Positions 1-59,139 of a stretch of DNA of 59,139 bases are shown piece by piece. Within the stretch, counting starts at the first letter, position 1. Every line of letters begins with the position of its first letter. Source of the DNA: Candidatus Tayloriibacteriota bacterium. Its GTDB lineage: Bacteria; Patescibacteriota; Minisyncoccia; Phycocordibacterales; HO2-43-120. The DNA is taken from assembly GCA_039934295.1 (NCBI GenBank), contig JBDTMN010000006.1, positions 1 through 59,139 on the forward strand. Reading direction: 5' to 3'. A program made the position numbers and the translations under genes. The notes beneath the pieces were generated by a model. It was not told the origin of the DNA and did not search any database. It saw nothing but the letters and a program-made list of their open reading frames with translations.

Positions 1-874
1 CTTCTTTTTCCTTAGCGGTTACCGCCAACTCATCCGCAGTCACAGCCAGCTTTCGTCTCACCTCCTCTTTTTCCTTCGCAGTCACGGCAAGTTCTTCCGC
101 GGTCACAGCCAATTTTCGTCTGACCTCTTCTTTTTCCTTAGCGGTTACCGCCAACTCATCCGCAGTCACAGCCAGCTTTCGCCTCACCTCTTCTTTTTCT
201 TTGGCAGTGAGGGCGAGTTTTTTATCGGTCACCGCCAGCCTGCGCCTCACCTCCTCTTTTTCTTTAGCGGTTACAGCGAGCTTATTGGCTTTGATTTTAA
301 GCTCCCTTGCCGTAACTTCCAACTTGCGACGAATACTTTCCTTTTCACTTGCGGTCACAGCGAGCTGTCTTGCTTTCAGGCTAAGCTTTTCTGCCGTCAC
401 CTCTAGCTTGCGCCGAACACTTTCCTTTTCCCTAGCGGTTACGGCAAGTTGTTTTGCTTTCAGTTTTAGTTCTCGTGCCGTTATCTCCACTCTTCGTCTA
501 ACGCTCTCCTTCACCTTGGCGGTTTCGGCGAGTCTGTGGGCTCTTTTCTTTAGTCCTTTTGCCTTCACCACCAACTTTCGCCTGACACCCTCCTTTCCAC
601 GAGCGGTTACCGCGAGCTTGCTGGCTCTTTGTTTCAGTCCTTTTGCAGTCACTACCAACCTTCGTCTGGCGCCCTCTTTTTTCTTGGCAGACACGGCGAG
701 CTTAGTGGCTTTCAGACGAAGCTTTTTTACCGGCACTTCTAGCTTTCGTCTGACGCTCGCTTTTTCCTTGGCAGATACGGCGAGCTTAGTGGCCTTCAGA
801 CGAAGTTTTTTTACCGGCACTTCAATTTTTCGCTTAACAATTTCTTTTTCCGATTTTTTTCTTCTATTTTTCAT
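1..874 (-). CDS. Tandem-repeat Lys/Glu/Ala/Arg-rich coiled-coil-like protein, N-terminal 291 aa (3' end runs off the window)
   Basis: Absent from the ORF track because no stop lies in the window. I translated the reverse strand from the ATG (complement of 872-874) to position 1 and found no stop: MKNRRKKSEKEIVKRKIEVPVKKLRLKATKLAVSAKEKASVRRKLEV...LAVTAKEKEEVRRKLAVTADE. DNA period is 84 nt near the 5' end and 63 nt at 1-250. The + ORF 201..926 is its antisense shadow. Confidence 0.6.
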   Translation of the reverse strand, partial: MKNRRKKSEKEIVKRKIEVPVKKLRLKATKLAVSAKEKASVRRKLEVPVKKLRLKATKLAVSAKKKEGARRRLVVTAKGLKQRASKLAVTARGKEGVRRKLVVKAKGLKKRAHRLAETAKVKESVRRRVEITARELKLKAKQLAVTAREKESVRRKLEVTAEKLSLKARQLAVTASEKESIRRKLEVTARELKIKANKLAVTAKEKEEVRRRLAVTDKKLALTAKEKEEVRRKLAVTADELAVTAKEKEEVRRKLAVTAEELAVTAKEKEEVRRKLAVTADELAVTAKEKE

Positions 875-894
875 GCTTCCAATTATTATGCCTT

Positions 895-923
895 ATTATA
901 TTCTCGATCCAATAATAAAACAA
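895..923 (-). promoter_or_regulatory. Sigma70-like promoter for the repeat-protein gene
   Basis: On the reverse strand: TTGTTT (918-923), a 17 nt spacer, then TATAAT (895-900). It ends about 20 nt upstream of the ATG at 874. Confidence 0.4.
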
Positions 924-964
924 TGAGTTGTGGAGTTACTATTCGTCAAGGGGGGAGCTTGGGC

Positions 965-1121
965 GCTGTGACTCTACTGGGAGTCTCGGCAACGCCGCGT
1001 GGCTTTCAGGTTTACTCGAAATATTAATTTCTCGTAAACATTGAAAGCCTTTCGACTCCCGGACGCAGAGCCCCCAGCTCTGCTTAGAGTCACAGCGTAA
1101 ATCACTACGCTCATTTCGCTG
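965..1121 (-). other. Structured trailer downstream of tRNA-Glu, ending in a second copy of the tRNA 3' end
   Basis: GCTGTGACTCTA occurs at 965-976 and 1118-1129, and its reverse complement at 1085-1096. Reverse-strand stems: GTGACTCTA/TAGAGTCAC, GCAGAGC/GCTCTGC, GGGAGTC/GACTCCC, GGCTTTCA/TGAAAGCC, GTTTAC/GTAAAC. TCCGGGAGTCGA resembles the tRNA T-arm TCCGGGTTCGA. Confidence 0.5.
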
Positions 1122-1193
1122 TGACTCTACCGGGAATCGAACCCGGATTTATTGCTTGAAAAGCAACTGTCCTAACCATTAGACGATAGAGCC
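1122..1193 (-). tRNA. tRNA-Glu (anticodon UUC)
   Basis: Reverse-strand cloverleaf folded by hand: acceptor GGCTCTA/TAGAGTC, anticodon stem GTTGC/GCAAT, loop TTTTCAA, T-arm CCGGG-TTCGATT-CCCGG. Length 72 nt; CCA not encoded. Confidence 0.9.
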
Positions 1194-1283
1194 GATCAAA
1201 ATACATAAAAAATATAGCATATACTGATAAAATCACAAACATCCTTTATTGAACTCCTTTTAACAGTAAGGTATACTGTAACT

Positions 1284-1973
1284 ATGAGTTCAAATATTCA
1301 CCTTAAGGAAGCAGCTATTTCTTTGCGAAGAAGTGGCTTAAGCTATAATGTGATTCGCAAACGATTAAATATTAAGTCAAAAGGCACTTTAAGCTTTTGG
1401 TTTAAAAATTTAGAATTATCAGCGGTACAAAGAAAAAAGCTTAGAAAGAACAATCATCTCTCTTACGTAAGAGGATTACGCAAGGCAAACACAAAGCGAA
1501 CTCTCAGAATAAAAAATGAAAATATTAATGCAGGAAAAGAAGGAGAAAAACTAATCGGGCAATTATCTAAAAGGGATTTATTGCTCATAGGTGCAGCTTT
1601 ATACTGGGGTGAGGGAACGAAATCTCAAAAAAGAACCTCTGCCTCCCTAGTGTTCAGTAATTCTGACCCCAAAATGGTTAGAGTTTTTATGATGTTTATT
1701 AGAAAAATATTATTAATAAAGGAAGAAAAGATTCGTTCGGGAATCCATCTATATTCAAACATTTCAGAAGAAAAAGCTAGAATTTATTGGTCGAATATTA
1801 CAAACCTTCCAAAAGATCGATTTTATATCGTCACTCAAGTAAGTAGGGCAAGTCAAAATAAGAGACCATTTAATAGTTTACCTTTTGGCACTATTGCGAT
1901 AAAAATTAATAGTAGAATACAATTTTATAAAATATTAGGGATGATTAAAGGTCTGTCCGAAAATTTTTTGTAA
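1284..1973 (+). CDS. LAGLIDADG-like endonuclease domain protein with N-terminal HTH
   Basis: Single LAGLIDADG-type motif LLLIGAALYWGEGTK, followed by the LVFSNSDPKMVRVFMMF block typical of the fold. The N-terminus (LRRSGLSYNVIRKRL) looks like a resolvase-type HTH. The gene sits between two divergent tRNA genes. Confidence 0.6.
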   Translation: MSSNIHLKEAAISLRRSGLSYNVIRKRLNIKSKGTLSFWFKNLELSAVQRKKLRKNNHLSYVRGLRKANTKRTLRIKNENINAGKEGEKLIGQLSKRDLLLIGAALYWGEGTKSQKRTSASLVFSNSDPKMVRVFMMFIRKILLIKEEKIRSGIHLYSNISEEKARIYWSNITNLPKDRFYIVTQVSRASQNKRPFNSLPFGTIAIKINSRIQFYKILGMIKGLSENFL

Positions 1974-2004
1974 AAAACACAAAAAATGGTATTGTTTGAA
2001 TCAA

Positions 2005-2091
2005 GGAAAGGTGGCTGAGTGGTTGAAAGCGCATGACTCGAAATCATGTAGGGTCGAAAGGCCCTCGAGGGTTCAAATCCCTCCCTTTCCG
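2005..2091 (+). tRNA. tRNA-Ser (anticodon CGA)
   Basis: Acceptor GGAAAGG/CCTTTCC, anticodon stem CATGA/TCATG with loop CTCGAAA, long variable arm AGGGTCGAAAGGCCCT, T-arm GAGGG-TTCAAAT-CCCTC. Length 87 nt. Confidence 0.9.
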
Positions 2092-2270
2092 CAATGATTC
2101 GTGCAAAACAACCCTTCGGTTGTTCTAGCGACTCATCATTGTGAGATGAGGGAGGGATGAGAAAGACGCAGCGGATGCCGAGCTAGCAAGCGAGGTCGCG
2201 AGTCGGGGTAGCGGAAATTTTCGAGCGACGGCGAGAAAATTATCTGTGACCAAATCCCTCCCTTTCCGCA
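2092..2270 (+). other. Structured spacer downstream of tRNA-Ser, ending in a 20 nt copy of the tRNA 3' end
   Basis: CAAATCCCTCCCTTTCCGCA at 2074-2093 (tRNA 3' end) is repeated exactly at 2251-2270. The spacer holds hairpins CAATGAT...ATCATTG and ACAACC-cttc-GGTTGT. AGGGAGGGAT (about 2147-2156) is complementary to the repeated ATCCCTCCCT. Confidence 0.5.
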
Positions 2271-2319
2271 GTTAGGAAATAAATCGTCAATTTACTTTAG
2301 TTTTTGAAAAAAAGATCCT

Positions 2320-2871
2320 ATGAATCCACAAGAGAGACCCAATGATTTAAAACGATTAATTAAATCGGAGTCAATAAAGGAGAATCACATAGATCAACCC
2401 CCGTCTTCTGAACAAATAGGCAAGCAAGTGTCTAGGAGTGTTGAAAATACATCTGAACAGCTTGATAAAGTTCGCCATGAGATTAATATTGCAGAGCAAA
2501 ATCAGCCATCAGACCAAAAGGAGATTGCTGTCCCTCAAAACCAAAGGGAAACAATTACAATAGGGAATAAGCAATATATTGTTGAATATGTTCCAAAAGA
2601 TGCAATTTATCCTGGTTTTGGTAATTCAAGTGGAAACATAGCCACAGTAAGAAAGGATTTACCACCTCGCGTCAGAAACTTTGTTAAAGCACACGAATTG
2701 TACCATTGTCAGGATGAAGCTACTTGGGGAGGTTGGATTGGAAGAGAAATCAGGGCAAATCTAGTTCCAGGACTAAAGGATCCTGCCGGTTTACTTGCAA
2801 CGGCTTGGGCAACGCTTTCGGATTTGGATAGAATCAAATTTTATTTGAGACGCATAAAAAGAGGCTACTAA
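2320..2871 (+). CDS. Hypothetical protein with HExxH motif (possible metallopeptidase-like)
   Basis: ORF of 183 aa with AHELYH near the C-terminus. No other family motif recognised. Confidence 0.45.
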   Translation: MNPQERPNDLKRLIKSESIKENHIDQPPSSEQIGKQVSRSVENTSEQLDKVRHEINIAEQNQPSDQKEIAVPQNQRETITIGNKQYIVEYVPKDAIYPGFGNSSGNIATVRKDLPPRVRNFVKAHELYHCQDEATWGGWIGREIRANLVPGLKDPAGLLATAWATLSDLDRIKFYLRRIKRGY

Positions 2872-2923
2872 ATATGCTTATCACCCCAACAAACTGGAGT
2901 TTGTAAGGATGATGTAGTAACAT

Positions 2924-3214
2924 GTGACTATGGGTAGGGTAAAAACAGCAAAGCAAATGGAGCGACATCTCAAAGGAATGGCGAATCACTATCGTATTCA
3001 GATTCTTTTGATTATTGCATCAAATGAGAGCATCACTCTTGATAAAATCATAGAACAAATTAATGCAAACGAAAAAACTATTGGAGAGCATACGCGGCGT
3101 CTCCACAGTGCGGGTCTTATCAGCAAGAAATATCGAGGACATTTTGTCGAACATACTCTGTCGCCATATGGCAAAACATTTGTTAGTTTCCTAAAATCAT
3201 TTCAACGACTCTAA
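2924..3214 (+). CDS. ArsR/SmtB-family winged-helix transcriptional regulator
   Basis: About 96 aa. HYRIQILLIIAS...ITLDKIIEQINANEKTIGEHTRRLHSAGLI matches the ArsR HTH layout. Confidence 0.75.
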   Translation: MTMGRVKTAKQMERHLKGMANHYRIQILLIIASNESITLDKIIEQINANEKTIGEHTRRLHSAGLISKKYRGHFVEHTLSPYGKTFVSFLKSFQRL

Positions 3215-3252
3215 AACATACCCTTAAATACTCCAGTATTTAAGGGTATGTT
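3215..3252 (+). terminator. 18 bp perfect palindromic hairpin after the ArsR gene
   Basis: AACATACCCTTAAATACT-cc-AGTATTTAAGGGTATGTT. No strong T-tract. The core is related to the hairpin at 30269-30296. Confidence 0.45.
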
Positions 3253-3292
3253 ACTTTCGAAATATTGTGTGTCAATTAATCACAATACATTT

Positions 3293-3727
3293 ATGCTTTA
3301 TCTCAAAAAGCCCAAAGATTTTGCAAAAAAATTTGATGTGGCAGCATGTTTTTTTGAGTGCAATGGAGAGTTTCTCATTCTCCATCGCCACAATCATAAA
3401 TCGGAAGGGGATAAATGGGGATTGCCTGCAGGCAAAATAAACTCCGGAGAGACTCCCGTCGACGGGGCTTTGAGGGAAATTTACGAAGAGACGGGAAATA
3501 GAGTAAGGAAAGAGAATCTTGTTTTTTTTAGAAAAATGTATGTGCGATATCCCGATTTTGATTTCGACTACTATCTTTTTTCGATTGCGCTTACAGAAAA
3601 GCCGCAAGTTACTTTGAGTGAAAGAGAACATAAGGACTCGAAGTGGGTAACTCCCAAGGGAGCATTGTCAATGAATCTTATGAGGGATTTCGATAGTACG
3701 GTGAGGCTTTTCTTCTGTATCAAGTAA
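3293..3727 (+). CDS. NUDIX hydrolase
   Basis: Nudix box GKINSGETPVDGALREIYEETG. I prefer the internal ATG at 3293 because the track start (3248) lies inside the upstream hairpin. Confidence 0.85.
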   Translation: MLYLKKPKDFAKKFDVAACFFECNGEFLILHRHNHKSEGDKWGLPAGKINSGETPVDGALREIYEETGNRVRKENLVFFRKMYVRYPDFDFDYYLFSIALTEKPQVTLSEREHKDSKWVTPKGALSMNLMRDFDSTVRLFFCIK

Positions 3728-3778
3728 TTGGCATTATAAAAAAGCCCGCGGTATCTGCCGGGGCTTCGAACCTCAAGT

Positions 3779-4213
3779 TCATCTCCATGGATTTGCTCGC
3801 TCTTCATCAACCATGATGATTGTTTTCTGTGTGACGTCAGAAATAATCTCCGCCTCGTTTTCAGCAAATCCAAAACACTCGCCGGGTTTGGGATATCCAT
3901 GCTCTCTCCACCAGCGGGCCGCACCTGGTGCGGCACGCTCCAGAATTGCGATTGCCTCGTCTTGAGGAACACTAAAGCCAAAACGATTCAATGTTGCTTT
4001 TTCACCGCTTAGGACGCCTTGATCCATTCCGCTATCGGGATAGCCGACGAAGGGATGACAAGGCAGGACCATGCCGACCCATTCTTGACGAACATCGATC
4101 GGAGGTTCACCACAGGGGACTCTCGTGATTTTGATGAGACCAGTCGCTTCAGTTTTTGGCATAATGAATCCTTGGGGTACGTTTGTGTGACTCATTCGAG
4201 TATATGCCGACAA
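3779..4213 (-). CDS. Hypothetical protein (visibly higher GC than neighbours)
   Basis: ORF of 144 aa filling the gap between the NUDIX gene and trxB. No motif recognised. The overlapping ORFs 3571..3981 and 4019..4264 look like shadows. Confidence 0.45.
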   Translation of the reverse strand: MSAYTRMSHTNVPQGFIMPKTEATGLIKITRVPCGEPPIDVRQEWVGMVLPCHPFVGYPDSGMDQGVLSGEKATLNRFGFSVPQDEAIAILERAAPGAARWWREHGYPKPGECFGFAENEAEIISDVTQKTIIMVDEERANPWR

Positions 4214-4239
4214 AAAAAACGGTCAAGGGATAAAACTGA

Positions 4240-5166
4240 CTATTTCGCCTTAAGAAACAGATAGATATCTTCAAGAGCCCTGACCGCGTCGCCGGCGGCG
4301 ATGTTGTTTTGGTGATAGAGACTGTCCGTGCAATCTCCGGCAGCCCAGACACCGGCGATACTCGTCCGCTGATTGCGAGGGTCGATTATGATATGTCCCC
4401 ATTGGTCGAGCTTCACGACGTTCTTCGCAAAATCTGTAGTGGGAATGGACCCGATTTCAACGAAAATTCCGGTCAAAGGAATCTCCTTCACTTCGGGAGT
4501 TTCGGTTGATTTATAGACGAGCGAAGAAACGAATTTGTCTCCCTTGATTTCAACTATTTGAACATTCGTAAGAGCAGTCATCTTCGGATTCTCGAGAATT
4601 TTTTTTACCGTTATCGGGTCCGCTCTGAATTCCGTGCCTCTGTTAAAAAGGGTGACGCTTTTGGCGTAAGCCAAAAGCTGGGCGGCCGACTCAAAAGCCG
4701 CGTTCCCGCCCCCAATAACCGCCACATCTGCCCCCGCAAAAAGAGGCCCGTCGCACGATGCGCAATAGGTAATGCCTTTGTTCTCGAATACATCCGCTCC
4801 GGGAATGCCTTCCAATTTTTTTCGATGGCTTCCGGTCGTTACGAGGACAGTCCTCGCGGTGTATTCTCCCTTGTCAGTTTCGATTGTGAAAGCGCCGTCT
4901 TTATTTTTAAGAATTTGCTTTACGGATTCACCTGATTTTATTTCCACGATGTCGTTAGCATAAGCTCTCAGATGTTCTTCCAAGTTTTTAGCGAAATCCA
5001 TTCCCTTGATAGAGACAGTGCCTATCCAGTTTTGGATATCGTCCGAAACAGTGCTCTGGTTTTCGAAATTTTTTGTGATGAAGACAGTCGAAAGCCGTTT
5101 CCTGGAAGCGTATACGCCAGCCGAGACCCCAGCAGGTCCTCCGCCTAAGATTGCAAGATCGTACAT
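4240..5166 (-). CDS. trxB: Thioredoxin-disulfide reductase
   Basis: FAD motif GGGPAG, redox CASC, NADPH motif VIGGGNAA, C-terminal GVWAAGDC. Confidence 0.93.
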   Translation of the reverse strand: MYDLAILGGGPAGVSAGVYASRKRLSTVFITKNFENQSTVSDDIQNWIGTVSIKGMDFAKNLEEHLRAYANDIVEIKSGESVKQILKNKDGAFTIETDKGEYTARTVLVTTGSHRKKLEGIPGADVFENKGITYCASCDGPLFAGADVAVIGGGNAAFESAAQLLAYAKSVTLFNRGTEFRADPITVKKILENPKMTALTNVQIVEIKGDKFVSSLVYKSTETPEVKEIPLTGIFVEIGSIPTTDFAKNVVKLDQWGHIIIDPRNQRTSIAGVWAAGDCTDSLYHQNNIAAGDAVRALEDIYLFLKAK

Positions 5167-5179
5167 GATGATAAGTTAA

Positions 5180-5207
5180 AAGTGCAAAGTATAAAGTATA
5201 AAGTAGA
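5180..5207. repeat. 7-nt tandem array (AAGTATA family; sense strand ACTTTAT) just upstream of the trxB start
   Basis: aagtgca aagtata aagtata aagtaga, ending 13 nt from the trxB ATG at 5166. Confidence 0.8.
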
Positions 5208-5244
5208 ATCTGATTATAGCAGAAGATGCAGAAAAGCCGAAGAG

Positions 5245-5272
5245 TTGACGCATTCGTATAGAAAGGTAGGAT
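5245..5272 (+). promoter_or_regulatory. Sigma70-like promoter (TTGACG, 16 nt spacer, TAGGAT)
   Basis: TTGACG at 5245-5250 and TAGGAT at 5267-5272. It points into the trxB-ftsZ spacer. Confidence 0.4.
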
Positions 5273-5317
5273 AAGACGAACTTTTGTACACCAATCACAA
5301 CTAAACTGACAGAAAAT

Positions 5318-5635
5318 ATGCCACAAATTTGCAATTACATTACTTTTCGGGTCTCAAGCGAAGGCACAGTTGGAAGGGAGCGGACCTTCAGAAAGACTAT
5401 CGACGTCCCATGTGAAAATCCGTACTTGCAGGGAAACGTATTCTTCGAGTTTGCAGGTAAGGGGATGGTCAAAGTGGAGCGCTCCAAAAAGCACGGTCGA
5501 AGATTCTATTTTCACTTCTGCGTCGAGAATGTTTTCAGGTTCCTCGATTATTGCGAGGCGGCGAAAAAAACAATCGGATGGGAAGAGGTATTTTCGGAAA
5601 GAGTCAGAAACACTAGAATCCGGAGTTGCGTTTGA
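5318..5635 (+). CDS. Uncertain small protein (105 aa), or a non-coding transcript
   Basis: Codon-aligned ORFs are open on both strands (5318..5635 + and 5354..5677 -). The + strand has a promoter at 5245 and a terminator at 5617-5656, so + is favoured. No family recognised. Confidence 0.3.
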   Translation: MPQICNYITFRVSSEGTVGRERTFRKTIDVPCENPYLQGNVFFEFAGKGMVKVERSKKHGRRFYFHFCVENVFRFLDYCEAAKKTIGWEEVFSERVRNTRIRSCV

Positions 5636-5656
5636 CTCCGGATTTTTCTTTTTTTC
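5617..5656 (+). terminator. Rho-independent terminator
   Basis: AATCCGGAGT-tgcgtttg-ACTCCGGATT followed by TTTTTCTTTTTTT. The T-tract is on the + strand only. Confidence 0.7.
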
Positions 5657-5690
5657 ACACAAACTATCAATTAACAACTATCAACTTCTT

Positions 5691-6863
5691 CTACTTGAGT
5701 TTCGATCTTCGGAGGAATGCCGGCACAGCGCCCCAATCGTCATCGCTGTCGTCCACAACGGGGGTTATTTTCTTTTCTTCTAACTTTATCTCTTTTAAGT
5801 TCACCGTATTGAAGCTTGTCGCAGTCGGGATAGAGTTGTAAATTTTCCCTTTTTTCTCCTCCTTGTTTTCGCCTTCGCCTTGAAAGAGAGTGGCTTTCTT
5901 GAACGTCCCGTCCGGAAAGCCAGAGGCGATTACCGTTACTTTGACTTCATTTTTCTTCAGTTTGTCGTCGCGAACGGTGCCGAATATGACTTTTGAGTTC
6001 GGATCGATTGATTCTGTAATAATTTTTGCAGCGTCCTGAATTTCAAACATCATAAGGTCATCTCCGCCGGCAATCGAGAAGAGTACGCCCTTTGCCCCGT
6101 GTATGGAAATGTCGAGAAGAGGGGAGTTGATAGCGAGTTTAGCCGCTTCTTCCGCTCTTTTTTCACCCGACGCCATTCCGATTCCCATTAGGGCGGAACC
6201 TGCGTTATCCAATATCGCTCTCACGTCCGCAAAGTCCACATTGATGATTCCCGGATTGGTGATAAGGTCAGATATGCCTTCTACCGCTTGTTTTAATATT
6301 TCATCCGACATCTGGAAGGCCGCCTTAGCGCTCGTGTCCTTGCTCACAATATTTAGAATCCGATCATTCGGAATGACGATCAGTGCATCAACCGATTTTC
6401 GAAGTTCTTCGAGCCCTTGGTCGGCGAATTTCATTCTTTGCTGACCTTCGAAGAAAAACGGCTTAGTGACCACTGCAACAGTCAAGATATTCATTTCTTT
6501 CGCAATTTTAGAAACAACCGGCATTCCGCCCGTTCCTGTTCCTCCTCCTTCTCCCCCCGCAATGAAAACCATATCAGCTCCTTTGATTGCTTCCTGGATT
6601 TCCTCTTTTGTTTCCTCTGCGGCGCGTTTCCCAAGCTCGGGATTCATACCGGTTCCCAATCCGCGGGTCAAGTTTTTTCCAATATGGATTTTTCTCTTCG
6701 CGAGAGAATTATGCAGGTCCTGCGCATCGGTGTTTACCGCGATAAATTCAACTCCCTTTACTTTCGAGTTGACCATATGGTTCACGGCATTTTTTCCGGA
6801 CCCGCCGATACCGATAACCTTAATTCTTGCGAAAGCTTCTACTTCTGGTGATATGTTTGGCAT
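5691..6863 (-). CDS. ftsZ: Cell division protein FtsZ
   Basis: GIGGSGKNAVNHM and the tubulin signature GGEGGGTGTGG. Length 390 aa. Confidence 0.97.
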   Translation of the reverse strand: MPNISPEVEAFARIKVIGIGGSGKNAVNHMVNSKVKGVEFIAVNTDAQDLHNSLAKRKIHIGKNLTRGLGTGMNPELGKRAAEETKEEIQEAIKGADMVFIAGGEGGGTGTGGMPVVSKIAKEMNILTVAVVTKPFFFEGQQRMKFADQGLEELRKSVDALIVIPNDRILNIVSKDTSAKAAFQMSDEILKQAVEGISDLITNPGIINVDFADVRAILDNAGSALMGIGMASGEKRAEEAAKLAINSPLLDISIHGAKGVLFSIAGGDDLMMFEIQDAAKIITESIDPNSKVIFGTVRDDKLKKNEVKVTVIASGFPDGTFKKATLFQGEGENKEEKKGKIYNSIPTATSFNTVNLKEIKLEEKKITPVVDDSDDDWGAVPAFLRRSKLK

Positions 6864-6879
6864 GGCAATTTTGGCTTAT

Positions 6880-6896
6880 AGCTGTTAGCTTTTAGG
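6880..6896. repeat. AGCT-heptad units upstream of the ftsZ start
   Basis: agctgtt agctttt agg. The sense strand for ftsZ reads ...AAAGCTAACAGCT... Confidence 0.6.
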
Positions 6897-7091
6897 CGCT
6901 TGCTTGAATAGAAATCTGCAGTTAAAAAACAAGTCAGCGCTACACTAGCAATCTCACTTAATGGGGCTATCATAGCAGAAGTGCTATTAAAAAGAAAAGG
7001 GGTTGACAGAAGCAGGAAGTATATATTGTAATATTATCATTTTTTCCATTAAACTGGTTGAAATTTTATGCAGAATCATCCGCAAGAAATA

Positions 7092-7162
7092 AGCTTTCAG
7101 CTTTTAGCTGTTAGGAATGAATATCAAAGCTAAAAGCTGGAATCTTACAGCTGGTAGCTCCT
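7092..7162. repeat. Two AGCT-heptad arrays in the ftsA-ftsZ spacer
   Basis: agctttc agctttt agctgtt (7092-7112), then agctaaa agctgga atcttac agctggt agctcct (7128-7162). The ftsA stop codon (complement of 7161-7163) lies in the last unit. Confidence 0.8.
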
Positions 7163-8351
7163 AGGGGAGAAACTGTTTTACCCATCCGACAACAGTTTTT
7201 GCCAAAGACTTTAGAAATCTGAGACCTCGCTTTATTCCGATAGCGTCTTCAAGAGTATTGGTGAAGCCCAAAAGGCACAGACCGTAAGCTACAGCGAAAA
7301 CAACGTTTCGGACGGGCGACTTCATATTTCCCTGAATCGCCAGATCCGAGACCTTCGAAGGGAGCTTCAAGGACCGCATTGCAAATTCGGGGATGGTGTT
7401 TAAGAGCGAGCCACCGCCGATGAACACGATGCCTGCGGGCAGGAGACCGTCTCTTCCGATTTTTTTTAGGTGATTTTCTATGAGCTCAAAAATATCGCTC
7501 AATCTCGCGTCAATGATTTCTTCCATTTTTTTCTTTGGGTGCTCGCCACCATCTCTCCTATCGCGCTTTGCGGACTCGGCATCCTCGAGAGGAATTTTAA
7601 AGCCGAGGGCGATGTCATTGGTAATATCGGTTGAGCCTATGGGAAATACCTCGAGAGATATGGGGATGTCGTTTTCGTAGACTACCACTGAAACCGTTTC
7701 TGAGCCGATATTTGCAAGGACACAGCCGGCGATTTTTTGCAATTTGTTTATTGTGACAAGGCTTGCCGCGATCGGCGAGGCGATGAGATCTTCGGCCTCC
7801 ACACCGAGCTCTTCCAGGCATAGAATTATGTCGTTTACATGTTGTTCGAGACAGGTTATGAAGAGAGTCTTAACGTCAAGCTTTGCCGCCTTCATGCCAT
7901 GTGGACGTCCCCAGACCGTTTTTCCGTCAATCTTGAATTGAAGGGGAATGGTGTGGATAATTTTGCGATTCAAAGAAATTTGTCGCGGAATTTCCTTTTC
8001 GCTCGCGGCAATGGCATGGCTCACATCAAGATCGGTAATCTCGCTGTCGGCGCGCGATATCATGATGCTTCCGTGCGATATGCGACTCTCGAGACCGATT
8101 CCTCCAAGAGCGACGTACGCCTTTTTGATTTTAATTCCCGAGCTCTTTTCGGCCTGACGGATGGCAAGACCAATGCTTCGCGTTACCTCGGCGGAATTCA
8201 CGATATAACCGTTGCGAAGTCCTTTGGATTCAGAAAATCCTGCTCCCAGCACGCGAGGAAAACCCTTCTCCGCGATGCCTCCCGCTTCGCAGACGAGTAC
8301 TTTGACCTCGTAAGAACCAATATCTATTCCAATTGAAATGTTGCGTGCCAT
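7161..8351 (-). CDS. ftsA: Cell division protein FtsA
   Basis: Actin-like ATPase N-terminus IGIDIGSYEVKVLV. Length 396 aa, immediately upstream of ftsZ. Confidence 0.93.
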   Translation of the reverse strand: MARNISIGIDIGSYEVKVLVCEAGGIAEKGFPRVLGAGFSESKGLRNGYIVNSAEVTRSIGLAIRQAEKSSGIKIKKAYVALGGIGLESRISHGSIMISRADSEITDLDVSHAIAASEKEIPRQISLNRKIIHTIPLQFKIDGKTVWGRPHGMKAAKLDVKTLFITCLEQHVNDIILCLEELGVEAEDLIASPIAASLVTINKLQKIAGCVLANIGSETVSVVVYENDIPISLEVFPIGSTDITNDIALGFKIPLEDAESAKRDRRDGGEHPKKKMEEIIDARLSDIFELIENHLKKIGRDGLLPAGIVFIGGGSLLNTIPEFAMRSLKLPSKVSDLAIQGNMKSPVRNVVFAVAYGLCLLGFTNTLEDAIGIKRGLRFLKSLAKTVVGWVKQFLP

Positions 8352-8463
8352 AGATTGTCAACTAATCACAGATAACAAATTATTGAATAACCTATAACCG
8401 AACTTTTAAAATCCTGAATTGATTTTTCAGTTACGTTTCGGTTATTTTTTGTGAGTGAGAAAA

Positions 8464-8856
8464 TTAAATCCCGAATTTTTTTCGGACTACAACTTCCTCA
8501 CTCTCCATTCTACTACTATGAGTGAAACCTTTCAAATGCGTGAGTGCGTGGATAAAGAGAAATCCGGCAAAATTTTTCTCATTTCTTTCAAAAAGTTTTG
8601 CTTCACGTTTTGCTCTCGCGAGATTTAAAAAAATTTCTCCCTCTTGTTCGCTTAAAGGGAACGCGAGGACATTGGCCGGCTTGTTTTTACGGCGATAGCG
8701 AAGGTTGAGCTTGCGAGAACGGGAGTCGCCCACAATCACGAGACTAAGTAAATATGATTTTCCTAACACGGAATTTTTCATGCCCGAAAAAGGCAAGCCC
8801 GGAAGCTTGCCTTTTGTGGTGTTGGTTATGGAAAAGTGGCTGGAAGTATTCTGCAT
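8464..8856 (-). CDS. ybeY: rRNA maturation RNase YbeY
   Basis: Metal-binding motif HALTHLKGFTH (H-x3-H-x5-H). Length 130 aa. Confidence 0.85.
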   Translation of the reverse strand: MQNTSSHFSITNTTKGKLPGLPFSGMKNSVLGKSYLLSLVIVGDSRSRKLNLRYRRKNKPANVLAFPLSEQEGEIFLNLARAKREAKLFERNEKNFAGFLFIHALTHLKGFTHSSRMESEEVVVRKKFGI

Positions 8857-8952
8857 AAAACTTATGCGTTTGGACGCTATTCAACTTAGTTCGACGAAGT
8901 CAGACAGTCTATGAGGCGACGATGAAATGCGCCAAAATCAAAAGTTTCTCAT

Positions 8953-9192
8953 TTATCTTCGAGAGGGTTTCTCAACAATTTTTCCCAGCTTAATAAGTTC
9001 GTCCATTTCTTCTCTTTTTCTCAGCTTTTTCAAGGCTCTTTTTTTCTTGGTGTAGGGCGAGGGGATTCGTTCGGAATAGCGCAAAGACCGCACGCGATTC
9101 AAAACACCAGAGCCTTGCACGCGTTTAGTAAACCTTCGCAAAAGGTTGATGTTATTTTCATTGCTGTTTTTCTCCACCTGAATATTTATCAT
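8953..9192 (-). CDS. rpsU: 30S ribosomal protein S21
   Basis: MINIQVEKNSNENNINLLRRFTKRVQGSGVLNRVR matches the S21 pattern (LRRFKR...GVL). I prefer the internal ATG at 9192 over the track start at 9228. Confidence 0.85.
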   Translation of the reverse strand: MINIQVEKNSNENNINLLRRFTKRVQGSGVLNRVRSLRYSERIPSPYTKKKRALKKLRKREEMDELIKLGKIVEKPSRR

Positions 9193-9232
9193 GCATTGCA
9201 TCCTACCATAGGAGAGGGAAAAGTCCAAGAAT

Positions 9233-9288
9233 AGGTGTTAGGTGTAAGGTGTAAGGTGTAAGGTGTAAGGTGTTAGGTGTTAGCTTTT
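9233..9288. repeat. 8-unit heptad array (AGGTGTA/AGGTGTT/AGCTTTT)
   Basis: aggtgtt, aggtgta x4, aggtgtt x2, agctttt. It is an inverted partner of the array at 10366-10421 and is followed by GATAAT at 9290-9295. Confidence 0.9.
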
Positions 9289-9319
9289 CGATAATACTTC
9301 GAGGGTGAGGAGGGTAACT

Positions 9320-9340
9320 GTCCAAAGAGACTCTTTGGAC
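9320..9340 (-). terminator. 10 bp hairpin just downstream of the 9349..10296 gene
   Basis: GTCCAAAGAG-a-CTCTTTGGAC. No clear U-tract. Confidence 0.4.
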
Positions 9341-9348
9341 ACAAAGTC

Positions 9349-10296
9349 CTATATTTTATAGATATTCTCATTCACTTCTTGCTCAGAGCCGAAAGCTTCC
9401 TTTCTCGCAAAACGATAGAGTACATATTGTGCCGAAATGTTTCCTAAGTCTGTAGCCTGACGGCTTGCTTCCTCACTATAAACGCGCATAAGACCTCCTA
9501 CCATTTTACCTGTATTACCAAACTGAGCCAAACCAAGACTAATAGATCCAATTGCCAGTTGGGCAATACTATTTACAGAGTTCGCACCGATGCTTAGAAT
9601 CAACGACTTCTTAAATGTTTCAGATTTACTGACATTATTAAGCTTTCTCATCTCTTCCAGCATTAACTTATAAGAATGATCTGTTCCAAATTTATCAAGG
9701 AAAATAAACCACGTGTATCGTAATTTTGTTTTAAGATAATAGCCATAAGCAACAAGACCTATTACAAATACTACGAATAGTACGAGCGAACTATTCAAAA
9801 TAATTTCATAGCCGGTAGAACTGTTAAATATAGGTACGAAAATCATTATTACTAAACCGAAAGCAACAATAATCACCGCAATAGGTACAAAGTAATACTG
9901 TAGCCAGAGTTTAATACGGAAGTCAATAGCTGGCCAAAATAATTTTCTCGCTATTTTCCAACTTTCCGATGGGGATAGATTCTTTTTGTCGAAAAATGAG
10001 TCAATCCATATTTGCTTCTCGATTTTGAATATAAAACGAATAATTTGACTATAAATTACTGCTAGAATCAAGTATACGGCAAGGGCTTCGAAATAAATAA
10101 ATTTTTGATCCTGTGAAAATGAATTGAAGTCATAAATCAGGTTAAGCACGTAAGATACTACGATAAGTAATAAATACGGCCAAGTGATGAGCAGTATCCT
10201 TTTAAACAGTGCTGATTTTCTAAGCTTAAGCTGTCGCCCTATTTCCTCAAATATTTCTTTGTAAGTTGGAGGTAGGGTTGTATTGCTTATTTGCAT
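9349..10296 (-). CDS. Multi-pass membrane protein, hypothetical (low GC)
   Basis: ORF of 315 aa with several long hydrophobic segments. Visibly more AT-rich than flanking genes. No family motif recognised. Confidence 0.6.
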   Translation of the reverse strand: MQISNTTLPPTYKEIFEEIGRQLKLRKSALFKRILLITWPYLLLIVVSYVLNLIYDFNSFSQDQKFIYFEALAVYLILAVIYSQIIRFIFKIEKQIWIDSFFDKKNLSPSESWKIARKLFWPAIDFRIKLWLQYYFVPIAVIIVAFGLVIMIFVPIFNSSTGYEIILNSSLVLFVVFVIGLVAYGYYLKTKLRYTWFIFLDKFGTDHSYKLMLEEMRKLNNVSKSETFKKSLILSIGANSVNSIAQLAIGSISLGLAQFGNTGKMVGGLMRVYSEEASRQATDLGNISAQYVLYRFARKEAFGSEQEVNENIYKI

Positions 10297-10365
10297 AAAA
10301 TTCTGTTTCTTTAATATGAGCTAATAAATAAATCATACAATGCTTATCAATATTCCCTTTATTCA

Positions 10366-10421
10366 ACCTAGAAGCTAACACCTAACACCTAACACCTAAC
10401 ACCTAACAGCTAACAGCTACC
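10366..10421. repeat. 8-unit heptad array (ACCTAAC/AGCTAAC)
   Basis: acctaga agctaac acctaac x4 agctaac agctacc. The stop codon of the HisRS-like gene (complement of 10417-10419) is inside the last unit. Confidence 0.9.
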
Positions 10422-11637
10422 CCTTTATCTTCTTCAAATATTCCGCAAGTCTAGCTATTGGAATCGTTTCTTGGCAACGCGTAGCCATATCACGAACAAT
10501 GATGCTTCCTTCGAGCGCCTCCTTCTGGCCCATGATAATCGAATAGGGCACTTTCAATCTTTCGGCGACCTCGAGCTGGGGTGCTAATTTGTCTTTGACG
10601 AGGCCCTGCGCCAGAGGGATTTTTTCCTTACGCAGGATTTCCACGATTTCAAGGCTCTTCAATTTTGCCTCAAAGCCGAGCTGGATAAAATAAATTTTGG
10701 CGGATTTAAATTTTCTCTTCAGCTTTTTTACACTGCCGGTTCCTTTTTTGTAATGGACGAAAATGCCCGCCGCTCCGAGCTCTTTTTTGTAACCGATTTT
10801 TTTGGAAAGACTGTTATAGCGGAGGCCAACTGCAAGGGTGGTTCCCGTGTCGGTGTCTTTAATCGAAAAAATAGTTCCCATGCAAAGCTTTCTTGAATGG
10901 AGAAGGTCGGTGCTGATTTTGTAGGGAATTTTCAAAGTCTCCAGATATTCCAGAACCTCTCCGAAATGTTTTCTCGCGGTTTCCGAGAGCGAGTCGATGG
11001 GGTGCGGGGCATTTCCTTTCTGTGATTGGCATTTCTCGTTATCGCAAAGCAGAACGTCGAAGGGGTCGTCCTTGAGTGCCTGACGGCAATGAGCGGAAAG
11101 CGTATTTATATTTTTTCTGTAATAGTTCGAGAGGTCACGCATGAAGCTTGACATGGAGTCTTTGTCTCCAATGCTGTTGATTTCGATTTGTAGATTTTCG
11201 TAACCCTCATCTTTTAAAATTTCAAGTGCCGTTTTTATGAGAACCGCTTCGGCAATGCTTTTCGTCGTGCCGATAATGTCCAGATAGAAGCGTTTTTCAT
11301 TGGGAAGCGCCCGCACTCTCCCTCCATCGATGCGTTCATAGTAGAGCATCAAGGGCTGGCTTAGGGGACTCGGATTATCTTTGAGAAAATTTCGGAAGAG
11401 AGCTACTTTTTCTTCGGGACGTATTGAAAAGATGTGTTTTTCCAATTCATTTTCTTCCTTCAGTTCTAAAACTTTGCGGGCGATGTCGAAGTCTTCTTTT
11501 TTAAGTTTAAACGGGACTGCATGGGTGAAGCCATAGTAGTAAGCAATCTCGGCAGACTTCTCCACGCTCCGCGACTTGGCTCTGTGTCTGCTTTTTACCT
11601 TTCGTTTCAGGACTTTTTTTTTATGGATAGTAACCAT
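10417..11637 (-). CDS. Histidyl-tRNA synthetase-like protein (HisS/HisZ family) with degenerate catalytic motifs
   Basis: C-terminal HGTP anticodon-binding-like domain (IYFIQLGFEAK...VPYSIIMGQKEALEGSIIVRDM). Motif 2/3 regions look degenerate (YYERIDGGRVR..RFYLDIIG; VGLRYNSL). Basic N-terminal extension. Confidence 0.6.
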   Translation of the reverse strand: MVTIHKKKVLKRKVKSRHRAKSRSVEKSAEIAYYYGFTHAVPFKLKKEDFDIARKVLELKEENELEKHIFSIRPEEKVALFRNFLKDNPSPLSQPLMLYYERIDGGRVRALPNEKRFYLDIIGTTKSIAEAVLIKTALEILKDEGYENLQIEINSIGDKDSMSSFMRDLSNYYRKNINTLSAHCRQALKDDPFDVLLCDNEKCQSQKGNAPHPIDSLSETARKHFGEVLEYLETLKIPYKISTDLLHSRKLCMGTIFSIKDTDTGTTLAVGLRYNSLSKKIGYKKELGAAGIFVHYKKGTGSVKKLKRKFKSAKIYFIQLGFEAKLKSLEIVEILRKEKIPLAQGLVKDKLAPQLEVAERLKVPYSIIMGQKEALEGSIIVRDMATRCQETIPIARLAEYLKKIKG

Positions 11638-11687
11638 GACGTTAGAGACGGCTTTATGCGCTGAAAATGGTTCTGTGTAAAACGAGA

Positions 11688-12272
11688 TTACTCGGGAGTC
11701 GCGAATTCGCCCGGTAAAACTGCAATTTTGGTTATTGGATGAAGGCGAATGACCGGCCGTCCGATGATGAGGGCTTCCTTTACCGGTCCCCAGAATCTAG
11801 AGTCGGAGCTTTGAGGCCTGTTGTCCCCCATGACGAAATACTCGTCGCCCAAAGTGATTTTGAACGAGTCAAACGATTTGTTTTCCAAATACGGCTCATT
11901 TAAGGCAAAGCCCTTTGGATGCAGTGCATTGACGATAGTTATTTTTCCGCCTTGAGATTCCACAGTTTCCCCTGGCAGACCGATGATTCTTTTTATGTAG
12001 TATTTGCTCTCGTCTTTAGGATATTTGAAAATAATGACATCGCCACGCGCAGGATTCTCAAAGCGGTAGGTGAGCTCGTCGACAATTAAATATTCTCCGT
12101 TTAGAAAAGTAGGATCCATTGAAGAACCGCTTACCACAAAAGGCTTTGCGACAAAAAAACGGATCGGGATGACGATGATAAGAGCAATCAATCCGAATCG
12201 AAGGAGCTCGGCGAATGCTCCTTCGGATTTGGGAGGAATGCGAGGCGGAGGATTTTTGGGAGCGGCGTTCAT
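11688..12272 (-). CDS. lepB: Signal peptidase I
   Basis: Catalytic Ser box SGSSMDPTF, plus GDNRPQSSDSR. N-terminal TM segment. Confidence 0.9.
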   Translation of the reverse strand: MNAAPKNPPPRIPPKSEGAFAELLRFGLIALIIVIPIRFFVAKPFVVSGSSMDPTFLNGEYLIVDELTYRFENPARGDVIIFKYPKDESKYYIKRIIGLPGETVESQGGKITIVNALHPKGFALNEPYLENKSFDSFKITLGDEYFVMGDNRPQSSDSRFWGPVKEALIIGRPVIRLHPITKIAVLPGEFATPE

Positions 12273-12356
12273 TAAAAATTTTTAATATTTAAAAGAGAGT
12301 TTTTTCGAATTTAGATAAATCTTATTACGAATTTGCGTTTGACACAAGGGGCGCTC

Positions 12357-12517
12357 ATCTGTCATTTTGCGAGAAACCAACGCTTCGATGATAAGAAAAT
12401 TATTTTCGCCTCGTTTTGGAAATTTCATGAGTCGCTTCGCTCCTGCAGCCAGATGAAATTTTCAACTCGGCTCAGTAATTTTCCATCATCTCCGCGAGTT
12501 TTCGCAAAATGACAGAT
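12357..12517. mobile_element. 161 nt long-hairpin (MITE-like) element with TGTCAT termini
   Basis: ATCTGTCATTTTGCGA at 12357-12372 pairs with TCGCAAAATGACAGAT at 12502-12517. The inner arms are also near-complementary (TTGGAAATTTCAT / ATGAAATTTTCAA). Confidence 0.55.
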
Positions 12518-12552
12518 TCACTATATCGAAGGGAAGAAGTTGCATGTTCTTC

Positions 12553-12587
12553 CACTTTACACTTTACACTTTACACTTTACACTTCT
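12553..12587. repeat. Heptad array (CACTTTA)x4 plus CACTTCT, immediately upstream of the pth start
   Basis: Perfect 7-nt tandem repeats ending 3 nt before the ATG at 12591. Confidence 0.9.
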
Positions 12588-12590
12588 CCC

Positions 12591-13187
12591 ATGTCTTACA
12601 TCATCGTTGGTCTAGGCAACCCCGGAGAAGAATATGAAAATACCCGACATAATGTTGGACGGATGGCTCTCATGTCGTTTCAGAAAGAGCAAGATTTTCC
12701 GGAGTGGAAGCTGAACTCAAAAATAAATGCTTTAATTTCAGAAAAAAATTTGCCGAACATAGGCAAGGTTACTCTGATTTTGCCGGAGGCATTTATGAAC
12801 AACTCTGGCAAAAGCCTGACGACAGTTATTACGAGCAAAAAGAAAGCAAAGGAGCTTGTCGTCGTTCACGATGATTTAGACCTTCCGCAGGGCAAGGTGA
12901 AAATTTCGTTCAACAAGAGCGCGGGAGGTCATCGCGGGGTTCAAAATATCGTAAACAAAATTAAGACGGAAGAATTTGTCCGAGTGCGAATCGGCATTTC
13001 TCCAGAAACAAAAAAAGGCATAAAAAAACCGCAAGGCGAGAAAGCCGTCCTCGATTTTATTCTCGGAAAACTCAAACCCGAAGAAGAGAAGCAATTCAAA
13101 AAAGAATTTAAGACAATCTCAAAAGCCCTCTTGATTCTCTTAGGGGAAGGCTGGAGCAAAGCGGCGAGTGTGTATGGTAGCTTGTAG
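12591..13187 (+). CDS. pth: Peptidyl-tRNA hydrolase
   Basis: N-terminal signature IIVGLGNPGEEYENTRHNVG. The track start (12540) would translate the heptad array, so the internal ATG is preferred. Confidence 0.92.
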   Translation: MSYIIVGLGNPGEEYENTRHNVGRMALMSFQKEQDFPEWKLNSKINALISEKNLPNIGKVTLILPEAFMNNSGKSLTTVITSKKKAKELVVVHDDLDLPQGKVKISFNKSAGGHRGVQNIVNKIKTEEFVRVRIGISPETKKGIKKPQGEKAVLDFILGKLKPEEEKQFKKEFKTISKALLILLGEGWSKAASVYGSL

Positions 13188-13224
13188 GTCCCAATTTTTC
13201 CCACGAATTTTTAATTCGTGGATG

Positions 13225-13268
13225 AAAAATTGTGCGCCGACATTAAGAAATGTCGGCGCACAATTTTT
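13225..13268. terminator. 20 bp perfect hairpin flanked by A and T runs (bidirectional terminator)
   Basis: AAAAATTGTGCGCCGACATT-aaga-AATGTCGGCGCACAATTTTT. Confidence 0.7.
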
Positions 13269-13433
13269 GTCCCTCGCAAAACCTCGGGATCCTCAATCTT
13301 GCACCCACTCGGGAACTCGTGGAAGTCCAAGGAGACTTCTTGGAAAAATGATGCGTTCTAATTTTGAGCTACATTGCGTTAATGTGGGAATTTGAATATC
13401 AAGGATATTCCTTCATAAAAAAAGCCTCCCAAA

Positions 13434-13583
13434 TTAGGAGGCGGGGCGACGGGAAGAGGGGAGAGAATGAATGCGAGATATCATTTTCCCCATTTCAAGC
13501 GCCTTTGCATACGCAATGGCTCGGGCCAATTTTTTCTCTCCGGAGATTGTTTTTCGCTCACGGGCAGTTCTTAGTTTTTTCAT
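13434..13583 (-). CDS. Possible 49 aa basic protein
   Basis: My reverse-strand translation: MKKLRTARERKTISGEKKLARAIAYAKALEMGKMISRIHSLPSSRRPAS. It is followed by hairpin GCCTCC-taattt-GGGAGGC plus a T-run. Below the ORF-track length cutoff; no family recognised. Confidence 0.3.
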   Translation of the reverse strand: MKKLRTARERKTISGEKKLARAIAYAKALEMGKMISRIHSLPSSRRPAS

Positions 13584-13714
13584 ACGGTTTTTTCGACTTT
13601 CTGCATTTACGCTACCATACCGCCTATCTTTGTGCCATACCCGCGCGAATGATTGACTTTTTTTGGGTTGGCCAGTAGGCTAAATTTGGTAACACGGCTC
13701 AACAAATATTCCAA

Positions 13715-14251
13715 ATGAAAGGACGGATTATGATAATCAGCACTGGGCAGTTTGCGAAACAGATAGCCAAAGCGCGATTCGGAGATCGGATTGTGCTTTG
13801 CCAAGACGCAGACAAAATCTCTTCCCCACCCGTCTTCTGGGCGCATCCTAAAGGTGTGGTAACCAAGAAGGGCGATTCCTTCTGGCTCAACGAGGCAGAT
13901 TCCTCTCGAGGAGATTCGGCACTGTATTCTGGTGAGTACAAAACAAGTTTCTCATGTCCAACTGGTTTTGTGATTTTGAAAGATGACCAGTTTTTGCTCG
14001 ATGGTGAGAAGCCAATGACTCCAGTTCAGGCTCATGAGTCCTTCACAGCTCCAAGCTCGATAATCCAAATCAAAGGAAGGACCTTTTTGGCGGGCGGAGA
14101 AAAAGATGGCATCGAGCTTACCGAAGGAGAATGGGACGATTGGGCCACACATCCCTTTGGTGTCATGTTTAAATGGGGGAGTCGAGTGGTTCTCGTCGTA
14201 ACCCAACCACCAAATTCCAAGGTGCCTCAATCTGAAAGCAAGCCAAGTTAA
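13715..14251 (+). CDS. Hypothetical protein
   Basis: ORF of 178 aa followed by a terminator at 14241-14266. No motif recognised. Confidence 0.5.
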   Translation: MKGRIMIISTGQFAKQIAKARFGDRIVLCQDADKISSPPVFWAHPKGVVTKKGDSFWLNEADSSRGDSALYSGEYKTSFSCPTGFVILKDDQFLLDGEKPMTPVQAHESFTAPSSIIQIKGRTFLAGGEKDGIELTEGEWDDWATHPFGVMFKWGSRVVLVVTQPPNSKVPQSESKPS

Positions 14252-14266
14252 TCCTTGGCTTTTTTT
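14241..14266 (+). terminator. Rho-independent terminator
   Basis: AGCCAAG-ttaatc-CTTGGCT followed by TTTTTT. It overlaps the stop codon. Confidence 0.65.
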
Positions 14267-14270
14267 ATCT

Positions 14271-14310
14271 GAAAACAAAAACTCCGAGCTTCTCCGGAGT
14301 TTTTGTTTTC
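14271..14310. terminator. Symmetric hairpin terminator shared by convergent genes
   Basis: GAAAACAAAAACTCCG-agcttct-CCGGAGTTTTTGTTTTC. Confidence 0.6.
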
Positions 14311-14314
14311 TTGA

Positions 14315-14356
14315 AGCTAAAAGCTAACAGCTAACAGCTAATAGCTAATACCTACT
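14315..14356. repeat. AGCT-heptad array abutting the rpsA stop codon
   Basis: agctaaa agctaac agctaac agctaat agctaat acctact. The rpsA stop codon (complement of 14352-14354) lies in the last unit. Confidence 0.85.
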
Positions 14357-15689
14357 TCTGCTCCACAAACGAAAGCGCCATTTTTTGCTCCTTGGTGTCG
14401 AAAAGAGTGATTTTGAATGTATATGATTTTCCGAGCTCGAGCTTTTCTCGAAGCTTCTCTTCGCTCCCAAACTCCGAAATATGCACCAAACCGGCGATGC
14501 CTTCTTCAATCGAGGCCAGGGCGCCGTGGCGGTTGAATTTAATAACCACGCCCGAAACCACGTCTCCCTTTTTAAATTTATTCGAAGCCGCAACCCATGG
14601 GTTTTCTTTGAGCGCCTTGATTGATAGGGAAATTTTGCCCTCTTTGATTTCTATGATTTTGACCTTCACTTTATCCCGGACTTTGAAGAGCGCTTTCGGA
14701 TCTTCAACAAGGGACCAATCTATCTCGGAAATATGCACCAATCCTTCGAGTCCTTCCTCGATTTTTACGAACACACCGAAATCCACCACGCCGGTAATTT
14801 CCCCCTGGATTTCATCGCCGACGGTATAGTGTTCGATAATTTTCTCCTTGTCTTTTTCTTCGCGATTCTTTTCCGAGAAGATGAGCTTGCCTTCTTTTGG
14901 AGAGGCGGAAATAATGGAAACAGAAATTTTCTGCCCGACAAGCTTTCGCAGTTCATCGAGAATTTTGTCCTTGTCGCCGTCAGCCACGCGCGGGTAGTGG
15001 TCGCTCTTCAACTGTGATGCCGGCAGAAAGCCCGATATGCCCTGCCACTCGATAATGAGCCCGCCCTTGTTTGCCTCCTTGACGGGAAGCTCGAGCACCT
15101 GTTTTTCTCTGATTGCGTCTTCGGCTTCGTTCCAAATGAGGGCCTGGCGAGCTTCCTTGAGAGAAAGTTCGATATAACCGTCCTTGTTCTCCGTGTCGAC
15201 AACTTTGGCCGCAATGGTGTCGCCGACAAGAACCTTCTTGATGATGTCCCGAGCGTTTATATATTCTCGCCCAAAGATAATTCCAGTTCCTATGGGAGAA
15301 AGATCGATGTATACGCCAGACTTATCATTTGATATAACTTTACCTTCCACGATATCTCCCACCGAGGGGGGAGTCTTGGTGTTCTCGATGATGGAGGTCA
15401 TCATGCTTTCCTTCTTGGCAGGAGTTCCGGGTGCTGTCGAAGGCGATGTCGGTTGCGTCGCGGAAGTTGCTACAGAAGACTTTGTGCCATGAATAGGGGC
15501 GTCTTTTTTTGCGACCTTTTGAGCTACTTTTTCCTCTTTTTTTATTTCTTCTTTCGGGATAAGGGCAGTTATCGGAATTGTTTCAGGTTCTTTCTCTTCT
15601 TTTTTCGGTTCCACCGCCTCTTTCGTCTCTTTTTTTGCTTCCTCTTCCGATTCTTTTTTGGGAGTTTTTCTTAGTCTAAAAAATGCCAT
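14352..15689 (-). CDS. rpsA: 30S ribosomal protein S1 (multiple S1 domains) with K/E-rich N-terminal extension
   Basis: Repeated S1 OB-fold blocks (GDIVEGKV..GVYIDL, GQKISVSII, GDEIQGEITGVVDFGVFVKI..GLVHISE, GDVVSGVVIKFNRHGALASI..GLVHISE). Confidence 0.9.
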   Translation of the reverse strand: MAFFRLRKTPKKESEEEAKKETKEAVEPKKEEKEPETIPITALIPKEEIKKEEKVAQKVAKKDAPIHGTKSSVATSATQPTSPSTAPGTPAKKESMMTSIIENTKTPPSVGDIVEGKVISNDKSGVYIDLSPIGTGIIFGREYINARDIIKKVLVGDTIAAKVVDTENKDGYIELSLKEARQALIWNEAEDAIREKQVLELPVKEANKGGLIIEWQGISGFLPASQLKSDHYPRVADGDKDKILDELRKLVGQKISVSIISASPKEGKLIFSEKNREEKDKEKIIEHYTVGDEIQGEITGVVDFGVFVKIEEGLEGLVHISEIDWSLVEDPKALFKVRDKVKVKIIEIKEGKISLSIKALKENPWVAASNKFKKGDVVSGVVIKFNRHGALASIEEGIAGLVHISEFGSEEKLREKLELGKSYTFKITLFDTKEQKMALSFVEQK

Positions 15690-15814
15690 GTTTTACAGAA
15701 CGAGGAAGGTCTCCCGCGATCAAGAGTGGGCAGGAAGCGGTAGGTTTATCTTCTTCGTTTGCTATTAAATTAATGAGGAAAGTATACAGATTTGAGTTGA
15801 AATGTAAACCCCGT

Positions 15815-15873
15815 TAGTGAATTTTGGCATGGTCCTCCTATTCCGCCCAAAGCGGATGATGCCAAAATCTACT
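15815..15873. repeat. Hairpin element resembling a half-copy of the TGTCAT family
   Basis: TAGTGAATTTTGGCAT / ATGCCAAAATCTACTA (14 of 16 complementary). These enclose CCTATTCCGCCCAAAGCGGATGATG, which resembles the right arm of the 23585-23650 element. Confidence 0.4.
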
Positions 15874-15925
15874 ACGAGGTAAAGATGACACAAAAAAAGA
15901 CCGGACACTTGTGTCCGGGTGATAT

Positions 15926-16261
15926 TCAGTGATGGAGAAACAACTTATCTCCTTCCCGCTTGAGGAACCAAAGGAGTAGAGCAATGGCACCTATCGTTAC
16001 CACTGCAATCCATGGAGAAAGTTTAAAGAGCAAGTAAATTACGTATGCAATTGCATACAGTACTCCCACTAGAATAGCGAAGGAAAAAAAAGTAGCAAAA
16101 ATGAGGCCGATGCAGATTGGAATCAGATACTTCTCAATCATCTCACAGTATCGCTCTCGCTCCTCTCGTTCTTGCGAGTACAGGTAATCATTCCATCTGT
16201 CAAGGGCTTCTGGGTCATTCTGAAGGTGTGTGGTCGAAGAGGTCGAATTGGGTGTGTTCAT
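15926..16261 (-). CDS. Small membrane protein, hypothetical
   Basis: ORF of 111 aa with two long hydrophobic segments. Confidence 0.45.
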   Translation of the reverse strand: MNTPNSTSSTTHLQNDPEALDRWNDYLYSQEREERERYCEMIEKYLIPICIGLIFATFFSFAILVGVLYAIAYVIYLLFKLSPWIAVVTIGAIALLLWFLKREGDKLFLHH

Positions 16262-16396
16262 AATTCAATTTTTTTCAAAGCCATATTTACAGTACTCCTG
16301 CTTTTCTCACTAGTCAATTTCCTATCTCCCAACCTTTCTTTGGAAATTAGAAATTAGTAATTGGAAATTTCTTTTAGTATCTGTTATACTTTATGC

Positions 16397-17029
16397 ATGA
16401 TTATCACGTATCTCGGAGCGGAGTTTTTCAAAGTGCAATTCGGCGAGACCGTGATTGCCTTCAATCCTATTTCGAAGGAATCTAAATTTAAGCAATCGCG
16501 TTTTGGAGCAGACGTAGCCCTCGTCTCATTGAACGACAAAGATTTTAATGGCTTCGAGACGCTCGGATTCGGCGAAAAAAAACCTTTTGAAATTAGCGGC
16601 CCGGGCGAGTATGAAATCAAAGGAATTTTCATAAAAGGATTCAAGTCGGTGTCACACTATGGCGGAAGCAAAGGCAAAATCAATACGATTTATCTTCTCT
16701 CACTCGATGGAATCAGTTTATGCTTTCTTGGGGCGCTTGGGGGAGAGATTGACAAAGAAACGATGGAGAGTCTTGATGACATCGATATTCTTTTTACGCC
16801 CATCGGGGGGCAGGGAACGCTCGAGCCGAGCGCTTCGTATAAAATTGCCGTCAATTTGGAACCTAAGATTATCATTCCAATGCTCTATGATGAGAAAGGC
16901 GATGTCTTAAAGAAATTTCTGAAAGAAGGTGGAGAGGAGAAAGCGGAGCCACAGGACAAACTTACGATAAAGAAGAAAGATTTGGAGGGAAAGGAAGGGG
17001 AGATAGTGGTGCTTGCGCCGCAAGCATAA
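16397..17029 (+). CDS. MBL-fold metal-dependent hydrolase (UPF0173-like)
   Basis: The MIITYLGAEFFKVQFGETVIAFNP start and overall layout resemble Lactamase_B_3 proteins. Internal ATG at 16397 preferred. Confidence 0.65.
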   Translation: MIITYLGAEFFKVQFGETVIAFNPISKESKFKQSRFGADVALVSLNDKDFNGFETLGFGEKKPFEISGPGEYEIKGIFIKGFKSVSHYGGSKGKINTIYLLSLDGISLCFLGALGGEIDKETMESLDDIDILFTPIGGQGTLEPSASYKIAVNLEPKIIIPMLYDEKGDVLKKFLKEGGEEKAEPQDKLTIKKKDLEGKEGEIVVLAPQA

Positions 17030-17056
17030 GAGCCCAATAATTGAATAACTGAATTT

Positions 17057-17302
17057 ATGTCTACCCTGATAGAAAATTTAAAAGCGAAGCCGAAGAAAAC
17101 GCGAAAAAGAATTGCTCTTGGGCTTTCGAGTCTGATAACCTTTGCAATATTTCTTTTCTGGATGGCAGCTTTGCCCTCCCGCGTTTCGCAAAGTTCTTAT
17201 GCGGATGTGACGCCTTTTAAGAATTTACAGAGTAATGTGGCGGGTGTTGTCGGCGCTTTTCAGGACAGCTTCAAGGATTTAGGTGGCAAAACGCAAGATT
17301 AA
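17057..17302 (+). CDS. Small membrane-anchored protein, hypothetical
   Basis: ORF of 81 aa with one TM segment (LGLSSLITFAIFLFWMAAL). Confidence 0.4.
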   Translation: MSTLIENLKAKPKKTRKRIALGLSSLITFAIFLFWMAALPSRVSQSSYADVTPFKNLQSNVAGVVGAFQDSFKDLGGKTQD

Positions 17303-17425
17303 ACATACCAATATACGAATGAAGAAATATACTAATGGATACTAATAATTAAAGAAACTCTCTTCATTTCTCATTCGTTTTCATTTGTATATCGGTGTCA
17401 ATTAGTATATTAGTATATTCAAAAA

Positions 17426-19894
17426 ATGAAAGACAAACAAAAAACAAAAGACGCAGAACCGCTACTCCCGCGCCAGAGCATCATCTCTCGGAGCATCACC
17501 GCCGAGATGCGTGAGTCCTACCTCGACTATGCCATGTCGGTCATCACCTCGCGGGCGCTTCCCGATGTTCGAGACGGATTGAAACCTGTGCATAGGCGCA
17601 TCTTGTTTGCCATGCACGAAAAAGGCCTCACTGCTTCGGCAAAATTTCGAAAATCAGCCGTGGTGGTCGGAGACGTTCTCGGTAACTACCATCCTCACGG
17701 AGACGTGTCGGTATATGACGCGATGGTAAAGATGGCACAGGACTTTGCTATGAGATACCCTCTTGTGTCTGGTCAAGGAAATTTTGGTAATGTCGACGGG
17801 GACTCTGCAGCTGCCATGCGATATACGGAAGCGAAAATGTCAAAAATTGCGAGCGAGCTCCTGAGGGATATCGAAAAAGAAACGGTAGAATGGAGAAGTA
17901 ACTACGACAACACTCGAAAAGAGCCTACGGTGCTTCCGGCGGCAGTGCCCAATCTGCTTTTAAACGGCACTCTCGGTATTGCTGTCGGAATGGCAACCAA
18001 CATTCCACCGCACAACTTGGGCGAAGTGGTGGACGCGACCTTAGCTTTGATTGAGGACAAAGACGCTACTCTGGAAGACCTTCTTCAACATGTGAAAGGT
18101 CCTGATTTTCCGACAGGAGGCATTATTTATGGACAGAAAGATATTCATCATGCGTACGCGAATGGCCGGGGCGGAGTAGTGGTAAGAGGCGAAGCTGAAA
18201 TTGTCGAAAATTCGGGCAGTTCCTCCTCAATAATTATCACCTCGATTCCGTACCGTGTGAACAAAGCCGACCTCATCATGCACATTGCGGACTTGGTTCG
18301 GGAGAAAAAAATCGAGGGCATAAAGGGGCTCCGCGACGAGTCGACTGCCGACATGCGGATTGTCATTGACCTTAAAAACGGAGCGTATCCCCAGAACGTG
18401 CTGAACTACCTCTACGAACATTCTCAACTCGAAGAAACATTTCATTTCAACGTGGTGGCATTGGTCGCGGGCGTTCCTCAAACCCTTTCTCTGAAATCGA
18501 TTCTTGAAGAATTTATTATCCATCGGGAAGTGGTGGTGCGTAAGCGGACTGAATTTGATTTGAAAAAAGCTCTGGAGCGGGAGCATATTCTTCTCGGGCT
18601 TAAGAAAGCTCTCGACCACATTGACAGAATCGTAAAGTTGATACGTGCGGCAAAAGATGTGCAGGAAGCTCATGCAGATTTGAAAAAAGAATTCAAATTC
18701 TCGGACATTCAGGCGACGGCTATTCTCGAAATGCGTCTTCAGAAGCTCGCCGGCCTTGAGCGCAAAAAAATCGAGGATGAACTTATGGTAACGCAGGCCC
18801 TCATCGGGTCTTTGAAAGAGTTGCTTGGCTCCGTGAAGAAAATCCGCGAAGTGATAGCTCGCGAGCTCAAAGAAATAAAAGAAAAATATTCGGACGACAG
18901 GAAGACCAAGGTGATAAAATCAAGTCCAAAAGATTTTTCACCCGAAGACGTTATTCCCGACACCGAGTCCGTGCTCGTGCTAACCGCGGGAGGCTATATC
19001 AAAAGGACAGAGCCAACCGAGTACAAAAGGCAGAAGCGCGGAGGCGTGGGGGTGGTGGACCTCGACACGAAGGAAGAGGATTTTGTCACTCATTTTCTGA
19101 CAACGAATACCCACAGCGACCTACTTTTTTTCACCGACAAAGGCAAGGCGTATCAGATAAAAATGTATGATATTCCCGAAGGCAAGCGCGCCACAAAAGG
19201 GAAATCAATAATGAATTTTCTTTCACTTACCGCGGAAGAGAAAATCACCTCCATCCTGCCCATGCCAAAAGAGGTCAAGAAATCGGGCCTCTCACTTCTC
19301 ATGCTCACCAAGGGAGGTATCGGCAAAAAAGTGCTTGGGGAGAGTTTTTACGATGTCCGCCGTTCGGGACTTATCGCAATCGGTCTATCAGACGGGGATG
19401 AACTTAAGTCGGTAAATTTTGTGGAAAAAGGCGACGACGCAATTGTGGCGACTTCGCTCGGTCAGTCAATCAGGTTCAAAGAATCCGATATTCGGGTAAT
19501 GGGAAGAGGAGCTGGCGGAGTCCGCGCCATCAAGCTTAAAAAAGGGGATTCTCTCATCGGAGCCGATGTCATAAAGAAAGACTACAAAGAACCCGCGTTT
19601 CTTGTTATTTCCGAAAATGGATATGGAAAGAAAACCGATTTGTCCGAATACAAGACGCAAAATCGAGGAGGTTCGGGAATTAAAACGGCGAAAGTGACCG
19701 CAAAAACCGGTAAGCTCATCAGCTCAAAAGTGGTGGTGCCCAACGAGACCGAAGAGCTGGTGGCGATATCAAAAAAGAGTCAGGTCATCCGCGTCGCCAT
19801 TCACGAAGTGCCTCTTCTCGGGCGTCAGACGCAAGGCGTTCGAATCATGAAGCTCCGCGAAGGCGACAATCTGGCAAGCGCAGTCAGCTTGTAA
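17426..19894 (+). CDS. gyrA: DNA gyrase subunit A
   Basis: Length 822 aa. [16 protein letters not shown], active-site AAMRYTE, and C-terminal beta-pinwheel repeats. Confidence 0.98.
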
Positions 19895-19928
19895 GCTTTT
19901 AGCTACTAGCTTTTAGCTATTAGCTTTT
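19894..19928. repeat. AGCT-heptad array (T-rich form) fused to the gyrA stop codon
   Basis: agctttt agctact agctttt agctatt agctttt. The stop TAA (19892-19894) overlaps the first unit. TATAAT follows at 19930-19935. Confidence 0.9.
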
Positions 19929-19960
19929 CTATAATACAGATGAACAAATTAATTTCTTAA

Positions 19961-19995
19961 AGCTAGAACCTAACAGCTAACAGCTTCAAGCTACC
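19961..19995. repeat. AGCT-heptad array (A-rich form) ending 1 nt before the start codon at 19997
   Basis: agctaga acctaac agctaac agcttca agctacc. Confidence 0.9.
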
Positions 19996-19996
19996 C

Positions 19997-20524
19997 ATGT
20001 TCTCCGACCCCAAACACAACATTGAGCAATTAAATCTCGACCCGGGGATGGTTGTTGCAGACGTGGGCTCGGGCTCCGGCCATTATTCGCTGGAGGCCGC
20101 AAAAATTGTGGGCGATAAGGGAAAGGTATACGCCATTGACGTGCAAAAGGATTTGCTCGCGAGGCTCAAGTCGCACGCGGTAGCGGAGCACCTCCATAAT
20201 ATTGAAGTCATTTGGGGCAACGCGGAAAAGCCGGGCGGGACTCGAGTCAAGGACGCATTTGTCGATTTTGTATTCGTGTCAAATATTTTGTTTCAGGTTG
20301 AGGACAAGAAAACATTTGCCAAGGAAATCAAGCGGATTGTGAAGACGAACGGAAGAGTGCTGGTGGTTGACTGGGCGGATTCTTTTGGAGGCATGGGTCC
20401 GCAAAGGGAACACGTTGTCACGGAAGCGAAAGCCAAGGAACTCTTTCTGTCCGAAGGTTTGGCGTTTGAGCGAGGCATACAAGCCGGCGCGCACCACTAC
20501 GGCCTCGTTTTCCGAAAACTGTAA
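19997..20524 (+). CDS. Class I SAM-dependent methyltransferase
   Basis: Motif I VADVGSGSGHYS. Length 175 aa. Confidence 0.85.
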   Translation: MFSDPKHNIEQLNLDPGMVVADVGSGSGHYSLEAAKIVGDKGKVYAIDVQKDLLARLKSHAVAEHLHNIEVIWGNAEKPGGTRVKDAFVDFVFVSNILFQVEDKKTFAKEIKRIVKTNGRVLVVDWADSFGGMGPQREHVVTEAKAKELFLSEGLAFERGIQAGAHHYGLVFRKL

Positions 20525-20533
20525 CGCGGAAGA

Positions 20534-20624
20534 ATGTAACATGTAGCGTGTAACGCACGACGTCTGAAAATGCAATTTTCTTTTTCCTTTTACGTTACAA
20601 GTTACACGCTACACGTTACACATT
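20534..20624. repeat. Inverted pair of heptad arrays (ATGTAAC / GTTACAC family) forming a long hairpin
   Basis: atgtaac atgtagc gtgtaac gcacgac at 20534-20561, and ttacgtt acaagtt acacgct acacgtt acacatt at 20590-20624. GTAGCGTGTAACG is complementary to CGTTACACGCTAC. Confidence 0.8.
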
Positions 20625-20701
20625 CAAACAAGCTATACGTTTTTAATGTGAATGCGTTATAATAAGAAGGAATAAATAATAGTAACCACTTCTCAATCCC
20701 G

Positions 20702-22003
20702 ATGGGTACCAAAACAAACACATTTCAAATTGTTCTCATCGGAGTTTTCGCGGCGTGCATCGTGATTGGAGTGATTGTGTTTTCTAAAGTTCGGGGCACG
20801 TCCGGTGTCGTTTTTTCACCCGTAACAATCTGGGGCACCATATCAAAGGAAGCCTTTGATAGTGTATATTCTGAAGTCAATCAGGCGAGAACAAAGAAGG
20901 AAGGAGCACTCAATGTAACGTACGTGCAAAAGGGCGAAGACAGTTTTGACCATGACTTCATAGAGGCGTTGGCCTCCGGAGTCGGTCCCGACGCCATCAT
21001 TTTGGACCAGGGTATGTTGTTGAGGCATAAGGACAAAATTTTTCCTATTCCGTTTGAGAACTTTTCGCTCCGCGACTTCAAAGACGACTACATAGATGAA
21101 TCCGAGCTCTTTGTGGACGACACGGGCATACTCGGACTCCCTTTCTTTATCGACCCGATGGTGATGTACTGGAACAGGGACACATTTGGCGGGAATGCGC
21201 TCGCTTCGCCTCCGCGACTGTGGACCGAATTTTTTGGATTGACGGAAAAACTTACGGAGAAGGACAGGAACAACAACATTTTGAGAAGCGCGGTCGCCTT
21301 CGGCGAATTTGTCAATGTGACAAACGCAAAAGATATTCTCTCCATGCTCTTTCTGCAGGCAGGCAATCCCATAACAAAAATAGATAATGGCAAGTTAAAA
21401 AGCTCTCTCAATAGTTCCACGTTTCTTTCCTCCGCCTCCGAGTCGGTGCTGACTTTTTATACAGAATTTTCCAATCCGTCAAAAGTATCTTATTCTTGGA
21501 ATCGTTCGATGCCCGAATCGAAGAAGCTGTTTCTTGCAGGGGATTTAGCGCTCTACTTCGGGTTTGGAAGTGAGCTATCCGACCTGCGCGCGAAAAATCC
21601 CAACCTCAACTTTGACGTTGCTCCCGTGCCACAACCGAAGGATGCGAAGATTAAGGTAACGTTTGGAAGGATGTACGCGTTTGCAGTATTAAAATCCGCA
21701 AAAGATATTGCGGGAACATTTGGCTCTGTCTACGCTCTCGCTGACAAAAAGTTCCTTGTCCCTTGGGTTGCCAGAGAGAATGTTGCTCCGCCCCGACGCG
21801 ATATGTTGAGCGAGAACCCGGGAAACGCGGATCTTAAAGTTTTTTACGATTCAGCCATAATGTCTCGGGGCTGGCTTGACCCGAATGTGGCGGAAACGTC
21901 GTTAATTTTCAAAGATTTAGTCGAGTCAATTTCATCCGGCAAGCTTCGAATTTCCGAAGCCATTTCTCGCGCGTCGCAGAATCTGGATAGTTTGATAGAG
22001 TGA
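20702..22003 (+). CDS. Membrane-anchored extracellular solute-binding protein (ABC transporter family 1-like)
   Basis: Length 433 aa with an N-terminal TM anchor. The layout and blocks such as GLPFFIDPMVMYWNRDTF resemble SBP_bac_1. No partner permease or ATPase gene lies adjacent. Confidence 0.6.
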   Translation: MGTKTNTFQIVLIGVFAACIVIGVIVFSKVRGTSGVVFSPVTIWGTISKEAFDSVYSEVNQARTKKEGALNVTYVQKGEDSFDHDFIEALASGVGPDAIILDQGMLLRHKDKIFPIPFENFSLRDFKDDYIDESELFVDDTGILGLPFFIDPMVMYWNRDTFGGNALASPPRLWTEFFGLTEKLTEKDRNNNILRSAVAFGEFVNVTNAKDILSMLFLQAGNPITKIDNGKLKSSLNSSTFLSSASESVLTFYTEFSNPSKVSYSWNRSMPESKKLFLAGDLALYFGFGSELSDLRAKNPNLNFDVAPVPQPKDAKIKVTFGRMYAFAVLKSAKDIAGTFGSVYALADKKFLVPWVARENVAPPRRDMLSENPGNADLKVFYDSAIMSRGWLDPNVAETSLIFKDLVESISSGKLRISEAISRASQNLDSLIE

Positions 22004-22123
22004 CGCAAAATACCGAGTGCATCGAGTATATTTTGCGTCATCCCCGCGGTGGTGGGATCTAGGAAAAATACCGAGCACAGCGACTACGTTTTATGTCATC
22101 CCCGCGGAGGCGGGGATCCAGAC
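22001..22123. repeat. Two tandem ~60 nt copies of a GTCATCCCCGCGG...GGGATC hairpin element
   Basis: AAAATACCGAG..GTCATCCCCGCGGTGGTGGGATCTAG (22007-22063) and AAAATACCGAG..GTCATCCCCGCGGAGGCGGGGATCCAG (22064-22123). The upstream hairpin is TGACGCAAAATA...TATTTTGCGTCA. Confidence 0.75.
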
Positions 22124-22136
22124 TAAAAAAATCAAA

Positions 22137-22583
22137 ATGCAACAAGTAAAAAAAACAGAAAATAGTATGTATAAGAAAATGATTTTTCTCTTTGCTTTCG
22201 GGATTTTCTTTTTATCTCCGTTGTCCCTTGCCCATGCCCAATTTGACCCCAATGTTGTTTGTTTTATGGGAGGTGACTCAAAATGTCTGATTCCTTGCGA
22301 CGGTGTCACTAAGGAATGCACTTTCGACTCCTTTGTTCAGCTCGTTCAAAACCTCATCAACTATCTCATCCTGCTTTCAATTCCTCTCTGCGCCATCGCT
22401 TTTGCCTGGGCGGGATTCCTCATAGTCACTTCAGGAGGGTCAGAAGAAAGGGTAACTCAAGGTAAGGCGATTTTCGGCAAAGTGCTCTGGGGATTTCTCT
22501 TCGTTCTCGGCGCGTGGCTTATCGTGTATACTATTACTACAGGTTTATTGCTCAATTCTTCTGATTATACGTTGTTAAAATAG
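22137..22583 (+). CDS. T4SS-pilin-like (TrbC/VirB2-type) small secreted membrane protein, paralog 1
   Basis: Signal peptide, Cys-containing mature N-terminus, then two TM helices around the loop VTSGGSEERVTQGKA. I prefer the start at 22137 (or 22167), because the track start translates the repeat element. Confidence 0.6.
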   Translation: MQQVKKTENSMYKKMIFLFAFGIFFLSPLSLAHAQFDPNVVCFMGGDSKCLIPCDGVTKECTFDSFVQLVQNLINYLILLSIPLCAIAFAWAGFLIVTSGGSEERVTQGKAIFGKVLWGFLFVLGAWLIVYTITTGLLLNSSDYTLLK

Positions 22584-22587
22584 CTTT

Positions 22588-23073
22588 ATGAGGAAAACTT
22601 TTAAAAAATTGATATCGACAGGTTTAATAGTCGTCTCTATCTTTGCCTTTACTTCTGTTGCTTCCGCTCTTCCACCGTCAAATACTTCGGGGGGAAATTT
22701 TCCTTCTAACACGTCGGGGAGTAATACTCCTTCTAACACTTCAGGAAGCTCAGATTGCAACGGTCTCACTACTGGGACGGGCATTTCCAATCCGCTTAAA
22801 GGAGGCTGTAGTCTTTATAATCTCATCGAACTCGTAATAAATAACGTTGTTCTACCGATAGGTGGGGTGATTGTCGTTTTCTTCATTATTTATTCTGGGT
22901 ATCTCTTGGTCGTTTCAGCTGGAAACGAAGAGAAGGTGAGTAAAGCCAAAAAAGCCATTACGTACACTCTCATCGGCGCGGCAATTCTTCTTGGGTCTTG
23001 GGTGATTTCGACCGCCATCAAAAATACAATCGAGCAAATTACCGTCACACCACAGGCAATCCCCAACAGATAA
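22588..23073 (+). CDS. T4SS-pilin-like small membrane protein, paralog 2
   Basis: Signal peptide, PSNTSG repeats, and two TM helices around VSAGNEEKVSKAKKA. Confidence 0.6.
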   Translation: MRKTFKKLISTGLIVVSIFAFTSVASALPPSNTSGGNFPSNTSGSNTPSNTSGSSDCNGLTTGTGISNPLKGGCSLYNLIELVINNVVLPIGGVIVVFFIIYSGYLLVVSAGNEEKVSKAKKAITYTLIGAAILLGSWVISTAIKNTIEQITVTPQAIPNR

Positions 23074-23079
23074 CTAAAT

Positions 23080-23152
23080 CAGATTCTGTCATCCCCGTGT
23101 AGACGGGTATCTCGATTAACCCTAGATTCTCGCTTTCACTAGAATGACACGT
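23080..23152. mobile_element. MITE-like hairpin element (TGTCAT...ATGACA family)
   Basis: TCTGTCATCCCCGTGTAGACGGGTATC ... AGATTCTCGCTTTCACTAGAATGACA. Confidence 0.6.
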
Positions 23153-23160
23153 TCACTTCA

Positions 23161-23577
23161 ATGACAAAAACAATCCTTAAAAAATCAGCCGTACTCCTCA
23201 TGCTTCTTTTCTTTGTAGGTTCCTCGGTTTTGCCTTTTACCGCTGAAGCACAATGGGGAAGGTATTTGGGAGCCACATGTCCTAAGCCACCTAATAACTT
23301 CAAAGATTTCGTCTGCATTTCGATGGAGATTATTTCTCTCACAACGGTCTTTGCCGCTTCAAGCGCATTTCTGGCTTTCATTTGGGGATTGTCAAAGTTT
23401 ATTTACGCTTCAGGCAATGAGGAAAAAGTGGCTGATGGGAAAATGATTATGAAATGGGGACTCATCGGATTGTTTTTTATGGTATCAATCTGGGGGGTCC
23501 TGTTTGCACTTACCACCGGCTTAGGTCTCGATTACGGTATACCCCTCCTGCCCCAAACCAATTTTATCAATTATTAG
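23161..23577 (+). CDS. T4SS-pilin-like small membrane protein, paralog 3
   Basis: Signal peptide ending AEAQ, and two TM helices around YASGNEEKVADGKM. Confidence 0.6.
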   Translation: MTKTILKKSAVLLMLLFFVGSSVLPFTAEAQWGRYLGATCPKPPNNFKDFVCISMEIISLTTVFAASSAFLAFIWGLSKFIYASGNEEKVADGKMIMKWGLIGLFFMVSIWGVLFALTTGLGLDYGIPLLPQTNFINY

Positions 23578-23584
23578 TGATTCC

Positions 23585-23650
23585 TTGTCATTCACGCGAA
23601 GGCGGGAATCTAGGTTGATCTGGATCCTCGCATTCGCGAGGATGACAGAA
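23585..23650. mobile_element. MITE-like hairpin element (TGTCAT...ATGACA family), most complete copy
   Basis: TTGTCATTCACGCGAAGGCGGGAATCTAG-gttgat-CTGGATCCTCGCATTCGCGAGGATGACAGAA. Each arm is itself a hairpin. Confidence 0.7.
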
Positions 23651-23662
23651 TAGGAATTTTGT

Positions 23663-23690
23663 CACTTTTACTTTCCACTTTACACTTGCC
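23663..23690. repeat. Degenerate CACTTTA-type heptad array upstream of the start at 23694
   Basis: cacttttactttccactttacacttgcc. Confidence 0.55.
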
Positions 23691-23693
23691 TCC

Positions 23694-23990
23694 ATGCACT
23701 TAAACTCCATTCAAGACGTCATCCAGCTTTTCATTGATTTTAATTTGAAGCTGTTGCTCCCAATAGCTTTTTCTCTCGGCCTTCTTTATTTCATGTGGAG
23801 AGGGTTAGTATACATTTTTCATTCAGACTCGGAGGAGAGCAAATCGGAAGGGCGGAGAATTCTCACCTGGGGGGTGATATCACTTTTTCTCATGGTGTCG
23901 GTCTGGGGAATCATAAAACTTTTTCAATCTGATATTTTTGGAATCCCCCCACCTTCAGAGGTTATCTTCTTTGAGCATTCCGGTCAATGA
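23694..23990 (+). CDS. T4SS-pilin-like small membrane protein, paralog 4 (no obvious signal peptide)
   Basis: Two TM helices around the loop HSDSEESKSEGRR. Same architecture as the three upstream paralogs. Confidence 0.5.
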   Translation: MHLNSIQDVIQLFIDFNLKLLLPIAFSLGLLYFMWRGLVYIFHSDSEESKSEGRRILTWGVISLFLMVSVWGIIKLFQSDIFGIPPPSEVIFFEHSGQ

Positions 23991-24066
23991 AGTTTGGCTT
24001 TTCGAAAAGAAAAAAGGCGAGAGGAGGATATTATCCAACTCTCGCCCGCCCTTAAAGGGCTGTTTG

Positions 24067-25095
24067 TCACCACACTCGGGTGAGCTCGATGACTACCTTC
24101 GCGGGTCTTGTGGGATCCGCAGAAGTGAATTTTAACCAGTCGTTCGTCCCAAAAGGTCCTAGTCGACCTGGGGTCCGATATACGACTGGATTGTCGAATG
24201 ACTTTCCCGTAACCATGACACAACCTTCTTCCAGTTGGATGTCTTGGTTTGCGCGGTAGGCGGGCATGTTTACCCACGCTACCTGATCTGCCGATGTGAG
24301 GGTAAAGACGTTTGCTCCCTCCCTCACTTCGAAACGATTCATTCCGGGGTTGAGTAGTCGCTCGCCCCGTTGAATCGGTGTGCTCGGAGCCGTCTGAGTC
24401 GCTGTCGTCGAACTCGCTGTTCGAGACGCCCATGACCCGACTGCCTTCGTCGCGGATTTCGCTCCGCTAACGATGTTCGTCACCGCACTTGCGGTGTTTG
24501 ACGCGACCCAATTCACTCCTCGTTCATCCGCAGTTACCTTTGGATTGTAGAACGAGACGAGGTTGACGAACGCAACGACGAGGGCAAGAACAAACAGAGG
24601 AGTTCCAATCCACTTGTTCTTCACCTGGTACAGTCCCAGTAGAACTAGGAACAGCAGTACCAGAAGAAACAATGGCAATGCACTTGGATTATTTCGCACT
24701 GGGACGATGCTCAGGAACAAGGAGGCTAGTGTCTGCCACAGCAGAACTCCTATCGCCAAGTTGGCATACAGGTCCCGCGACCTTGTAGCTGTTTGTCCTT
24801 CCGTCAACGTCTCTTTCTTCCTCATGAAGTGGACCGCGGGTATCCCCACAGGACTTAACAGGATGAAGAACCGGACGAAGTAGAATGCGCTCCATAGCCC
24901 CGCGCAAGCATTGATCCATAGCCATCCCTGTCCCGCCGTTGTGGCAAAGACGATGAATGGGATTGGAAGAAAGACTGCGAAGAAGAACTGTCTCCAGACG
25001 CCGTCTGCGTAACCGACTACTACTCTGGAAACGGGTTTTGCAACAAGTTTCCCAATTCTGTGACCGAGGAACACTAATCTCAATATTTTTTTCAT
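24067..25095 (-). CDS. Multi-pass membrane protein with C-terminal soluble domain, hypothetical (GC-rich)
   Basis: I prefer the ATG at 25095 (MKKILRLVF), which is preceded by a GAAAGG SD-like box. This also removes the overlap with the upstream gene. No family recognised. Confidence 0.55.
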   Translation of the reverse strand: MKKILRLVFLGHRIGKLVAKPVSRVVVGYADGVWRQFFFAVFLPIPFIVFATTAGQGWLWINACAGLWSAFYFVRFFILLSPVGIPAVHFMRKKETLTEGQTATRSRDLYANLAIGVLLWQTLASLFLSIVPVRNNPSALPLFLLVLLFLVLLGLYQVKNKWIGTPLFVLALVVAFVNLVSFYNPKVTADERGVNWVASNTASAVTNIVSGAKSATKAVGSWASRTASSTTATQTAPSTPIQRGERLLNPGMNRFEVREGANVFTLTSADQVAWVNMPAYRANQDIQLEEGCVMVTGKSFDNPVVYRTPGRLGPFGTNDWLKFTSADPTRPAKVVIELTRVW

Positions 25096-25118
25096 ACTTA
25101 CCTTTCGTTTTTCGAAGT

Positions 25119-25904
25119 TTACGGGAAAATCCCTTTCAGGATACTCCGACCAATTTGCCCGACCCAATCGGGCTTCTTAGGTGGCTCCGTAGCCGCCTTG
25201 TCTGCTTGTGCCTTCTCGCATTTGACAACCATTTCTTCAATGGCATCGTTGACTGGCTCGAGAGCTTCTCCGACGCCGTCCAGGGCAGTCTTAACATGCT
25301 CCATGAAAGGCTTACCGGGTGGTTTTGGGGCTTCGGGTATCGGTTCCGGCCCCTCCAAGAGGACCTTTTCGACTTTTGCGAACAGGTCCCGCTCTATCAG
25401 AATGTCGGATGCAACCTTCGACTTCTCAGCCGATGGGGCAGTTTCCATCCTCATCCGTGCGCTTTCCAGAAACTTCTTCTTGGATTCCACGAATGCTTCA
25501 AGAGCTTTTGAATCACGTTCCGTCACTTTAGGGGTTGCTGGCGTCTCGGAATCTTTTCCCCGGAGGCGCCGACCAAAAGTTTTGATCCAGTCAGAAGCTT
25601 TCTGCAAAGCGACTTTCGTCGGTTCACCAAACTTCTGTGCCGCATCTTCGATTGTTGCCGAAATGACACCGATCACCGATCCGCATACCCAGCTTTTCAG
25701 CCAGCTATCCTTCGGCAACCGTTTTTTTAGTCTGTCGGCGACTGCTTCAGCGGACTCGTCGAAAATCGGGTCCAGAATTGAGACTATCTCATTCCAAGCT
25801 GATTCCGGGATGAGACTCTTGAAATTCGCAAAGATGCGTTGAATTACGCCCTTTGCTTCGGCTTTACCGCCATCTGTAGGTGTTGGTTTGGTTTTGTCTG
25901 CCAT
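25119..25904 (-). CDS. Hypothetical protein (GC-rich)
   Basis: ORF of 261 aa with acidic, helical-looking sequence. The long antisense ORF 25198..25842 is judged a shadow. Confidence 0.5.
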   Translation of the reverse strand: MADKTKPTPTDGGKAEAKGVIQRIFANFKSLIPESAWNEIVSILDPIFDESAEAVADRLKKRLPKDSWLKSWVCGSVIGVISATIEDAAQKFGEPTKVALQKASDWIKTFGRRLRGKDSETPATPKVTERDSKALEAFVESKKKFLESARMRMETAPSAEKSKVASDILIERDLFAKVEKVLLEGPEPIPEAPKPPGKPFMEHVKTALDGVGEALEPVNDAIEEMVVKCEKAQADKAATEPPKKPDWVGQIGRSILKGIFP

Positions 25905-26126
25905 AATTTTGTCCCAGTTTGTTTTCCGTAATTAAGTTGTCAAAGATCGAATCGGCGCGATGTGCGCTGACTTTCCTTGATGAACTTGCTAGTGTAGAGT
26001 ATAGCATAGAAAGCCCCTAATGTCAATACAAATGGGTGCTTTCAAGCTAGCAAGAAACTCCATGTTTTAAGCCATAAAAAACCCGTCTCACTGTCTTTTT
26101 TTTTGAAACTGTGGTAATTTTTAGGT

Positions 26127-28787
26127 ATGAAAATTCTTAAGGACTTTAGTAAAATCAACAAAAATGATTCTGCCATCGCTGGGGGAAAGGGGGCATCGCT
26201 GGGTGAAATGACATCCGTCTTCGCTAAAGCTACGACGGGACAAGCAAGCTGGTATAATCCGGTTCCACCCGGCTTTGTTTTGCTCGCAAATGCGTTTGAG
26301 AGATTCCTGGAGGAGACAGATTTGAATGTTGAAATCGATACTATTCTTCACACAGTTCAACATAGGGAAATTCATACGGTGGATTCGGCGTCGGAGAAGA
26401 TTCAGGCGCTAGTAAAAGGCGCGAAGATGCCAGAGGACATTGCGAAGGAAATTAAATCGTCATTCAAAAAATTAGGCGCCAAGTTTGTCGCCGTGCGTTC
26501 ATCGGCGACCGCCGAAGACTCCACGGAAGCGGCATGGGCGGGGCAGTTGGACAGCTACCTGAATACGACGGAGAAAAACGTTCTCGAAAAGGTCCAGCAC
26601 TGCTGGGCATCACTTTTTACACCGCGCGCGATTTTTTATCGTTTCGAGCTTCACGATAAGAATCGTGGCACGGATCAAACGCGGAACAACACACGGATTC
26701 ATACGAAACTAGAAAAGGTTTCAGTAGCTGTGGTAATACAGAAGATGGTTGAGTCGGAAGTGTCTGGCATTGCTTTTTCAGTGCACCCGGTAACCCAAGA
26801 CTACAATCAGCTCATTATTGAGGCTGGTCTTGGACTCGGTGAAGCAATCGTTTCCGGCCAAATAACACCCGATTCCTACGTCGTCGAAAAAAATCCCCGC
26901 CGCATCATCGACAAAAACATCTCGACCCAAGAGCGCGGTTTATTCCGAGCTTCACTTTATCCAAGTAAAGTGAAGCTTGGTAGCCATGCCCAAAACGAGT
27001 GGCTTGATATTCCAAAAGAAAAAGGTGGCTTACAAAAACTTTCGGACAAACAAATTCTCGAGCTTTCCGAGCTTGTCCTCAAAATAGAAAAACACTATGG
27101 CTTCCCCTGCGACATCGAATGGGCGTTCGCACTCGGCAAATTCTACATCACCCAGTCCCGCCCGATTACGACTCTCGCCCCTAAACCGAAAACTCCCGAT
27201 TCAAAGGCGGAGAAAAAAGGCGAGACGAAGGAGGCAGTGTGGGTGGAAAATTTCTCTGCGGACGCCTGCGGTTACGAGCTTGTTTCTGCCTTTTTGGAAT
27301 TTGGTATGTGGGACTTTCAGAGGATTATTTTTGGAAAAAAATCTCCTCTTGTTATTAGCGACTGTTTTATTGATTGCAAGGGCATTGCAGTTGCGGGTTT
27401 CTACCCAGAAAATCAAATTCGAGAAATTATAGATCGCCTCATGAATCTCATCTACTCTCGTCCTCAAAAAATCCAAAAAAATCATAAAGAGTCATACGTT
27501 ATTAACGACAAGTACGTGGCATATGCCAAAAAATGTTTTTCAAAAAACTTTAAAGCTCTGACCAATGGGCAATTATCAAAACTCTTCATCGATCTTATCG
27601 TCTGGCAGGAGAAAGCTCATCAGCATTCTCTTGGGAGCACTTGGTATGTTGATTCCCACGGAGGCACGTTCGCAAACTCGGTGCTTGAAAAAACGAAAGC
27701 TTTGGTCACATTGAATAACTCAAAACTGAACCCCGCGGAAGTCTTCACAACGCTGACCACACCAGAGGCACCGAGCTCGGGACTTCAGGAAGAGCTCGAA
27801 TCGCTTGGAATTTTAGAAAAGATCAACGCCGATAAAAAGGTAAAAGCAATTTTCCGAAATCTCAAGGATTATTCAAAAATACCCGAGGAGCTTCAAGCAT
27901 CCATGAAAAATGCCATTTCCAATCATCATGAGAAATGGCAATGGATTCCGTTTGGATACATGGGACCCGCGTACGGAGTGGATTATTATCTTGCCGTCTG
28001 GGCGGGTCTTATCCGGGAAAATCTTGATGTCAAGAAAACAATCGAGAAGCTAAGAAATCGACCGAAAGAAATCAAATCAAAAAAAAGAGAGCTTATAAAA
28101 GAACTCACAATTCCAAAAGATTTACAAAGGATCTATGAGCTTGCCGCGGATATCACATTTCTTAAGGGATATAGGAAGGATTCCTCTTATTTCGGCTTTT
28201 TTGTATTGGAAAAAATATTCAGAGAAATAAGCAAACGACTAGGCTTGAGCATTCTTGAGACCCATTTACTCCTACATACGGAGATTAGAGATTTATTGAT
28301 GAAAAACAGGAAAGCGGATAAGAAGGAAATCGAAAGGCGGAAAAAACATGCAGTCATTATTTTGAAAGACGGAAAGCTTGTCGTTCTCTCGGGAGAAAAA
28401 GCGGATGAATTCATGAAACTGAAAAAAATTAAAAAGGAGGTCTTTGAGTCCGGAGCCGATTCATTCAAAGGTACCTGCGCTTGTGCCGGATACGCAAAGG
28501 GGATGGTAAAAATTGTTAATAAACCCGATGAAATGCATAAAATGAACCAGGGAGATATCATGGTTTCTCACACGACATTTCCTTCGCTTGTTCCCGCGAT
28601 GAAGAAAGCTTCCGCCATTGTTACTGAAGATGGGGGAATCACATGCCACGCGGCAATTGTTGCGCGAGAGCTCGGGACTCCTTGTGTAACAGGCATCAAA
28701 GTGGCAACACAAGTTTTTAAAGATGGAGACGAAATAGAGGTCAAGGCCGATGACGGTATAGTAAGAAGAATTCAAAAAAAGAAATAA
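26127..28787 (+). CDS. PEP-utilising enzyme: PPDK_N ATP-grasp, central domain and C-terminal swivel phosphohistidine domain (PpsA-like or rifampicin-phosphotransferase-like architecture)
   Basis: N-terminal GGKGASLGEM...PVPPGF and VAVRSSATAEDS..ASWAGQ. C-terminal GDIMVSHTTFPSLVPAMKKASAIVTEDGGITCHAAIVARELGTPCV. No PEP-binding TIM-barrel domain follows. Confidence 0.85.
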   Translation: MKILKDFSKINKNDSAIAGGKGASLGEMTSVFAKATTGQASWYNPVPPGFVLLANAFERFLEETDLNVEIDTILHTVQHREIHTVDSASEKIQALVKGAKMPEDIAKEIKSSFKKLGAKFVAVRSSATAEDSTEAAWAGQLDSYLNTTEKNVLEKVQHCWASLFTPRAIFYRFELHDKNRGTDQTRNNTRIHTKLEKVSVAVVIQKMVESEVSGIAFSVHPVTQDYNQLIIEAGLGLGEAIVSGQITPDSYVVEKNPRRIIDKNISTQERGLFRASLYPSKVKLGSHAQNEWLDIPKEKGGLQKLSDKQILELSELVLKIEKHYGFPCDIEWAFALGKFYITQSRPITTLAPKPKTPDSKAEKKGETKEAVWVENFSADACGYELVSAFLEFGMWDFQRIIFGKKSPLVISDCFIDCKGIAVAGFYPENQIREIIDRLMNLIYSRPQKIQKNHKESYVINDKYVAYAKKCFSKNFKALTNGQLSKLFIDLIVWQEKAHQHSLGSTWYVDSHGGTFANSVLEKTKALVTLNNSKLNPAEVFTTLTTPEAPSSGLQEELESLGILEKINADKKVKAIFRNLKDYSKIPEELQASMKNAISNHHEKWQWIPFGYMGPAYGVDYYLAVWAGLIRENLDVKKTIEKLRNRPKEIKSKKRELIKELTIPKDLQRIYELAADITFLKGYRKDSSYFGFFVLEKIFREISKRLGLSILETHLLLHTEIRDLLMKNRKADKKEIERRKKHAVIILKDGKLVVLSGEKADEFMKLKKIKKEVFESGADSFKGTCACAGYAKGMVKIVNKPDEMHKMNQGDIMVSHTTFPSLVPAMKKASAIVTEDGGITCHAAIVARELGTPCVTGIKVATQVFKDGDEIEVKADDGIVRRIQKKK

Positions 28788-30268
28788 TGAAAATACCATA
28801 CAAAAAAGAATGGCATTTATTTGAAAGAGAAGATTATGCAAATTATCTCTTTGTAACGGCCACGTGGGAGGCATATCCTATTCTTGGGCCAAAATGGGGA
28901 TTTAAAACTCCAAGATATCTAGGGGCGGAGTATATTAATTCTGCCTGTAACCTTTTTGCTTTGAAAGGCGAGACCGATGAGGCCAATAAGTTTAATTTTG
29001 GTCTGTTGCTGAAAAAACCAATTTTGTGGGACGACGTCCATCTATTAAATGTGAATAATTCAAACAAACTTTTTGATTTTGGCCGAAAGACTCTTTTGAG
29101 AGACTCGACAAAATTATCTGATGAAAAACTCGCTAATATAGTGGATGAGTTTAATGGATGGCAGATAGCTGTTCACGAACCCCGTGGAATGATGTGGATG
29201 CTTGAGACCCCAGATAACATCGTAACTGAGTATCTCATGAAATATTTGAGTCTGCAGAAAATTCAGGTAAATGCGAAGACCTCTTTTTCTGAGGCATTTC
29301 AGATGCTTATTGCAGTAGCCAAGCCAAGTCTTTGGAGTGAGGAAAGAATGAATTTGGCGAAAATTGGCCTAATTAATAATAGAAAAAAAAGAAATATCGC
29401 ATTGGGGATTCACGCTCGAAAATCTGAATGGCTTGAATATGGTTTGCAAGGGAAAATTCTCGATCTTCAATATTTTACGAAAGAACTGGAGAAAATAATG
29501 TCGGAAGATCCAAGAAAAGTGATAAAAAATATCAAGCAGGAATTTACTTCACTAAAGAAGAAGCAGTTGGAAATTCAGAGAGAGTACAAAATTAATTCAG
29601 TTCACAAACGAGTTTTTAAAATTGTTCGTGATTCGAACTACGCCCGTCTTTACAGTAAATATTCTCAATTTTTTGGCTACTATGCGATGGAGGGTGTCTA
29701 CAGTGAAATCGGCAAGAGGGCTGGATTGTCACTTGAGCAGATAAGATTTCTTGGACATGATGATTTCCGAAGAGTCTTAATTGAAAAGAAGGATTTCTCA
29801 CAAGTTACTCTTGAGCGGATGAAGTACAGCCTTCATATCACTGACGGCAAAGGCCATACGGAGTATTTCTTTGGTGATGAAGCAAGAAAAGTGAGAGCAA
29901 GAATGAAATTCAAAGAGATTGAACATAAGTTGTCAGATGAAGGGAACAATACGCTAAGAGGACAGAGCGCATATAATGGAAAAGTACAAGGGCGCGTGAA
30001 AGTCATAAATCTTATTACTGAACTTGGAAAAATTCACCACGGAAATATTCTTGTCTCACATATGACAAATCCAGACATTGTCCCTGCAATGAAAATGGCC
30101 CGAGCAATAGTTACCGATCTTGGAGGAATTACCTGTCATGCTGCAATTGTTGCAAGAGAGCTGAAGAAGCCCTGTATCATAGGCACAAAAATCGCGACGA
30201 AGGTTTTGAAAGACGGCGACATGATCGAGGTAGATGCCGATAATGGAATTGTTAGAATAATTAAATAA
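28787..30268 (+). CDS. PEP-utilising swivel-domain protein lacking the ATP-grasp domain (paralog of the C-terminal two thirds of the upstream gene)
   Basis: C-terminal GNILVSHMTNPDIVPAMKMARAIVTDLGGITCHAAIVARELKKPCI. The start overlaps the upstream stop by 1 nt (TAATG). Confidence 0.75.
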   Translation: MKIPYKKEWHLFEREDYANYLFVTATWEAYPILGPKWGFKTPRYLGAEYINSACNLFALKGETDEANKFNFGLLLKKPILWDDVHLLNVNNSNKLFDFGRKTLLRDSTKLSDEKLANIVDEFNGWQIAVHEPRGMMWMLETPDNIVTEYLMKYLSLQKIQVNAKTSFSEAFQMLIAVAKPSLWSEERMNLAKIGLINNRKKRNIALGIHARKSEWLEYGLQGKILDLQYFTKELEKIMSEDPRKVIKNIKQEFTSLKKKQLEIQREYKINSVHKRVFKIVRDSNYARLYSKYSQFFGYYAMEGVYSEIGKRAGLSLEQIRFLGHDDFRRVLIEKKDFSQVTLERMKYSLHITDGKGHTEYFFGDEARKVRARMKFKEIEHKLSDEGNNTLRGQSAYNGKVQGRVKVINLITELGKIHHGNILVSHMTNPDIVPAMKMARAIVTDLGGITCHAAIVARELKKPCIIGTKIATKVLKDGDMIEVDADNGIVRIIK

Positions 30269-30303
30269 ATCCTTACATACTCTAGTATGTAAGGATGTTT
30301 TTT
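30269..30303 (+). terminator. Rho-independent terminator
   Basis: ATCCTTACATACT-ct-AGTATGTAAGGAT followed by GTTTTTT. Confidence 0.65.
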
Positions 30304-30311
30304 GGGACCAA

Positions 30312-31709
30312 CTATTTGTTTAAATGAATTTGCTTGACTACGTCAACGAGTTTGAGAAGTTCCTTACTCGCTGTGACCTTATATTTTTTTTGTATATGCA
30401 GATTCTTGAAGGCATCGGGAAGTTTTCTAAGCTCGCTCTCAAGTCTTACTTTGATTTCATCGAGATTATCTATTTTTATCAGGGCTTTGCCCTTGCTTAC
30501 CACTTCTTTCAATAATGCCTCCCCAAGATTTTCATTTTCTAATCCGATAATGTCTCCGGCCATCTTGCCTTGCTTGTACGTTCTGAAAACCTGCTTCCTT
30601 CCCGGGTAACTTTCTTTTCCCTTTGTAAGTTTTGCCTTGAGCTCAATTTCTCCGTTTTGATGCGTGAGCTCAGCCATTTTGTAAACTGCTTCAAGTTTAG
30701 GACTGTCGATAACATTTCCAACTGCCGTTCCGCAGAAGTAGAGATCAATCGGCGTCTTTCTTTTTACCATTTTGTCCACAATGTACTCGTCCAAGTTGCT
30801 CATAACCTGTATGCCTATTTTTTTTAGTCCCGCCTTGTCCAATTTATTTCTTGCCCATCTCGCCCGCTTTTCTATGTCACCCGAGTCAATAGTAATCATA
30901 AGTTTTGCCATGCCGAAATCGGTGACTTTTCTCGCCTCCTCAATAAAAATCTTCAGGCCATTTTCAATCTCATAGGTGTCAATCATGACAAATACCGAAT
31001 CACATTTTTTTAGAATGTTGTCGAAAAAATATCGAAAAGCTTCACGCTCGGAGCCGAATGATTTAATGAATGCGTGATTAATGTTTGCCCCAATTTTCCC
31101 CGAAGGTTTGTATTGAGGAAATTTTTTATAAAAAAGGGGAGTATATTGCGGACTGCCCAAAATATAGGCCTCTCGAATGTTCCAGAGTCCCTGCTCAAAG
31201 CCGGGCAGGCGGACAACCGTTCCGGACATGTATTTATCATTTCCGGTTGCCATTTTGACCCTCGTCATTTTCGTGAGTAGTCTTACGGGATAGCTCAAAA
31301 CGTTCATCATAAAAGCAGTCAGAATATTAGCTTCTCCGAGCGGAGCGGTAATGCGGATAATCGGCTCTCCTGGAAAAAAGATTGTGCCATCGAGCATGGC
31401 GAAAACGCTCCCTGTGAATTTGAAATTGCGGTAATACTTTTCGACCTCTGGAGAATCAATGAGGCCTATCTCCTTCATAATCCTAATTCCTTCTTCGTCG
31501 AATCTATAGTGAGTGAGAATGTCGATAAACCGCTCAAGACCGTTCATCACATAAAAGCTCCATGGGGAAGCAAGTTCTCGAACAACGAGGTCGTACGTCG
31601 CGGTATCGTTTACAATTCCTCGCTTGATCCACGTCAAATTGCCCACGAAAATATTGTTGTATTCGAGGAGGGGAATGTCGGTTTCGTCGATTTGGTACGT
31701 TTTAAGCAT
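30312..31709 (-). CDS. pncB: Nicotinate phosphoribosyltransferase family protein
   Basis: Length 465 aa. The N-terminal and TIM-barrel layout looks typical of the NAPRTase family. Call made from overall similarity by eye. Confidence 0.7.
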   Translation of the reverse strand: MLKTYQIDETDIPLLEYNNIFVGNLTWIKRGIVNDTATYDLVVRELASPWSFYVMNGLERFIDILTHYRFDEEGIRIMKEIGLIDSPEVEKYYRNFKFTGSVFAMLDGTIFFPGEPIIRITAPLGEANILTAFMMNVLSYPVRLLTKMTRVKMATGNDKYMSGTVVRLPGFEQGLWNIREAYILGSPQYTPLFYKKFPQYKPSGKIGANINHAFIKSFGSEREAFRYFFDNILKKCDSVFVMIDTYEIENGLKIFIEEARKVTDFGMAKLMITIDSGDIEKRARWARNKLDKAGLKKIGIQVMSNLDEYIVDKMVKRKTPIDLYFCGTAVGNVIDSPKLEAVYKMAELTHQNGEIELKAKLTKGKESYPGRKQVFRTYKQGKMAGDIIGLENENLGEALLKEVVSKGKALIKIDNLDEIKVRLESELRKLPDAFKNLHIQKKYKVTASKELLKLVDVVKQIHLNK

Positions 31710-31807
31710 GGGTGCGGCTATGTTGGCCGAGGTAAGAATAATTATGTCCGAGAACGCACTGCTTTGTCAAATAAAAAAAGAACCGAACGCGCGTTCGGCT
31801 CCTGTGA

Positions 31808-32437
31808 CTATTGATGAAAGCTTCTCATGACCCAGTCGGCGGCCCTAAGAGGAGTTTCGACGACCCGGATGAAAGGTTCGACTTCCTGGGGAAGCCATCC
31901 CCATCCTCGAAAAGTGGAGAGCATTGTCTCTCCCCACGGTCCTTTTGAGTCTGGGGGACAGAGAAGCGCGGCACGCTTTTCAATCCCATTTTTGAGCCAG
32001 CGTTTTGCCATCAGGTTGACGTAGGTGAGGAACTCAACTCCCGTACCCTGGCTTCCTTCGGCTCCGAATACGAAATCGTCCGCCTCCAAGAGATGCCCGA
32101 GACGCGCCCCGAATGCGACTTCATCAGATAGCTTCGTGTTCGAGTTTATGGCATTTTTACGACTGAGGAGGAACTGCTGAAGAGTGTCGCAATTCACTTG
32201 CTTCGTGAGGAAGTCATTTCCGGGCATCCCCCACAATGTGAAGCCGGTGCATGTTCCGCCAGCTTCCGTCGCTCCCAATGCCGGCGCCTCCATTCCGGAG
32301 CCCCCATAAGCACCGGTATAAATGTGAATTCCCCTCATAGCGAGGATTGCCGCCGTTTCTGACATGGCCCCGTACACGACTTCTCCTTTCTTCCCGCTCC
32401 CACTTCCGCAGAACGCCACAGTTTTATTATCTTCCAC
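31808..32437 (-). CDS. LOG/SLOG (TIGR00725-like) Rossmann-fold protein
   Basis: TGAYGGSGMEAPALGATEAGGTCTGF and GSQGTGVEF resemble the GGxGxMxA...GG and PGGxGTxxE motifs of LOG/SLOG proteins. Confidence 0.5.
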   Translation of the reverse strand: MEDNKTVAFCGSGSGKKGEVVYGAMSETAAILAMRGIHIYTGAYGGSGMEAPALGATEAGGTCTGFTLWGMPGNDFLTKQVNCDTLQQFLLSRKNAINSNTKLSDEVAFGARLGHLLEADDFVFGAEGSQGTGVEFLTYVNLMAKRWLKNGIEKRAALLCPPDSKGPWGETMLSTFRGWGWLPQEVEPFIRVVETPLRAADWVMRSFHQ

Positions 32438-32542
32438 AACTGTCCTTTCGTTTGGCCACCACTGGCCGTGTTTTTGGTTTTACCGATTTGTACTGAGTCG
32501 CATTATACAATTACACTATACATAAGTCAACTTCTATTTATA

Positions 32543-32570
32543 TTGACATTCATTAGTATATTATTATAAT
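32543..32570 (+). promoter_or_regulatory. Consensus sigma70-like promoter of the toxin-antitoxin operon
   Basis: TTGACA (32543-32548), a 16 nt spacer, then TATAAT (32565-32570). It ends 30 nt upstream of the ATG at 32601. Confidence 0.6.
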
Positions 32571-32600
32571 AGGCATGTTACACACTAATATAGAATAACT

Positions 32601-32831
32601 ATGACTCAAAAAGTTATACAAATTGGAAGTTCAGCGGGTATCACGATACCTAAAAAATCACTTAAGGAACTTGGTCTCAAAATCGGAGACGATGTGCGTG
32701 TGGACGTTGATCCAAAAAAAAGGAAAGTAGTAATTGAAGTGGGTGATTCTCCACAGTCGGAAGTTGTTGAATGGACGGATTTGTTCATTCATAGATACAG
32801 CAAGGCGTTAAAAGCGTTGGCAAATAAATAA
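32601..32831 (+). CDS. AbrB/MazE/SpoVT-family antitoxin
   Basis: VIQIGSSAGITIPKKSLKELGLKIGDDVRV is a swapped-hairpin beta-barrel motif. Length 76 aa, 4 nt upstream of the Doc gene. Confidence 0.8.
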   Translation: MTQKVIQIGSSAGITIPKKSLKELGLKIGDDVRVDVDPKKRKVVIEVGDSPQSEVVEWTDLFIHRYSKALKALANK

Positions 32832-32834
32832 TTC

Positions 32835-33239
32835 ATGATCCGTTATCTGACTTCTGAGGAAGTTCTTATTATTCATGCGAGAATTGTTGATGCGACAGGT
32901 GGTTTGCATGGTGTTCGAGATATTTCTCGAATCGCTTCAATGATTGAGAGGCCAAAGCAGCAATTTGGCGGGGAGGATTTGTACCCGACATTGTTCCTGA
33001 AGTCCGCAGTGTATTTTGAGGTTTCGGCATATCACCATCCGTTTGTTGATGGCAACAAGCGAACAGCTATTGCCCTCGGTGCGCGATTTCTGTTCCTAAA
33101 CGGATATGATTTAGCAACGACTGACGAAAATCTTGAGGAGTTTGTAATTGAATGTGTCATAAAAAAGAATGATTTACAAGTGATTGCCAAATGGTTCGAA
33201 AAACATTCACGGAAAATTTTGAGGAGGAAGAAAAGTTGA
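32835..33239 (+). CDS. doc: Doc (death-on-curing) Fic-family toxin
   Basis: Doc-type Fic motif HHPFVDGNKRTA. Confidence 0.88.
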   Translation: MIRYLTSEEVLIIHARIVDATGGLHGVRDISRIASMIERPKQQFGGEDLYPTLFLKSAVYFEVSAYHHPFVDGNKRTAIALGARFLFLNGYDLATTDENLEEFVIECVIKKNDLQVIAKWFEKHSRKILRRKKS

Positions 33240-33272
33240 AGTGTGTTGAATTTCCCTATATACTTTGTGGAT

Positions 33273-34532
33273 ATGAAATACGATATAAAAGACATCGGAC
33301 TTGCGGAGGAAGGCAAAAGGCGAATTGATTGGGCGGAAAGAGACATGCCCGTTTTGAGGCAGATTAAAAAAAGATTTCAGAAAGAAAAACCGTTAAAGGG
33401 CGTGCGTGTCGCGGCGTGTCTTCATGTGACTTCGGAGACGGCGAACCTGATGATAGCTCTTAAGGCCGGCGGAGCGGAGGTTACGCTCTGCGCTTCAAAT
33501 CCCCTTTCAACGCAGGATGATGTTGCGGCCTCGCTTGTTCATCACGAGAAAATTTCTGTTTTTGCCACTCACGGCGAGAACAACGAAACCTATTTTAAGC
33601 ACGTGAATTCCGCGCTCGACCTCGTGCCCCACATCACCATGGATGACGGAGCGGACCTTGTGAGCGAACTTCATAAAGGCAGGCGCGAACTTATAAAGAA
33701 TATGAAGGGAGGCACGGAAGAAACGACGACCGGAGTCATCCGCCTTCGGGCTCTTGCCAAAGAAGGCAAACTTGCGTTTCCTGTTCTTGCCGTGAATGAC
33801 GCAAAAACGAAGCACATGTTTGACAATCGCTACGGCACAGGCCAAAGCACAATTGACGGCATCATACGGGCAACGAATCGCCTTATCGCGGGGTCTACGT
33901 TTGTTGTTGCGGGGTATGGATGGTGCGGAAAAGGGGTGGCAATGCGAGCCCGCGGACTCGGAGCAAGTGTCATCGTGACGGAAATAGACGGAGTGAAAGC
34001 GCTTGAGGCGCACATGGAGGGCTTTCGAGTGATGCCAATTCGAGAGGCGGCAAAGGAGGCGGATTTTATCGTCACTTTGACGGGGGATATCGATGTGGTA
34101 AATGGAGAAGTCTTCAAGGTTATCAAGGATGGGTGCGTTGTCGCAAACTCCGGGCATTTTAATAACGAAATAAATATAAAAGATTTGGAAAAGCTTACGC
34201 GCAAAAAAACCGTTCTCAAACCGAATGTTGTGGAATACGTTTTGTCCGACGGGAGACGAGTGTACTTACTTTCCGAAGGGCGACTCGTGAATTTGGCATC
34301 TGCCGAAGGTCATCCCGCCTCGGTGATGGACATGAGCTTTGCGAATCAGGCGCTCGGCGCGGAATATATTTTGAAAAATGCCGACAAACTTGCTAAAAAC
34401 GTGCATGTCATTCCTCGAGATGTTGATGATAAAATTGCCGGTCTTAAACTGGAGGCTCTTGGCGTAAAAATCGATGCTCTCACCGCGAAACAAAAAAAGT
34501 ATTTGGAGAGCTGGGAAGAAGGGACGGAATAG
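33273..34532 (+). CDS. ahcY: Adenosylhomocysteinase
   Basis: [28 protein letters not shown], and the NAD motif [12 protein letters not shown]. Confidence 0.95.
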
Positions 34533-34565
34533 CTGTTAGCTGTTAGGTGTTAGCTGTTAGGTGAT
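34531..34565. repeat. AGCT/AGGT heptad array fused to the ahcY stop codon
   Basis: agctgtt agctgtt aggtgtt agctgtt aggtgat. The stop TAG (34530-34532) overlaps the first unit. Confidence 0.9.
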
Positions 34566-34640
34566 TTTTCTGCCAGAAAAATCATGTCGAAAATTTTACA
34601 ATAGCCGAGCTATTGTAAAATTTTCGACTTAAAAAAAAGA

Positions 34641-35573
34641 ATGGAAAAAAAGGAAAATAAAATTCTGGTGGTTGGGTCGGTGGCGTTTGACGTGATTTTT
34701 GAATTGACGAGTGCGATACGGGAGCAGGTAAGTGTCGAAGGAGGAAAAGCGGGGAAGCAGAATCTCATGTTTACCGCGAAGGGCAAAGAGCAGTTTTTTG
34801 GAGGCACGGCAGGGAACATCAGTTATGGGCTGGGGATTTTGGGGGCAAAACCTTTACTTTTTTCAGTTGCGGGGAAAGATTTCGCGCAGGATTATGAAAA
34901 ACATCTCCGCAAGGTTGGAGTAGATGTAAAAGTGAAGATTATTTCCGAAGGGTGGACGGGAGTGTACTATGGAATGACGGATACTCTAGGAGAGCAAGTT
35001 GGTGTGTGGCAACCGAACGCATACGGTGAGCACATCGGTAAAACTCATCTTGAAGCGACAATCAATTCAGATGAACTCAAAGAAGTGGAGGTAGCTATTT
35101 TTTCTCCCGGGACGCCGGAGAGTACCCTGATGCATATGAAGGAATTTCGCGAGCTCAACAAAAAGGCGAGGATGATTTTTGACCCGGGGCAGAGCTTGAT
35201 GGCGCTCTATCACAAATCGCAATTTGCCCAGGCGCTAAAAATAGCCGATATTTTTATTTCAAACGATATTGAAATTTTGCACGCGAAAAACCATTTTGGT
35301 TTTGCGCTTGAAGAAACTCTTCGCGAGGGCAAAGTAGTGATTGAAACAAAGGGAGAAAGGGGGAGCATCATATTTCAAGATGGAAAAGAACCCTCTCTCA
35401 TCCCCGTCTTCAAACCGAAAAAAATGGTTGACCCGACGGGCGCTGGAGACGCATACCGAGCCGGACTTTTATTCGGACTCTCACAAGGGCTCTCACTTCG
35501 TGAGTCGGCGATTAGTGGAGCGAAAGTGGCAACAAGATGTATTGAAAAAAGGGGAGCACAGGGATATAAGTAA
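34641..35573 (+). CDS. PfkB-family carbohydrate/nucleoside kinase (adenosine kinase plausible from context)
   Basis: C-terminal signature DPTGAGDAYRAG. Adjacent to ahcY. Confidence 0.8.
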   Translation: MEKKENKILVVGSVAFDVIFELTSAIREQVSVEGGKAGKQNLMFTAKGKEQFFGGTAGNISYGLGILGAKPLLFSVAGKDFAQDYEKHLRKVGVDVKVKIISEGWTGVYYGMTDTLGEQVGVWQPNAYGEHIGKTHLEATINSDELKEVEVAIFSPGTPESTLMHMKEFRELNKKARMIFDPGQSLMALYHKSQFAQALKIADIFISNDIEILHAKNHFGFALEETLREGKVVIETKGERGSIIFQDGKEPSLIPVFKPKKMVDPTGAGDAYRAGLLFGLSQGLSLRESAISGAKVATRCIEKRGAQGYK

Positions 35574-35661
35574 ATTCGAAATATTTTTAGCCGAAAAAGT
35601 GATATTATTCCTTTTCAATTAAATATAAAAAGAGCATACTGTACATGCATAAATTAAACGC

Positions 35662-37011
35662 ATGAAAAAAATTCTCAGTAAAATTGCAATAATTTTTTCT
35701 GTTTTGGCTGTACTTATTCTAATATTGCTAGTAATTATCTTGTTTCTCCCTTCAGTATTAAGTCTTTTCTCAAAAGATATTGACCCTCCAGATGTCTCGG
35801 ATATTCAAGTAAAGATTCTTGCTATAAATACAGAAAATAATAGCTATTTCGACTTAATTAAAATTGATAAAAATATTTATATACCGGAAGACAAGATGCT
35901 GATCTTAAACTATGCACAGGGCGAATCGTGGAATGACGAGGTTGTTGCGGATTTACTGTCAAAAAACAGCGAAGCGCTTTCCTATTTTACGGATGCTTCA
36001 ATAAGGAGCGCTTATCAGGACATGACAATAGATCCTGCAACATTTTCGGCGAATACCATCTTGCCACCGATGTCTAGCTGGAGGACAGCATCGCAACTAA
36101 GTTCTATCAAGGCTCGCTATTTGGCCAAGCAAGGAAAGACTACCGAAGCCATTGAGGAAGCGTTTAAATCGCTTGCCGTTGGACATCAAATTCAAAACTC
36201 CCAGTCTCCTCTCATTGAATATCTAGTATCACTCGCTTTAAAAAATCTTGCGCTTCAGACGATGCAAAGTATCATCACTGATAATAAATTGTCTACGGCA
36301 GAGATTACCAAAATCATTCCCAAAATAGATTTATATTTGGATAATGGAGAAGGACTGAAAAATGCATTTAAGTTGGAAGGTATGATGGGTAGTCGCGAAT
36401 TGGACTCAATTGCTTACGTGTCAAATAAGACGATGGAAGAGATTGTTAATAATCTAACCGCTGATGGCGCAGAAAAAGATTCGCTCGGTATTCTCACTGT
36501 CGGTCGAAATAAGAACTATTATTTTAAGGTTAATAAAACTAAACAAATTGCTGCCGAATATGTTCGTAATCAAGTAAAAAATGTGGATGAGACTTGTGAA
36601 GTCTCTCTTCGTCCGCGGAATGAAGAGAAACTTGTTACTGACCTGTCTCCCACAAGTCTTTACTTTTCGGAAAATGCAATAGGAAAAATAATGCATGATA
36701 CAGTAATGCTTGGTTTAAATGGAGTGTTTGAGAAGAGGTGCGAAGAGAATTTCAGACTTTCTTCCACAAAGTTACTTTTTGCAATCAAAGCGTATAAAAA
36801 TGATAGAGGGGAACTTCCCCCAGTACTCGCGGATCTTACTCCAATTTACATTGATTCAATACCAAAAGATCCGTATGACGGAGAAGATGTTAGATATGAT
36901 ATAAATAAGAAGATTATTTATTCAGTCGGTAAGAATGGAAAAGATCTAGGAGGTAGTGATGATGTGGATTGGAATAAATCCGAGAATCCGTCAGTAAAAA
37001 TTGGTTTTTAG
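35662..37011 (+). CDS. Membrane-anchored hypothetical protein with pseudopilin (GspG C-terminal)-like tail
   Basis: N-terminal TM segment. The C-terminal IPKDPYDGEDVRYD...IYSVGKNGKD resembles the T2SS GspG C-terminal pattern. Confidence 0.45.
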   Translation: MKKILSKIAIIFSVLAVLILILLVIILFLPSVLSLFSKDIDPPDVSDIQVKILAINTENNSYFDLIKIDKNIYIPEDKMLILNYAQGESWNDEVVADLLSKNSEALSYFTDASIRSAYQDMTIDPATFSANTILPPMSSWRTASQLSSIKARYLAKQGKTTEAIEEAFKSLAVGHQIQNSQSPLIEYLVSLALKNLALQTMQSIITDNKLSTAEITKIIPKIDLYLDNGEGLKNAFKLEGMMGSRELDSIAYVSNKTMEEIVNNLTADGAEKDSLGILTVGRNKNYYFKVNKTKQIAAEYVRNQVKNVDETCEVSLRPRNEEKLVTDLSPTSLYFSENAIGKIMHDTVMLGLNGVFEKRCEENFRLSSTKLLFAIKAYKNDRGELPPVLADLTPIYIDSIPKDPYDGEDVRYDINKKIIYSVGKNGKDLGGSDDVDWNKSENPSVKIGF

Positions 37012-37121
37012 AGTGGCGATAAGTAATACGGATTTGGTCCAATTATTAAATGTAATTAAGAGTGCCTTTTTTTACTGTTTCCGCTAAAATCTATTACCTC
37101 GGAACTAAGAACTCATTCAGG

Positions 37122-37424
37122 ATGCATAAAAGAACTCCGACATTTCTCATGGCGAATTTAGGAGCAGAAGTTACTCGGCTACTTTCTTCCCATGCTCGCG
37201 GAGACCAAAAGGCAATTGTGGGGAGTTTTCAGAGAGCAATCGGGATTATTAGGGAAATTGAATCATTTCCAGAGATGTCGAAGAGAAAAAAAGAACTTGA
37301 AATACTGGAGGGAGTGATTCGCGAATATTCGTCGGGAGATAAAAACACGTATCTCGTGCCATCGGAGCAGATTAAGAAATATTTTACTCCCTTTGCAATG
37401 CGTGTACTAATCGCCCAAAAATAG
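37122..37424 (+). CDS. Hypothetical protein
   Basis: ORF in frame with 37062..37424, with the internal ATG preferred. No motif recognised. Confidence 0.4.
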   Translation: MHKRTPTFLMANLGAEVTRLLSSHARGDQKAIVGSFQRAIGIIREIESFPEMSKRKKELEILEGVIREYSSGDKNTYLVPSEQIKKYFTPFAMRVLIAQK

Positions 37425-37428
37425 CTTT

Positions 37429-37773
37429 ATGAAAGTGAGAGGCAAAGTCGAAAAAGGAAAAGGAGAAGGGGAGAGGCTCGGATATCCCACAGCAAACATT
37501 CCTCTCAAGGAAAAACTTGCGAGCGGAATTTATCGGGGGAGCGTAATGATTGGGGGAGACACTTATTCTGCCGCCCTTTTCGTGAATGTCGCGGGGACTC
37601 TTTTGGAGGCGCATGTTTTGGACTTTACGGGAGATTTATATGGAAAAGAGATTGAGGTAGAGTTGAAGGAAAAAATAAGGGACGTTATCCCCTTTGAAAG
37701 CGAAGAGCAGATGCGGGCTATTATTATTGATGATATTCTAAAGATAAGGAGCAAAAGCAAGAGTATAGGTTAG
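37429..37773 (+). CDS. Riboflavin kinase (stand-alone RibF C-terminal domain)
   Basis: GKGEGERLGYPTANI, LEAHVLDFTGDLYGKEIEV, and F.S.E.L motifs of flavokinase. Confidence 0.8.
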   Translation: MKVRGKVEKGKGEGERLGYPTANIPLKEKLASGIYRGSVMIGGDTYSAALFVNVAGTLLEAHVLDFTGDLYGKEIEVELKEKIRDVIPFESEEQMRAIIIDDILKIRSKSKSIG

Positions 37774-37825
37774 AGCAATACTTTTTCAAGAAAATTTAGT
37801 AGAATATGGTGATAGTAAAAAGACA

Positions 37826-38221
37826 ATGAAAAGATTCACAATAACTTTCTTTTCCCGGCTGGCGCTCTTCGTCGTTTATTTTTGGTTCGGCCTCCTTAAA
37901 GTTCTTGGTGAAAGCCCCGCGAACCCGCTTGTGAGCGGGCTTCTTGAGCGGACTTTGCCGTTTCTGACATTTGACCAGTTCATTGTTGCGTTTGGATTTT
38001 TCGAGATGTTTCTGGGTGTCTTGTTTCTCACAGGCAGGTTCCGCAGAATTACTGTAGTGTTATTTTCTCTCCATATGATTGCCGTTTTTTTACCGCTTTT
38101 TCTACTTCCTCAAATCGTGTGGCAAAGGAGCTGGATACCAACCCTCGAGGGGCAGTATATTATTAAAAATATTGTTATTATTGCCCTCTATCTTAATGTA
38201 TACAAAAAAAAGATGTTTTAA
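37826..38221 (+). CDS. Membrane protein, hypothetical (4 TM)
   Basis: ORF of 131 aa, strongly hydrophobic. Confidence 0.5.
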   Translation: MKRFTITFFSRLALFVVYFWFGLLKVLGESPANPLVSGLLERTLPFLTFDQFIVAFGFFEMFLGVLFLTGRFRRITVVLFSLHMIAVFLPLFLLPQIVWQRSWIPTLEGQYIIKNIVIIALYLNVYKKKMF

Positions 38222-38223
38222 GC

Positions 38224-38350
38224 TAGGACTTTCGAGTTTGGCGCATTTCTTCGTTGCTTCGGTCGTTTGCTCCTTCGCAGTAGTATCTAACTACAGCTCA
38301 GTCGCAAGCTTCCCTCGCGCCTTGAACTGCATCCAAACTCGTAAGTCCTA
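38224..38350. mobile_element. 127 nt hairpin element B1
   Basis: TAGGACTTTCGAGTTTGG ... CCAAACTCGTAAGTCCTA close the element. The 50 nt core at 38249-38298 is shared with B2. The last 14 nt are then partly duplicated (GTAAGTCCTAAAAA twice). Confidence 0.65.
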
Positions 38351-38411
38351 AAAATGTAAGTCCTAAAAAATGATAATCTGATTTATAATTATTCGTTATT
38401 TATTTCAATTT

Positions 38412-38870
38412 ATGGATATTTTTATTGCTCAATTTGAATTATTCGATATCGTTCTCATCGCTTCACTTTTGGGGGGAGTTATCGGGCTTGAACGGGAGAC
38501 AAGCCACATTTCCGCGGGTCTTCGAACTCATATGCTTATCGCCGCGTCGGCCGCAACCCTCGTGTCGCTTGGCACGATTCTTTCGGAGTCGTATCTTGCG
38601 GTTTTACCTCTCGATTCGCTCAAAGTTGACCCTATCGGAATTTTTCAAGCGATAATCGTGGGAATCAGCTTCATCGGTGGCGGAATTATTTTCCGAGATA
38701 AAGATGGAGAGCATGTAAAGAACCTCACCACCGCGGCTTCAATTCTTCTTACATCGGGAGTCGGCATTGCTGTGGCTCTCCATCAATTTTATTTTGCCGT
38801 GGGTATAACCATTCTCGTTGTTTTTGTGAATCATATACTCTATAAGGTTGAAAAGAAGTATATTAACTAA
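38412..38870 (+). CDS. mgtC: MgtC/SapB-family membrane protein
   Basis: LLGGVIGLERE...AGLRTHMLIA signature. Length 152 aa. Confidence 0.85.
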   Translation: MDIFIAQFELFDIVLIASLLGGVIGLERETSHISAGLRTHMLIAASAATLVSLGTILSESYLAVLPLDSLKVDPIGIFQAIIVGISFIGGGIIFRDKDGEHVKNLTTAASILLTSGVGIAVALHQFYFAVGITILVVFVNHILYKVEKKYIN

Positions 38871-39109
38871 ATAGGACAGCAGAATTTAGCGCTCTCCTTC
38901 GTTGCTTCGGTCGTTTGCTCATTCGCAGTAGTATCTAACTACAGCTTGGTCACCCTCCTTACAGGAGCAGTACACTCTTCACATTTCGCAGACGAAACGT
39001 TCAGAGTCTTGCGGAGCTTCAAGTATTCGCTCCTCACCTCCCTCGTGCCTCCTAGACCGTCTGACGACGTCGGACCAGGTCGGATAGCATCTAAATTCTG
39101 CTGTCCTAT
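38871..39109. mobile_element. 239 nt hairpin element B2
   Basis: ATAGGACAGCAGAATTTAG ... CTAAATTCTGCTGTCCTAT close the element. The core at 38897-38946 matches B1 at 49 of 50 positions. ORFs 38939..39181 and 38946..39152 lie inside it and are judged spurious. Confidence 0.65.
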
Positions 39110-39204
39110 CGGATCGTCGTGCATCAGTGATTTTGATGTATTTTTTGATTGAAAATCTTCAGGTACTGTAATATGATTCAAAGGTTCCTTAGAATTGTAA
39201 GTAT

Positions 39205-39504
39205 GCCGATGTAGCTCAGTTGGTAGAGCACGTCATTGGTGGGTCGTCACTCCTGCCCATACTGGAAGTAATTCCCGTATGAATCCCGAATTACGGTTAA
39301 TATCCTGCACTATTTTTTTACCATATTTCGTAAACAAAATAGTGAAGGACAAGACCGTTCCGCCTAAGGCGGACGAACGACTGACAAGGGCTTCCCGTCA
39401 CTTTTTTTACAAAAAGTGACGGGAAGAAGATACAGTCTAGTCCTTATCGTAAGATGAGGTGTAAACGAATGACGAGGTCTCCGGTTCAATCCCGGACATC
39501 GGCT
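39205..39504 (+). tRNA. tRNA-Thr (anticodon GGU) interrupted by a 227 nt intron after anticodon position 36
   Basis: Exon 1 is GCCGATGTAGCTCAGTTGGTAGAGCACGTCATTGGT (39205-39240). Exon 2 is AATGACGAGGTCTCCGGTTCAATCCCGGACATCGGCT (39468-39504). Joined, they give a canonical 73 nt cloverleaf with loop TTGGTAA. Confidence 0.85.
39241..39467 (+). ncRNA. Group I-like self-splicing intron in the tRNA-Thr anticodon loop
   Basis: The 5' exon ends in U, which can form a U-G wobble in a P1 helix (GGU|GGG with CCUGCC at intron nt 12-17). The intron ends in G (..GTAAACG). Several stable hairpins are present, including a 16 bp perfect stem at 39391-39426. The 3' part (GAAGATACAGTCTAGTCC...AAACG) resembles the Azoarcus tRNA-Ile IC3 intron as I recall it. 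Confidence 0.7.
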
Positions 39505-39534
39505 CCCTAAAATATTTTGGTTGCTAAAATATTA

Positions 39535-39578
39535 GGGCGAACATTTTAAAAAAATTGTTTTAGCCAAAAAGAATCCTG
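39535..39578. repeat. Direct repeat DR1 (island junction)
   Basis: GGGCGAACATTTTAAAAAAATTGTTTTAGCCAAAAAGAATCCTG is nearly identical to 41583-41627. A weaker match extends upstream (39509-39523 versus 41553-41569). Confidence 0.75.
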
Positions 39579-39634
39579 ATTATATTTTCAGATTAATTTT
39601 GCCACCTTACCAATACATTCGCGCAACACGCGAA

Positions 39635-39786
39635 AATGGCAAAAGCAATCAGGGTTGCAGTCGGAGAGTTAATGAAATAATTTTATGAAAAAAGTAAAGA
39701 TTCTGGGGATTGAGGTCAATGATCATGTTATTATTACAAAGACCGGATTTTTTAGTTTTAAGGAGAAAGGGCTACTTGCTTATTAA
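39635..39786 (+). pseudogene. RadC/JAB C-terminal remnant (frame-disrupted)
   Basis: Two short frames, MAKAIRVAVGELMK* and MKKVKILGIEVNDHVIITKTGFFSFKEKGLLAY*. Together they resemble the RadC C-terminus (..AG..LGI.vlDHiIi....YySF.e.Gll). The N-terminal JAB domain is absent. Confidence 0.55.
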
Positions 39787-39839
39787 GTTATCAACAAGCA
39801 ATAGTTGATTATTTTAGTCCGTTTTGGTATATTGACAAT

Positions 39840-40439
39840 ATGGTCAAATTAGTGAATCAGACAATTTTTGCCGCTAAGATAAAGGGGAAAAAGCTCTCTA
39901 TATTCAACGCGAATGATGTTAGGGCTCTCTTTGGAGTGTCTGTAGTTGCCGCCGCCGGGTTGCTCCATAGGTACAAAAAGAGGGGGTTTATTTTGCAGAT
40001 TAAGCGAGGATTTTATGTTTTTCCCGATGCCTTGCCTCCAGATGTTTATGTTGCCAACAAACTATACAGCCCGTCTTACCTGTCACTTGAATTTGCGTTG
40101 TCGTATTATGGGGTTATCCCGGAGACAGTCTATGAAATTACTTCGGTTACAACAAAAGCAACCCGTCGCTTTGAAACGCTAGGCAAGGTTTTTTCTTACC
40201 GGAAAATAAAAAAATCCGCCTTCACTGGTTATGGCATTCAAAAGCAACAAGGGTTGAGTTTTTATATTGCCGATTCCGAGAAAGCCTTTGTAGACACAAA
40301 TTATTTGCGATTGTTAAACAATCAGAAACCGATTTCTCGTTTTCAAAAAGAAAAAGTTAACCAAGCAAAAGCTTTGCGTTACGCAAACTTATTTGGTAAC
40401 CCTAAACTTACAAGTATAATAAAGACCACACTATCATGA
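39840..40439 (+). CDS. Type IV TA system AbiEi-family antitoxin
   Basis: The SYLSLEFALSYYGVIPE motif and a winged-helix N-terminus. It overlaps the downstream toxin gene by 4 nt (ATGA). Confidence 0.8.
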   Translation: MVKLVNQTIFAAKIKGKKLSIFNANDVRALFGVSVVAAAGLLHRYKKRGFILQIKRGFYVFPDALPPDVYVANKLYSPSYLSLEFALSYYGVIPETVYEITSVTTKATRRFETLGKVFSYRKIKKSAFTGYGIQKQQGLSFYIADSEKAFVDTNYLRLLNNQKPISRFQKEKVNQAKALRYANLFGNPKLTSIIKTTLS

Positions 40440-41197
40440 TTTCCAATGAAGCATTGGATAAGCTGGCTCGACATCATCAAACCGGTTTATTTCCAAATAT
40501 AGTTCGAGAATATTTTCAGCATGTATTTTTGGGGGAGCTCTATAAATTGCCGGACTCGGAGAAAATGCTTTTTAAGGGAGGCACAGCACTTCGTATAATC
40601 TACGGTAGTCCAAGATTTTCCGAAGATTTAGACTTTTCATTATTTGGAATTTTACAGACCCAAATTAAGGCTTTTGTTGAAGGATTGTTTTTAAAAGTTC
40701 TTGCAGAAATGGAGCAGATCGGCATTAAAGTTGAGATAGGAGCAAAATCAGACGCAACGAGCGGGGGATATTTCGGCGTAGCAACTTTTAAAATGGTTGA
40801 ATATCAGCCTGTAGCAGTTGAGATTAACATTTCGGCTCGGAATGGACGTGAAATGCGCGGAGAAGTTGATAGTGTGGCGAATGATTTCGTACCAACCTAT
40901 ACGGTTGTTCATTTACAGCAAACTGAATTGGTGGAAGAAAAAATTTTTGGAGCTCTTCGCGAACGTAAAAAACCGAGAGATTTTTATGACCTGTACTTCA
41001 TAATGCGCAAGGGAATTATTTCACTTGATCAAAAAAAACGCCTAGCCGAAGTCAAGAATGTGATTGTAATGGATGCTAAAAAAGTAGATTTTCGCAGCGA
41101 GCTCGGTGCTTTTCTCCCGGTTGACCAACAGGCCGTGATCCGAGATTTTGTCGCAATGCTGGAACGAGAGTTGGATCGCCAACTTGCGCCAGTATAA
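40436..41197 (+). CDS. Nucleotidyltransferase AbiEii/AbiGii-family toxin
   Basis: FKGGTALRIIYGSPRFSEDLDFS signature. Confidence 0.88.
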   Translation: MISNEALDKLARHHQTGLFPNIVREYFQHVFLGELYKLPDSEKMLFKGGTALRIIYGSPRFSEDLDFSLFGILQTQIKAFVEGLFLKVLAEMEQIGIKVEIGAKSDATSGGYFGVATFKMVEYQPVAVEINISARNGREMRGEVDSVANDFVPTYTVVHLQQTELVEEKIFGALRERKKPRDFYDLYFIMRKGIISLDQKKRLAEVKNVIVMDAKKVDFRSELGAFLPVDQQAVIRDFVAMLERELDRQLAPV

Positions 41198-41207
41198 ATT
41201 AGGAACC

Positions 41208-41440
41208 ATGCCAAAAAATATTATAACTACCCCAGAGCAGAAATTCTCCGATGAACTAAAAAAAGAGCTGAAGGGCGCAAAAAATGCTAAATTCGCTGTC
41301 GGCTGGTTTTTTTTCCGGGCTTAAGGAATTAAAGAACGAGATTGATAAATTAGAATCATTGCAGATACTCATTAGCCCTTCAACCAATCGCCACACGGTC
41401 GAGACGATGATGCTGGCAAAAAAAGTTTTAACACGCGCAC
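41208..41440 (+). pseudogene. Remnant of the N-terminus of a PLD-domain helicase/nuclease gene (frameshift in a T8 run, then truncated)
   Basis: MPKNIITTPEQKFSDELKKELKGAKNAKFAVGWFFF, then after a shift FFSGLKELKNEIDKLESLQILISPSTNRHTVETMMLAKK. This resembles the (I/F)AVGYFxxSG...L...iRiLig pattern of PLD-like N-terminal domains. Confidence 0.4.
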
Positions 41441-41582
41441 CCTCCTTCATAAAGCTATGAACGGGAGCCGCGGGAAGAGTGGGGTGAGAAGCGGAACTTC
41501 GCAAGGTCTGAGCCCTACGGGGCGAGGCAGGACCGAAAGATTTTTTAGTAGAAAAATACTTTTGGTTGGAGGTGAGGAATGC

Positions 41583-41627
41583 GGGCGAACAATTTAAAAA
41601 AATTGTTTTAGCCAAAAAAAGCCCTGA
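41583..41627. repeat. Direct repeat DR2 (island junction)
   Basis: GGGCGAACAATTTAAAAAAATTGTTTTAGCCAAAAAAAGCCCTGA, the partner of DR1. Confidence 0.75.
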
Positions 41628-41664
41628 ATCAACTACCCCGCAGCTCTGCTGCGGGGTAGTTGAT
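41628..41664. other. 17 bp perfect palindrome immediately after DR2
   Basis: ATCAACTACCCCGCAGC-tct-GCTGCGGGGTAGTTGAT. Confidence 0.6.
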
Positions 41665-41865
41665 AGTTATGATGAAGAGAATAAAAAGTATCGAGGAGAA
41701 AAGATTATAAATGGAAAATCGGCAGGAATGGCTATCGGTGGTGAAGATTGGCAACTGTTTTTCGTCCACTTAACCATGCTTGGTCTTGCTAATGGGGAGC
41801 CCTGCAAGTTTGAAAAGGAGGATTGAAATATAAGGGGAAATGTGGGATGATAGGAGAATAAAACT

Positions 41866-43692
41866 ATGCAAAAAATAATTGGAAAGGAAAAATCATTAAG
41901 CGATCTTCTTTCTAATAAGAAGTATACGATTCATTATTATCAGCGCGAATACCGTTGGGGTAAAAAACAGATCGAAGAACTCATTGATGATTTAACCGGA
42001 GAATTTTATGAATTTTATGAATCCGGAAATTCTAGAGACATGGTAGAACAATACGGGCATTATTTTTTAGGTTCTATTGTATTTAGTAGCGGTGAAAATC
42101 AAGCTGCAATTATTGATGGCCAGCAACGGCTAACTTCTTTAACCTTGCTATTGATTTATTTAAATAATTTACAAAGAGGTAAATCAGAAAAAGTCGCGAT
42201 CGATCATCTAATATTTTCTGATAGGCATGGCATTCGCTCGTTTAATATCAACGTAGATGAGAGAGAAGCGTGTCTGAATGCTCTTTATACTGATAAGGCA
42301 AGTGATTTCACTGTGACAAATGCCCCTGAAAGCGTAAAAACGATATTTGAGCGCTATCAAGATATAACCGAAATATTTCCAGATGACCTAAGAGATAAGG
42401 CGCTACCATTTTTTATTGATTGGCTAATTTATAACGTTGATCTTGTAGAGATTTCAGCATATACCGAACAAGATGCTCACAAAATATTTGTATCAATGAA
42501 TGACCGGGGTTTAAGTCTAACACCAACAGAAATGCTAAAAGGATTTTTACTTTCTGAAATAAAGTCAGATAAAAGCAGAGTCGATGCAAATGAAATATGG
42601 AAGAAGCAGATTTTAGAACTTACAGAGATAGACACCAAAGAAGATGATGATTTTTTCAAAAATTGGCTAAGGGCTCAATATGCAAATTCAATTCGTGAGA
42701 CAAAAAAGGGTGCGGTCAATGAGGATTTTGATATTATTGGAACCACCTTTCACAAATGGGTCAGAGAGAATGCAAAAAAAATTGGCTTGGTAGAGTCAAC
42801 GGACTATGAACGATTTGTAATGAGCTTTTTACCAAAATACGCTGCAATATACAAATTGCTAAAAAAATATTCTTTAGAATTTAATACTGATTATGAGTGT
42901 GTTTTTTATAACGCTGAACGAAATTTTACACTTCAATATCAAGTCATTCTTTCAGCGATTGATCCTGCTGATACCGATGAAATAGTTAGACAAAAAATCC
43001 AGATTGTTAGTAGATATATTGATCAATACAACGCCCGCCGTAGCTTTAACTTTAAAACGTTGGGTTATAACGCAGTAAAAAATGCCATGTTTGTTGTCTC
43101 GAAGAAAATAAGAAGAAAAACCGCCGAAGAATTGAGAAATATCCTGATTAAAGAATTAGAGGAAATGGACTTTGATTTAGAAGGAATTGACGAATTTTAT
43201 TTAAATCAATTTACAATAAAAAATGTACGTCATGTTTTAGCTAGAATTACTTATTATCTTGAAAAAGGTAGCGGAAGAGATACTGAATTTACTAATTATG
43301 TAGATCGTGAAGTCGAAAATCCCTATGATATAGAGCATATTTGGGCGGATCATTATGAACGATTCACAAATCAGTTTGAAACGGAAAAAGAATTTAAAGA
43401 TGCTAGAAATAGATTCGGTGATCTATTAATTTTGCCTCAAGATAAAAACAGAAGTTTCAATGATGCTACTTATTCGGAAAAATTGCCGATGTATTTTGGC
43501 GAAAATTTATTGGCAAAATCGTTAAATGAAAAATGTTATCAAAATAACCCGCATTTTTTGAGATTTATTGAAAATGAGAAATTAGATTTTAAGGCAATCG
43601 ATGATTTTACTAAAGAAAGTATTCAGTCTCGCCAGCAACTATACAAATCTATTTGTCTAAAGATTTGGGATACCAAATTGTTAGAAAAATAA
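41866..43692 (+). CDS. DUF262 + DUF1524 protein (GmrSD-family type IV restriction enzyme-like)
   Basis: N-terminal YYQREYRW and IIDGQQRLTSL (DGQQR) of DUF262/ParB-like. C-terminal DIEHIWAD...RNRFGDLLILPQDKNRS of the DUF1524 His-Me finger. An AGGAG SD lies 8 nt upstream. Confidence 0.88.
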   Translation: MQKIIGKEKSLSDLLSNKKYTIHYYQREYRWGKKQIEELIDDLTGEFYEFYESGNSRDMVEQYGHYFLGSIVFSSGENQAAIIDGQQRLTSLTLLLIYLNNLQRGKSEKVAIDHLIFSDRHGIRSFNINVDEREACLNALYTDKASDFTVTNAPESVKTIFERYQDITEIFPDDLRDKALPFFIDWLIYNVDLVEISAYTEQDAHKIFVSMNDRGLSLTPTEMLKGFLLSEIKSDKSRVDANEIWKKQILELTEIDTKEDDDFFKNWLRAQYANSIRETKKGAVNEDFDIIGTTFHKWVRENAKKIGLVESTDYERFVMSFLPKYAAIYKLLKKYSLEFNTDYECVFYNAERNFTLQYQVILSAIDPADTDEIVRQKIQIVSRYIDQYNARRSFNFKTLGYNAVKNAMFVVSKKIRRKTAEELRNILIKELEEMDFDLEGIDEFYLNQFTIKNVRHVLARITYYLEKGSGRDTEFTNYVDREVENPYDIEHIWADHYERFTNQFETEKEFKDARNRFGDLLILPQDKNRSFNDATYSEKLPMYFGENLLAKSLNEKCYQNNPHFLRFIENEKLDFKAIDDFTKESIQSRQQLYKSICLKIWDTKLLEK

Positions 43693-43858
43693 ATTTATGG
43701 TCAATAAAATTAAATCTGAAGAACTTATCCAAGCATTAATAAAAATTGGATTAGGGAATTCAAGTAATATCAATTTCAATAGAAATGTGAAATAATTCTA
43801 GCTATATGATTCAAGGTAAAAAATTAATAGTGGAGTTGATGACTTTACTAAATAAAAT

Positions 43859-45850
43859 ATGAAAATATCTTCATACATAGACGAAATTTTTGGTCACCCT
43901 GAAGTCAAACACGGGCTTGTTGTTTTTAATCAGCCGGAATTGCAAGCACTAAATTTACTTTCAAAAATTGAAATTTCAAAACGCGAAGATGGAAGAATAG
44001 TTATACAGTGTTTGAAACGAGAAAGAGAGTTAGTTGCTAAACCGGAGGAAATTGTCCGTCAACTTTTTCTTGTGTATGTACGAGATTATCTCAAATATCC
44101 GATGAGCCAAGTAACTGTTGAGGAAAAAGTACAAATGGGATCAGACGACTCTAAGCGTGCTGATATTGTAGTTTTTACAGATGACACCTGCACACGCAAA
44201 TACATAATTTTTGAAGTCAAAAAACCAGACGCAGAAACTGGTGTTGAGCAATTACAGTCCTATCTCAATGCAACTGGGGTACACTTTGGCGTGTGGTCAA
44301 ATGGCAAAGATATTACATTTCAGCTCCGCGAAGAATCACCAGAAACAAGAGGTGAACCTTATCATTACCGTGATATCCCACGTCTACCTAAAAAGGGCGA
44401 AGCACTTGACGATGTTTTGAAGCCGCTTACCAAAAAAGACCTCCGCCCGATTCAAAACCTCAAAGATACCATCAAACGTCTTGAAGACACCGCACTTGCC
44501 AACGCCGGTGTAAACGCCTTTGACGAACTTTTCAAACTCTTTTTCGCCAAACTCCATGACGAATTTGATCAAAAAAAGAATGATACTTCCCCAATGCAGT
44601 TTCGTGTTCCAAAGGCAGACCCAGATACGGTTTATGAACGGATTAATGGTCTTTTTCAGGAAGCAAAAAATCGACCGGGTTGGCAAGGAATTTTTGACTC
44701 GGACGAAGTACTAAAACTCAAAGACGATGCGCTCATTCTTTGCGCCTCCGCGTTAGAGCCGCTTAGATTTCACGATGCCGATTTGGATGTAATAGACGCC
44801 GCTTTTGAATATCTTATCAACCCGGAACAGAAAAGCTCAAAAGGCCAATACTTTACCCCGCGCATGGTCGTTGATATGGCAGTAAGAATGATTGACCCTC
44901 AAGTGGACGAAAAAGTGATTGATCCTGCCTGTGGCTCTGCAGGATTTCTCATTCACACCATCAAGCATGTGCGCGATGCGCAAGGCTGGACTGATAATCG
45001 CGATGTTTCCCGATACGCAAATGATTATATTTACGCCGTTGATTTTGACGAAAAATTGAAAAAGGTTGCCAAAGTAATGATGCTTATCGCTGGCGATGGC
45101 AAGTCAAATGTATTTTCCGTGGACTCGTTGGACTATCGCAAATGGGCGCGCTCTGATGCAGCATCACCATCTCGCATCGGTCCGTTTAAACGCGACATTA
45201 AAGACGGAAATTTCGACGTGGTGCTTACCAACCCACCCTTTTCCGGAAAAATTACTGGAAAAGAACAGCTTTCGGCGTTTGAACTTTATGACCTCCGACA
45301 ATCGGGCAAGCTCGCCGATGACGAGGAAGAGATTGAGGATGAGGATGAAAAATCGAAAGCAAAAACGAAGCGCACCGTAAACTCTATGAAGCGCGACATC
45401 CTTTTTATCGAGCGATGCTTGCGATTCTTAAAACCCGGGGGGCGTATTGCGATTGTCCTTCCGCAAGGTAACCTCAATAATATCGGCACAAAAGCACTAC
45501 GAGAATGGATCATGCAAAAAGCGCGCATTCTTGCCGTCGTCGGTCTTGGTGTCAATACGTTCAAGCCGTTTACAGGTACGAAAACGAGCGTAATCTTTTT
45601 GCAGAAATGGGGTGGTATCGCCGGAATGCCAATAGCCGACTACCCGATTTTTATGGCGACGAGCGAACGCTCAGGCAAAAACAATTCCGGTGATTATATT
45701 GTGCTTGCAAACAAAGAAGGACACCTAATTGACCGCGAGGGCAATATCCTTGACCCTCTCAAAGAAAAGCCGATTGTTGATTCTGATTTGCGGGAGATCG
45801 CGTCAGCATTCCAACAATTCAGCAAAAAAGAAGGGATTACGTTTTACTAA
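43859..45850 (+). CDS. N6-adenine DNA methyltransferase subunit (HsdM-like) with N-terminal PD-(D/E)xK nuclease-fold domain
   Basis: QYFTPRMVVDMAV, motif I VIDPACGSAGFL, motif IV LTNPPF. The N-terminal ~150 aa contain RADIVVF...YIIFEVKKP (D...ExK), like the HsdR N-terminal domain. Confidence 0.88.
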   Translation: MKISSYIDEIFGHPEVKHGLVVFNQPELQALNLLSKIEISKREDGRIVIQCLKRERELVAKPEEIVRQLFLVYVRDYLKYPMSQVTVEEKVQMGSDDSKRADIVVFTDDTCTRKYIIFEVKKPDAETGVEQLQSYLNATGVHFGVWSNGKDITFQLREESPETRGEPYHYRDIPRLPKKGEALDDVLKPLTKKDLRPIQNLKDTIKRLEDTALANAGVNAFDELFKLFFAKLHDEFDQKKNDTSPMQFRVPKADPDTVYERINGLFQEAKNRPGWQGIFDSDEVLKLKDDALILCASALEPLRFHDADLDVIDAAFEYLINPEQKSSKGQYFTPRMVVDMAVRMIDPQVDEKVIDPACGSAGFLIHTIKHVRDAQGWTDNRDVSRYANDYIYAVDFDEKLKKVAKVMMLIAGDGKSNVFSVDSLDYRKWARSDAASPSRIGPFKRDIKDGNFDVVLTNPPFSGKITGKEQLSAFELYDLRQSGKLADDEEEIEDEDEKSKAKTKRTVNSMKRDILFIERCLRFLKPGGRIAIVLPQGNLNNIGTKALREWIMQKARILAVVGLGVNTFKPFTGTKTSVIFLQKWGGIAGMPIADYPIFMATSERSGKNNSGDYIVLANKEGHLIDREGNILDPLKEKPIVDSDLREIASAFQQFSKKEGITFY

Positions 45851-45851
45851 T

Positions 45852-47246
45852 ATGTCAACCATACAATCAATCAGAACAAAGAATCTCACCGAAGACCTGC
45901 GACTTGATTCAGAATTTTATCATCCCAAGCATTTGGAAAATGATGAAATTATCTCAAGGATTGGTGCTAATTCGCTGGGCGAGATTTCAGAGGTAATATA
46001 TGGAACAACCCCAGAGGGTGGAGTATTTGAAGATGAAGGCGTACCATTTATCCGATCTCAAAATTTCTATGACCACATTATCTCATCAGATTATGTCTTT
46101 TGTACAAATAAATTTCATATTGAACATGAGAACTCAAAATGTCTTCCTCGCGATCTTCTGTTTGCGGCAATAGGAGCAACTATTGGAGATTTTGCGATCG
46201 TGCCTACTTGGATAAATGAGGCAAATACAAATCAGAATATCGCAAGGGTGAGAATTAACAGCCAAAAATATAGAGCCGAATATGTATGGGCGTTTTTCCT
46301 TTCGCAGTATGGACAACTTCAATTGCACCGATATCCAACAGGAAATGCACAACCATATCTGAATACTTACCAATTCAACAGATTAAAAATTCCTTTCATA
46401 AAAAATCAAGAAAAATTTACTCAACTTGTTCAAGATATATTTAAATTAATAGAGTCATCAGATAGGTTATACCCCGAAGCCGAACAGGAGCTATTGAAGC
46501 GTATGGAATGGGACAAGGTAACGACAAATCACAGATTAAGCTACTCTGCGACAAGCAAAGATATTCTCACTGACGAACGGCTTGACCCCGAATTTTATCA
46601 GCCAAAATTTGAAAACCTTGAAAAACATTTGAAAAAAGTCGGCTCGCTAGCAATCGAGAAAGTATGCAATTTTGTAAATCATGGCATACAGCCCCCGTAT
46701 TTTGAGAACGGAACAGTCAGCGTCGTAACGCAAAAGGAAATGACGCCGACTTTTTTGGAACTTGAAAGTATCAAGGATTTTACCAGCGCGGATTTTTATA
46801 ACGAAAACCCTGATTTCAAATTAAAAAAGCACGATGTTTTGTTATATTCGGTTGGCGCATATATCGGACGTTGTAATATCCTACTGGACGAAATCAAAGC
46901 GATGGCAGGCAGTTATGTAACCATTTTGCGAGCGAATGGGGATTTTATTGTTCCAGAATATCTCGCTTTGTTTCTGAATTCTACGGCGGGTGTATTGCAA
47001 TCAAGACAACAGATGCGTGGTACGGCTCAACATTATTTATACCCACGCGATATAAAGAAAATAAAAGTTTTCATTCCGCGGGACAAAAACGGCAAGCCCG
47101 ATCTGGCATGGCAGAAGAAACTCGCCGCCAAAGTTATTCAGGCAAATGAAGCAAAAAAATTTGCACAACAAAAACTGCAAGAAGCTAAGGAACTAGTTGA
47201 GCAAGAAATTGAAAAATTAATGATTGATCAAAGAACTGTTATTTAG
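45852..47246 (+). CDS. Restriction-modification specificity subunit (HsdS-like, two target-recognition domains)
   Basis: Duplicated blocks LDSEFYHPK / LDPEFYQPKF start each TRD, with conserved helical spacers. I prefer the internal ATG at 45852, 2 nt after the methylase stop. Confidence 0.88.
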   Translation: MSTIQSIRTKNLTEDLRLDSEFYHPKHLENDEIISRIGANSLGEISEVIYGTTPEGGVFEDEGVPFIRSQNFYDHIISSDYVFCTNKFHIEHENSKCLPRDLLFAAIGATIGDFAIVPTWINEANTNQNIARVRINSQKYRAEYVWAFFLSQYGQLQLHRYPTGNAQPYLNTYQFNRLKIPFIKNQEKFTQLVQDIFKLIESSDRLYPEAEQELLKRMEWDKVTTNHRLSYSATSKDILTDERLDPEFYQPKFENLEKHLKKVGSLAIEKVCNFVNHGIQPPYFENGTVSVVTQKEMTPTFLELESIKDFTSADFYNENPDFKLKKHDVLLYSVGAYIGRCNILLDEIKAMAGSYVTILRANGDFIVPEYLALFLNSTAGVLQSRQQMRGTAQHYLYPRDIKKIKVFIPRDKNGKPDLAWQKKLAAKVIQANEAKKFAQQKLQEAKELVEQEIEKLMIDQRTVI

Positions 47247-47254
47247 CTAAATTT

Positions 47255-47428
47255 ATGCTTTATTTTGCTTATGGCTCAAATATGGACGAAAATCGCCTAA
47301 AAGAAAGGATGACTTCAGATAACAGCAAATATGGAGTTATTCCGCGCGGAAAATATTCAATACTATATGGTGAACGCAAGGAGGGATATAAATTAGTTTT
47401 TAATAAGAAGGGGGCAGATGGATTATGA
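47255..47428 (+). pseudogene. Truncated gamma-glutamylcyclotransferase (AIG2/GGCT-like) N-terminal fragment
   Basis: MLYFAYGSNMDENRLKERM matches the GGCT YGSL/YGSN start. The ORF is only 57 aa, so probably truncated. Confidence 0.45.
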
Positions 47429-47452
47429 ACTGATTTATGATATAGTTCATAT

Positions 47453-47707
47453 ATGGCAATTGAACGACTATCAACCTCCACAGGCGAGCATCTTGACCTC
47501 TCAATAAATAATGGGGATATTGAAGCATTAAGAAATACAGCTACTCGGCTCGGGTTTAGAGACGAAGAAAGCATGCTCCGTTTTATGCTTGCTGTACTTT
47601 CAAAATCGGCGACCAGGGTAATAACGATTACAGACCAAAATAGTGCCAAAGTCAGTCTTAATCCGTCCCCTGATTTATTAAGACCGACAAATCCGCCTGC
47701 ACAATAA
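47453..47707 (+). CDS. Hypothetical small protein
   Basis: ORF of 84 aa. No motif recognised. The antisense ORF 47269..47649 is judged a shadow. Confidence 0.35.
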   Translation: MAIERLSTSTGEHLDLSINNGDIEALRNTATRLGFRDEESMLRFMLAVLSKSATRVITITDQNSAKVSLNPSPDLLRPTNPPAQ

Positions 47708-47713
47708 AATGAT

Positions 47714-47965
47714 ATGGCTAACGAAGAAACATCAAAAAAAGATTTTCATGTCGAAAAGCTAGTCGAAGAACATGGCAAGGATATTTCAGGTATTGTGGAA
47801 AAATTACTGAAATCCTATTCATCAGAAAGATATAAAGATTTTCAAAAGGATGTGGAAGAAATTGTCGGAAGATATCTAAAATCGGTATTAGGGTGGGCTG
47901 TGCTTGTGTGGCTAATATCAATGGTAGCAAGCATGTTATTACAAAAAGTTTTTAATATATTTTAG
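47714..47965 (+). CDS. Hypothetical small protein with C-terminal TM anchor
   Basis: ORF of 83 aa. TM segment GWAVLVWLISMVASMLL. It starts 7 nt after the previous ORF. Confidence 0.4.
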   Translation: MANEETSKKDFHVEKLVEEHGKDISGIVEKLLKSYSSERYKDFQKDVEEIVGRYLKSVLGWAVLVWLISMVASMLLQKVFNIF

Positions 47966-47994
47966 TGTAATTAAGTACATAGTTCCCGAAAACC

Positions 47995-48023
47995 TTGCAT
48001 TTTCCCAGCAATAGTGCTATACT
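47995..48023 (+). promoter_or_regulatory. Sigma70-like promoter (TTGCAT, 17 nt spacer, TATACT)
   Basis: TTGCAT at 47995-48000 and TATACT at 48018-48023. Confidence 0.55.
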
Positions 48024-48029
48024 AAAATG

Positions 48030-48247
48030 GTAGTTCCTTTAATTATAAACAGCTGTAATCTATGCAGAAAATCATAGATCGTTTATGTCTCTTTGCTCTC
48101 GGACCCTTCTTCACAAGGTTTCGACGGGCGCGGTAGGTGACTTGGGAAATCTGCGAGAAGCCACATGATATGAACGACTGACCTTAAAGCGGTTGGGAGA
48201 TTTCATTGAGCCAGTCGGGCTCGATTAAATCTCTTAGTCGCTTTTTT
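48030..48247 (+). ncRNA. Candidate ~220 nt sRNA or cis-regulatory leader upstream of the HD hydrolase gene
   Basis: Bounded by the promoter at 47995-48023 and a 15 bp hairpin (GAGATTTCATTGAGC-cagtcgg-GCTCGATTAAATCTC, 48197-48233) followed by a T6 run. It contains hairpin ATCTATG...CATAGAT and a 24-codon mini-ORF at 48062-48136 (MQKIIDRLCLFALGPFFTRFRRAR). Local GC is higher than the surroundings. Confidence 0.35.
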
Positions 48248-48310
48248 GTTTGCTTGGTCGGCAAATGACGAAGCTACAAGCATTAAAAATTAATAACTTA
48301 TAAACAAAAT

Positions 48311-48991
48311 ATGAGTAAAAGTAAAAAGTTACAAAGTTCAGGAGTTGATTGGGGTCAGGTCATTGTAGATGCACTTCGTGAGGAAACAAAAGAAGAAAAG
48401 AATATTCCTATAGAAAAAGCAGCTAGATTGGTAAAAGAACGAATTAAAGGAAATCGCAAAGGTCTAGAAGAACCGAATTATCTGCACTCCTTTCGAGTGC
48501 GGGATTTAGTTATGAAGTTTTCCCTGGTAGACGACCCTAATAGTGATCTTTTCGTAGCGGCCTTGCTTCACGATATCGTGGAGGACGGAGGAGTTTCGTT
48601 TGATGAGCTCAAAGACATGGATTTTTCTGACCGAACTATTGAACTTGTGAAATTGTGCACTCACCCAATGGATATAAAGAACAAAACTGAAAGATGGATG
48701 CGGATGGTAAATAGACTAATTGAAGCAAATGATCATGATGCGTGGCGCATCAAAGTTGCCGACCTCGCGGATAACTTGAAACAATCTAAGGGATTAACTT
48801 TGGAGAATCGTGAATTTATGATTGATGTTAAAGCGCCAATATTTCTTCGGTTAGCCATTCTTGTTCCTGATTCACCTTATTCTGTGCTAGAAAAAGAAAT
48901 AGAAAAGCAGAAAAAAGAATTAGCAGAAAAATCAGAATCGGAAATTACATTTTTACCAAAGTATGAAAATCCTGAAAATACAGTGATATAA
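48311..48991 (+). CDS. HD-domain protein of the RelA/SpoT hydrolase type (small alarmone hydrolase-like)
   Basis: HSFRV...AALLHDIVEDGG...IKVADLADNL matches the SpoT hydrolase motifs (H..H, HD, ED, LADRLHN). No synthetase domain is present. Confidence 0.75.
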   Translation: MSKSKKLQSSGVDWGQVIVDALREETKEEKNIPIEKAARLVKERIKGNRKGLEEPNYLHSFRVRDLVMKFSLVDDPNSDLFVAALLHDIVEDGGVSFDELKDMDFSDRTIELVKLCTHPMDIKNKTERWMRMVNRLIEANDHDAWRIKVADLADNLKQSKGLTLENREFMIDVKAPIFLRLAILVPDSPYSVLEKEIEKQKKELAEKSESEITFLPKYENPENTVI

Positions 48992-49132
48992 TATATTCAT
49001 GATACTACAAATCAAATAGAGGAGAAGGGTGGAATTGCGGCGGGAAGAAGGAGAAGAAGTAAAACACAATATTTCAAGAGGGAAAGGGTTGTCCAGTTAT
49101 CAACATGTTTGGCTTGACTTCTTTACATAGTT

Positions 49133-49166
49133 TGTGTAAACATGTTCGTATGAACATGTTTACACA
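49133..49166. promoter_or_regulatory. 15 bp perfect palindrome (putative operator) centred on the antitoxin start codon
   Basis: TGTGTAAACATGTTC-gtat-GAACATGTTTACACA. The ATG at 49150 lies in the centre. Confidence 0.5.
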
Positions 49167-49842
49167 AAAAATAAAGGACTTCCGTATTAAAAAAGGGTTG
49201 TCTCAAGAGACTGTGGCGCGGGCTATTGGCGTATCTAGACCGACATATACAGCTATTGAGGCAGGAAAACAGAGGCTTGACCTGGATGAAGCGGGGAAAC
49301 TCGCAAGTTTTTTTGGTATTGATGTGGACACACTTCTCTCGGGAAATGTCCCAGATATTATGAAGTATAAACACATGATATTGACATATCTACGAATGAA
49401 TTTGTCAAAAGATAAAAAAGTGCCAAAAACTAAACTTGCCAAGCTCTTGTACCTAGCTGACTTTGCGTGGTTCTATGATCATTTTGAAAGTATGAGTGGA
49501 ATGCAATATAGGAAGATTGCCTACGGTCCTGTTCCTGACATGTTTTTCCGCGCAATAGACGAACTCGAAGAAGACGGAAAAATTATTATTGATAGAAAAG
49601 TTTCCGAAGGAAAGGAGATGTTTTTAATTAGCGAATCTGAAAGTAATGCCAACGAAAAGATTAACACCCTCTCGGCTCTCGAAAATGGCTTAATAAAAAA
49701 AATTGCAAAAAAATGGAAAGATAAAAAAACTGAGGAAATTGTGAACTTTACGCACAATCAGTTGCCTTATTTTTTGTGTCGAGACAATGAGCTCATCCCC
49801 TATGGGCTTATTACCCAAGAAGATCCTGGGTTCGTGTACTAG
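49150..49842 (+). CDS. XRE-family HTH fused to a Panacea (DUF4065/SocA-like) antitoxin domain
   Basis: HTH LSQETVARAIGVSRPTYTAIEAGKQ. The Panacea-like block is KTKLAKLLYLADFAWFYDHFESMSGMQYRKIAYGPVP. Confidence 0.75.
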   Translation: MNMFTQKIKDFRIKKGLSQETVARAIGVSRPTYTAIEAGKQRLDLDEAGKLASFFGIDVDTLLSGNVPDIMKYKHMILTYLRMNLSKDKKVPKTKLAKLLYLADFAWFYDHFESMSGMQYRKIAYGPVPDMFFRAIDELEEDGKIIIDRKVSEGKEMFLISESESNANEKINTLSALENGLIKKIAKKWKDKKTEEIVNFTHNQLPYFLCRDNELIPYGLITQEDPGFVY

Positions 49843-49848
49843 ATTGCC

Positions 49849-50241
49849 ATGCTAGGAAATTTCTCTGTCCAAATTGAGAGCTTTGCGAGAAGGCACTTCA
49901 TAAAAAGTTTTCAGAAGAAGTATAAAAGCAAGTGGGATTTTACATTGATATATATTATCGAGGAGCTTGCCCGCCTGGATAATTTCTTGAAAACTGATAG
50001 AGCAGAAACTATAATTGATGCGGGCGATATTAAAATAGTGAAGACAAAATTCAGAGTGGCAGGAACGAATGAATCTGCAAAAGCGTCTGGTAATCGATGT
50101 ATTGTTGCTTGGTGTATTAGTAAGCAGTCAGTATCAATCTTGCTTGTATACGGTAAAACAGATTTGAGTGGTAAAAATGAAACTGCGAACTGGAAAGCAT
50201 TAATAAAAGATAATTATAAAGAGTATTCGAGCCTATTCTAG
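49849..50241 (+). CDS. Putative toxin, RelE/ParE-superfamily-like
   Basis: Length 130 aa. KFRVAGTNESAKASGNRCIVAWCISKQSVSILLVYGKTDLSGKNE resembles the ..SGG.R.I.....v.lL.iY.K.e..n pattern of RelE-like toxins. It lies 6 nt downstream of the Panacea gene. Confidence 0.55.
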   Translation: MLGNFSVQIESFARRHFIKSFQKKYKSKWDFTLIYIIEELARLDNFLKTDRAETIIDAGDIKIVKTKFRVAGTNESAKASGNRCIVAWCISKQSVSILLVYGKTDLSGKNETANWKALIKDNYKEYSSLF

Positions 50242-50383
50242 GAGCCACCCGCTCGCAACCCTCTCCTCCTTTGCGAGCGGGCTTGCGTGCGAACGGGAGG
50301 CCGTTCAGGCTCTGAAGAGAGCCTTCAGGCTCGAACGGGGGGTCCCGCCTTCGCTAAAGCTACGGACGGTCAAGCAAGCGCAA
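50242..50383. repeat. GC-rich hairpin-rich spacer carrying the TTCGCTAAAGCTACG..CAAGCAAGC motif
   Basis: Hairpins CCCGCTCGCAA...TTGCGAGCGGG and AGGCTCT-gaag-AGAGCCT. The segment 50345-50379 matches 26215-26249 (inside the PEP-enzyme gene) at 30 of 35 positions. Confidence 0.6.
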
Positions 50384-50956
50384 TTAGGTTGTGATTTGCT
50401 TACGTCTTACGATGAGCAAGATTGAAAGCAACGCATTCCCAATTACCCAAGCTATGATCCATGAGGTGGATAAGTAGTTATAATTTTCTATTGCCAATAA
50501 TGCTAGAGCGAACCGGATGGCATTTGTTACATACAGCGATAAAGTTTCAGAGTGCGGGTCCCGATAAGATTTACGCACAGTTGGGATAAATGCCAACATA
50601 TCAGCAAGAATAACTAAGGAAATCGAAATTTCAGGCTGATCAGCAAGTAACCAGAAGCCGATTGCAGCGAGGGATAATATGGCTACAATAGTGTCGGAAG
50701 TTGTGATATCTCTTTTGCCATTTTTAAAACTCAAGACTACAACCCCAATGCAAAGAAGACCCGCGGCGGCCGTAATCCAAGTAGCTGGACCTGCACCTCC
50801 CTTGATTTGCAAAGCAACGAGCAAGATTGTAAGCAAACCCCACAGTGACCAGCTGTATATGTGCGGACGAGTTTTACCTTTACGGATGTCCCGATAGTAA
50901 GGGATATAAGCTATAAAAGTCAGCACCACAGCAATAACACCGATGATTTCTTTCAT
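50384..50956 (-). CDS. Multi-pass membrane protein, hypothetical
   Basis: About 190 aa with 6 hydrophobic segments. Internal ATG at 50956 (MKEIIGV) preferred. Confidence 0.5.
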   Translation of the reverse strand: MKEIIGVIAVVLTFIAYIPYYRDIRKGKTRPHIYSWSLWGLLTILLVALQIKGGAGPATWITAAAGLLCIGVVVLSFKNGKRDITTSDTIVAILSLAAIGFWLLADQPEISISLVILADMLAFIPTVRKSYRDPHSETLSLYVTNAIRFALALLAIENYNYLSTSWIIAWVIGNALLSILLIVRRKQITT

Positions 50957-51262
50957 ATTGTAATAATTATAACATCTCTCAATTAATTTCACCCGCATTT
51001 GCGTGGAGCTCGGACATTTCCGCTAGGGCGTCACAGACTCTCGAATGAGCGCCGACGTAGCAAGCAAGAAATAATCTAAAATCTTGAGAAATACAATGTC
51101 CGAGGCTGATGTTAGGATACGTCCCCTTTAGATTTGGTCGGAAAATGCTAGAATGACCGCAGGCACGACATCATCATTTGCCAAATTACCCGCCCGAACG
51201 ACTGATAAGAATCAGATTCGTTCAGTCGGGCGGGGCTCAGTTGGTACCCCTGTCCGCATAAT

Positions 51263-51338
51263 GCCAAAGTAGCTCAGATGGTAGAGCAACCGATTCGTAA
51301 TCGGTAGGTCGTGAGTTCGATTCTCACCTTTGGCTCCA
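51263..51338 (+). tRNA. tRNA-Thr (anticodon CGU), CCA encoded
   Basis: Acceptor GCCAAAG/CTTTGGC, anticodon stem ACCGA/TCGGT with loop TTCGTAA, T-arm GTGAG-TTCGATT-CTCAC, then TCCA. Confidence 0.93.
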
Positions 51339-51383
51339 AAAGGATAAAATTTGAGTCAGATTCAGGATTGAGATGAGGGGGTA

Positions 51384-51412
51384 TTGACGTATTAGATGAC
51401 ATCTGTTATGCT
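51384..51412 (+). promoter_or_regulatory. Sigma70-like promoter (TTGACG, 17 nt spacer, TATGCT)
   Basis: TTGACG at 51384-51389 and TATGCT at 51407-51412. Confidence 0.5.
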
Positions 51413-51418
51413 CTAGAA

Positions 51419-51742
51419 GTCGTCCATAATCCCACCTAGTTTCTCCCGGGTGCGGGTTGTTGTTGGATGACAGGTTGGCGGTCGTGTTTGTTCATGCACT
51501 CGGTGCGGTGTTCAATCGGTTCCTCGTACCGAAGAGAGTGGCCGGTCGCCAACCTAACGTTTTCCCCGCTTGTCGAGCGTCGTGCTGGAGTTCGATTGCT
51601 CAAGATAGCGGGTGAGGGGAGTGGCGGCGGCTTCGTTTCTGTTTATATCGAAGCCGCCGCCCAACAATTTCCATTTGTTCTTTGTTTTTTCGGTTTTTTT
51701 TGCCCATAGTAAGCCGCGCTTTTTCAAAGTAGCGGCTTTTAT
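51419..51742 (+). ncRNA. Candidate GC-rich structured RNA or leader (~250-320 nt), family unknown
   Basis: Long-range helix AGGTTGGCG / CGCCAACCT. Local hairpins GCAC-tcg-GTGC and CGGT-tcctcgt-ACCG. A 13 bp GC hairpin GGCGGCGGCTTCG...CGAAGCCGCCGCC (51623-51661) is followed by T-rich sequence, then a second hairpin AAGCCGC...GCGGCTT plus T-run. ORFs 51467..51709 and 51612..52037 look non-coding. Confidence 0.35.
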
Positions 51743-51774
51743 TTATTCATTTTCCACAGACACCCTATCGAAAA

Positions 51775-52068
51775 ATGAATACACACGTGCTAAACTACAC
51801 CTATATGGGATCCATTTTTTCTTTTCAGCAAATCTATCTCCTTTTTGGCGCATTCATCTTGCTCATTTATTGGGGCTTTGCGTTTACTATTATTTACCAT
51901 CTTACCCGTTTTGGGATTGGCGTTCAGCCGAAGAGAATTTCTGCCGTCTACTTTCTGGGAACAGTAATGCTTTTTATCTTTGCCGCGCTCCTCTCAACTA
52001 CAGTCAATGTCTCCGGACTCTCTTCTCGCCTTTTTGATTCACCACAGAATAACAATATGCTCCAATGA
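51775..52068 (+). CDS. Small membrane protein, hypothetical
   Basis: ORF of 97 aa with two TM segments. It overlaps the next gene by 4 nt. Confidence 0.45.
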   Translation: MNTHVLNYTYMGSIFSFQQIYLLFGAFILLIYWGFAFTIIYHLTRFGIGVQPKRISAVYFLGTVMLFIFAALLSTTVNVSGLSSRLFDSPQNNNMLQ

Positions 52069-52634
52069 AAATAAAAAATCTGTTCGCACTTTTTTTGGAA
52101 TCGGCAAATAATTTTGAGGGCAAAGAGAAAGACGAGGAGGTTCTGCTCCTTATCCGCCGGCATCCGTTCTATGTCATTGTTCAAGCTGTGTACATTTTTC
52201 TCATGGCGCTTATCCCTTTTGTGATAGGAGTCGAAGCGCAGTCTTTTCTTTTTTCGCACAATTTAGTCGCTCTTTTTTTCTTCCTTCTCGCGCTTTGGTA
52301 TCTTATTCTCTGGCAGTTGCTTTTTTATAAAATCACAATGTATACTCTCGATGTGTGGATTGTTACCAACCACAGGATTATTGACAGCACGCAACACGGT
52401 TTTTTTGACCGAAGAATATCGGAATTGCACCTCGCTCGAGTGCAGGATATTTCTGTTGAAACGGAGGGGATGATTCCGACTTTTTTTCATTTCGGGGATC
52501 TCGAAGTTCAAACTGCGGGCACGGAAAGCAAATTCAAGTGTATTAAGATTCCGCATCCCGAAGCGGTAAAAGGTAAAATTATGGAATACGTGTCGCATGC
52601 GGCCTCTACCTACTCGTCAACTCCAATTGTTTAA
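52065..52634 (+). CDS. Membrane protein with bacterial PH domain (YdbS/YdbT, DUF304-like)
   Basis: Two TM helices, then WIVTNHRIIDSTQHGFFDRRISELHLARVQDISVE...GDLEVQTAG, typical of bPH_2. Confidence 0.65.
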   Translation: MKIKNLFALFLESANNFEGKEKDEEVLLLIRRHPFYVIVQAVYIFLMALIPFVIGVEAQSFLFSHNLVALFFFLLALWYLILWQLLFYKITMYTLDVWIVTNHRIIDSTQHGFFDRRISELHLARVQDISVETEGMIPTFFHFGDLEVQTAGTESKFKCIKIPHPEAVKGKIMEYVSHAASTYSSTPIV

Positions 52635-52693
52635 TAGGCAGTTTGCAATTTTTTTTCAGTCTAGTATTGTAAGGGCTGGGTTTGTTTTATCCT

Positions 52694-52837
52694 CGGAGTG
52701 TCTCGAGTTTTGCGAAGCGACGTGCTTCGATGTCCTTGTTTCTTAGAGAGTCAACGTTCCAGTGCCTGACAAGGAGACTCGAGCGCTCCGGGGACCAATT
52801 TCTAGTCGCGCGCCAACTGACACGGTGCGCGATTTTT
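52694..52837 (+). ncRNA. Candidate ~145 nt structured RNA with its own terminator, upstream of prfB
   Basis: A 13 bp closing helix CGGAGTG-t-CTCGAG / CTCGAG-CGCTCCG (52694-52707 with 52778-52790) encloses hairpins GAAGC-gacgt-GCTTC and TCCTTGT...ACAAGGA. A terminator TCGCGCGCC-loop-GGTGCGCGA plus TTTTT follows (52806-52837). Confidence 0.35.
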
Positions 52838-52890
52838 CTACATTCTGATACTATATACTTTGTGCCTCTAGCTTCACACACTTTTCATAC

Positions 52891-53796
52891 ATGTTAAATG
52901 AAAGCCGAAAAATGAACAGCGCAAGCGGTGACGCGCGAATCAAGGAAATCGAAGCGTTGATGATCGATTCGGAATTTTGGTCTGACAAGCAAAAGTCCCA
53001 GTCTCTGATTAGGGAACTTCAGGAATTGAAGGAGGGAATGTCAACGGGCGGGACAGGAGGAAAATTTGACCGAGGTGGGGCCGTCATTACCATATTTTCA
53101 GGAGCGGGAGGAGACGATGCCGAAGATTTTTCCGCCATTCTTTTTAGAATGTATCGAAAGTATATCGAAAACAAGGGGTGGAAAATCAGCATGCTTCACT
53201 CGAACGAAAATGACCACGGAGGGTTTCGCAACCTTACATTTGAAATAGACGGCAAGGGCGTGTATGGAACGCTCAAAAACGAGTCGGGCGTTCACCGCCT
53301 TGTGCGCATTTCCCCATTTAACGCCAAAAAACTCCGCCACACGTCGTTTTCAATGGTTGAAGTGATTCCCAAATTCGACAAGACGGTTGATATTGAAATT
53401 CCGCCTGCTGAAATCGAAATTAGCTACGCGCGCTCAAGCGGGCCGGGAGGCCAGAACGTGAACAAGCGGGAGACCGCAGTCCGCCTTGTGCATCTCCCGA
53501 CAAAAATCGCGGTGCATGTGGAAACAGAACGGTCGCAGGCGCAGAATAAGGAAAGGGCGATGGACTTGCTTCGGGGAAAGCTCTACAAAATGCGAGAAGA
53601 CGAGCGGGTGGCAAAAGAAAAAGGCATGTATATCTCAAAGACGACCTCTGTTGAGTGGGGCAATCAGATTCGCTCATACGTTCTTCACCCTTACAAAATG
53701 GTGAAAGACCATAGAACAAACGTGGAGACCTCGCAGGTGGACAAAGTGCTGGAAGGAGGATTGGAGGAGTTTATTAGCGCTGAAGCATTGCTCTAA
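52891..53796 (+). CDS. prfB: Peptide chain release factor 2 (short N-terminal domain, no programmed frameshift seen)
   Basis: SPF tripeptide (RISPFNA) and GGQ (SSGPGGQNVNK). Length 301 aa. No CTTTGAC frameshift site upstream. Confidence 0.9.
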   Translation: MLNESRKMNSASGDARIKEIEALMIDSEFWSDKQKSQSLIRELQELKEGMSTGGTGGKFDRGGAVITIFSGAGGDDAEDFSAILFRMYRKYIENKGWKISMLHSNENDHGGFRNLTFEIDGKGVYGTLKNESGVHRLVRISPFNAKKLRHTSFSMVEVIPKFDKTVDIEIPPAEIEISYARSSGPGGQNVNKRETAVRLVHLPTKIAVHVETERSQAQNKERAMDLLRGKLYKMREDERVAKEKGMYISKTTSVEWGNQIRSYVLHPYKMVKDHRTNVETSQVDKVLEGGLEEFISAEALL

Positions 53797-53809
53797 GCTG
53801 TTAGCTGTC
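53796..53809. repeat. AGCT-heptad units fused to the prfB stop codon
   Basis: agctgtt agctgtc. The stop TAA (53794-53796) overlaps the first unit. Confidence 0.7.
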
Positions 53810-53854
53810 GGATCACTTGTGATGAAGCAGAAAAGATAATAGAATAAGAGTGCA

Positions 53855-53889
53855 ACCTAAAAGCTAGAAGCTAATAGCTAATAGCTGTT
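53855..53889. repeat. AGCT-heptad array (A-rich form) ending 3 nt before the ftsE start
   Basis: acctaaa agctaga agctaat agctaat agctgtt. Confidence 0.9.
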
Positions 53890-53892
53890 CAT

Positions 53893-54573
53893 ATGATTTA
53901 TTTCGACAAAGTTTCAAAAGTATACGGAGATAAATGCGTCGCTCTTGATGATGTTACCTTTAGCGTCGAGCCAGGGGAGTTTATTTCCATCGTCGGACAC
54001 TCTGGTGCTGGAAAGACGACGCTTCTCAAAATGATTTTAGCTGAAGAGATGCCCACCGGAGGCGGGGTTTTTTTTGAATCGGTAAACATTCATTCGCTTG
54101 GGAAATCAGAGATGAATCAGTTTCGTAGACGCATCGGCAGCATTTTTCAGGATTTCCGTCTCCTGCCGGGGAAAACCGCGTACGAAAACATCGCGTTCGC
54201 CATGGAGGTCGCAGGAAGGACGGATGAGGAAATAGCCGCCGACGTGCCGTACGTTTTTGAGCTCGTTGATTTGTCACATAAAATGCACAATTTTCCGCAC
54301 CAACTTTCGGGAGGCGAGAAGCAAAGAGTGGGGATAGCGAGAGCAATCGTGAATCACCCGGATATCATTATTGCGGACGAGCCGACTGGGAACCTCGACC
54401 CCGTAAACACCTACGACATCGTCCAGATTTTGAAAAAGGTGAATTCTTTGGGCACGACTGTTATTCTCACCACGCACAACAGGGGAGTGATTGATTCACT
54501 TGCGAAGCGGGTGATTACATTGGATGAAGGCAGGCTGGTGAGGGACGACAAAGAGGGCAAGTTTGTTTTGTAA
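53893..54573 (+). CDS. ftsE: Cell division ATP-binding protein FtsE
   Basis: Walker A GHSGAGKTT, ABC signature LSGGEKQRV, Walker B IIIADEPT. Followed by ftsX. Confidence 0.92.
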   Translation: MIYFDKVSKVYGDKCVALDDVTFSVEPGEFISIVGHSGAGKTTLLKMILAEEMPTGGGVFFESVNIHSLGKSEMNQFRRRIGSIFQDFRLLPGKTAYENIAFAMEVAGRTDEEIAADVPYVFELVDLSHKMHNFPHQLSGGEKQRVGIARAIVNHPDIIIADEPTGNLDPVNTYDIVQILKKVNSLGTTVILTTHNRGVIDSLAKRVITLDEGRLVRDDKEGKFVL

Positions 54574-54593
54574 GACAAAACAAAATTTACAAT

Positions 54594-54628
54594 ACTTTAT
54601 ACTTTTCACTTTATACTTTATACTATTT
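54594..54628. repeat. Heptad array (ACTTTAT family) ending 5 nt before the ftsX start
   Basis: actttat acttttc actttat actttat actattt. Confidence 0.85.
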
Positions 54629-54633
54629 TCACA

Positions 54634-55560
54634 ATGCTTTGGGTCAACACAAAAAGAGTTTTAAAATCGGGATTCGTCAACTTTTGGAGGAATGGATTTA
54701 TTTCGCTGTCCTCCATCCTTATCATGGTTATCACCCTTTTCGTCATCGGGTCTATTATTTTTGTGAGCGCGACTTTGCAGTCTTCACTTTTGGAGTTAAA
54801 GAAGAAGGTGGATATCAACGTGTATTTCGTGACGAGCGCGAAAGAGGCGGACATTCTTGCCGTCAAGCAGTCGATAGAAAAACTCCAGGAAGTTTCGTCA
54901 GTTGAATATATTTCTCAGGACCAGGTGCTCGCCAATTTCAAAAAAAGGCATGAGAACGACCAGCTGACTCAGCAGGCTCTCGAAGAAATCAACGGCAATC
55001 CGTTGGGCGCAACATTGAATATCAATGCAAAAGATCCTTCACAATACGGGAGCATTGCGGAGTATTTGAAAAGCGACAGCACCCTTACTCCCGGCGGAGC
55101 GTCAATTATCGACAAGGTGAACTACGAGCAAAACAAGGGGGCGATTGAAACGCTTACCTCTATAATCAGGATTGCCGAAAAGCTAGGGTTCGGCATCACC
55201 CTTTTCCTCATCATTCTTTCTATAGTTATCACCTTAAATACTATTCGGCTTACTATTTACACTTCCCGCGAAGAGATTGCCGTCATGCGCCTCGTGGGAG
55301 CGAATAACATGTATATTCGAGGGCCATTCGTAGTTGCCGGAATGACGTACGGGCTAATCTCTGCGATTATCACTCTTCTCCTTTTCTATCCCGTTACGTT
55401 TTGGCTCGGGCGGGTGACGGAGCGATTTTTTACCGGCATCAATCTTTTCAATTATTACATCAATAATTTTGGGCAGATATTTCTCATCATTGTCGGTTCG
55501 GGAATTTTAATCGGCGCGATTTCGAGTTTTCTTGCAGTCCGCCGCTATCTCAAGATTTAA
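54634..55560 (+). CDS. ftsX: Cell division permease-like protein FtsX
   Basis: Length 308 aa. One N-terminal TM segment, a periplasmic domain and three C-terminal TM segments (FtsX fold). Downstream of ftsE. Confidence 0.88.
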   Translation: MLWVNTKRVLKSGFVNFWRNGFISLSSILIMVITLFVIGSIIFVSATLQSSLLELKKKVDINVYFVTSAKEADILAVKQSIEKLQEVSSVEYISQDQVLANFKKRHENDQLTQQALEEINGNPLGATLNINAKDPSQYGSIAEYLKSDSTLTPGGASIIDKVNYEQNKGAIETLTSIIRIAEKLGFGITLFLIILSIVITLNTIRLTIYTSREEIAVMRLVGANNMYIRGPFVVAGMTYGLISAIITLLLFYPVTFWLGRVTERFFTGINLFNYYINNFGQIFLIIVGSGILIGAISSFLAVRRYLKI

Positions 55561-55638
55561 TACGCACTTACGGTGAGCGGTTTTGTCCGTATACTCATAC
55601 GCCTTTGGCGGATTCGTATTTCGTAGTAGTATAGGGAA

Positions 55639-57285
55639 ATGAAAAAAACGAAAAAGTTTATCTTCGTGACCGGCGGAGTAATGAGCGGAGTAGGAAAAGG
55701 CATAGCTTCGTCTTCCATCGGTACGATTCTGAAGGCGAGAGGGTTTAAAGTTACTGCCCTCAAAATTGACCCCTACGTGAACATTGACGCGGGGACGATG
55801 AATCCCACCGAGCACGGCGAAGTATTCGTGCTCTCTGATGGGGACGAGTGTGACCAGGATATGGGCAACTATGAGCGGTTTCTTGATATGAACCTTTCGC
55901 GAGTGAACTACATGACGACGGGGAGAATTTATCAGGAGGTTATCCGCAAGGAAAGAAATCTCGAATACAAGGGAAAAAATGTCGAAGTGGTGCCCGATAT
56001 TCCGATTGAAGTTATTCGTCGCATTGAAGTCGCGCAAAAAGATGCGGAGGCCGATATCACTATCATTGAGATTGGAGGAACGATTGGAGAATACCAAAAC
56101 GTGATTTTTCTTGAGGCCGCGAGAATGATGAAAACAAAATATCCCGATGATGTTGCTATTGTCATGGTGAGTTTTGTGCCGATGCCCTCGAAAATTGGCG
56201 AAATGAAAACCAAGCCGACGCAATACGCATCTCGAAGTTTAAACAGCGTAGGATTGCAGGCGGATATCATCATTGCCCGTGGAGAACTTCCTCTCGATAA
56301 CAAAAGAAAGGACAAAATCGCCCTTTTTTGCAATATAAAACCTGAAAATGTCATTTCCGCGCCTGACGTTGAAAGTATTTACGATGTGCCCATCAATTTT
56401 GAAAGGGACAACCTGGGCGAAATACTGTGCAAGACGCTCAAAATTAACTCCTCTAAAAAAACCGATTTAGGTTCATGGGAGGCGTTTGTGCGGAAGGCAA
56501 AATCGGCAAAGAATGAGGTGAAAATAGCGATAGTCGGAAAATATTTTGATTCGGGGGATTTTGTTTTGGGTGATGTGTACATTTCTGTCATCGAAGCCAT
56601 TAAATATTCGGCATACAAGTTGGGCATGAAGCCGAAAATTGAATACATCAATTCAAAGGATATTGAAAATGGAAAGCTTGGAGTTCAGAGTTTGAAAAAG
56701 TTTGACGGAATTGTCGTTCCAGGGGGATTCGGCGAGACGGGAATCGAGGGCATTATCAAAGTCATTGAGTTCGCGCGGAAAAACAAGATTCCGTATTTCG
56801 GACTTTGCTACGGCATGCAACTCATGGTTATTGAATATGCTCGCAACGTTCTCGGCATAAAAGACGCGCACACGTCCGAAATTAATCCGAATGCGAAGAA
56901 TCTTGTTATTGACATCATGCCGGACCAGAAGGAAAAATTGCTGACTAAAGATTATGGAGGAAGCATGAGGCTCGGAGTGTATCCCGCGCATTTGCGAAAA
57001 GGCTCGATTGCCGAGCGTGCCTATGGCAGGCAGACTATAGAGGAGAGACATCGGCATCGATATGAAGTCAATCCGAAGTATCACATCAGATTTACGGAGG
57101 GAGGCCTTGTCTTTTCGGGAGTTTCTCCCGACCGGCGTCTCATGGAAATTGCGGAACTTTCCAGTGTTTCGCATCCGTTTTTCCTGGGCACACAGTTTCA
57201 CCCCGAATTTCTCGCAAGGCCGTCAAGTCCACATCCCTTGTTTACCGAATTTATGAAAGCCGCAGGCAAAAAGTCTAAACGGTGA
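55639..57285 (+). CDS. pyrG: CTP synthase
   Basis: N-terminal KFIFVTGGVMSGVGKGI. Glutaminase domain GLCYGMQ and the HRHRYEVN motif. Confidence 0.97.
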   Translation: MKKTKKFIFVTGGVMSGVGKGIASSSIGTILKARGFKVTALKIDPYVNIDAGTMNPTEHGEVFVLSDGDECDQDMGNYERFLDMNLSRVNYMTTGRIYQEVIRKERNLEYKGKNVEVVPDIPIEVIRRIEVAQKDAEADITIIEIGGTIGEYQNVIFLEAARMMKTKYPDDVAIVMVSFVPMPSKIGEMKTKPTQYASRSLNSVGLQADIIIARGELPLDNKRKDKIALFCNIKPENVISAPDVESIYDVPINFERDNLGEILCKTLKINSSKKTDLGSWEAFVRKAKSAKNEVKIAIVGKYFDSGDFVLGDVYISVIEAIKYSAYKLGMKPKIEYINSKDIENGKLGVQSLKKFDGIVVPGGFGETGIEGIIKVIEFARKNKIPYFGLCYGMQLMVIEYARNVLGIKDAHTSEINPNAKNLVIDIMPDQKEKLLTKDYGGSMRLGVYPAHLRKGSIAERAYGRQTIEERHRHRYEVNPKYHIRFTEGGLVFSGVSPDRRLMEIAELSSVSHPFFLGTQFHPEFLARPSSPHPLFTEFMKAAGKKSKR

Positions 57286-57313
57286 CTCGTTGCTTCGTAG
57301 CTTTTTCTCTCAA

Positions 57314-57574
57314 ATGGCAATCGTAAAAAAGAAAATACACTCCGATTTTTTCGAACTCATTGCAGTTGGCAAGAAAAAGTTTGAGCTCCGCGTAGCGGAT
57401 TTTGATGTAAAAGAAGGGGACACGCTTTTGCTTGAAGAATGGAATCCGAAAACAAAAAAATATACTGGCAGAACGTTGGAGAAAAAAGTTACCTACATTT
57501 TGAAATTTGACCTCGACAAATTCGGCCAGAAAGAGCTTATTTTGAAACGTGGTCTTTACGTTCTGCAATTTTGA
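57314..57574 (+). CDS. ASCH/DUF3850-like small protein
   Basis: HSDFFELIAVGKKKFELRVADFDVKEGDTLLLEEW....YTGRTLEKKVTYI matches the DUF3850 pattern. Confidence 0.65.
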   Translation: MAIVKKKIHSDFFELIAVGKKKFELRVADFDVKEGDTLLLEEWNPKTKKYTGRTLEKKVTYILKFDLDKFGQKELILKRGLYVLQF

Positions 57575-57626
57575 CGAAAAATAAATTTTTGATTTTTGAT
57601 TCATAAAAAAAGGTAAAGCCGTCCGC

Positions 57627-57652
57627 CCTCGGCTTTCACCCGAGGTTTTTTT
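57627..57652 (+). terminator. Rho-independent terminator
   Basis: CCTCGG-ctttcac-CCGAGG followed by TTTTTTT. Confidence 0.7.
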
Positions 57653-57690
57653 ATGCTCGCAAGGGGTTACCAATCAATTTCCGCACAAAG

Positions 57691-57761
57691 CTGGGAGACT
57701 TGGACTCGAACCAAGATAACATCCTCCAGAGGGATGTGTCCGACCATTAGACGATCTCCCA
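57691..57761 (-). tRNA. tRNA-Gln (anticodon CUG)
   Basis: Reverse strand: acceptor TGGGAGA/TCTCCCA, anticodon stem CATCC/GGATG with loop CTCTGGA, T-arm CTTGG-TTCGAGT-CCAAG. Length 71 nt. Confidence 0.85.
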
Positions 57762-57834
57762 GCTCTGTGAATAAACTGTTATGGGGAAAGCTTCAATAAG
57801 AGAAGAATACTGAATAAATAGCGATTATTCAAGC

Positions 57835-57867
57835 ATAAAAAACCCCAGCACTGCAAAGTGCTGGGGT
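57835..57867 (-). terminator. Rho-independent terminator of the methyltransferase gene
   Basis: ACCCCAGCAC-tgcaaa-GTGCTGGGGT with an A-run on the + strand (a U-run on the - strand). Confidence 0.7.
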
Positions 57868-57883
57868 CGCGATTCTGTTTTTG

Positions 57884-58579
57884 CTATTTTCGACTTCTGC
57901 CGATGAGAAACAAGCCGTCTTTAACTTCGAAAGTTGTCTTCACCTCAATTCCCGACCGGTATAAATAGTCGGTGAAAACTGGCAAGCTCCATTTAACTCC
58001 GAGTATTGGTTTCCGAAAGACGGAGCGCACATCCTTCCATTGAAAGACTCTGTGAGAACCCGAATTGCATAACACCGGCGCGCTGATGAATGCGAGTCCG
58101 CCCGGTCGTAAAATTCGTCCCATCTTTTTCATGACGGAAAGGACTTCTTCCGGCGGGATATATCCAAAGACTCCATGCACCCAAAGGCAATCAAAACTGT
58201 CATCCTCAAAGGTCATTTGCCGCATATCCATTTTGATGAATCGTCCCTTCGGAGCGTATTTCCTAGCTGTGATTATAGGTATTTCGGCCCTGTCGATGCC
58301 GGTGTAGTCAAACCCGGCAGTGATGAATGCGGGAGCATCATTGCCCGTTCCACAACCAAGGTCCAGGACCTTTTTACCTTTTCCCATTTCGCTACCAAGC
58401 TTCTCGATGACTTTTACACAAGAAGAGTAAACTTTCGGGCATCCTCCCTCGGCGTTAAAATATGCTTCTGTTGCCTCATCAAGTGCCGGAATTTGTTCCG
58501 GTGTGGCCTCGCCTATCTCCACGCCAAAGAGCTCTCTGACTAGGGCGTTGACCGATTTATCCGATATATATGTGTCCAT
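57884..58579 (-). CDS. Class I SAM-dependent methyltransferase
   Basis: Motif I VLDLGCGTGNDA. Length 231 aa. Confidence 0.85.
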   Translation of the reverse strand: MDTYISDKSVNALVRELFGVEIGEATPEQIPALDEATEAYFNAEGGCPKVYSSCVKVIEKLGSEMGKGKKVLDLGCGTGNDAPAFITAGFDYTGIDRAEIPIITARKYAPKGRFIKMDMRQMTFEDDSFDCLWVHGVFGYIPPEEVLSVMKKMGRILRPGGLAFISAPVLCNSGSHRVFQWKDVRSVFRKPILGVKWSLPVFTDYLYRSGIEVKTTFEVKDGLFLIGRSRK

Positions 58580-58702
58580 AATGTTTGTTCTAAAAAGTAA
58601 TATACATTCATACTGCTATATTGTCAAGGCAAAGAGCGTATTTTTCCATTACAGTAGATTTTTGGTATACTGCTCGCATTACAAGTTAGTGATTAACAAA
58701 AT

Positions 58703-59139
58703 ATGACAATAAATTATTTGGCCGTATTGGTTTGCGCTCTAGCCGCTATGGCTGTCGGATTTGTATGGTATGGACCATTGTTTGGAAAAGCTTGGATGAA
58801 GATTATGGGCGCGGAAAGTATGACGGCGGAACAAAAGCAGTCGATGAAAAAGATGATGGGCGGAATGTATTTCTTGCAGTTCGTACTATCTTTTGTTACC
58901 GCGGGCGCGCTTGCGTATCATATTTCCAATTGGGCGGGCAACGCCTCAAGCCTAGGAATAGCACTCTGCGCTTGGTTCGGTTTCGTCATGACTACTAATG
59001 CCGGCGCATGCCTGTGGAGTGGAAAGCCACCAAAAGTAGCCTGGAGAATGTTCTACATCTCATCAGGCGCGCAACTTATTACCTTTATCTGTAAGATTTA
59101 CTCGCGTTGTTCACAGTTCTTGCGGGTAAAAGTAATTGG
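58703..59139 (+). CDS. DUF1761-like membrane protein (3' end beyond the window)
   Basis: My translation, MTINYLAVLVCALAAMAVGFVWYGPLFGKAWMKIMG..., matches the DUF1761 N-terminal pattern (lW Y.p.FGk.W). Open to the window end, so absent from the ORF track. Confidence 0.65.
   Translation, partial: MTINYLAVLVCALAAMAVGFVWYGPLFGKAWMKIMGAESMTAEQKQSMKKMMGGMYFLQFVLSFVTAGALAYHISNWAGNASSLGIALCAWFGFVMTTNAGACLWSGKPPKVAWRMFYISSGAQLITFICKIYSRCSQFLRVKVI

Follow-up and report, generated by a model that had tools for sequence, protein, structure and literature searches.

Polar arrays of tandem heptamers at stop and start codons in a Taylorbacteria-like bacterium of the CPR

In many bacteria no long simple repeats are as over-represented as heptamers, and to our knowledge a mechanism has been worked out only for the hmw repeats of Haemophilus influenzae. 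At hmw1A and hmw2A, a phase-variable virulence locus with many repeats, (ATCTTTC)n lies between the promoter and the start codon and is transcribed as a 5' UTR, where a long hairpin arises from the pyrimidine-rich repeats on its left and a purine-rich right arm that is not itself a repeat array, and expression is controlled through cleavage of this hairpin by RNase III (PMC12721329). The TAACTGA repeats of marine Beggiatoaceae, some cyanobacteria and Bacteroidetes (MacGregor 2015, PMC4679880) are oriented heptamers that end a few nucleotides before start codons, as are those of Nostoc (bioRxiv 10.1101/2022.06.06.494920), and translational control has been proposed for the former (PMC4679880). 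Heptamers have been described as over-represented among long SSRs (PMC4692102; Mrazek 2007 as cited there), and the cyanobacterial STRR, Xanthomonas GGGAATC and Nostoc GGGGAYT repeats as intergenic, close to starts or stops, present as several unit families per genome, occasionally paired in inverted orientation, and variable in length and sequence between related species (PMC4692102).

The DNA analysed here, referred to as the window, is a stretch of 59,139 nucleotides from a tiny, uncultured, Taylorbacteria-like member of the CPR/Paceibacteria, with a non-coding share of 14.5%. Genes were called by ORF heuristics. Among those that flank the arrays, the trxB-like gene, ftsZ, ftsA, the HisRS-like gene (anticodon domain), pth, S1, ahcY, the release factor gene, ftsE and ftsX are supported by Pfam, and bS21 (rpsU) was identified from its translation only. 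An Rfam scan of the window returned only four tRNAs at gathering score and no family on the arrays, which are laid out as follows.

5179-5209, minus strand: leader of the trxB-like gene, TACTTTA x3 plus variants; a sense TATAAT (5213-5218) lies 7 nt upstream and TAACTT-N6-ATG falls at the array end
6869-6896, minus strand: ftsZ start-side array AAAAGCT AACAGCT ATAAGCC, 16 nt before the ATG
7090-7163, minus strand: behind the ftsA stop, a degenerate G/T-form faces its complement, with 90% complementarity between the arms at 7128-7147 and 7090-7109 (hairpin z -2.7)
9231-9288, minus strand: rpsU leader, ACACCTT/ACACCTA x8, with a sense TATTAT box upstream
10366-10421, minus strand: HisRS-like stop TAG fused to seven units, AGCTGTT x2, AGGTGTT x4 and AGCTTCT
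12553-12588, plus strand: five CACTTTA units, the last 2-3 nt short of the pth start codon (ATG at 12591); TTTACA-N17-TACACT-N6-ATG
14313-14356, minus strand: rpsA (S1) stop TAG, then AGGTATT AGCTATT AGCTGTT AGCTGTT AGCTTTT AGCTTCA
16343-16369, plus strand: GAAATTA x3.9 at the start of ORF 16361-17029, the sole start-side array with G>C
19892-19928, plus strand: gyrA stop TAA fused to five G/T-form units, AGCTTTT AGCTACT AGCTTTT AGCTATT AGCTTTT
19930-19935, plus strand: -10-like box TATAAT, in the loop that separates the gyrA array from the methyltransferase array
19961-19995, plus strand: start-side A/C-form AGCTAGA ACCTAAC AGCTAAC AGCTTCA AGCTACC, ending 1 nt before the methyltransferase ATG at 19997
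20534-20624, plus strand: inverted pair of GTAACNN heptamers; arms 20535-20554 and 20601-20620 are 95% complementary (hairpin z -4.7)
23663-23690, plus strand: CACTTTT/ACTTTCC/ACTTTAC array 3 nt before a pilin ATG at 23694; TTGTCA-N16-TACACT-N7-ATG
34530-34563, plus strand: ahcY stop TAG fused to AGCTGTT AGCTGTT AGGTGTT AGCTGTT AGGTG, then two perfect hairpins
53794-53809, plus strand: prfB-like stop TAA fused to two units, AGCTGTT AGCTGTC
53855-53889, plus strand: ftsE start-side array AGCTAGA AGCTAAT AGCTAAT AGCTGTT, the last AGCT 6 nt before the ATG at 53893
54592-54628, plus strand: (ATACTTT/TCACTTT)x5, 5 nt before the ftsX ATG, filling the ftsE-ftsX spacer

The sequence-only reading had counted at least 12 spacers with tandem heptamers, and 13 are affected. 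Tandem Repeats Finder places period-7 arrays at 5186, 6869, 9233, 10375, 12553, 14315, 16343, 19894, 19970, 20592, 34530, 53857 and 54592, and a stricter lag-7 scan, set at a threshold of at least 12/14 matches, yields 12 arrays at period 7; periods 5, 6 and 8-13 give 0-2, and 100 dinucleotide shuffles of the window give a mean of 0.21 (maximum 4). Runs of four AGCTN3 units occur five times in the window and never in 100 shuffles. Every one of the 12 strict-scan arrays falls within the non-coding fraction, and across the window and its relatives about 63 of 70 arrays are intergenic, where the non-coding share is about 11%. The tetramer AGCT itself has an observed/expected ratio of 1.06 in coding DNA, which rules out avoidance or enrichment of a restriction site, and of 1.93 between genes, because the arrays themselves supply it. 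Assembly artefact, a concern that the sequence-only reading had raised about its own arrays, is unlikely, as a Logan contig of independent origin matches the window at 100% identity for 6.5 kb, a span that takes in arrays, and arrays of similar kind are present in many other assemblies.

Three or more copies of a 7-nt unit follow one another head to tail, more often than chance would give and than is seen for other unit lengths; in this, in a predominantly intergenic location and in a sporadic, lineage-specific abundance, the arrays resemble long heptanucleotide SSRs. The earlier view that no described regulatory element fits them was thus mistaken, since intergenic heptanucleotide simple-sequence repeats are a described class, and the arrays belong to the same class as the cyanobacterial STRR, Beggiatoaceae TAACTGA, Xanthomonas GGGAATC and H. 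influenzae hmw ATCTTTC repeats. There is a close likeness to TAACTGA: both are tandem 7-nt units that are nearly all intergenic and that, in the "forward" orientation, end a few nucleotides before SD-less starts and contain stops in every frame. Some TAACTGA sets run into the 3' end of the preceding ORF, and one set in Bacteroidetes is reversed directly after a stop. The TAACTGA repeats likewise show a patchy phylogenetic distribution, with 7-nt indels between strains (PMC4679880). The window differs in its unit sequence (no tandem TAACTGA occurs in it, a single match with two mismatches being at chance level), in its host phylum (CPR), and in a complementary stop-side form that pairs with the start-side form, whereas BOGUAY was reported with only one inverted set. 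The STRR, Xanthomonas and Nostoc units are G-rich and may form G-quadruplexes, while those of the window are AT-rich and have an AGCT palindromic core or lack G; strict boundary-dependent polarity, a feature of the window, was not reported for those G-rich repeats.

This polarity had been claimed from the letters alone and is upheld. The G/T-rich form (AGCTGTT/AGGTGTT) begins at or beside six stop codons, and its complement, together with single-substitution variants (ACAGCTA, ACACCTT, ACACTTT, ATACTTT), leads up to eight start codons. Because the order of T-form first and A-form second in paired arrays survives reverse complementing, only the nine unpaired arrays test the claim, and 9/9 fit it (two-sided p ~0.004). 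Replication strand is ruled out as its cause, since both orientations share a strand within one gene-orientation block, according to the adjacent start or stop. Taken together, the arrays are best read as one superfamily, with ACAGCTA, ACACCTA, ACACCTT, ACACTTT and ATACTTT as sense start-side units and the reverse complements TAGCTGT and AAGGTGT after stops. The assertion that the stop codon forms part of the first unit at all six stop-side arrays stands for four of them (TAAGCT twice, TAGCT twice) and fails at rpsA, which reads TAGGT, and at ftsA, where the junction TAG-G-AGCT is irregularly spaced; the prfB array proposed at 53796-53809 is present and fused to its TAA, but comprises only two units. 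Stated as T-rich against A-rich, the rule fails across the clade, where the A/T skew lacks polarity. What generalises is a sense-strand excess of G over C next to stops (36:14); the start-side excess of C over G is 28:20 and not significant.

At the start side, eight arrays of fixed orientation lie upstream of SD-less starts, five of them within 1-5 nt. The distances given earlier are borne out for pth, ftsX, the methyltransferase, ftsE and the pilin gene (1-5 nt), for trxB (13 nt) and for ftsZ (16 nt), and for rpsU, whose array lies about 34-43 nt from its ATG. The host is essentially without Shine-Dalgarno sites: AGGAG precedes 1 of 48 genes, and G is depleted at -12 to -1. TAnnnT shows a peak at a 6-nt gap from the ATG (11/73 ORFs in the window and 166/1556 in relatives, over a background of roughly 30-90), and many host genes appear to be of the leaderless type TAnnnT-N6-ATG. 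In about 20 relatives the methyltransferase gene has the leaderless arrangement TATAAT-N6-ATG, at the same gene that here carries arrays and has its TATAAT 61 nt before the ATG. The suggestion that start-side arrays are transcribed as 5' UTRs is plausible, given that at trxB (TATAAT) and rpsU (TATTAT) some 7 nt separate a -10-like box from the first unit downstream. The rpsU box had been read at 9290-9295 as GATAAT, which is the plus strand at genes that lie on the minus strand; its sense form TATTAT is still -10-like.

Pairs resembling -35 and -10 boxes occur inside two arrays (TTTACA-17-TACACT at pth and TTGTCA-16-TACACT at the pilin gene), and a reading of the arrays as promoters would hold only for those of the CACTTTA type. 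For the AGCT-core arrays it was rejected, the T-form making a poor -35 before the TATAAT at 19930 and a promoter scan giving no call.

Array halves, it had been suggested, could pair as terminator-like hairpins. Folding stronger than in shuffles is seen for the gyrA spacer (z -2.55), the ftsA 3' end (z -2.7) and 20525-20640 (z -4.7), and in these three spacers (z -2.5 to -4.7) an array would be one arm of a hairpin; the prfB-ftsE pair (z -0.3) folds at chance level, and the unpaired arrays form no such arm. Leader arrays are unpaired in MFE folds. The gyrA arms are loosely complementary and closer to the genome-wide unit consensus than to each other, contrary to what selection on a local stem would predict, and a comparison of sense and antisense folding and of G-U counts, as a sign of RNA-level selection, gave no clear difference. 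The terminator part of the claim did not survive: instead of the G+C-rich stem and U-tract of an intrinsic terminator, the array stems are AT-rich, interrupted and devoid of a U-tract, and classical terminators stand beside or inside arrays instead. That the repeat hairpins are transcription terminators or attenuators is accordingly very unlikely, even though the ftsA 3' hairpin follows directly on the stop and inverted heptamer arrays in three relatives (L037, L053, L063) flank a classical terminator and lengthen its stem. A terminator scan gave one weak site within an array (7152-7135), the rpsA and ahcY arrays have separate canonical hairpins downstream (at rpsA a classical bidirectional terminator at 14271-14310), and unpaired leader arrays cannot terminate. 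Compared with hmw, the arrays flank housekeeping genes and hold a promoter-like box in the loop, and the ATCTTTC repeat is absent from the window.

The rpsU leader array is also the 60-nt, 82% complementary inverted partner of 10372-10431, the two bracketing ORF 9349-10296, an ORF that the two nearest relatives lack between HisRS and rpsU; array pairs bracket genes in L084, L070 and L077 as well. Small mobile elements of MITE or REPIN type, or recombination sites at which inverted arrays mark inserted or invertible cassettes, would account for such brackets. REP and REPIN sequences are extragenic and lie just after stops, often in inverted doublets that fold into hairpins, with effects on the stability or translation of mRNA; REPs are imperfect palindromes of about 35 nt spread by RAYT transposases, not tandem 7-mers. 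The window arrays have a 7-nt unit in variable copy number and no conserved REP body, and no RAYT-like gene was found among the scanned window ORFs. As there is likewise no conserved element body, target-site duplication or transposase, and most arrays are single, fixed in position relative to codons and different in unit from locus to locus, a mobile origin is most improbable.

The arrays are evolutionarily labile, being absent from the nearest relatives and variable between species. Their density is one per 4.9 kb in the window against one per 21 kb in 80 relatives, among which blooms occur in L055, L069 and L077, and none was found in the two nearest (L202 and L203, FtsA 70% and 63% identical), the former identity being the closest of any FtsA homologue in the collections; an exact-protein look-up for close strains returned only the same genome. 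This loss implies that arrays are dispensable at any single locus. In the first 90 nt after the gyrA stop, arrays with a period-7 score of at least 11/14 occur in 10 of the 80 relatives and begin within about 12 nt of the stop in at least seven of these, with differing units. At one AGCT-core locus of Acidobacteriota, unit numbers are 5, 4.5, 3.5, 1 and 0 across species, and the array is identical in six samples of one species.

Such turnover would suit functionless slippage debris, in which heptamers expand in unconstrained sequence and selection only removes copies harmful at starts or in coding sequence, so that expansion and purging alone would explain why arrays are intergenic, abut stops and starts and are polar. 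The patchy distribution, the losses in the nearest relatives and the poorly complementary gyrA arms agree with this, and in many bacteria no class of long SSR is commoner than heptamers, for which polymerase slippage has been proposed (Mrazek 2007 via PMC4679880 and PMC4692102). Against it, arrays 1-6 nt from an ATG fill the whole initiation region and are therefore not neutral to it, the phasing to the ATG at 6 nt is sharp in unrelated taxa, most close array pairs are inverted and not direct, with folding z of -3 to -14, and the identity within one species means that the array is not hypervariable. Debris alone is a real but lesser possibility. Unlikely, in turn, is a role as tandem binding sites for some protein that acts in trans and covers 7 nt, whether an OB-fold RNA binder (S1 or cold-shock) lined up head to tail on the UTR or an omega-type ribbon-helix-helix DNA repressor. 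The CSP site is 7 nt and the plasmid omega repressor reads 7-bp heptads. Units do track the genome-wide consensus rather than local arm complementarity, and S1, Csp and CsrA have been proposed for TAACTGA (PMC4679880) and a binding partner in Nostoc (bioRxiv 10.1101/2022.06.06.494920); against one sequence-specific reader, a single genome contains several unit variants and relatives have quite different units in the same spacer, and the window proteins scanned include no candidate gene.

The best reading, at about an even chance of being right, is that these are slippage-born heptamer UTR repeats, filtered or used by translation-initiation constraints, a function that we infer. They would be lineage-specific expansions transcribed as UTRs. 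The default gene start of the host would be leaderless (-10 box, 6 nt, ATG, without Shine-Dalgarno), and an array inserted between box and ATG would become the whole leader, for which only the G-poor, structure-free orientation would be compatible with SD-independent initiation; at pth and one pilin gene the array itself may provide the -35/-10 pair in leaderless register. The G/T-rich complement, bearing TAG in all three frames every 21 nt, would be restricted to trailers, abutting the stop codon. Where trailer and leader arrays share a spacer, a long imperfect hairpin around the promoter box would join stop and start, and on read-through transcripts it might occlude the downstream initiation region or be cut in RNase III fashion as in hmw (no rnc gene was among the window proteins scanned), while termination at the fused stop would let the ribosome melt precisely the units nearest the start.

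Similar spacers occur elsewhere. In L152, L169, L194 and the ychF spacer of Acidobacteriota, a stop is fused to the pyrimidine-rich (T-rich) form, followed by a loop (a conserved promoter-like block in the ychF spacer) and by the purine-rich (A-rich) form 5-10 nt before the ATG, with folding z of -3 to -5.3 in the first three. A strand-neutral metagenome search found the A-rich form leading to an ATG at 19:2 (p 2e-4), or 22:1 when scored on purine content, and the modal gap is 6 nt in the AGCT-core arrays of Acidobacteriota contigs; the stop-side bias of 22:12 (p 0.12) is a trend only, and L200, L037 and L055 have the reverse arrangement, purine-rich after the stop and pyrimidine-rich before the start. 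The purine-rich units of Acidobacteriota are not clearly SD arrays, since the unit next to the ATG is mostly AGAAGCT or AAAAGCT and not AGGAGCT. It is doubtful, though conceivable, that the AGCT-core arrays constitute a cross-phylum cis-regulatory module (CPR/Paceibacteria, Acidobacteriota and others), in which a stop-fused pyrimidine- or G/T-rich array and its complement about 6 nt before the ATG would form a stop-to-start hairpin around the downstream promoter; melted by the ribosome at termination or processed by RNase III, this hairpin would insulate or couple the translation of adjacent genes, and it would replace the SD as initiation platform in SD-poor or leaderless bacteria.

A literature search found nothing specific on such arrays in CPR or Acidobacteria; new here are the CPR host, the complementary pairing of stop- and start-side arrays into hairpins spanning a spacer, and the same AGCT-core design in Acidobacteriota metagenome contigs. 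The window thereby adds to the known heptamer repeats a case in an SD-less CPR bacterium with apparently many leaderless-type genes, a clean boundary-dependent polarity, and a stop-fused, start-abutting layout that recurs in Acidobacteriota. The question is directly testable where culturable relatives exist. Should the arrays be mere tolerated debris, their orientation would be a sensitive read-out of the sequence tolerated at SD-less start regions; should they serve as leaders for initiation or as stop-to-start hairpins, they would offer a simple, evolvable route to SD-free translation signals.

The tandem heptamers that the sequence-only reading had reported in the spacers of this contig are real, as a uniform lag-p scan of the window (threshold of at least 12 of 14 matches) returned 12 arrays of period 7, compared with 0-2 at periods 5, 6 and 8-13 and a mean of 0.21 (maximum 4) in 100 dinucleotide-preserving shuffles. 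The 8 arrays recovered at period 14 are the period-7 arrays again. All 12 are located outside ORFs, that is, in 14.5% of the window, and 13 spacers of the window carry arrays. A strand-neutral pattern of four AGCTN3 units occurs 5 times in the window and in none of 100 shuffles. Tandem Repeats Finder locates the arrays as follows:

Period-7 arrays at 5186, 6869, 9233, 10375, 12553, 14315, 16343, 19894, 19970, 20592, 34530, 53857 and 54592

Assembly artefact, named earlier as a possible refutation, is unlikely because a Logan contig from an independent assembly matches 6.5 kb of the window, with its arrays, at 100% identity. Pfam agrees with the gene names assigned from the sequence alone for trxB-like, FtsZ, FtsA, the HisRS-like anticodon domain, Pth, S1, AdoHcyase, RF, FtsE and FtsX, with bS21 identified by translation only. 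The earlier coordinates and start distances also hold, although the stop-side array of prfB comprises just 2 units; the stop codon described as part of the first unit in six cases is literally so in four, but rpsA reads TAGGT and ftsA TAG-G-AGCT; and the -10-like box at 9290-9295 belongs on the minus strand, where it reads TATTAT. Longer tandem repeats of 63, 84 and 126 nt, all multiples of 3, occupy the window edge (1-851) and probably encode a repeat protein.

The start-side units ACAGCTA, ACACCTA, ACACCTT, ACACTTT and ATACTTT are single substitutions apart and their reverse complements make up the stop-side units, so the two unit families initially distinguished collapse into a single superfamily with one orientation. 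Arrays on the start side are poor in G, with C exceeding G in 8 of 9, and are unpaired in minimum free energy folds, while stop-side units present TAG in every frame. Since the order of a G/T-rich stop-side array (T-form) followed by an A/C-rich start-side array (A-form) is the same after reverse complementing, only the nine unpaired arrays can test polarity relative to genes; all nine fit the proposal that orientation follows the flanking genes. Replication strand was rejected as the cause of this polarity, as both orientations occur inside one co-oriented gene block, according to the adjacent start or stop.

The GyrA of the host is 77% identical to that of Candidatus Taylorbacteria MAGs, and all 80 related loci are from Paceibacteria/Patescibacteria. 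The genome is essentially without Shine-Dalgarno (SD) sites: AGGAG precedes 1 of 48 genes in the window, and G is depleted at positions -12 to -1. TAnnnT is found at a 6-nt gap to the ATG in 11 of 73 window ORFs (other gaps, 0-5) and in 166 of 1556 in the relatives, versus roughly 30-90, a sharp peak with the signature of leaderless mRNAs which suggests that such mRNAs would be common in this Paceibacteria clade. The methyltransferase gene 3' of gyrA has TATAAT-N6-ATG in approximately 20 relatives; in the window this spacer runs from TAA through a T-form array, TATAAT, 25 nt and an A-form array to the ATG. In front of trxB and rpsU, the first unit begins 7 nt past a -10-like box, such that these arrays would constitute essentially the whole leader. 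The rpsU gene (8953-9228, minus strand) is also among the very few with an SD-like AGGA, approximately 8 nt before the bS21 ATG, and its leader bears eight ACACCUU units, which we take to resemble the anti-SD strand of 16S rRNA. The gene has a special status in the SD-less Bacteroidetes, a case of which the window rpsU is reminiscent.

Since 23 = 2 + 3x7, sigma-70 geometry recurs within the CACTTTA arrays, and a promoter scan called TTTACA-N17-TACACT-N6-ATG at pth and TTGTCA-N16-TACACT-N7-ATG at a pilin gene, each within such an array. At 32604-33239 (plus strand), a small AbrB/MazE-like ORF (by eye, from translation) is preceded by a separate promoter, TTGACA-N16-TATAAT, and followed by a Fic/DOC-domain gene, likely a toxin-antitoxin pair. 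Of the paired array halves, those in the gyrA spacer (z -2.55), at the ftsA 3' end (z -2.7) and at 20525-20640 (z -4.7) fold better than shuffles, but the prfB-ftsE pair does not (z -0.3). Stop-side and start-side partners would pair into hairpins acting on read-through transcripts. The suggestion that these hairpins are terminator-like was not sustained, because classical terminators stand beside the arrays; in three related loci (L037, L053 and L063) one is flanked by inverted arrays. No Rfam family matches the arrays in the window. Elsewhere, a tRNA gene at 39205-39530 (plus strand), uncalled by ARAGORN and the Rfam gathering scan, is interrupted by an insert of approximately 225 nt with a full-length match to the group I intron model (RF00028; 32.5 bits, E 1e-6, below the gathering score).

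Related loci of the clade contain 58 period-7 arrays in 1.25 Mb, nearly all intergenic, versus 6-16 at periods 8, 10, 11 and 13. Their density is 4 times below that of the window and they are clustered in a few lineages. Within 90 nt downstream of the gyrA stop, 10 of 80 relatives score at least 11/14 for period 7, and in at least 7 of these 10 the array begins within approximately 12 nt of the stop, with units that vary among relatives (AGCTTAT, AGCTGAT, GAATTAA, GATTTAA and AGAATTT). Clade-wide, stop-side arrays favour G over C on the sense strand (36 vs 14; p 0.003), while neither the start-side excess of C over G (28:20) nor any A/T skew of the arrays is significant. The two relatives closest in FtsA (70% and 63% identity) are without arrays in the orthologous spacers, and in one of them (L202) an ordinary 14-bp long-range hairpin begins directly 3' of the HisRS stop. 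The main rival to a functional reading is that the arrays are tolerated debris.

One array pair encloses a gene:

9227-9286 / 10372-10431, AGGTGTT-array inverted pair, 60 nt, 82% complementary, 1085 nt apart

No inverted repeat between 4 and 24 kb is longer. The enclosed ORF (9349-10296, minus strand; 315 aa, without a Pfam match) may have been inserted into what was once a spacer hairpin, and L202 and L203, the two nearest relatives, lack it between HisRS and rpsU. A second gene-enclosing inverted repeat, of non-heptamer sequence, surrounds a T4SS-pilin-like gene (23161-23577) at 23076-23149 / 23586-23658 (46 nt at 72% and 29 nt at 83% complementarity). The ORF at 38412-38870 is flanked by a repeat of approximately 55 nt (TTCGTTGCTTCGGTCGTTTGCTC.TTCGCAGTAGTATCTAACTA) at 38240-38300 and 38885-38938. 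A duplicate of the tRNA-Ser (2005-2092) 3' end, CAAATCCCTCCCTTTCCGCA, approximately 180 nt downstream (about 2270-2292), resembles an att-type scar left by an element that integrated or was excised.

Outside the clade, metagenomes were scanned on both strands alike for four AGCTN3 units, and the matches listed lie on contigs of 36%-70% G+C. Among these listed matches, the A-rich orientation precedes the ATG of a long ORF within 15 nt in 19 cases versus 2 opposite (p 2e-4), or 22:1 if scored by purine content rather than A-richness, and 6 nt separate the last AGCT from the ATG in 9 of the 19; the stop-side bias is a trend only (22:12, p 0.12). Three contigs of other bacteria (L152, L169 and L194) display the full layout of the window, with the stop fused to the pyrimidine-rich (T-rich) form, the purine-rich (A-rich) form ending 6-10 nt before the ATG, and folding z of -3.0, -5.3 and -3.4, respectively; L169 also carries TAAGCTTTTAGCTATT. 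The opposite arrangement is present in L200, L037 and L055. One lineage with the full layout is of the Acidobacteriota, its YchF being 90-91% identical to those of Ca. Sulfotelmatobacter and Aquilonibacter. Its DUF4149-ychF arrays enclose a conserved promoter-like block, are the same in six samples of one species, and number 5, 4.5, 3.5, 1 or 0 units across species. The block ATTGGGCA...CATTTATCCTGAAAGGTTG is kept between these variable arrays in all species (loci L204-L220 and L106) and may be a ychF promoter or leader element. On a human gut metagenome contig (L086; 975-1404 and 12059-12118), four AGCT-core arrays with common flanks (…CATTCAGCACTTTT / TTTATCTTCTTACC…) and unequal unit numbers are paralogous copies of different array length. 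On a 41% G+C contig (L166, 2380-2840), AGCT-core arrays flank rpsQ (S17 identified by eye from translation), which suggests that they form part of polycistronic mRNA.

Among the long simple sequence repeats of many bacteria, heptamers are the most abundant, and polymerase slippage has been proposed as their cause (Mrazek 2007, summarised in PMC4679880 and PMC4692102). In Beggiatoaceae, TAACTGA repeats lie between genes in 'forward' orientation, most often stop 1 nt short of an SD-less start codon and at times overlap upstream ORF ends; binding of S1, Csp or CsrA has been proposed (PMC4679880). Heptamers close to start codons influence expression in Nostoc (bioRxiv 10.1101/2022.06.06.494920), and the (ATCTTTC)n repeat of Haemophilus influenzae hmw is situated in the transcribed 5' UTR as the left arm of a long, RNase III-processed hairpin (PMC12721329). 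Both the TAACTGA and hmw units are absent from the window, and no paper was found on such arrays in CPR or Acidobacteria. The view that the arrays are not assignable to a described element gives way to a secure classification: they are a real and striking variant within a known class of heptamer repeats. As to function, the best-supported reading of these sequences is that they would be slippage-born UTR repeats, whose orientation may be set by what the SD-less initiation region tolerates or needs.
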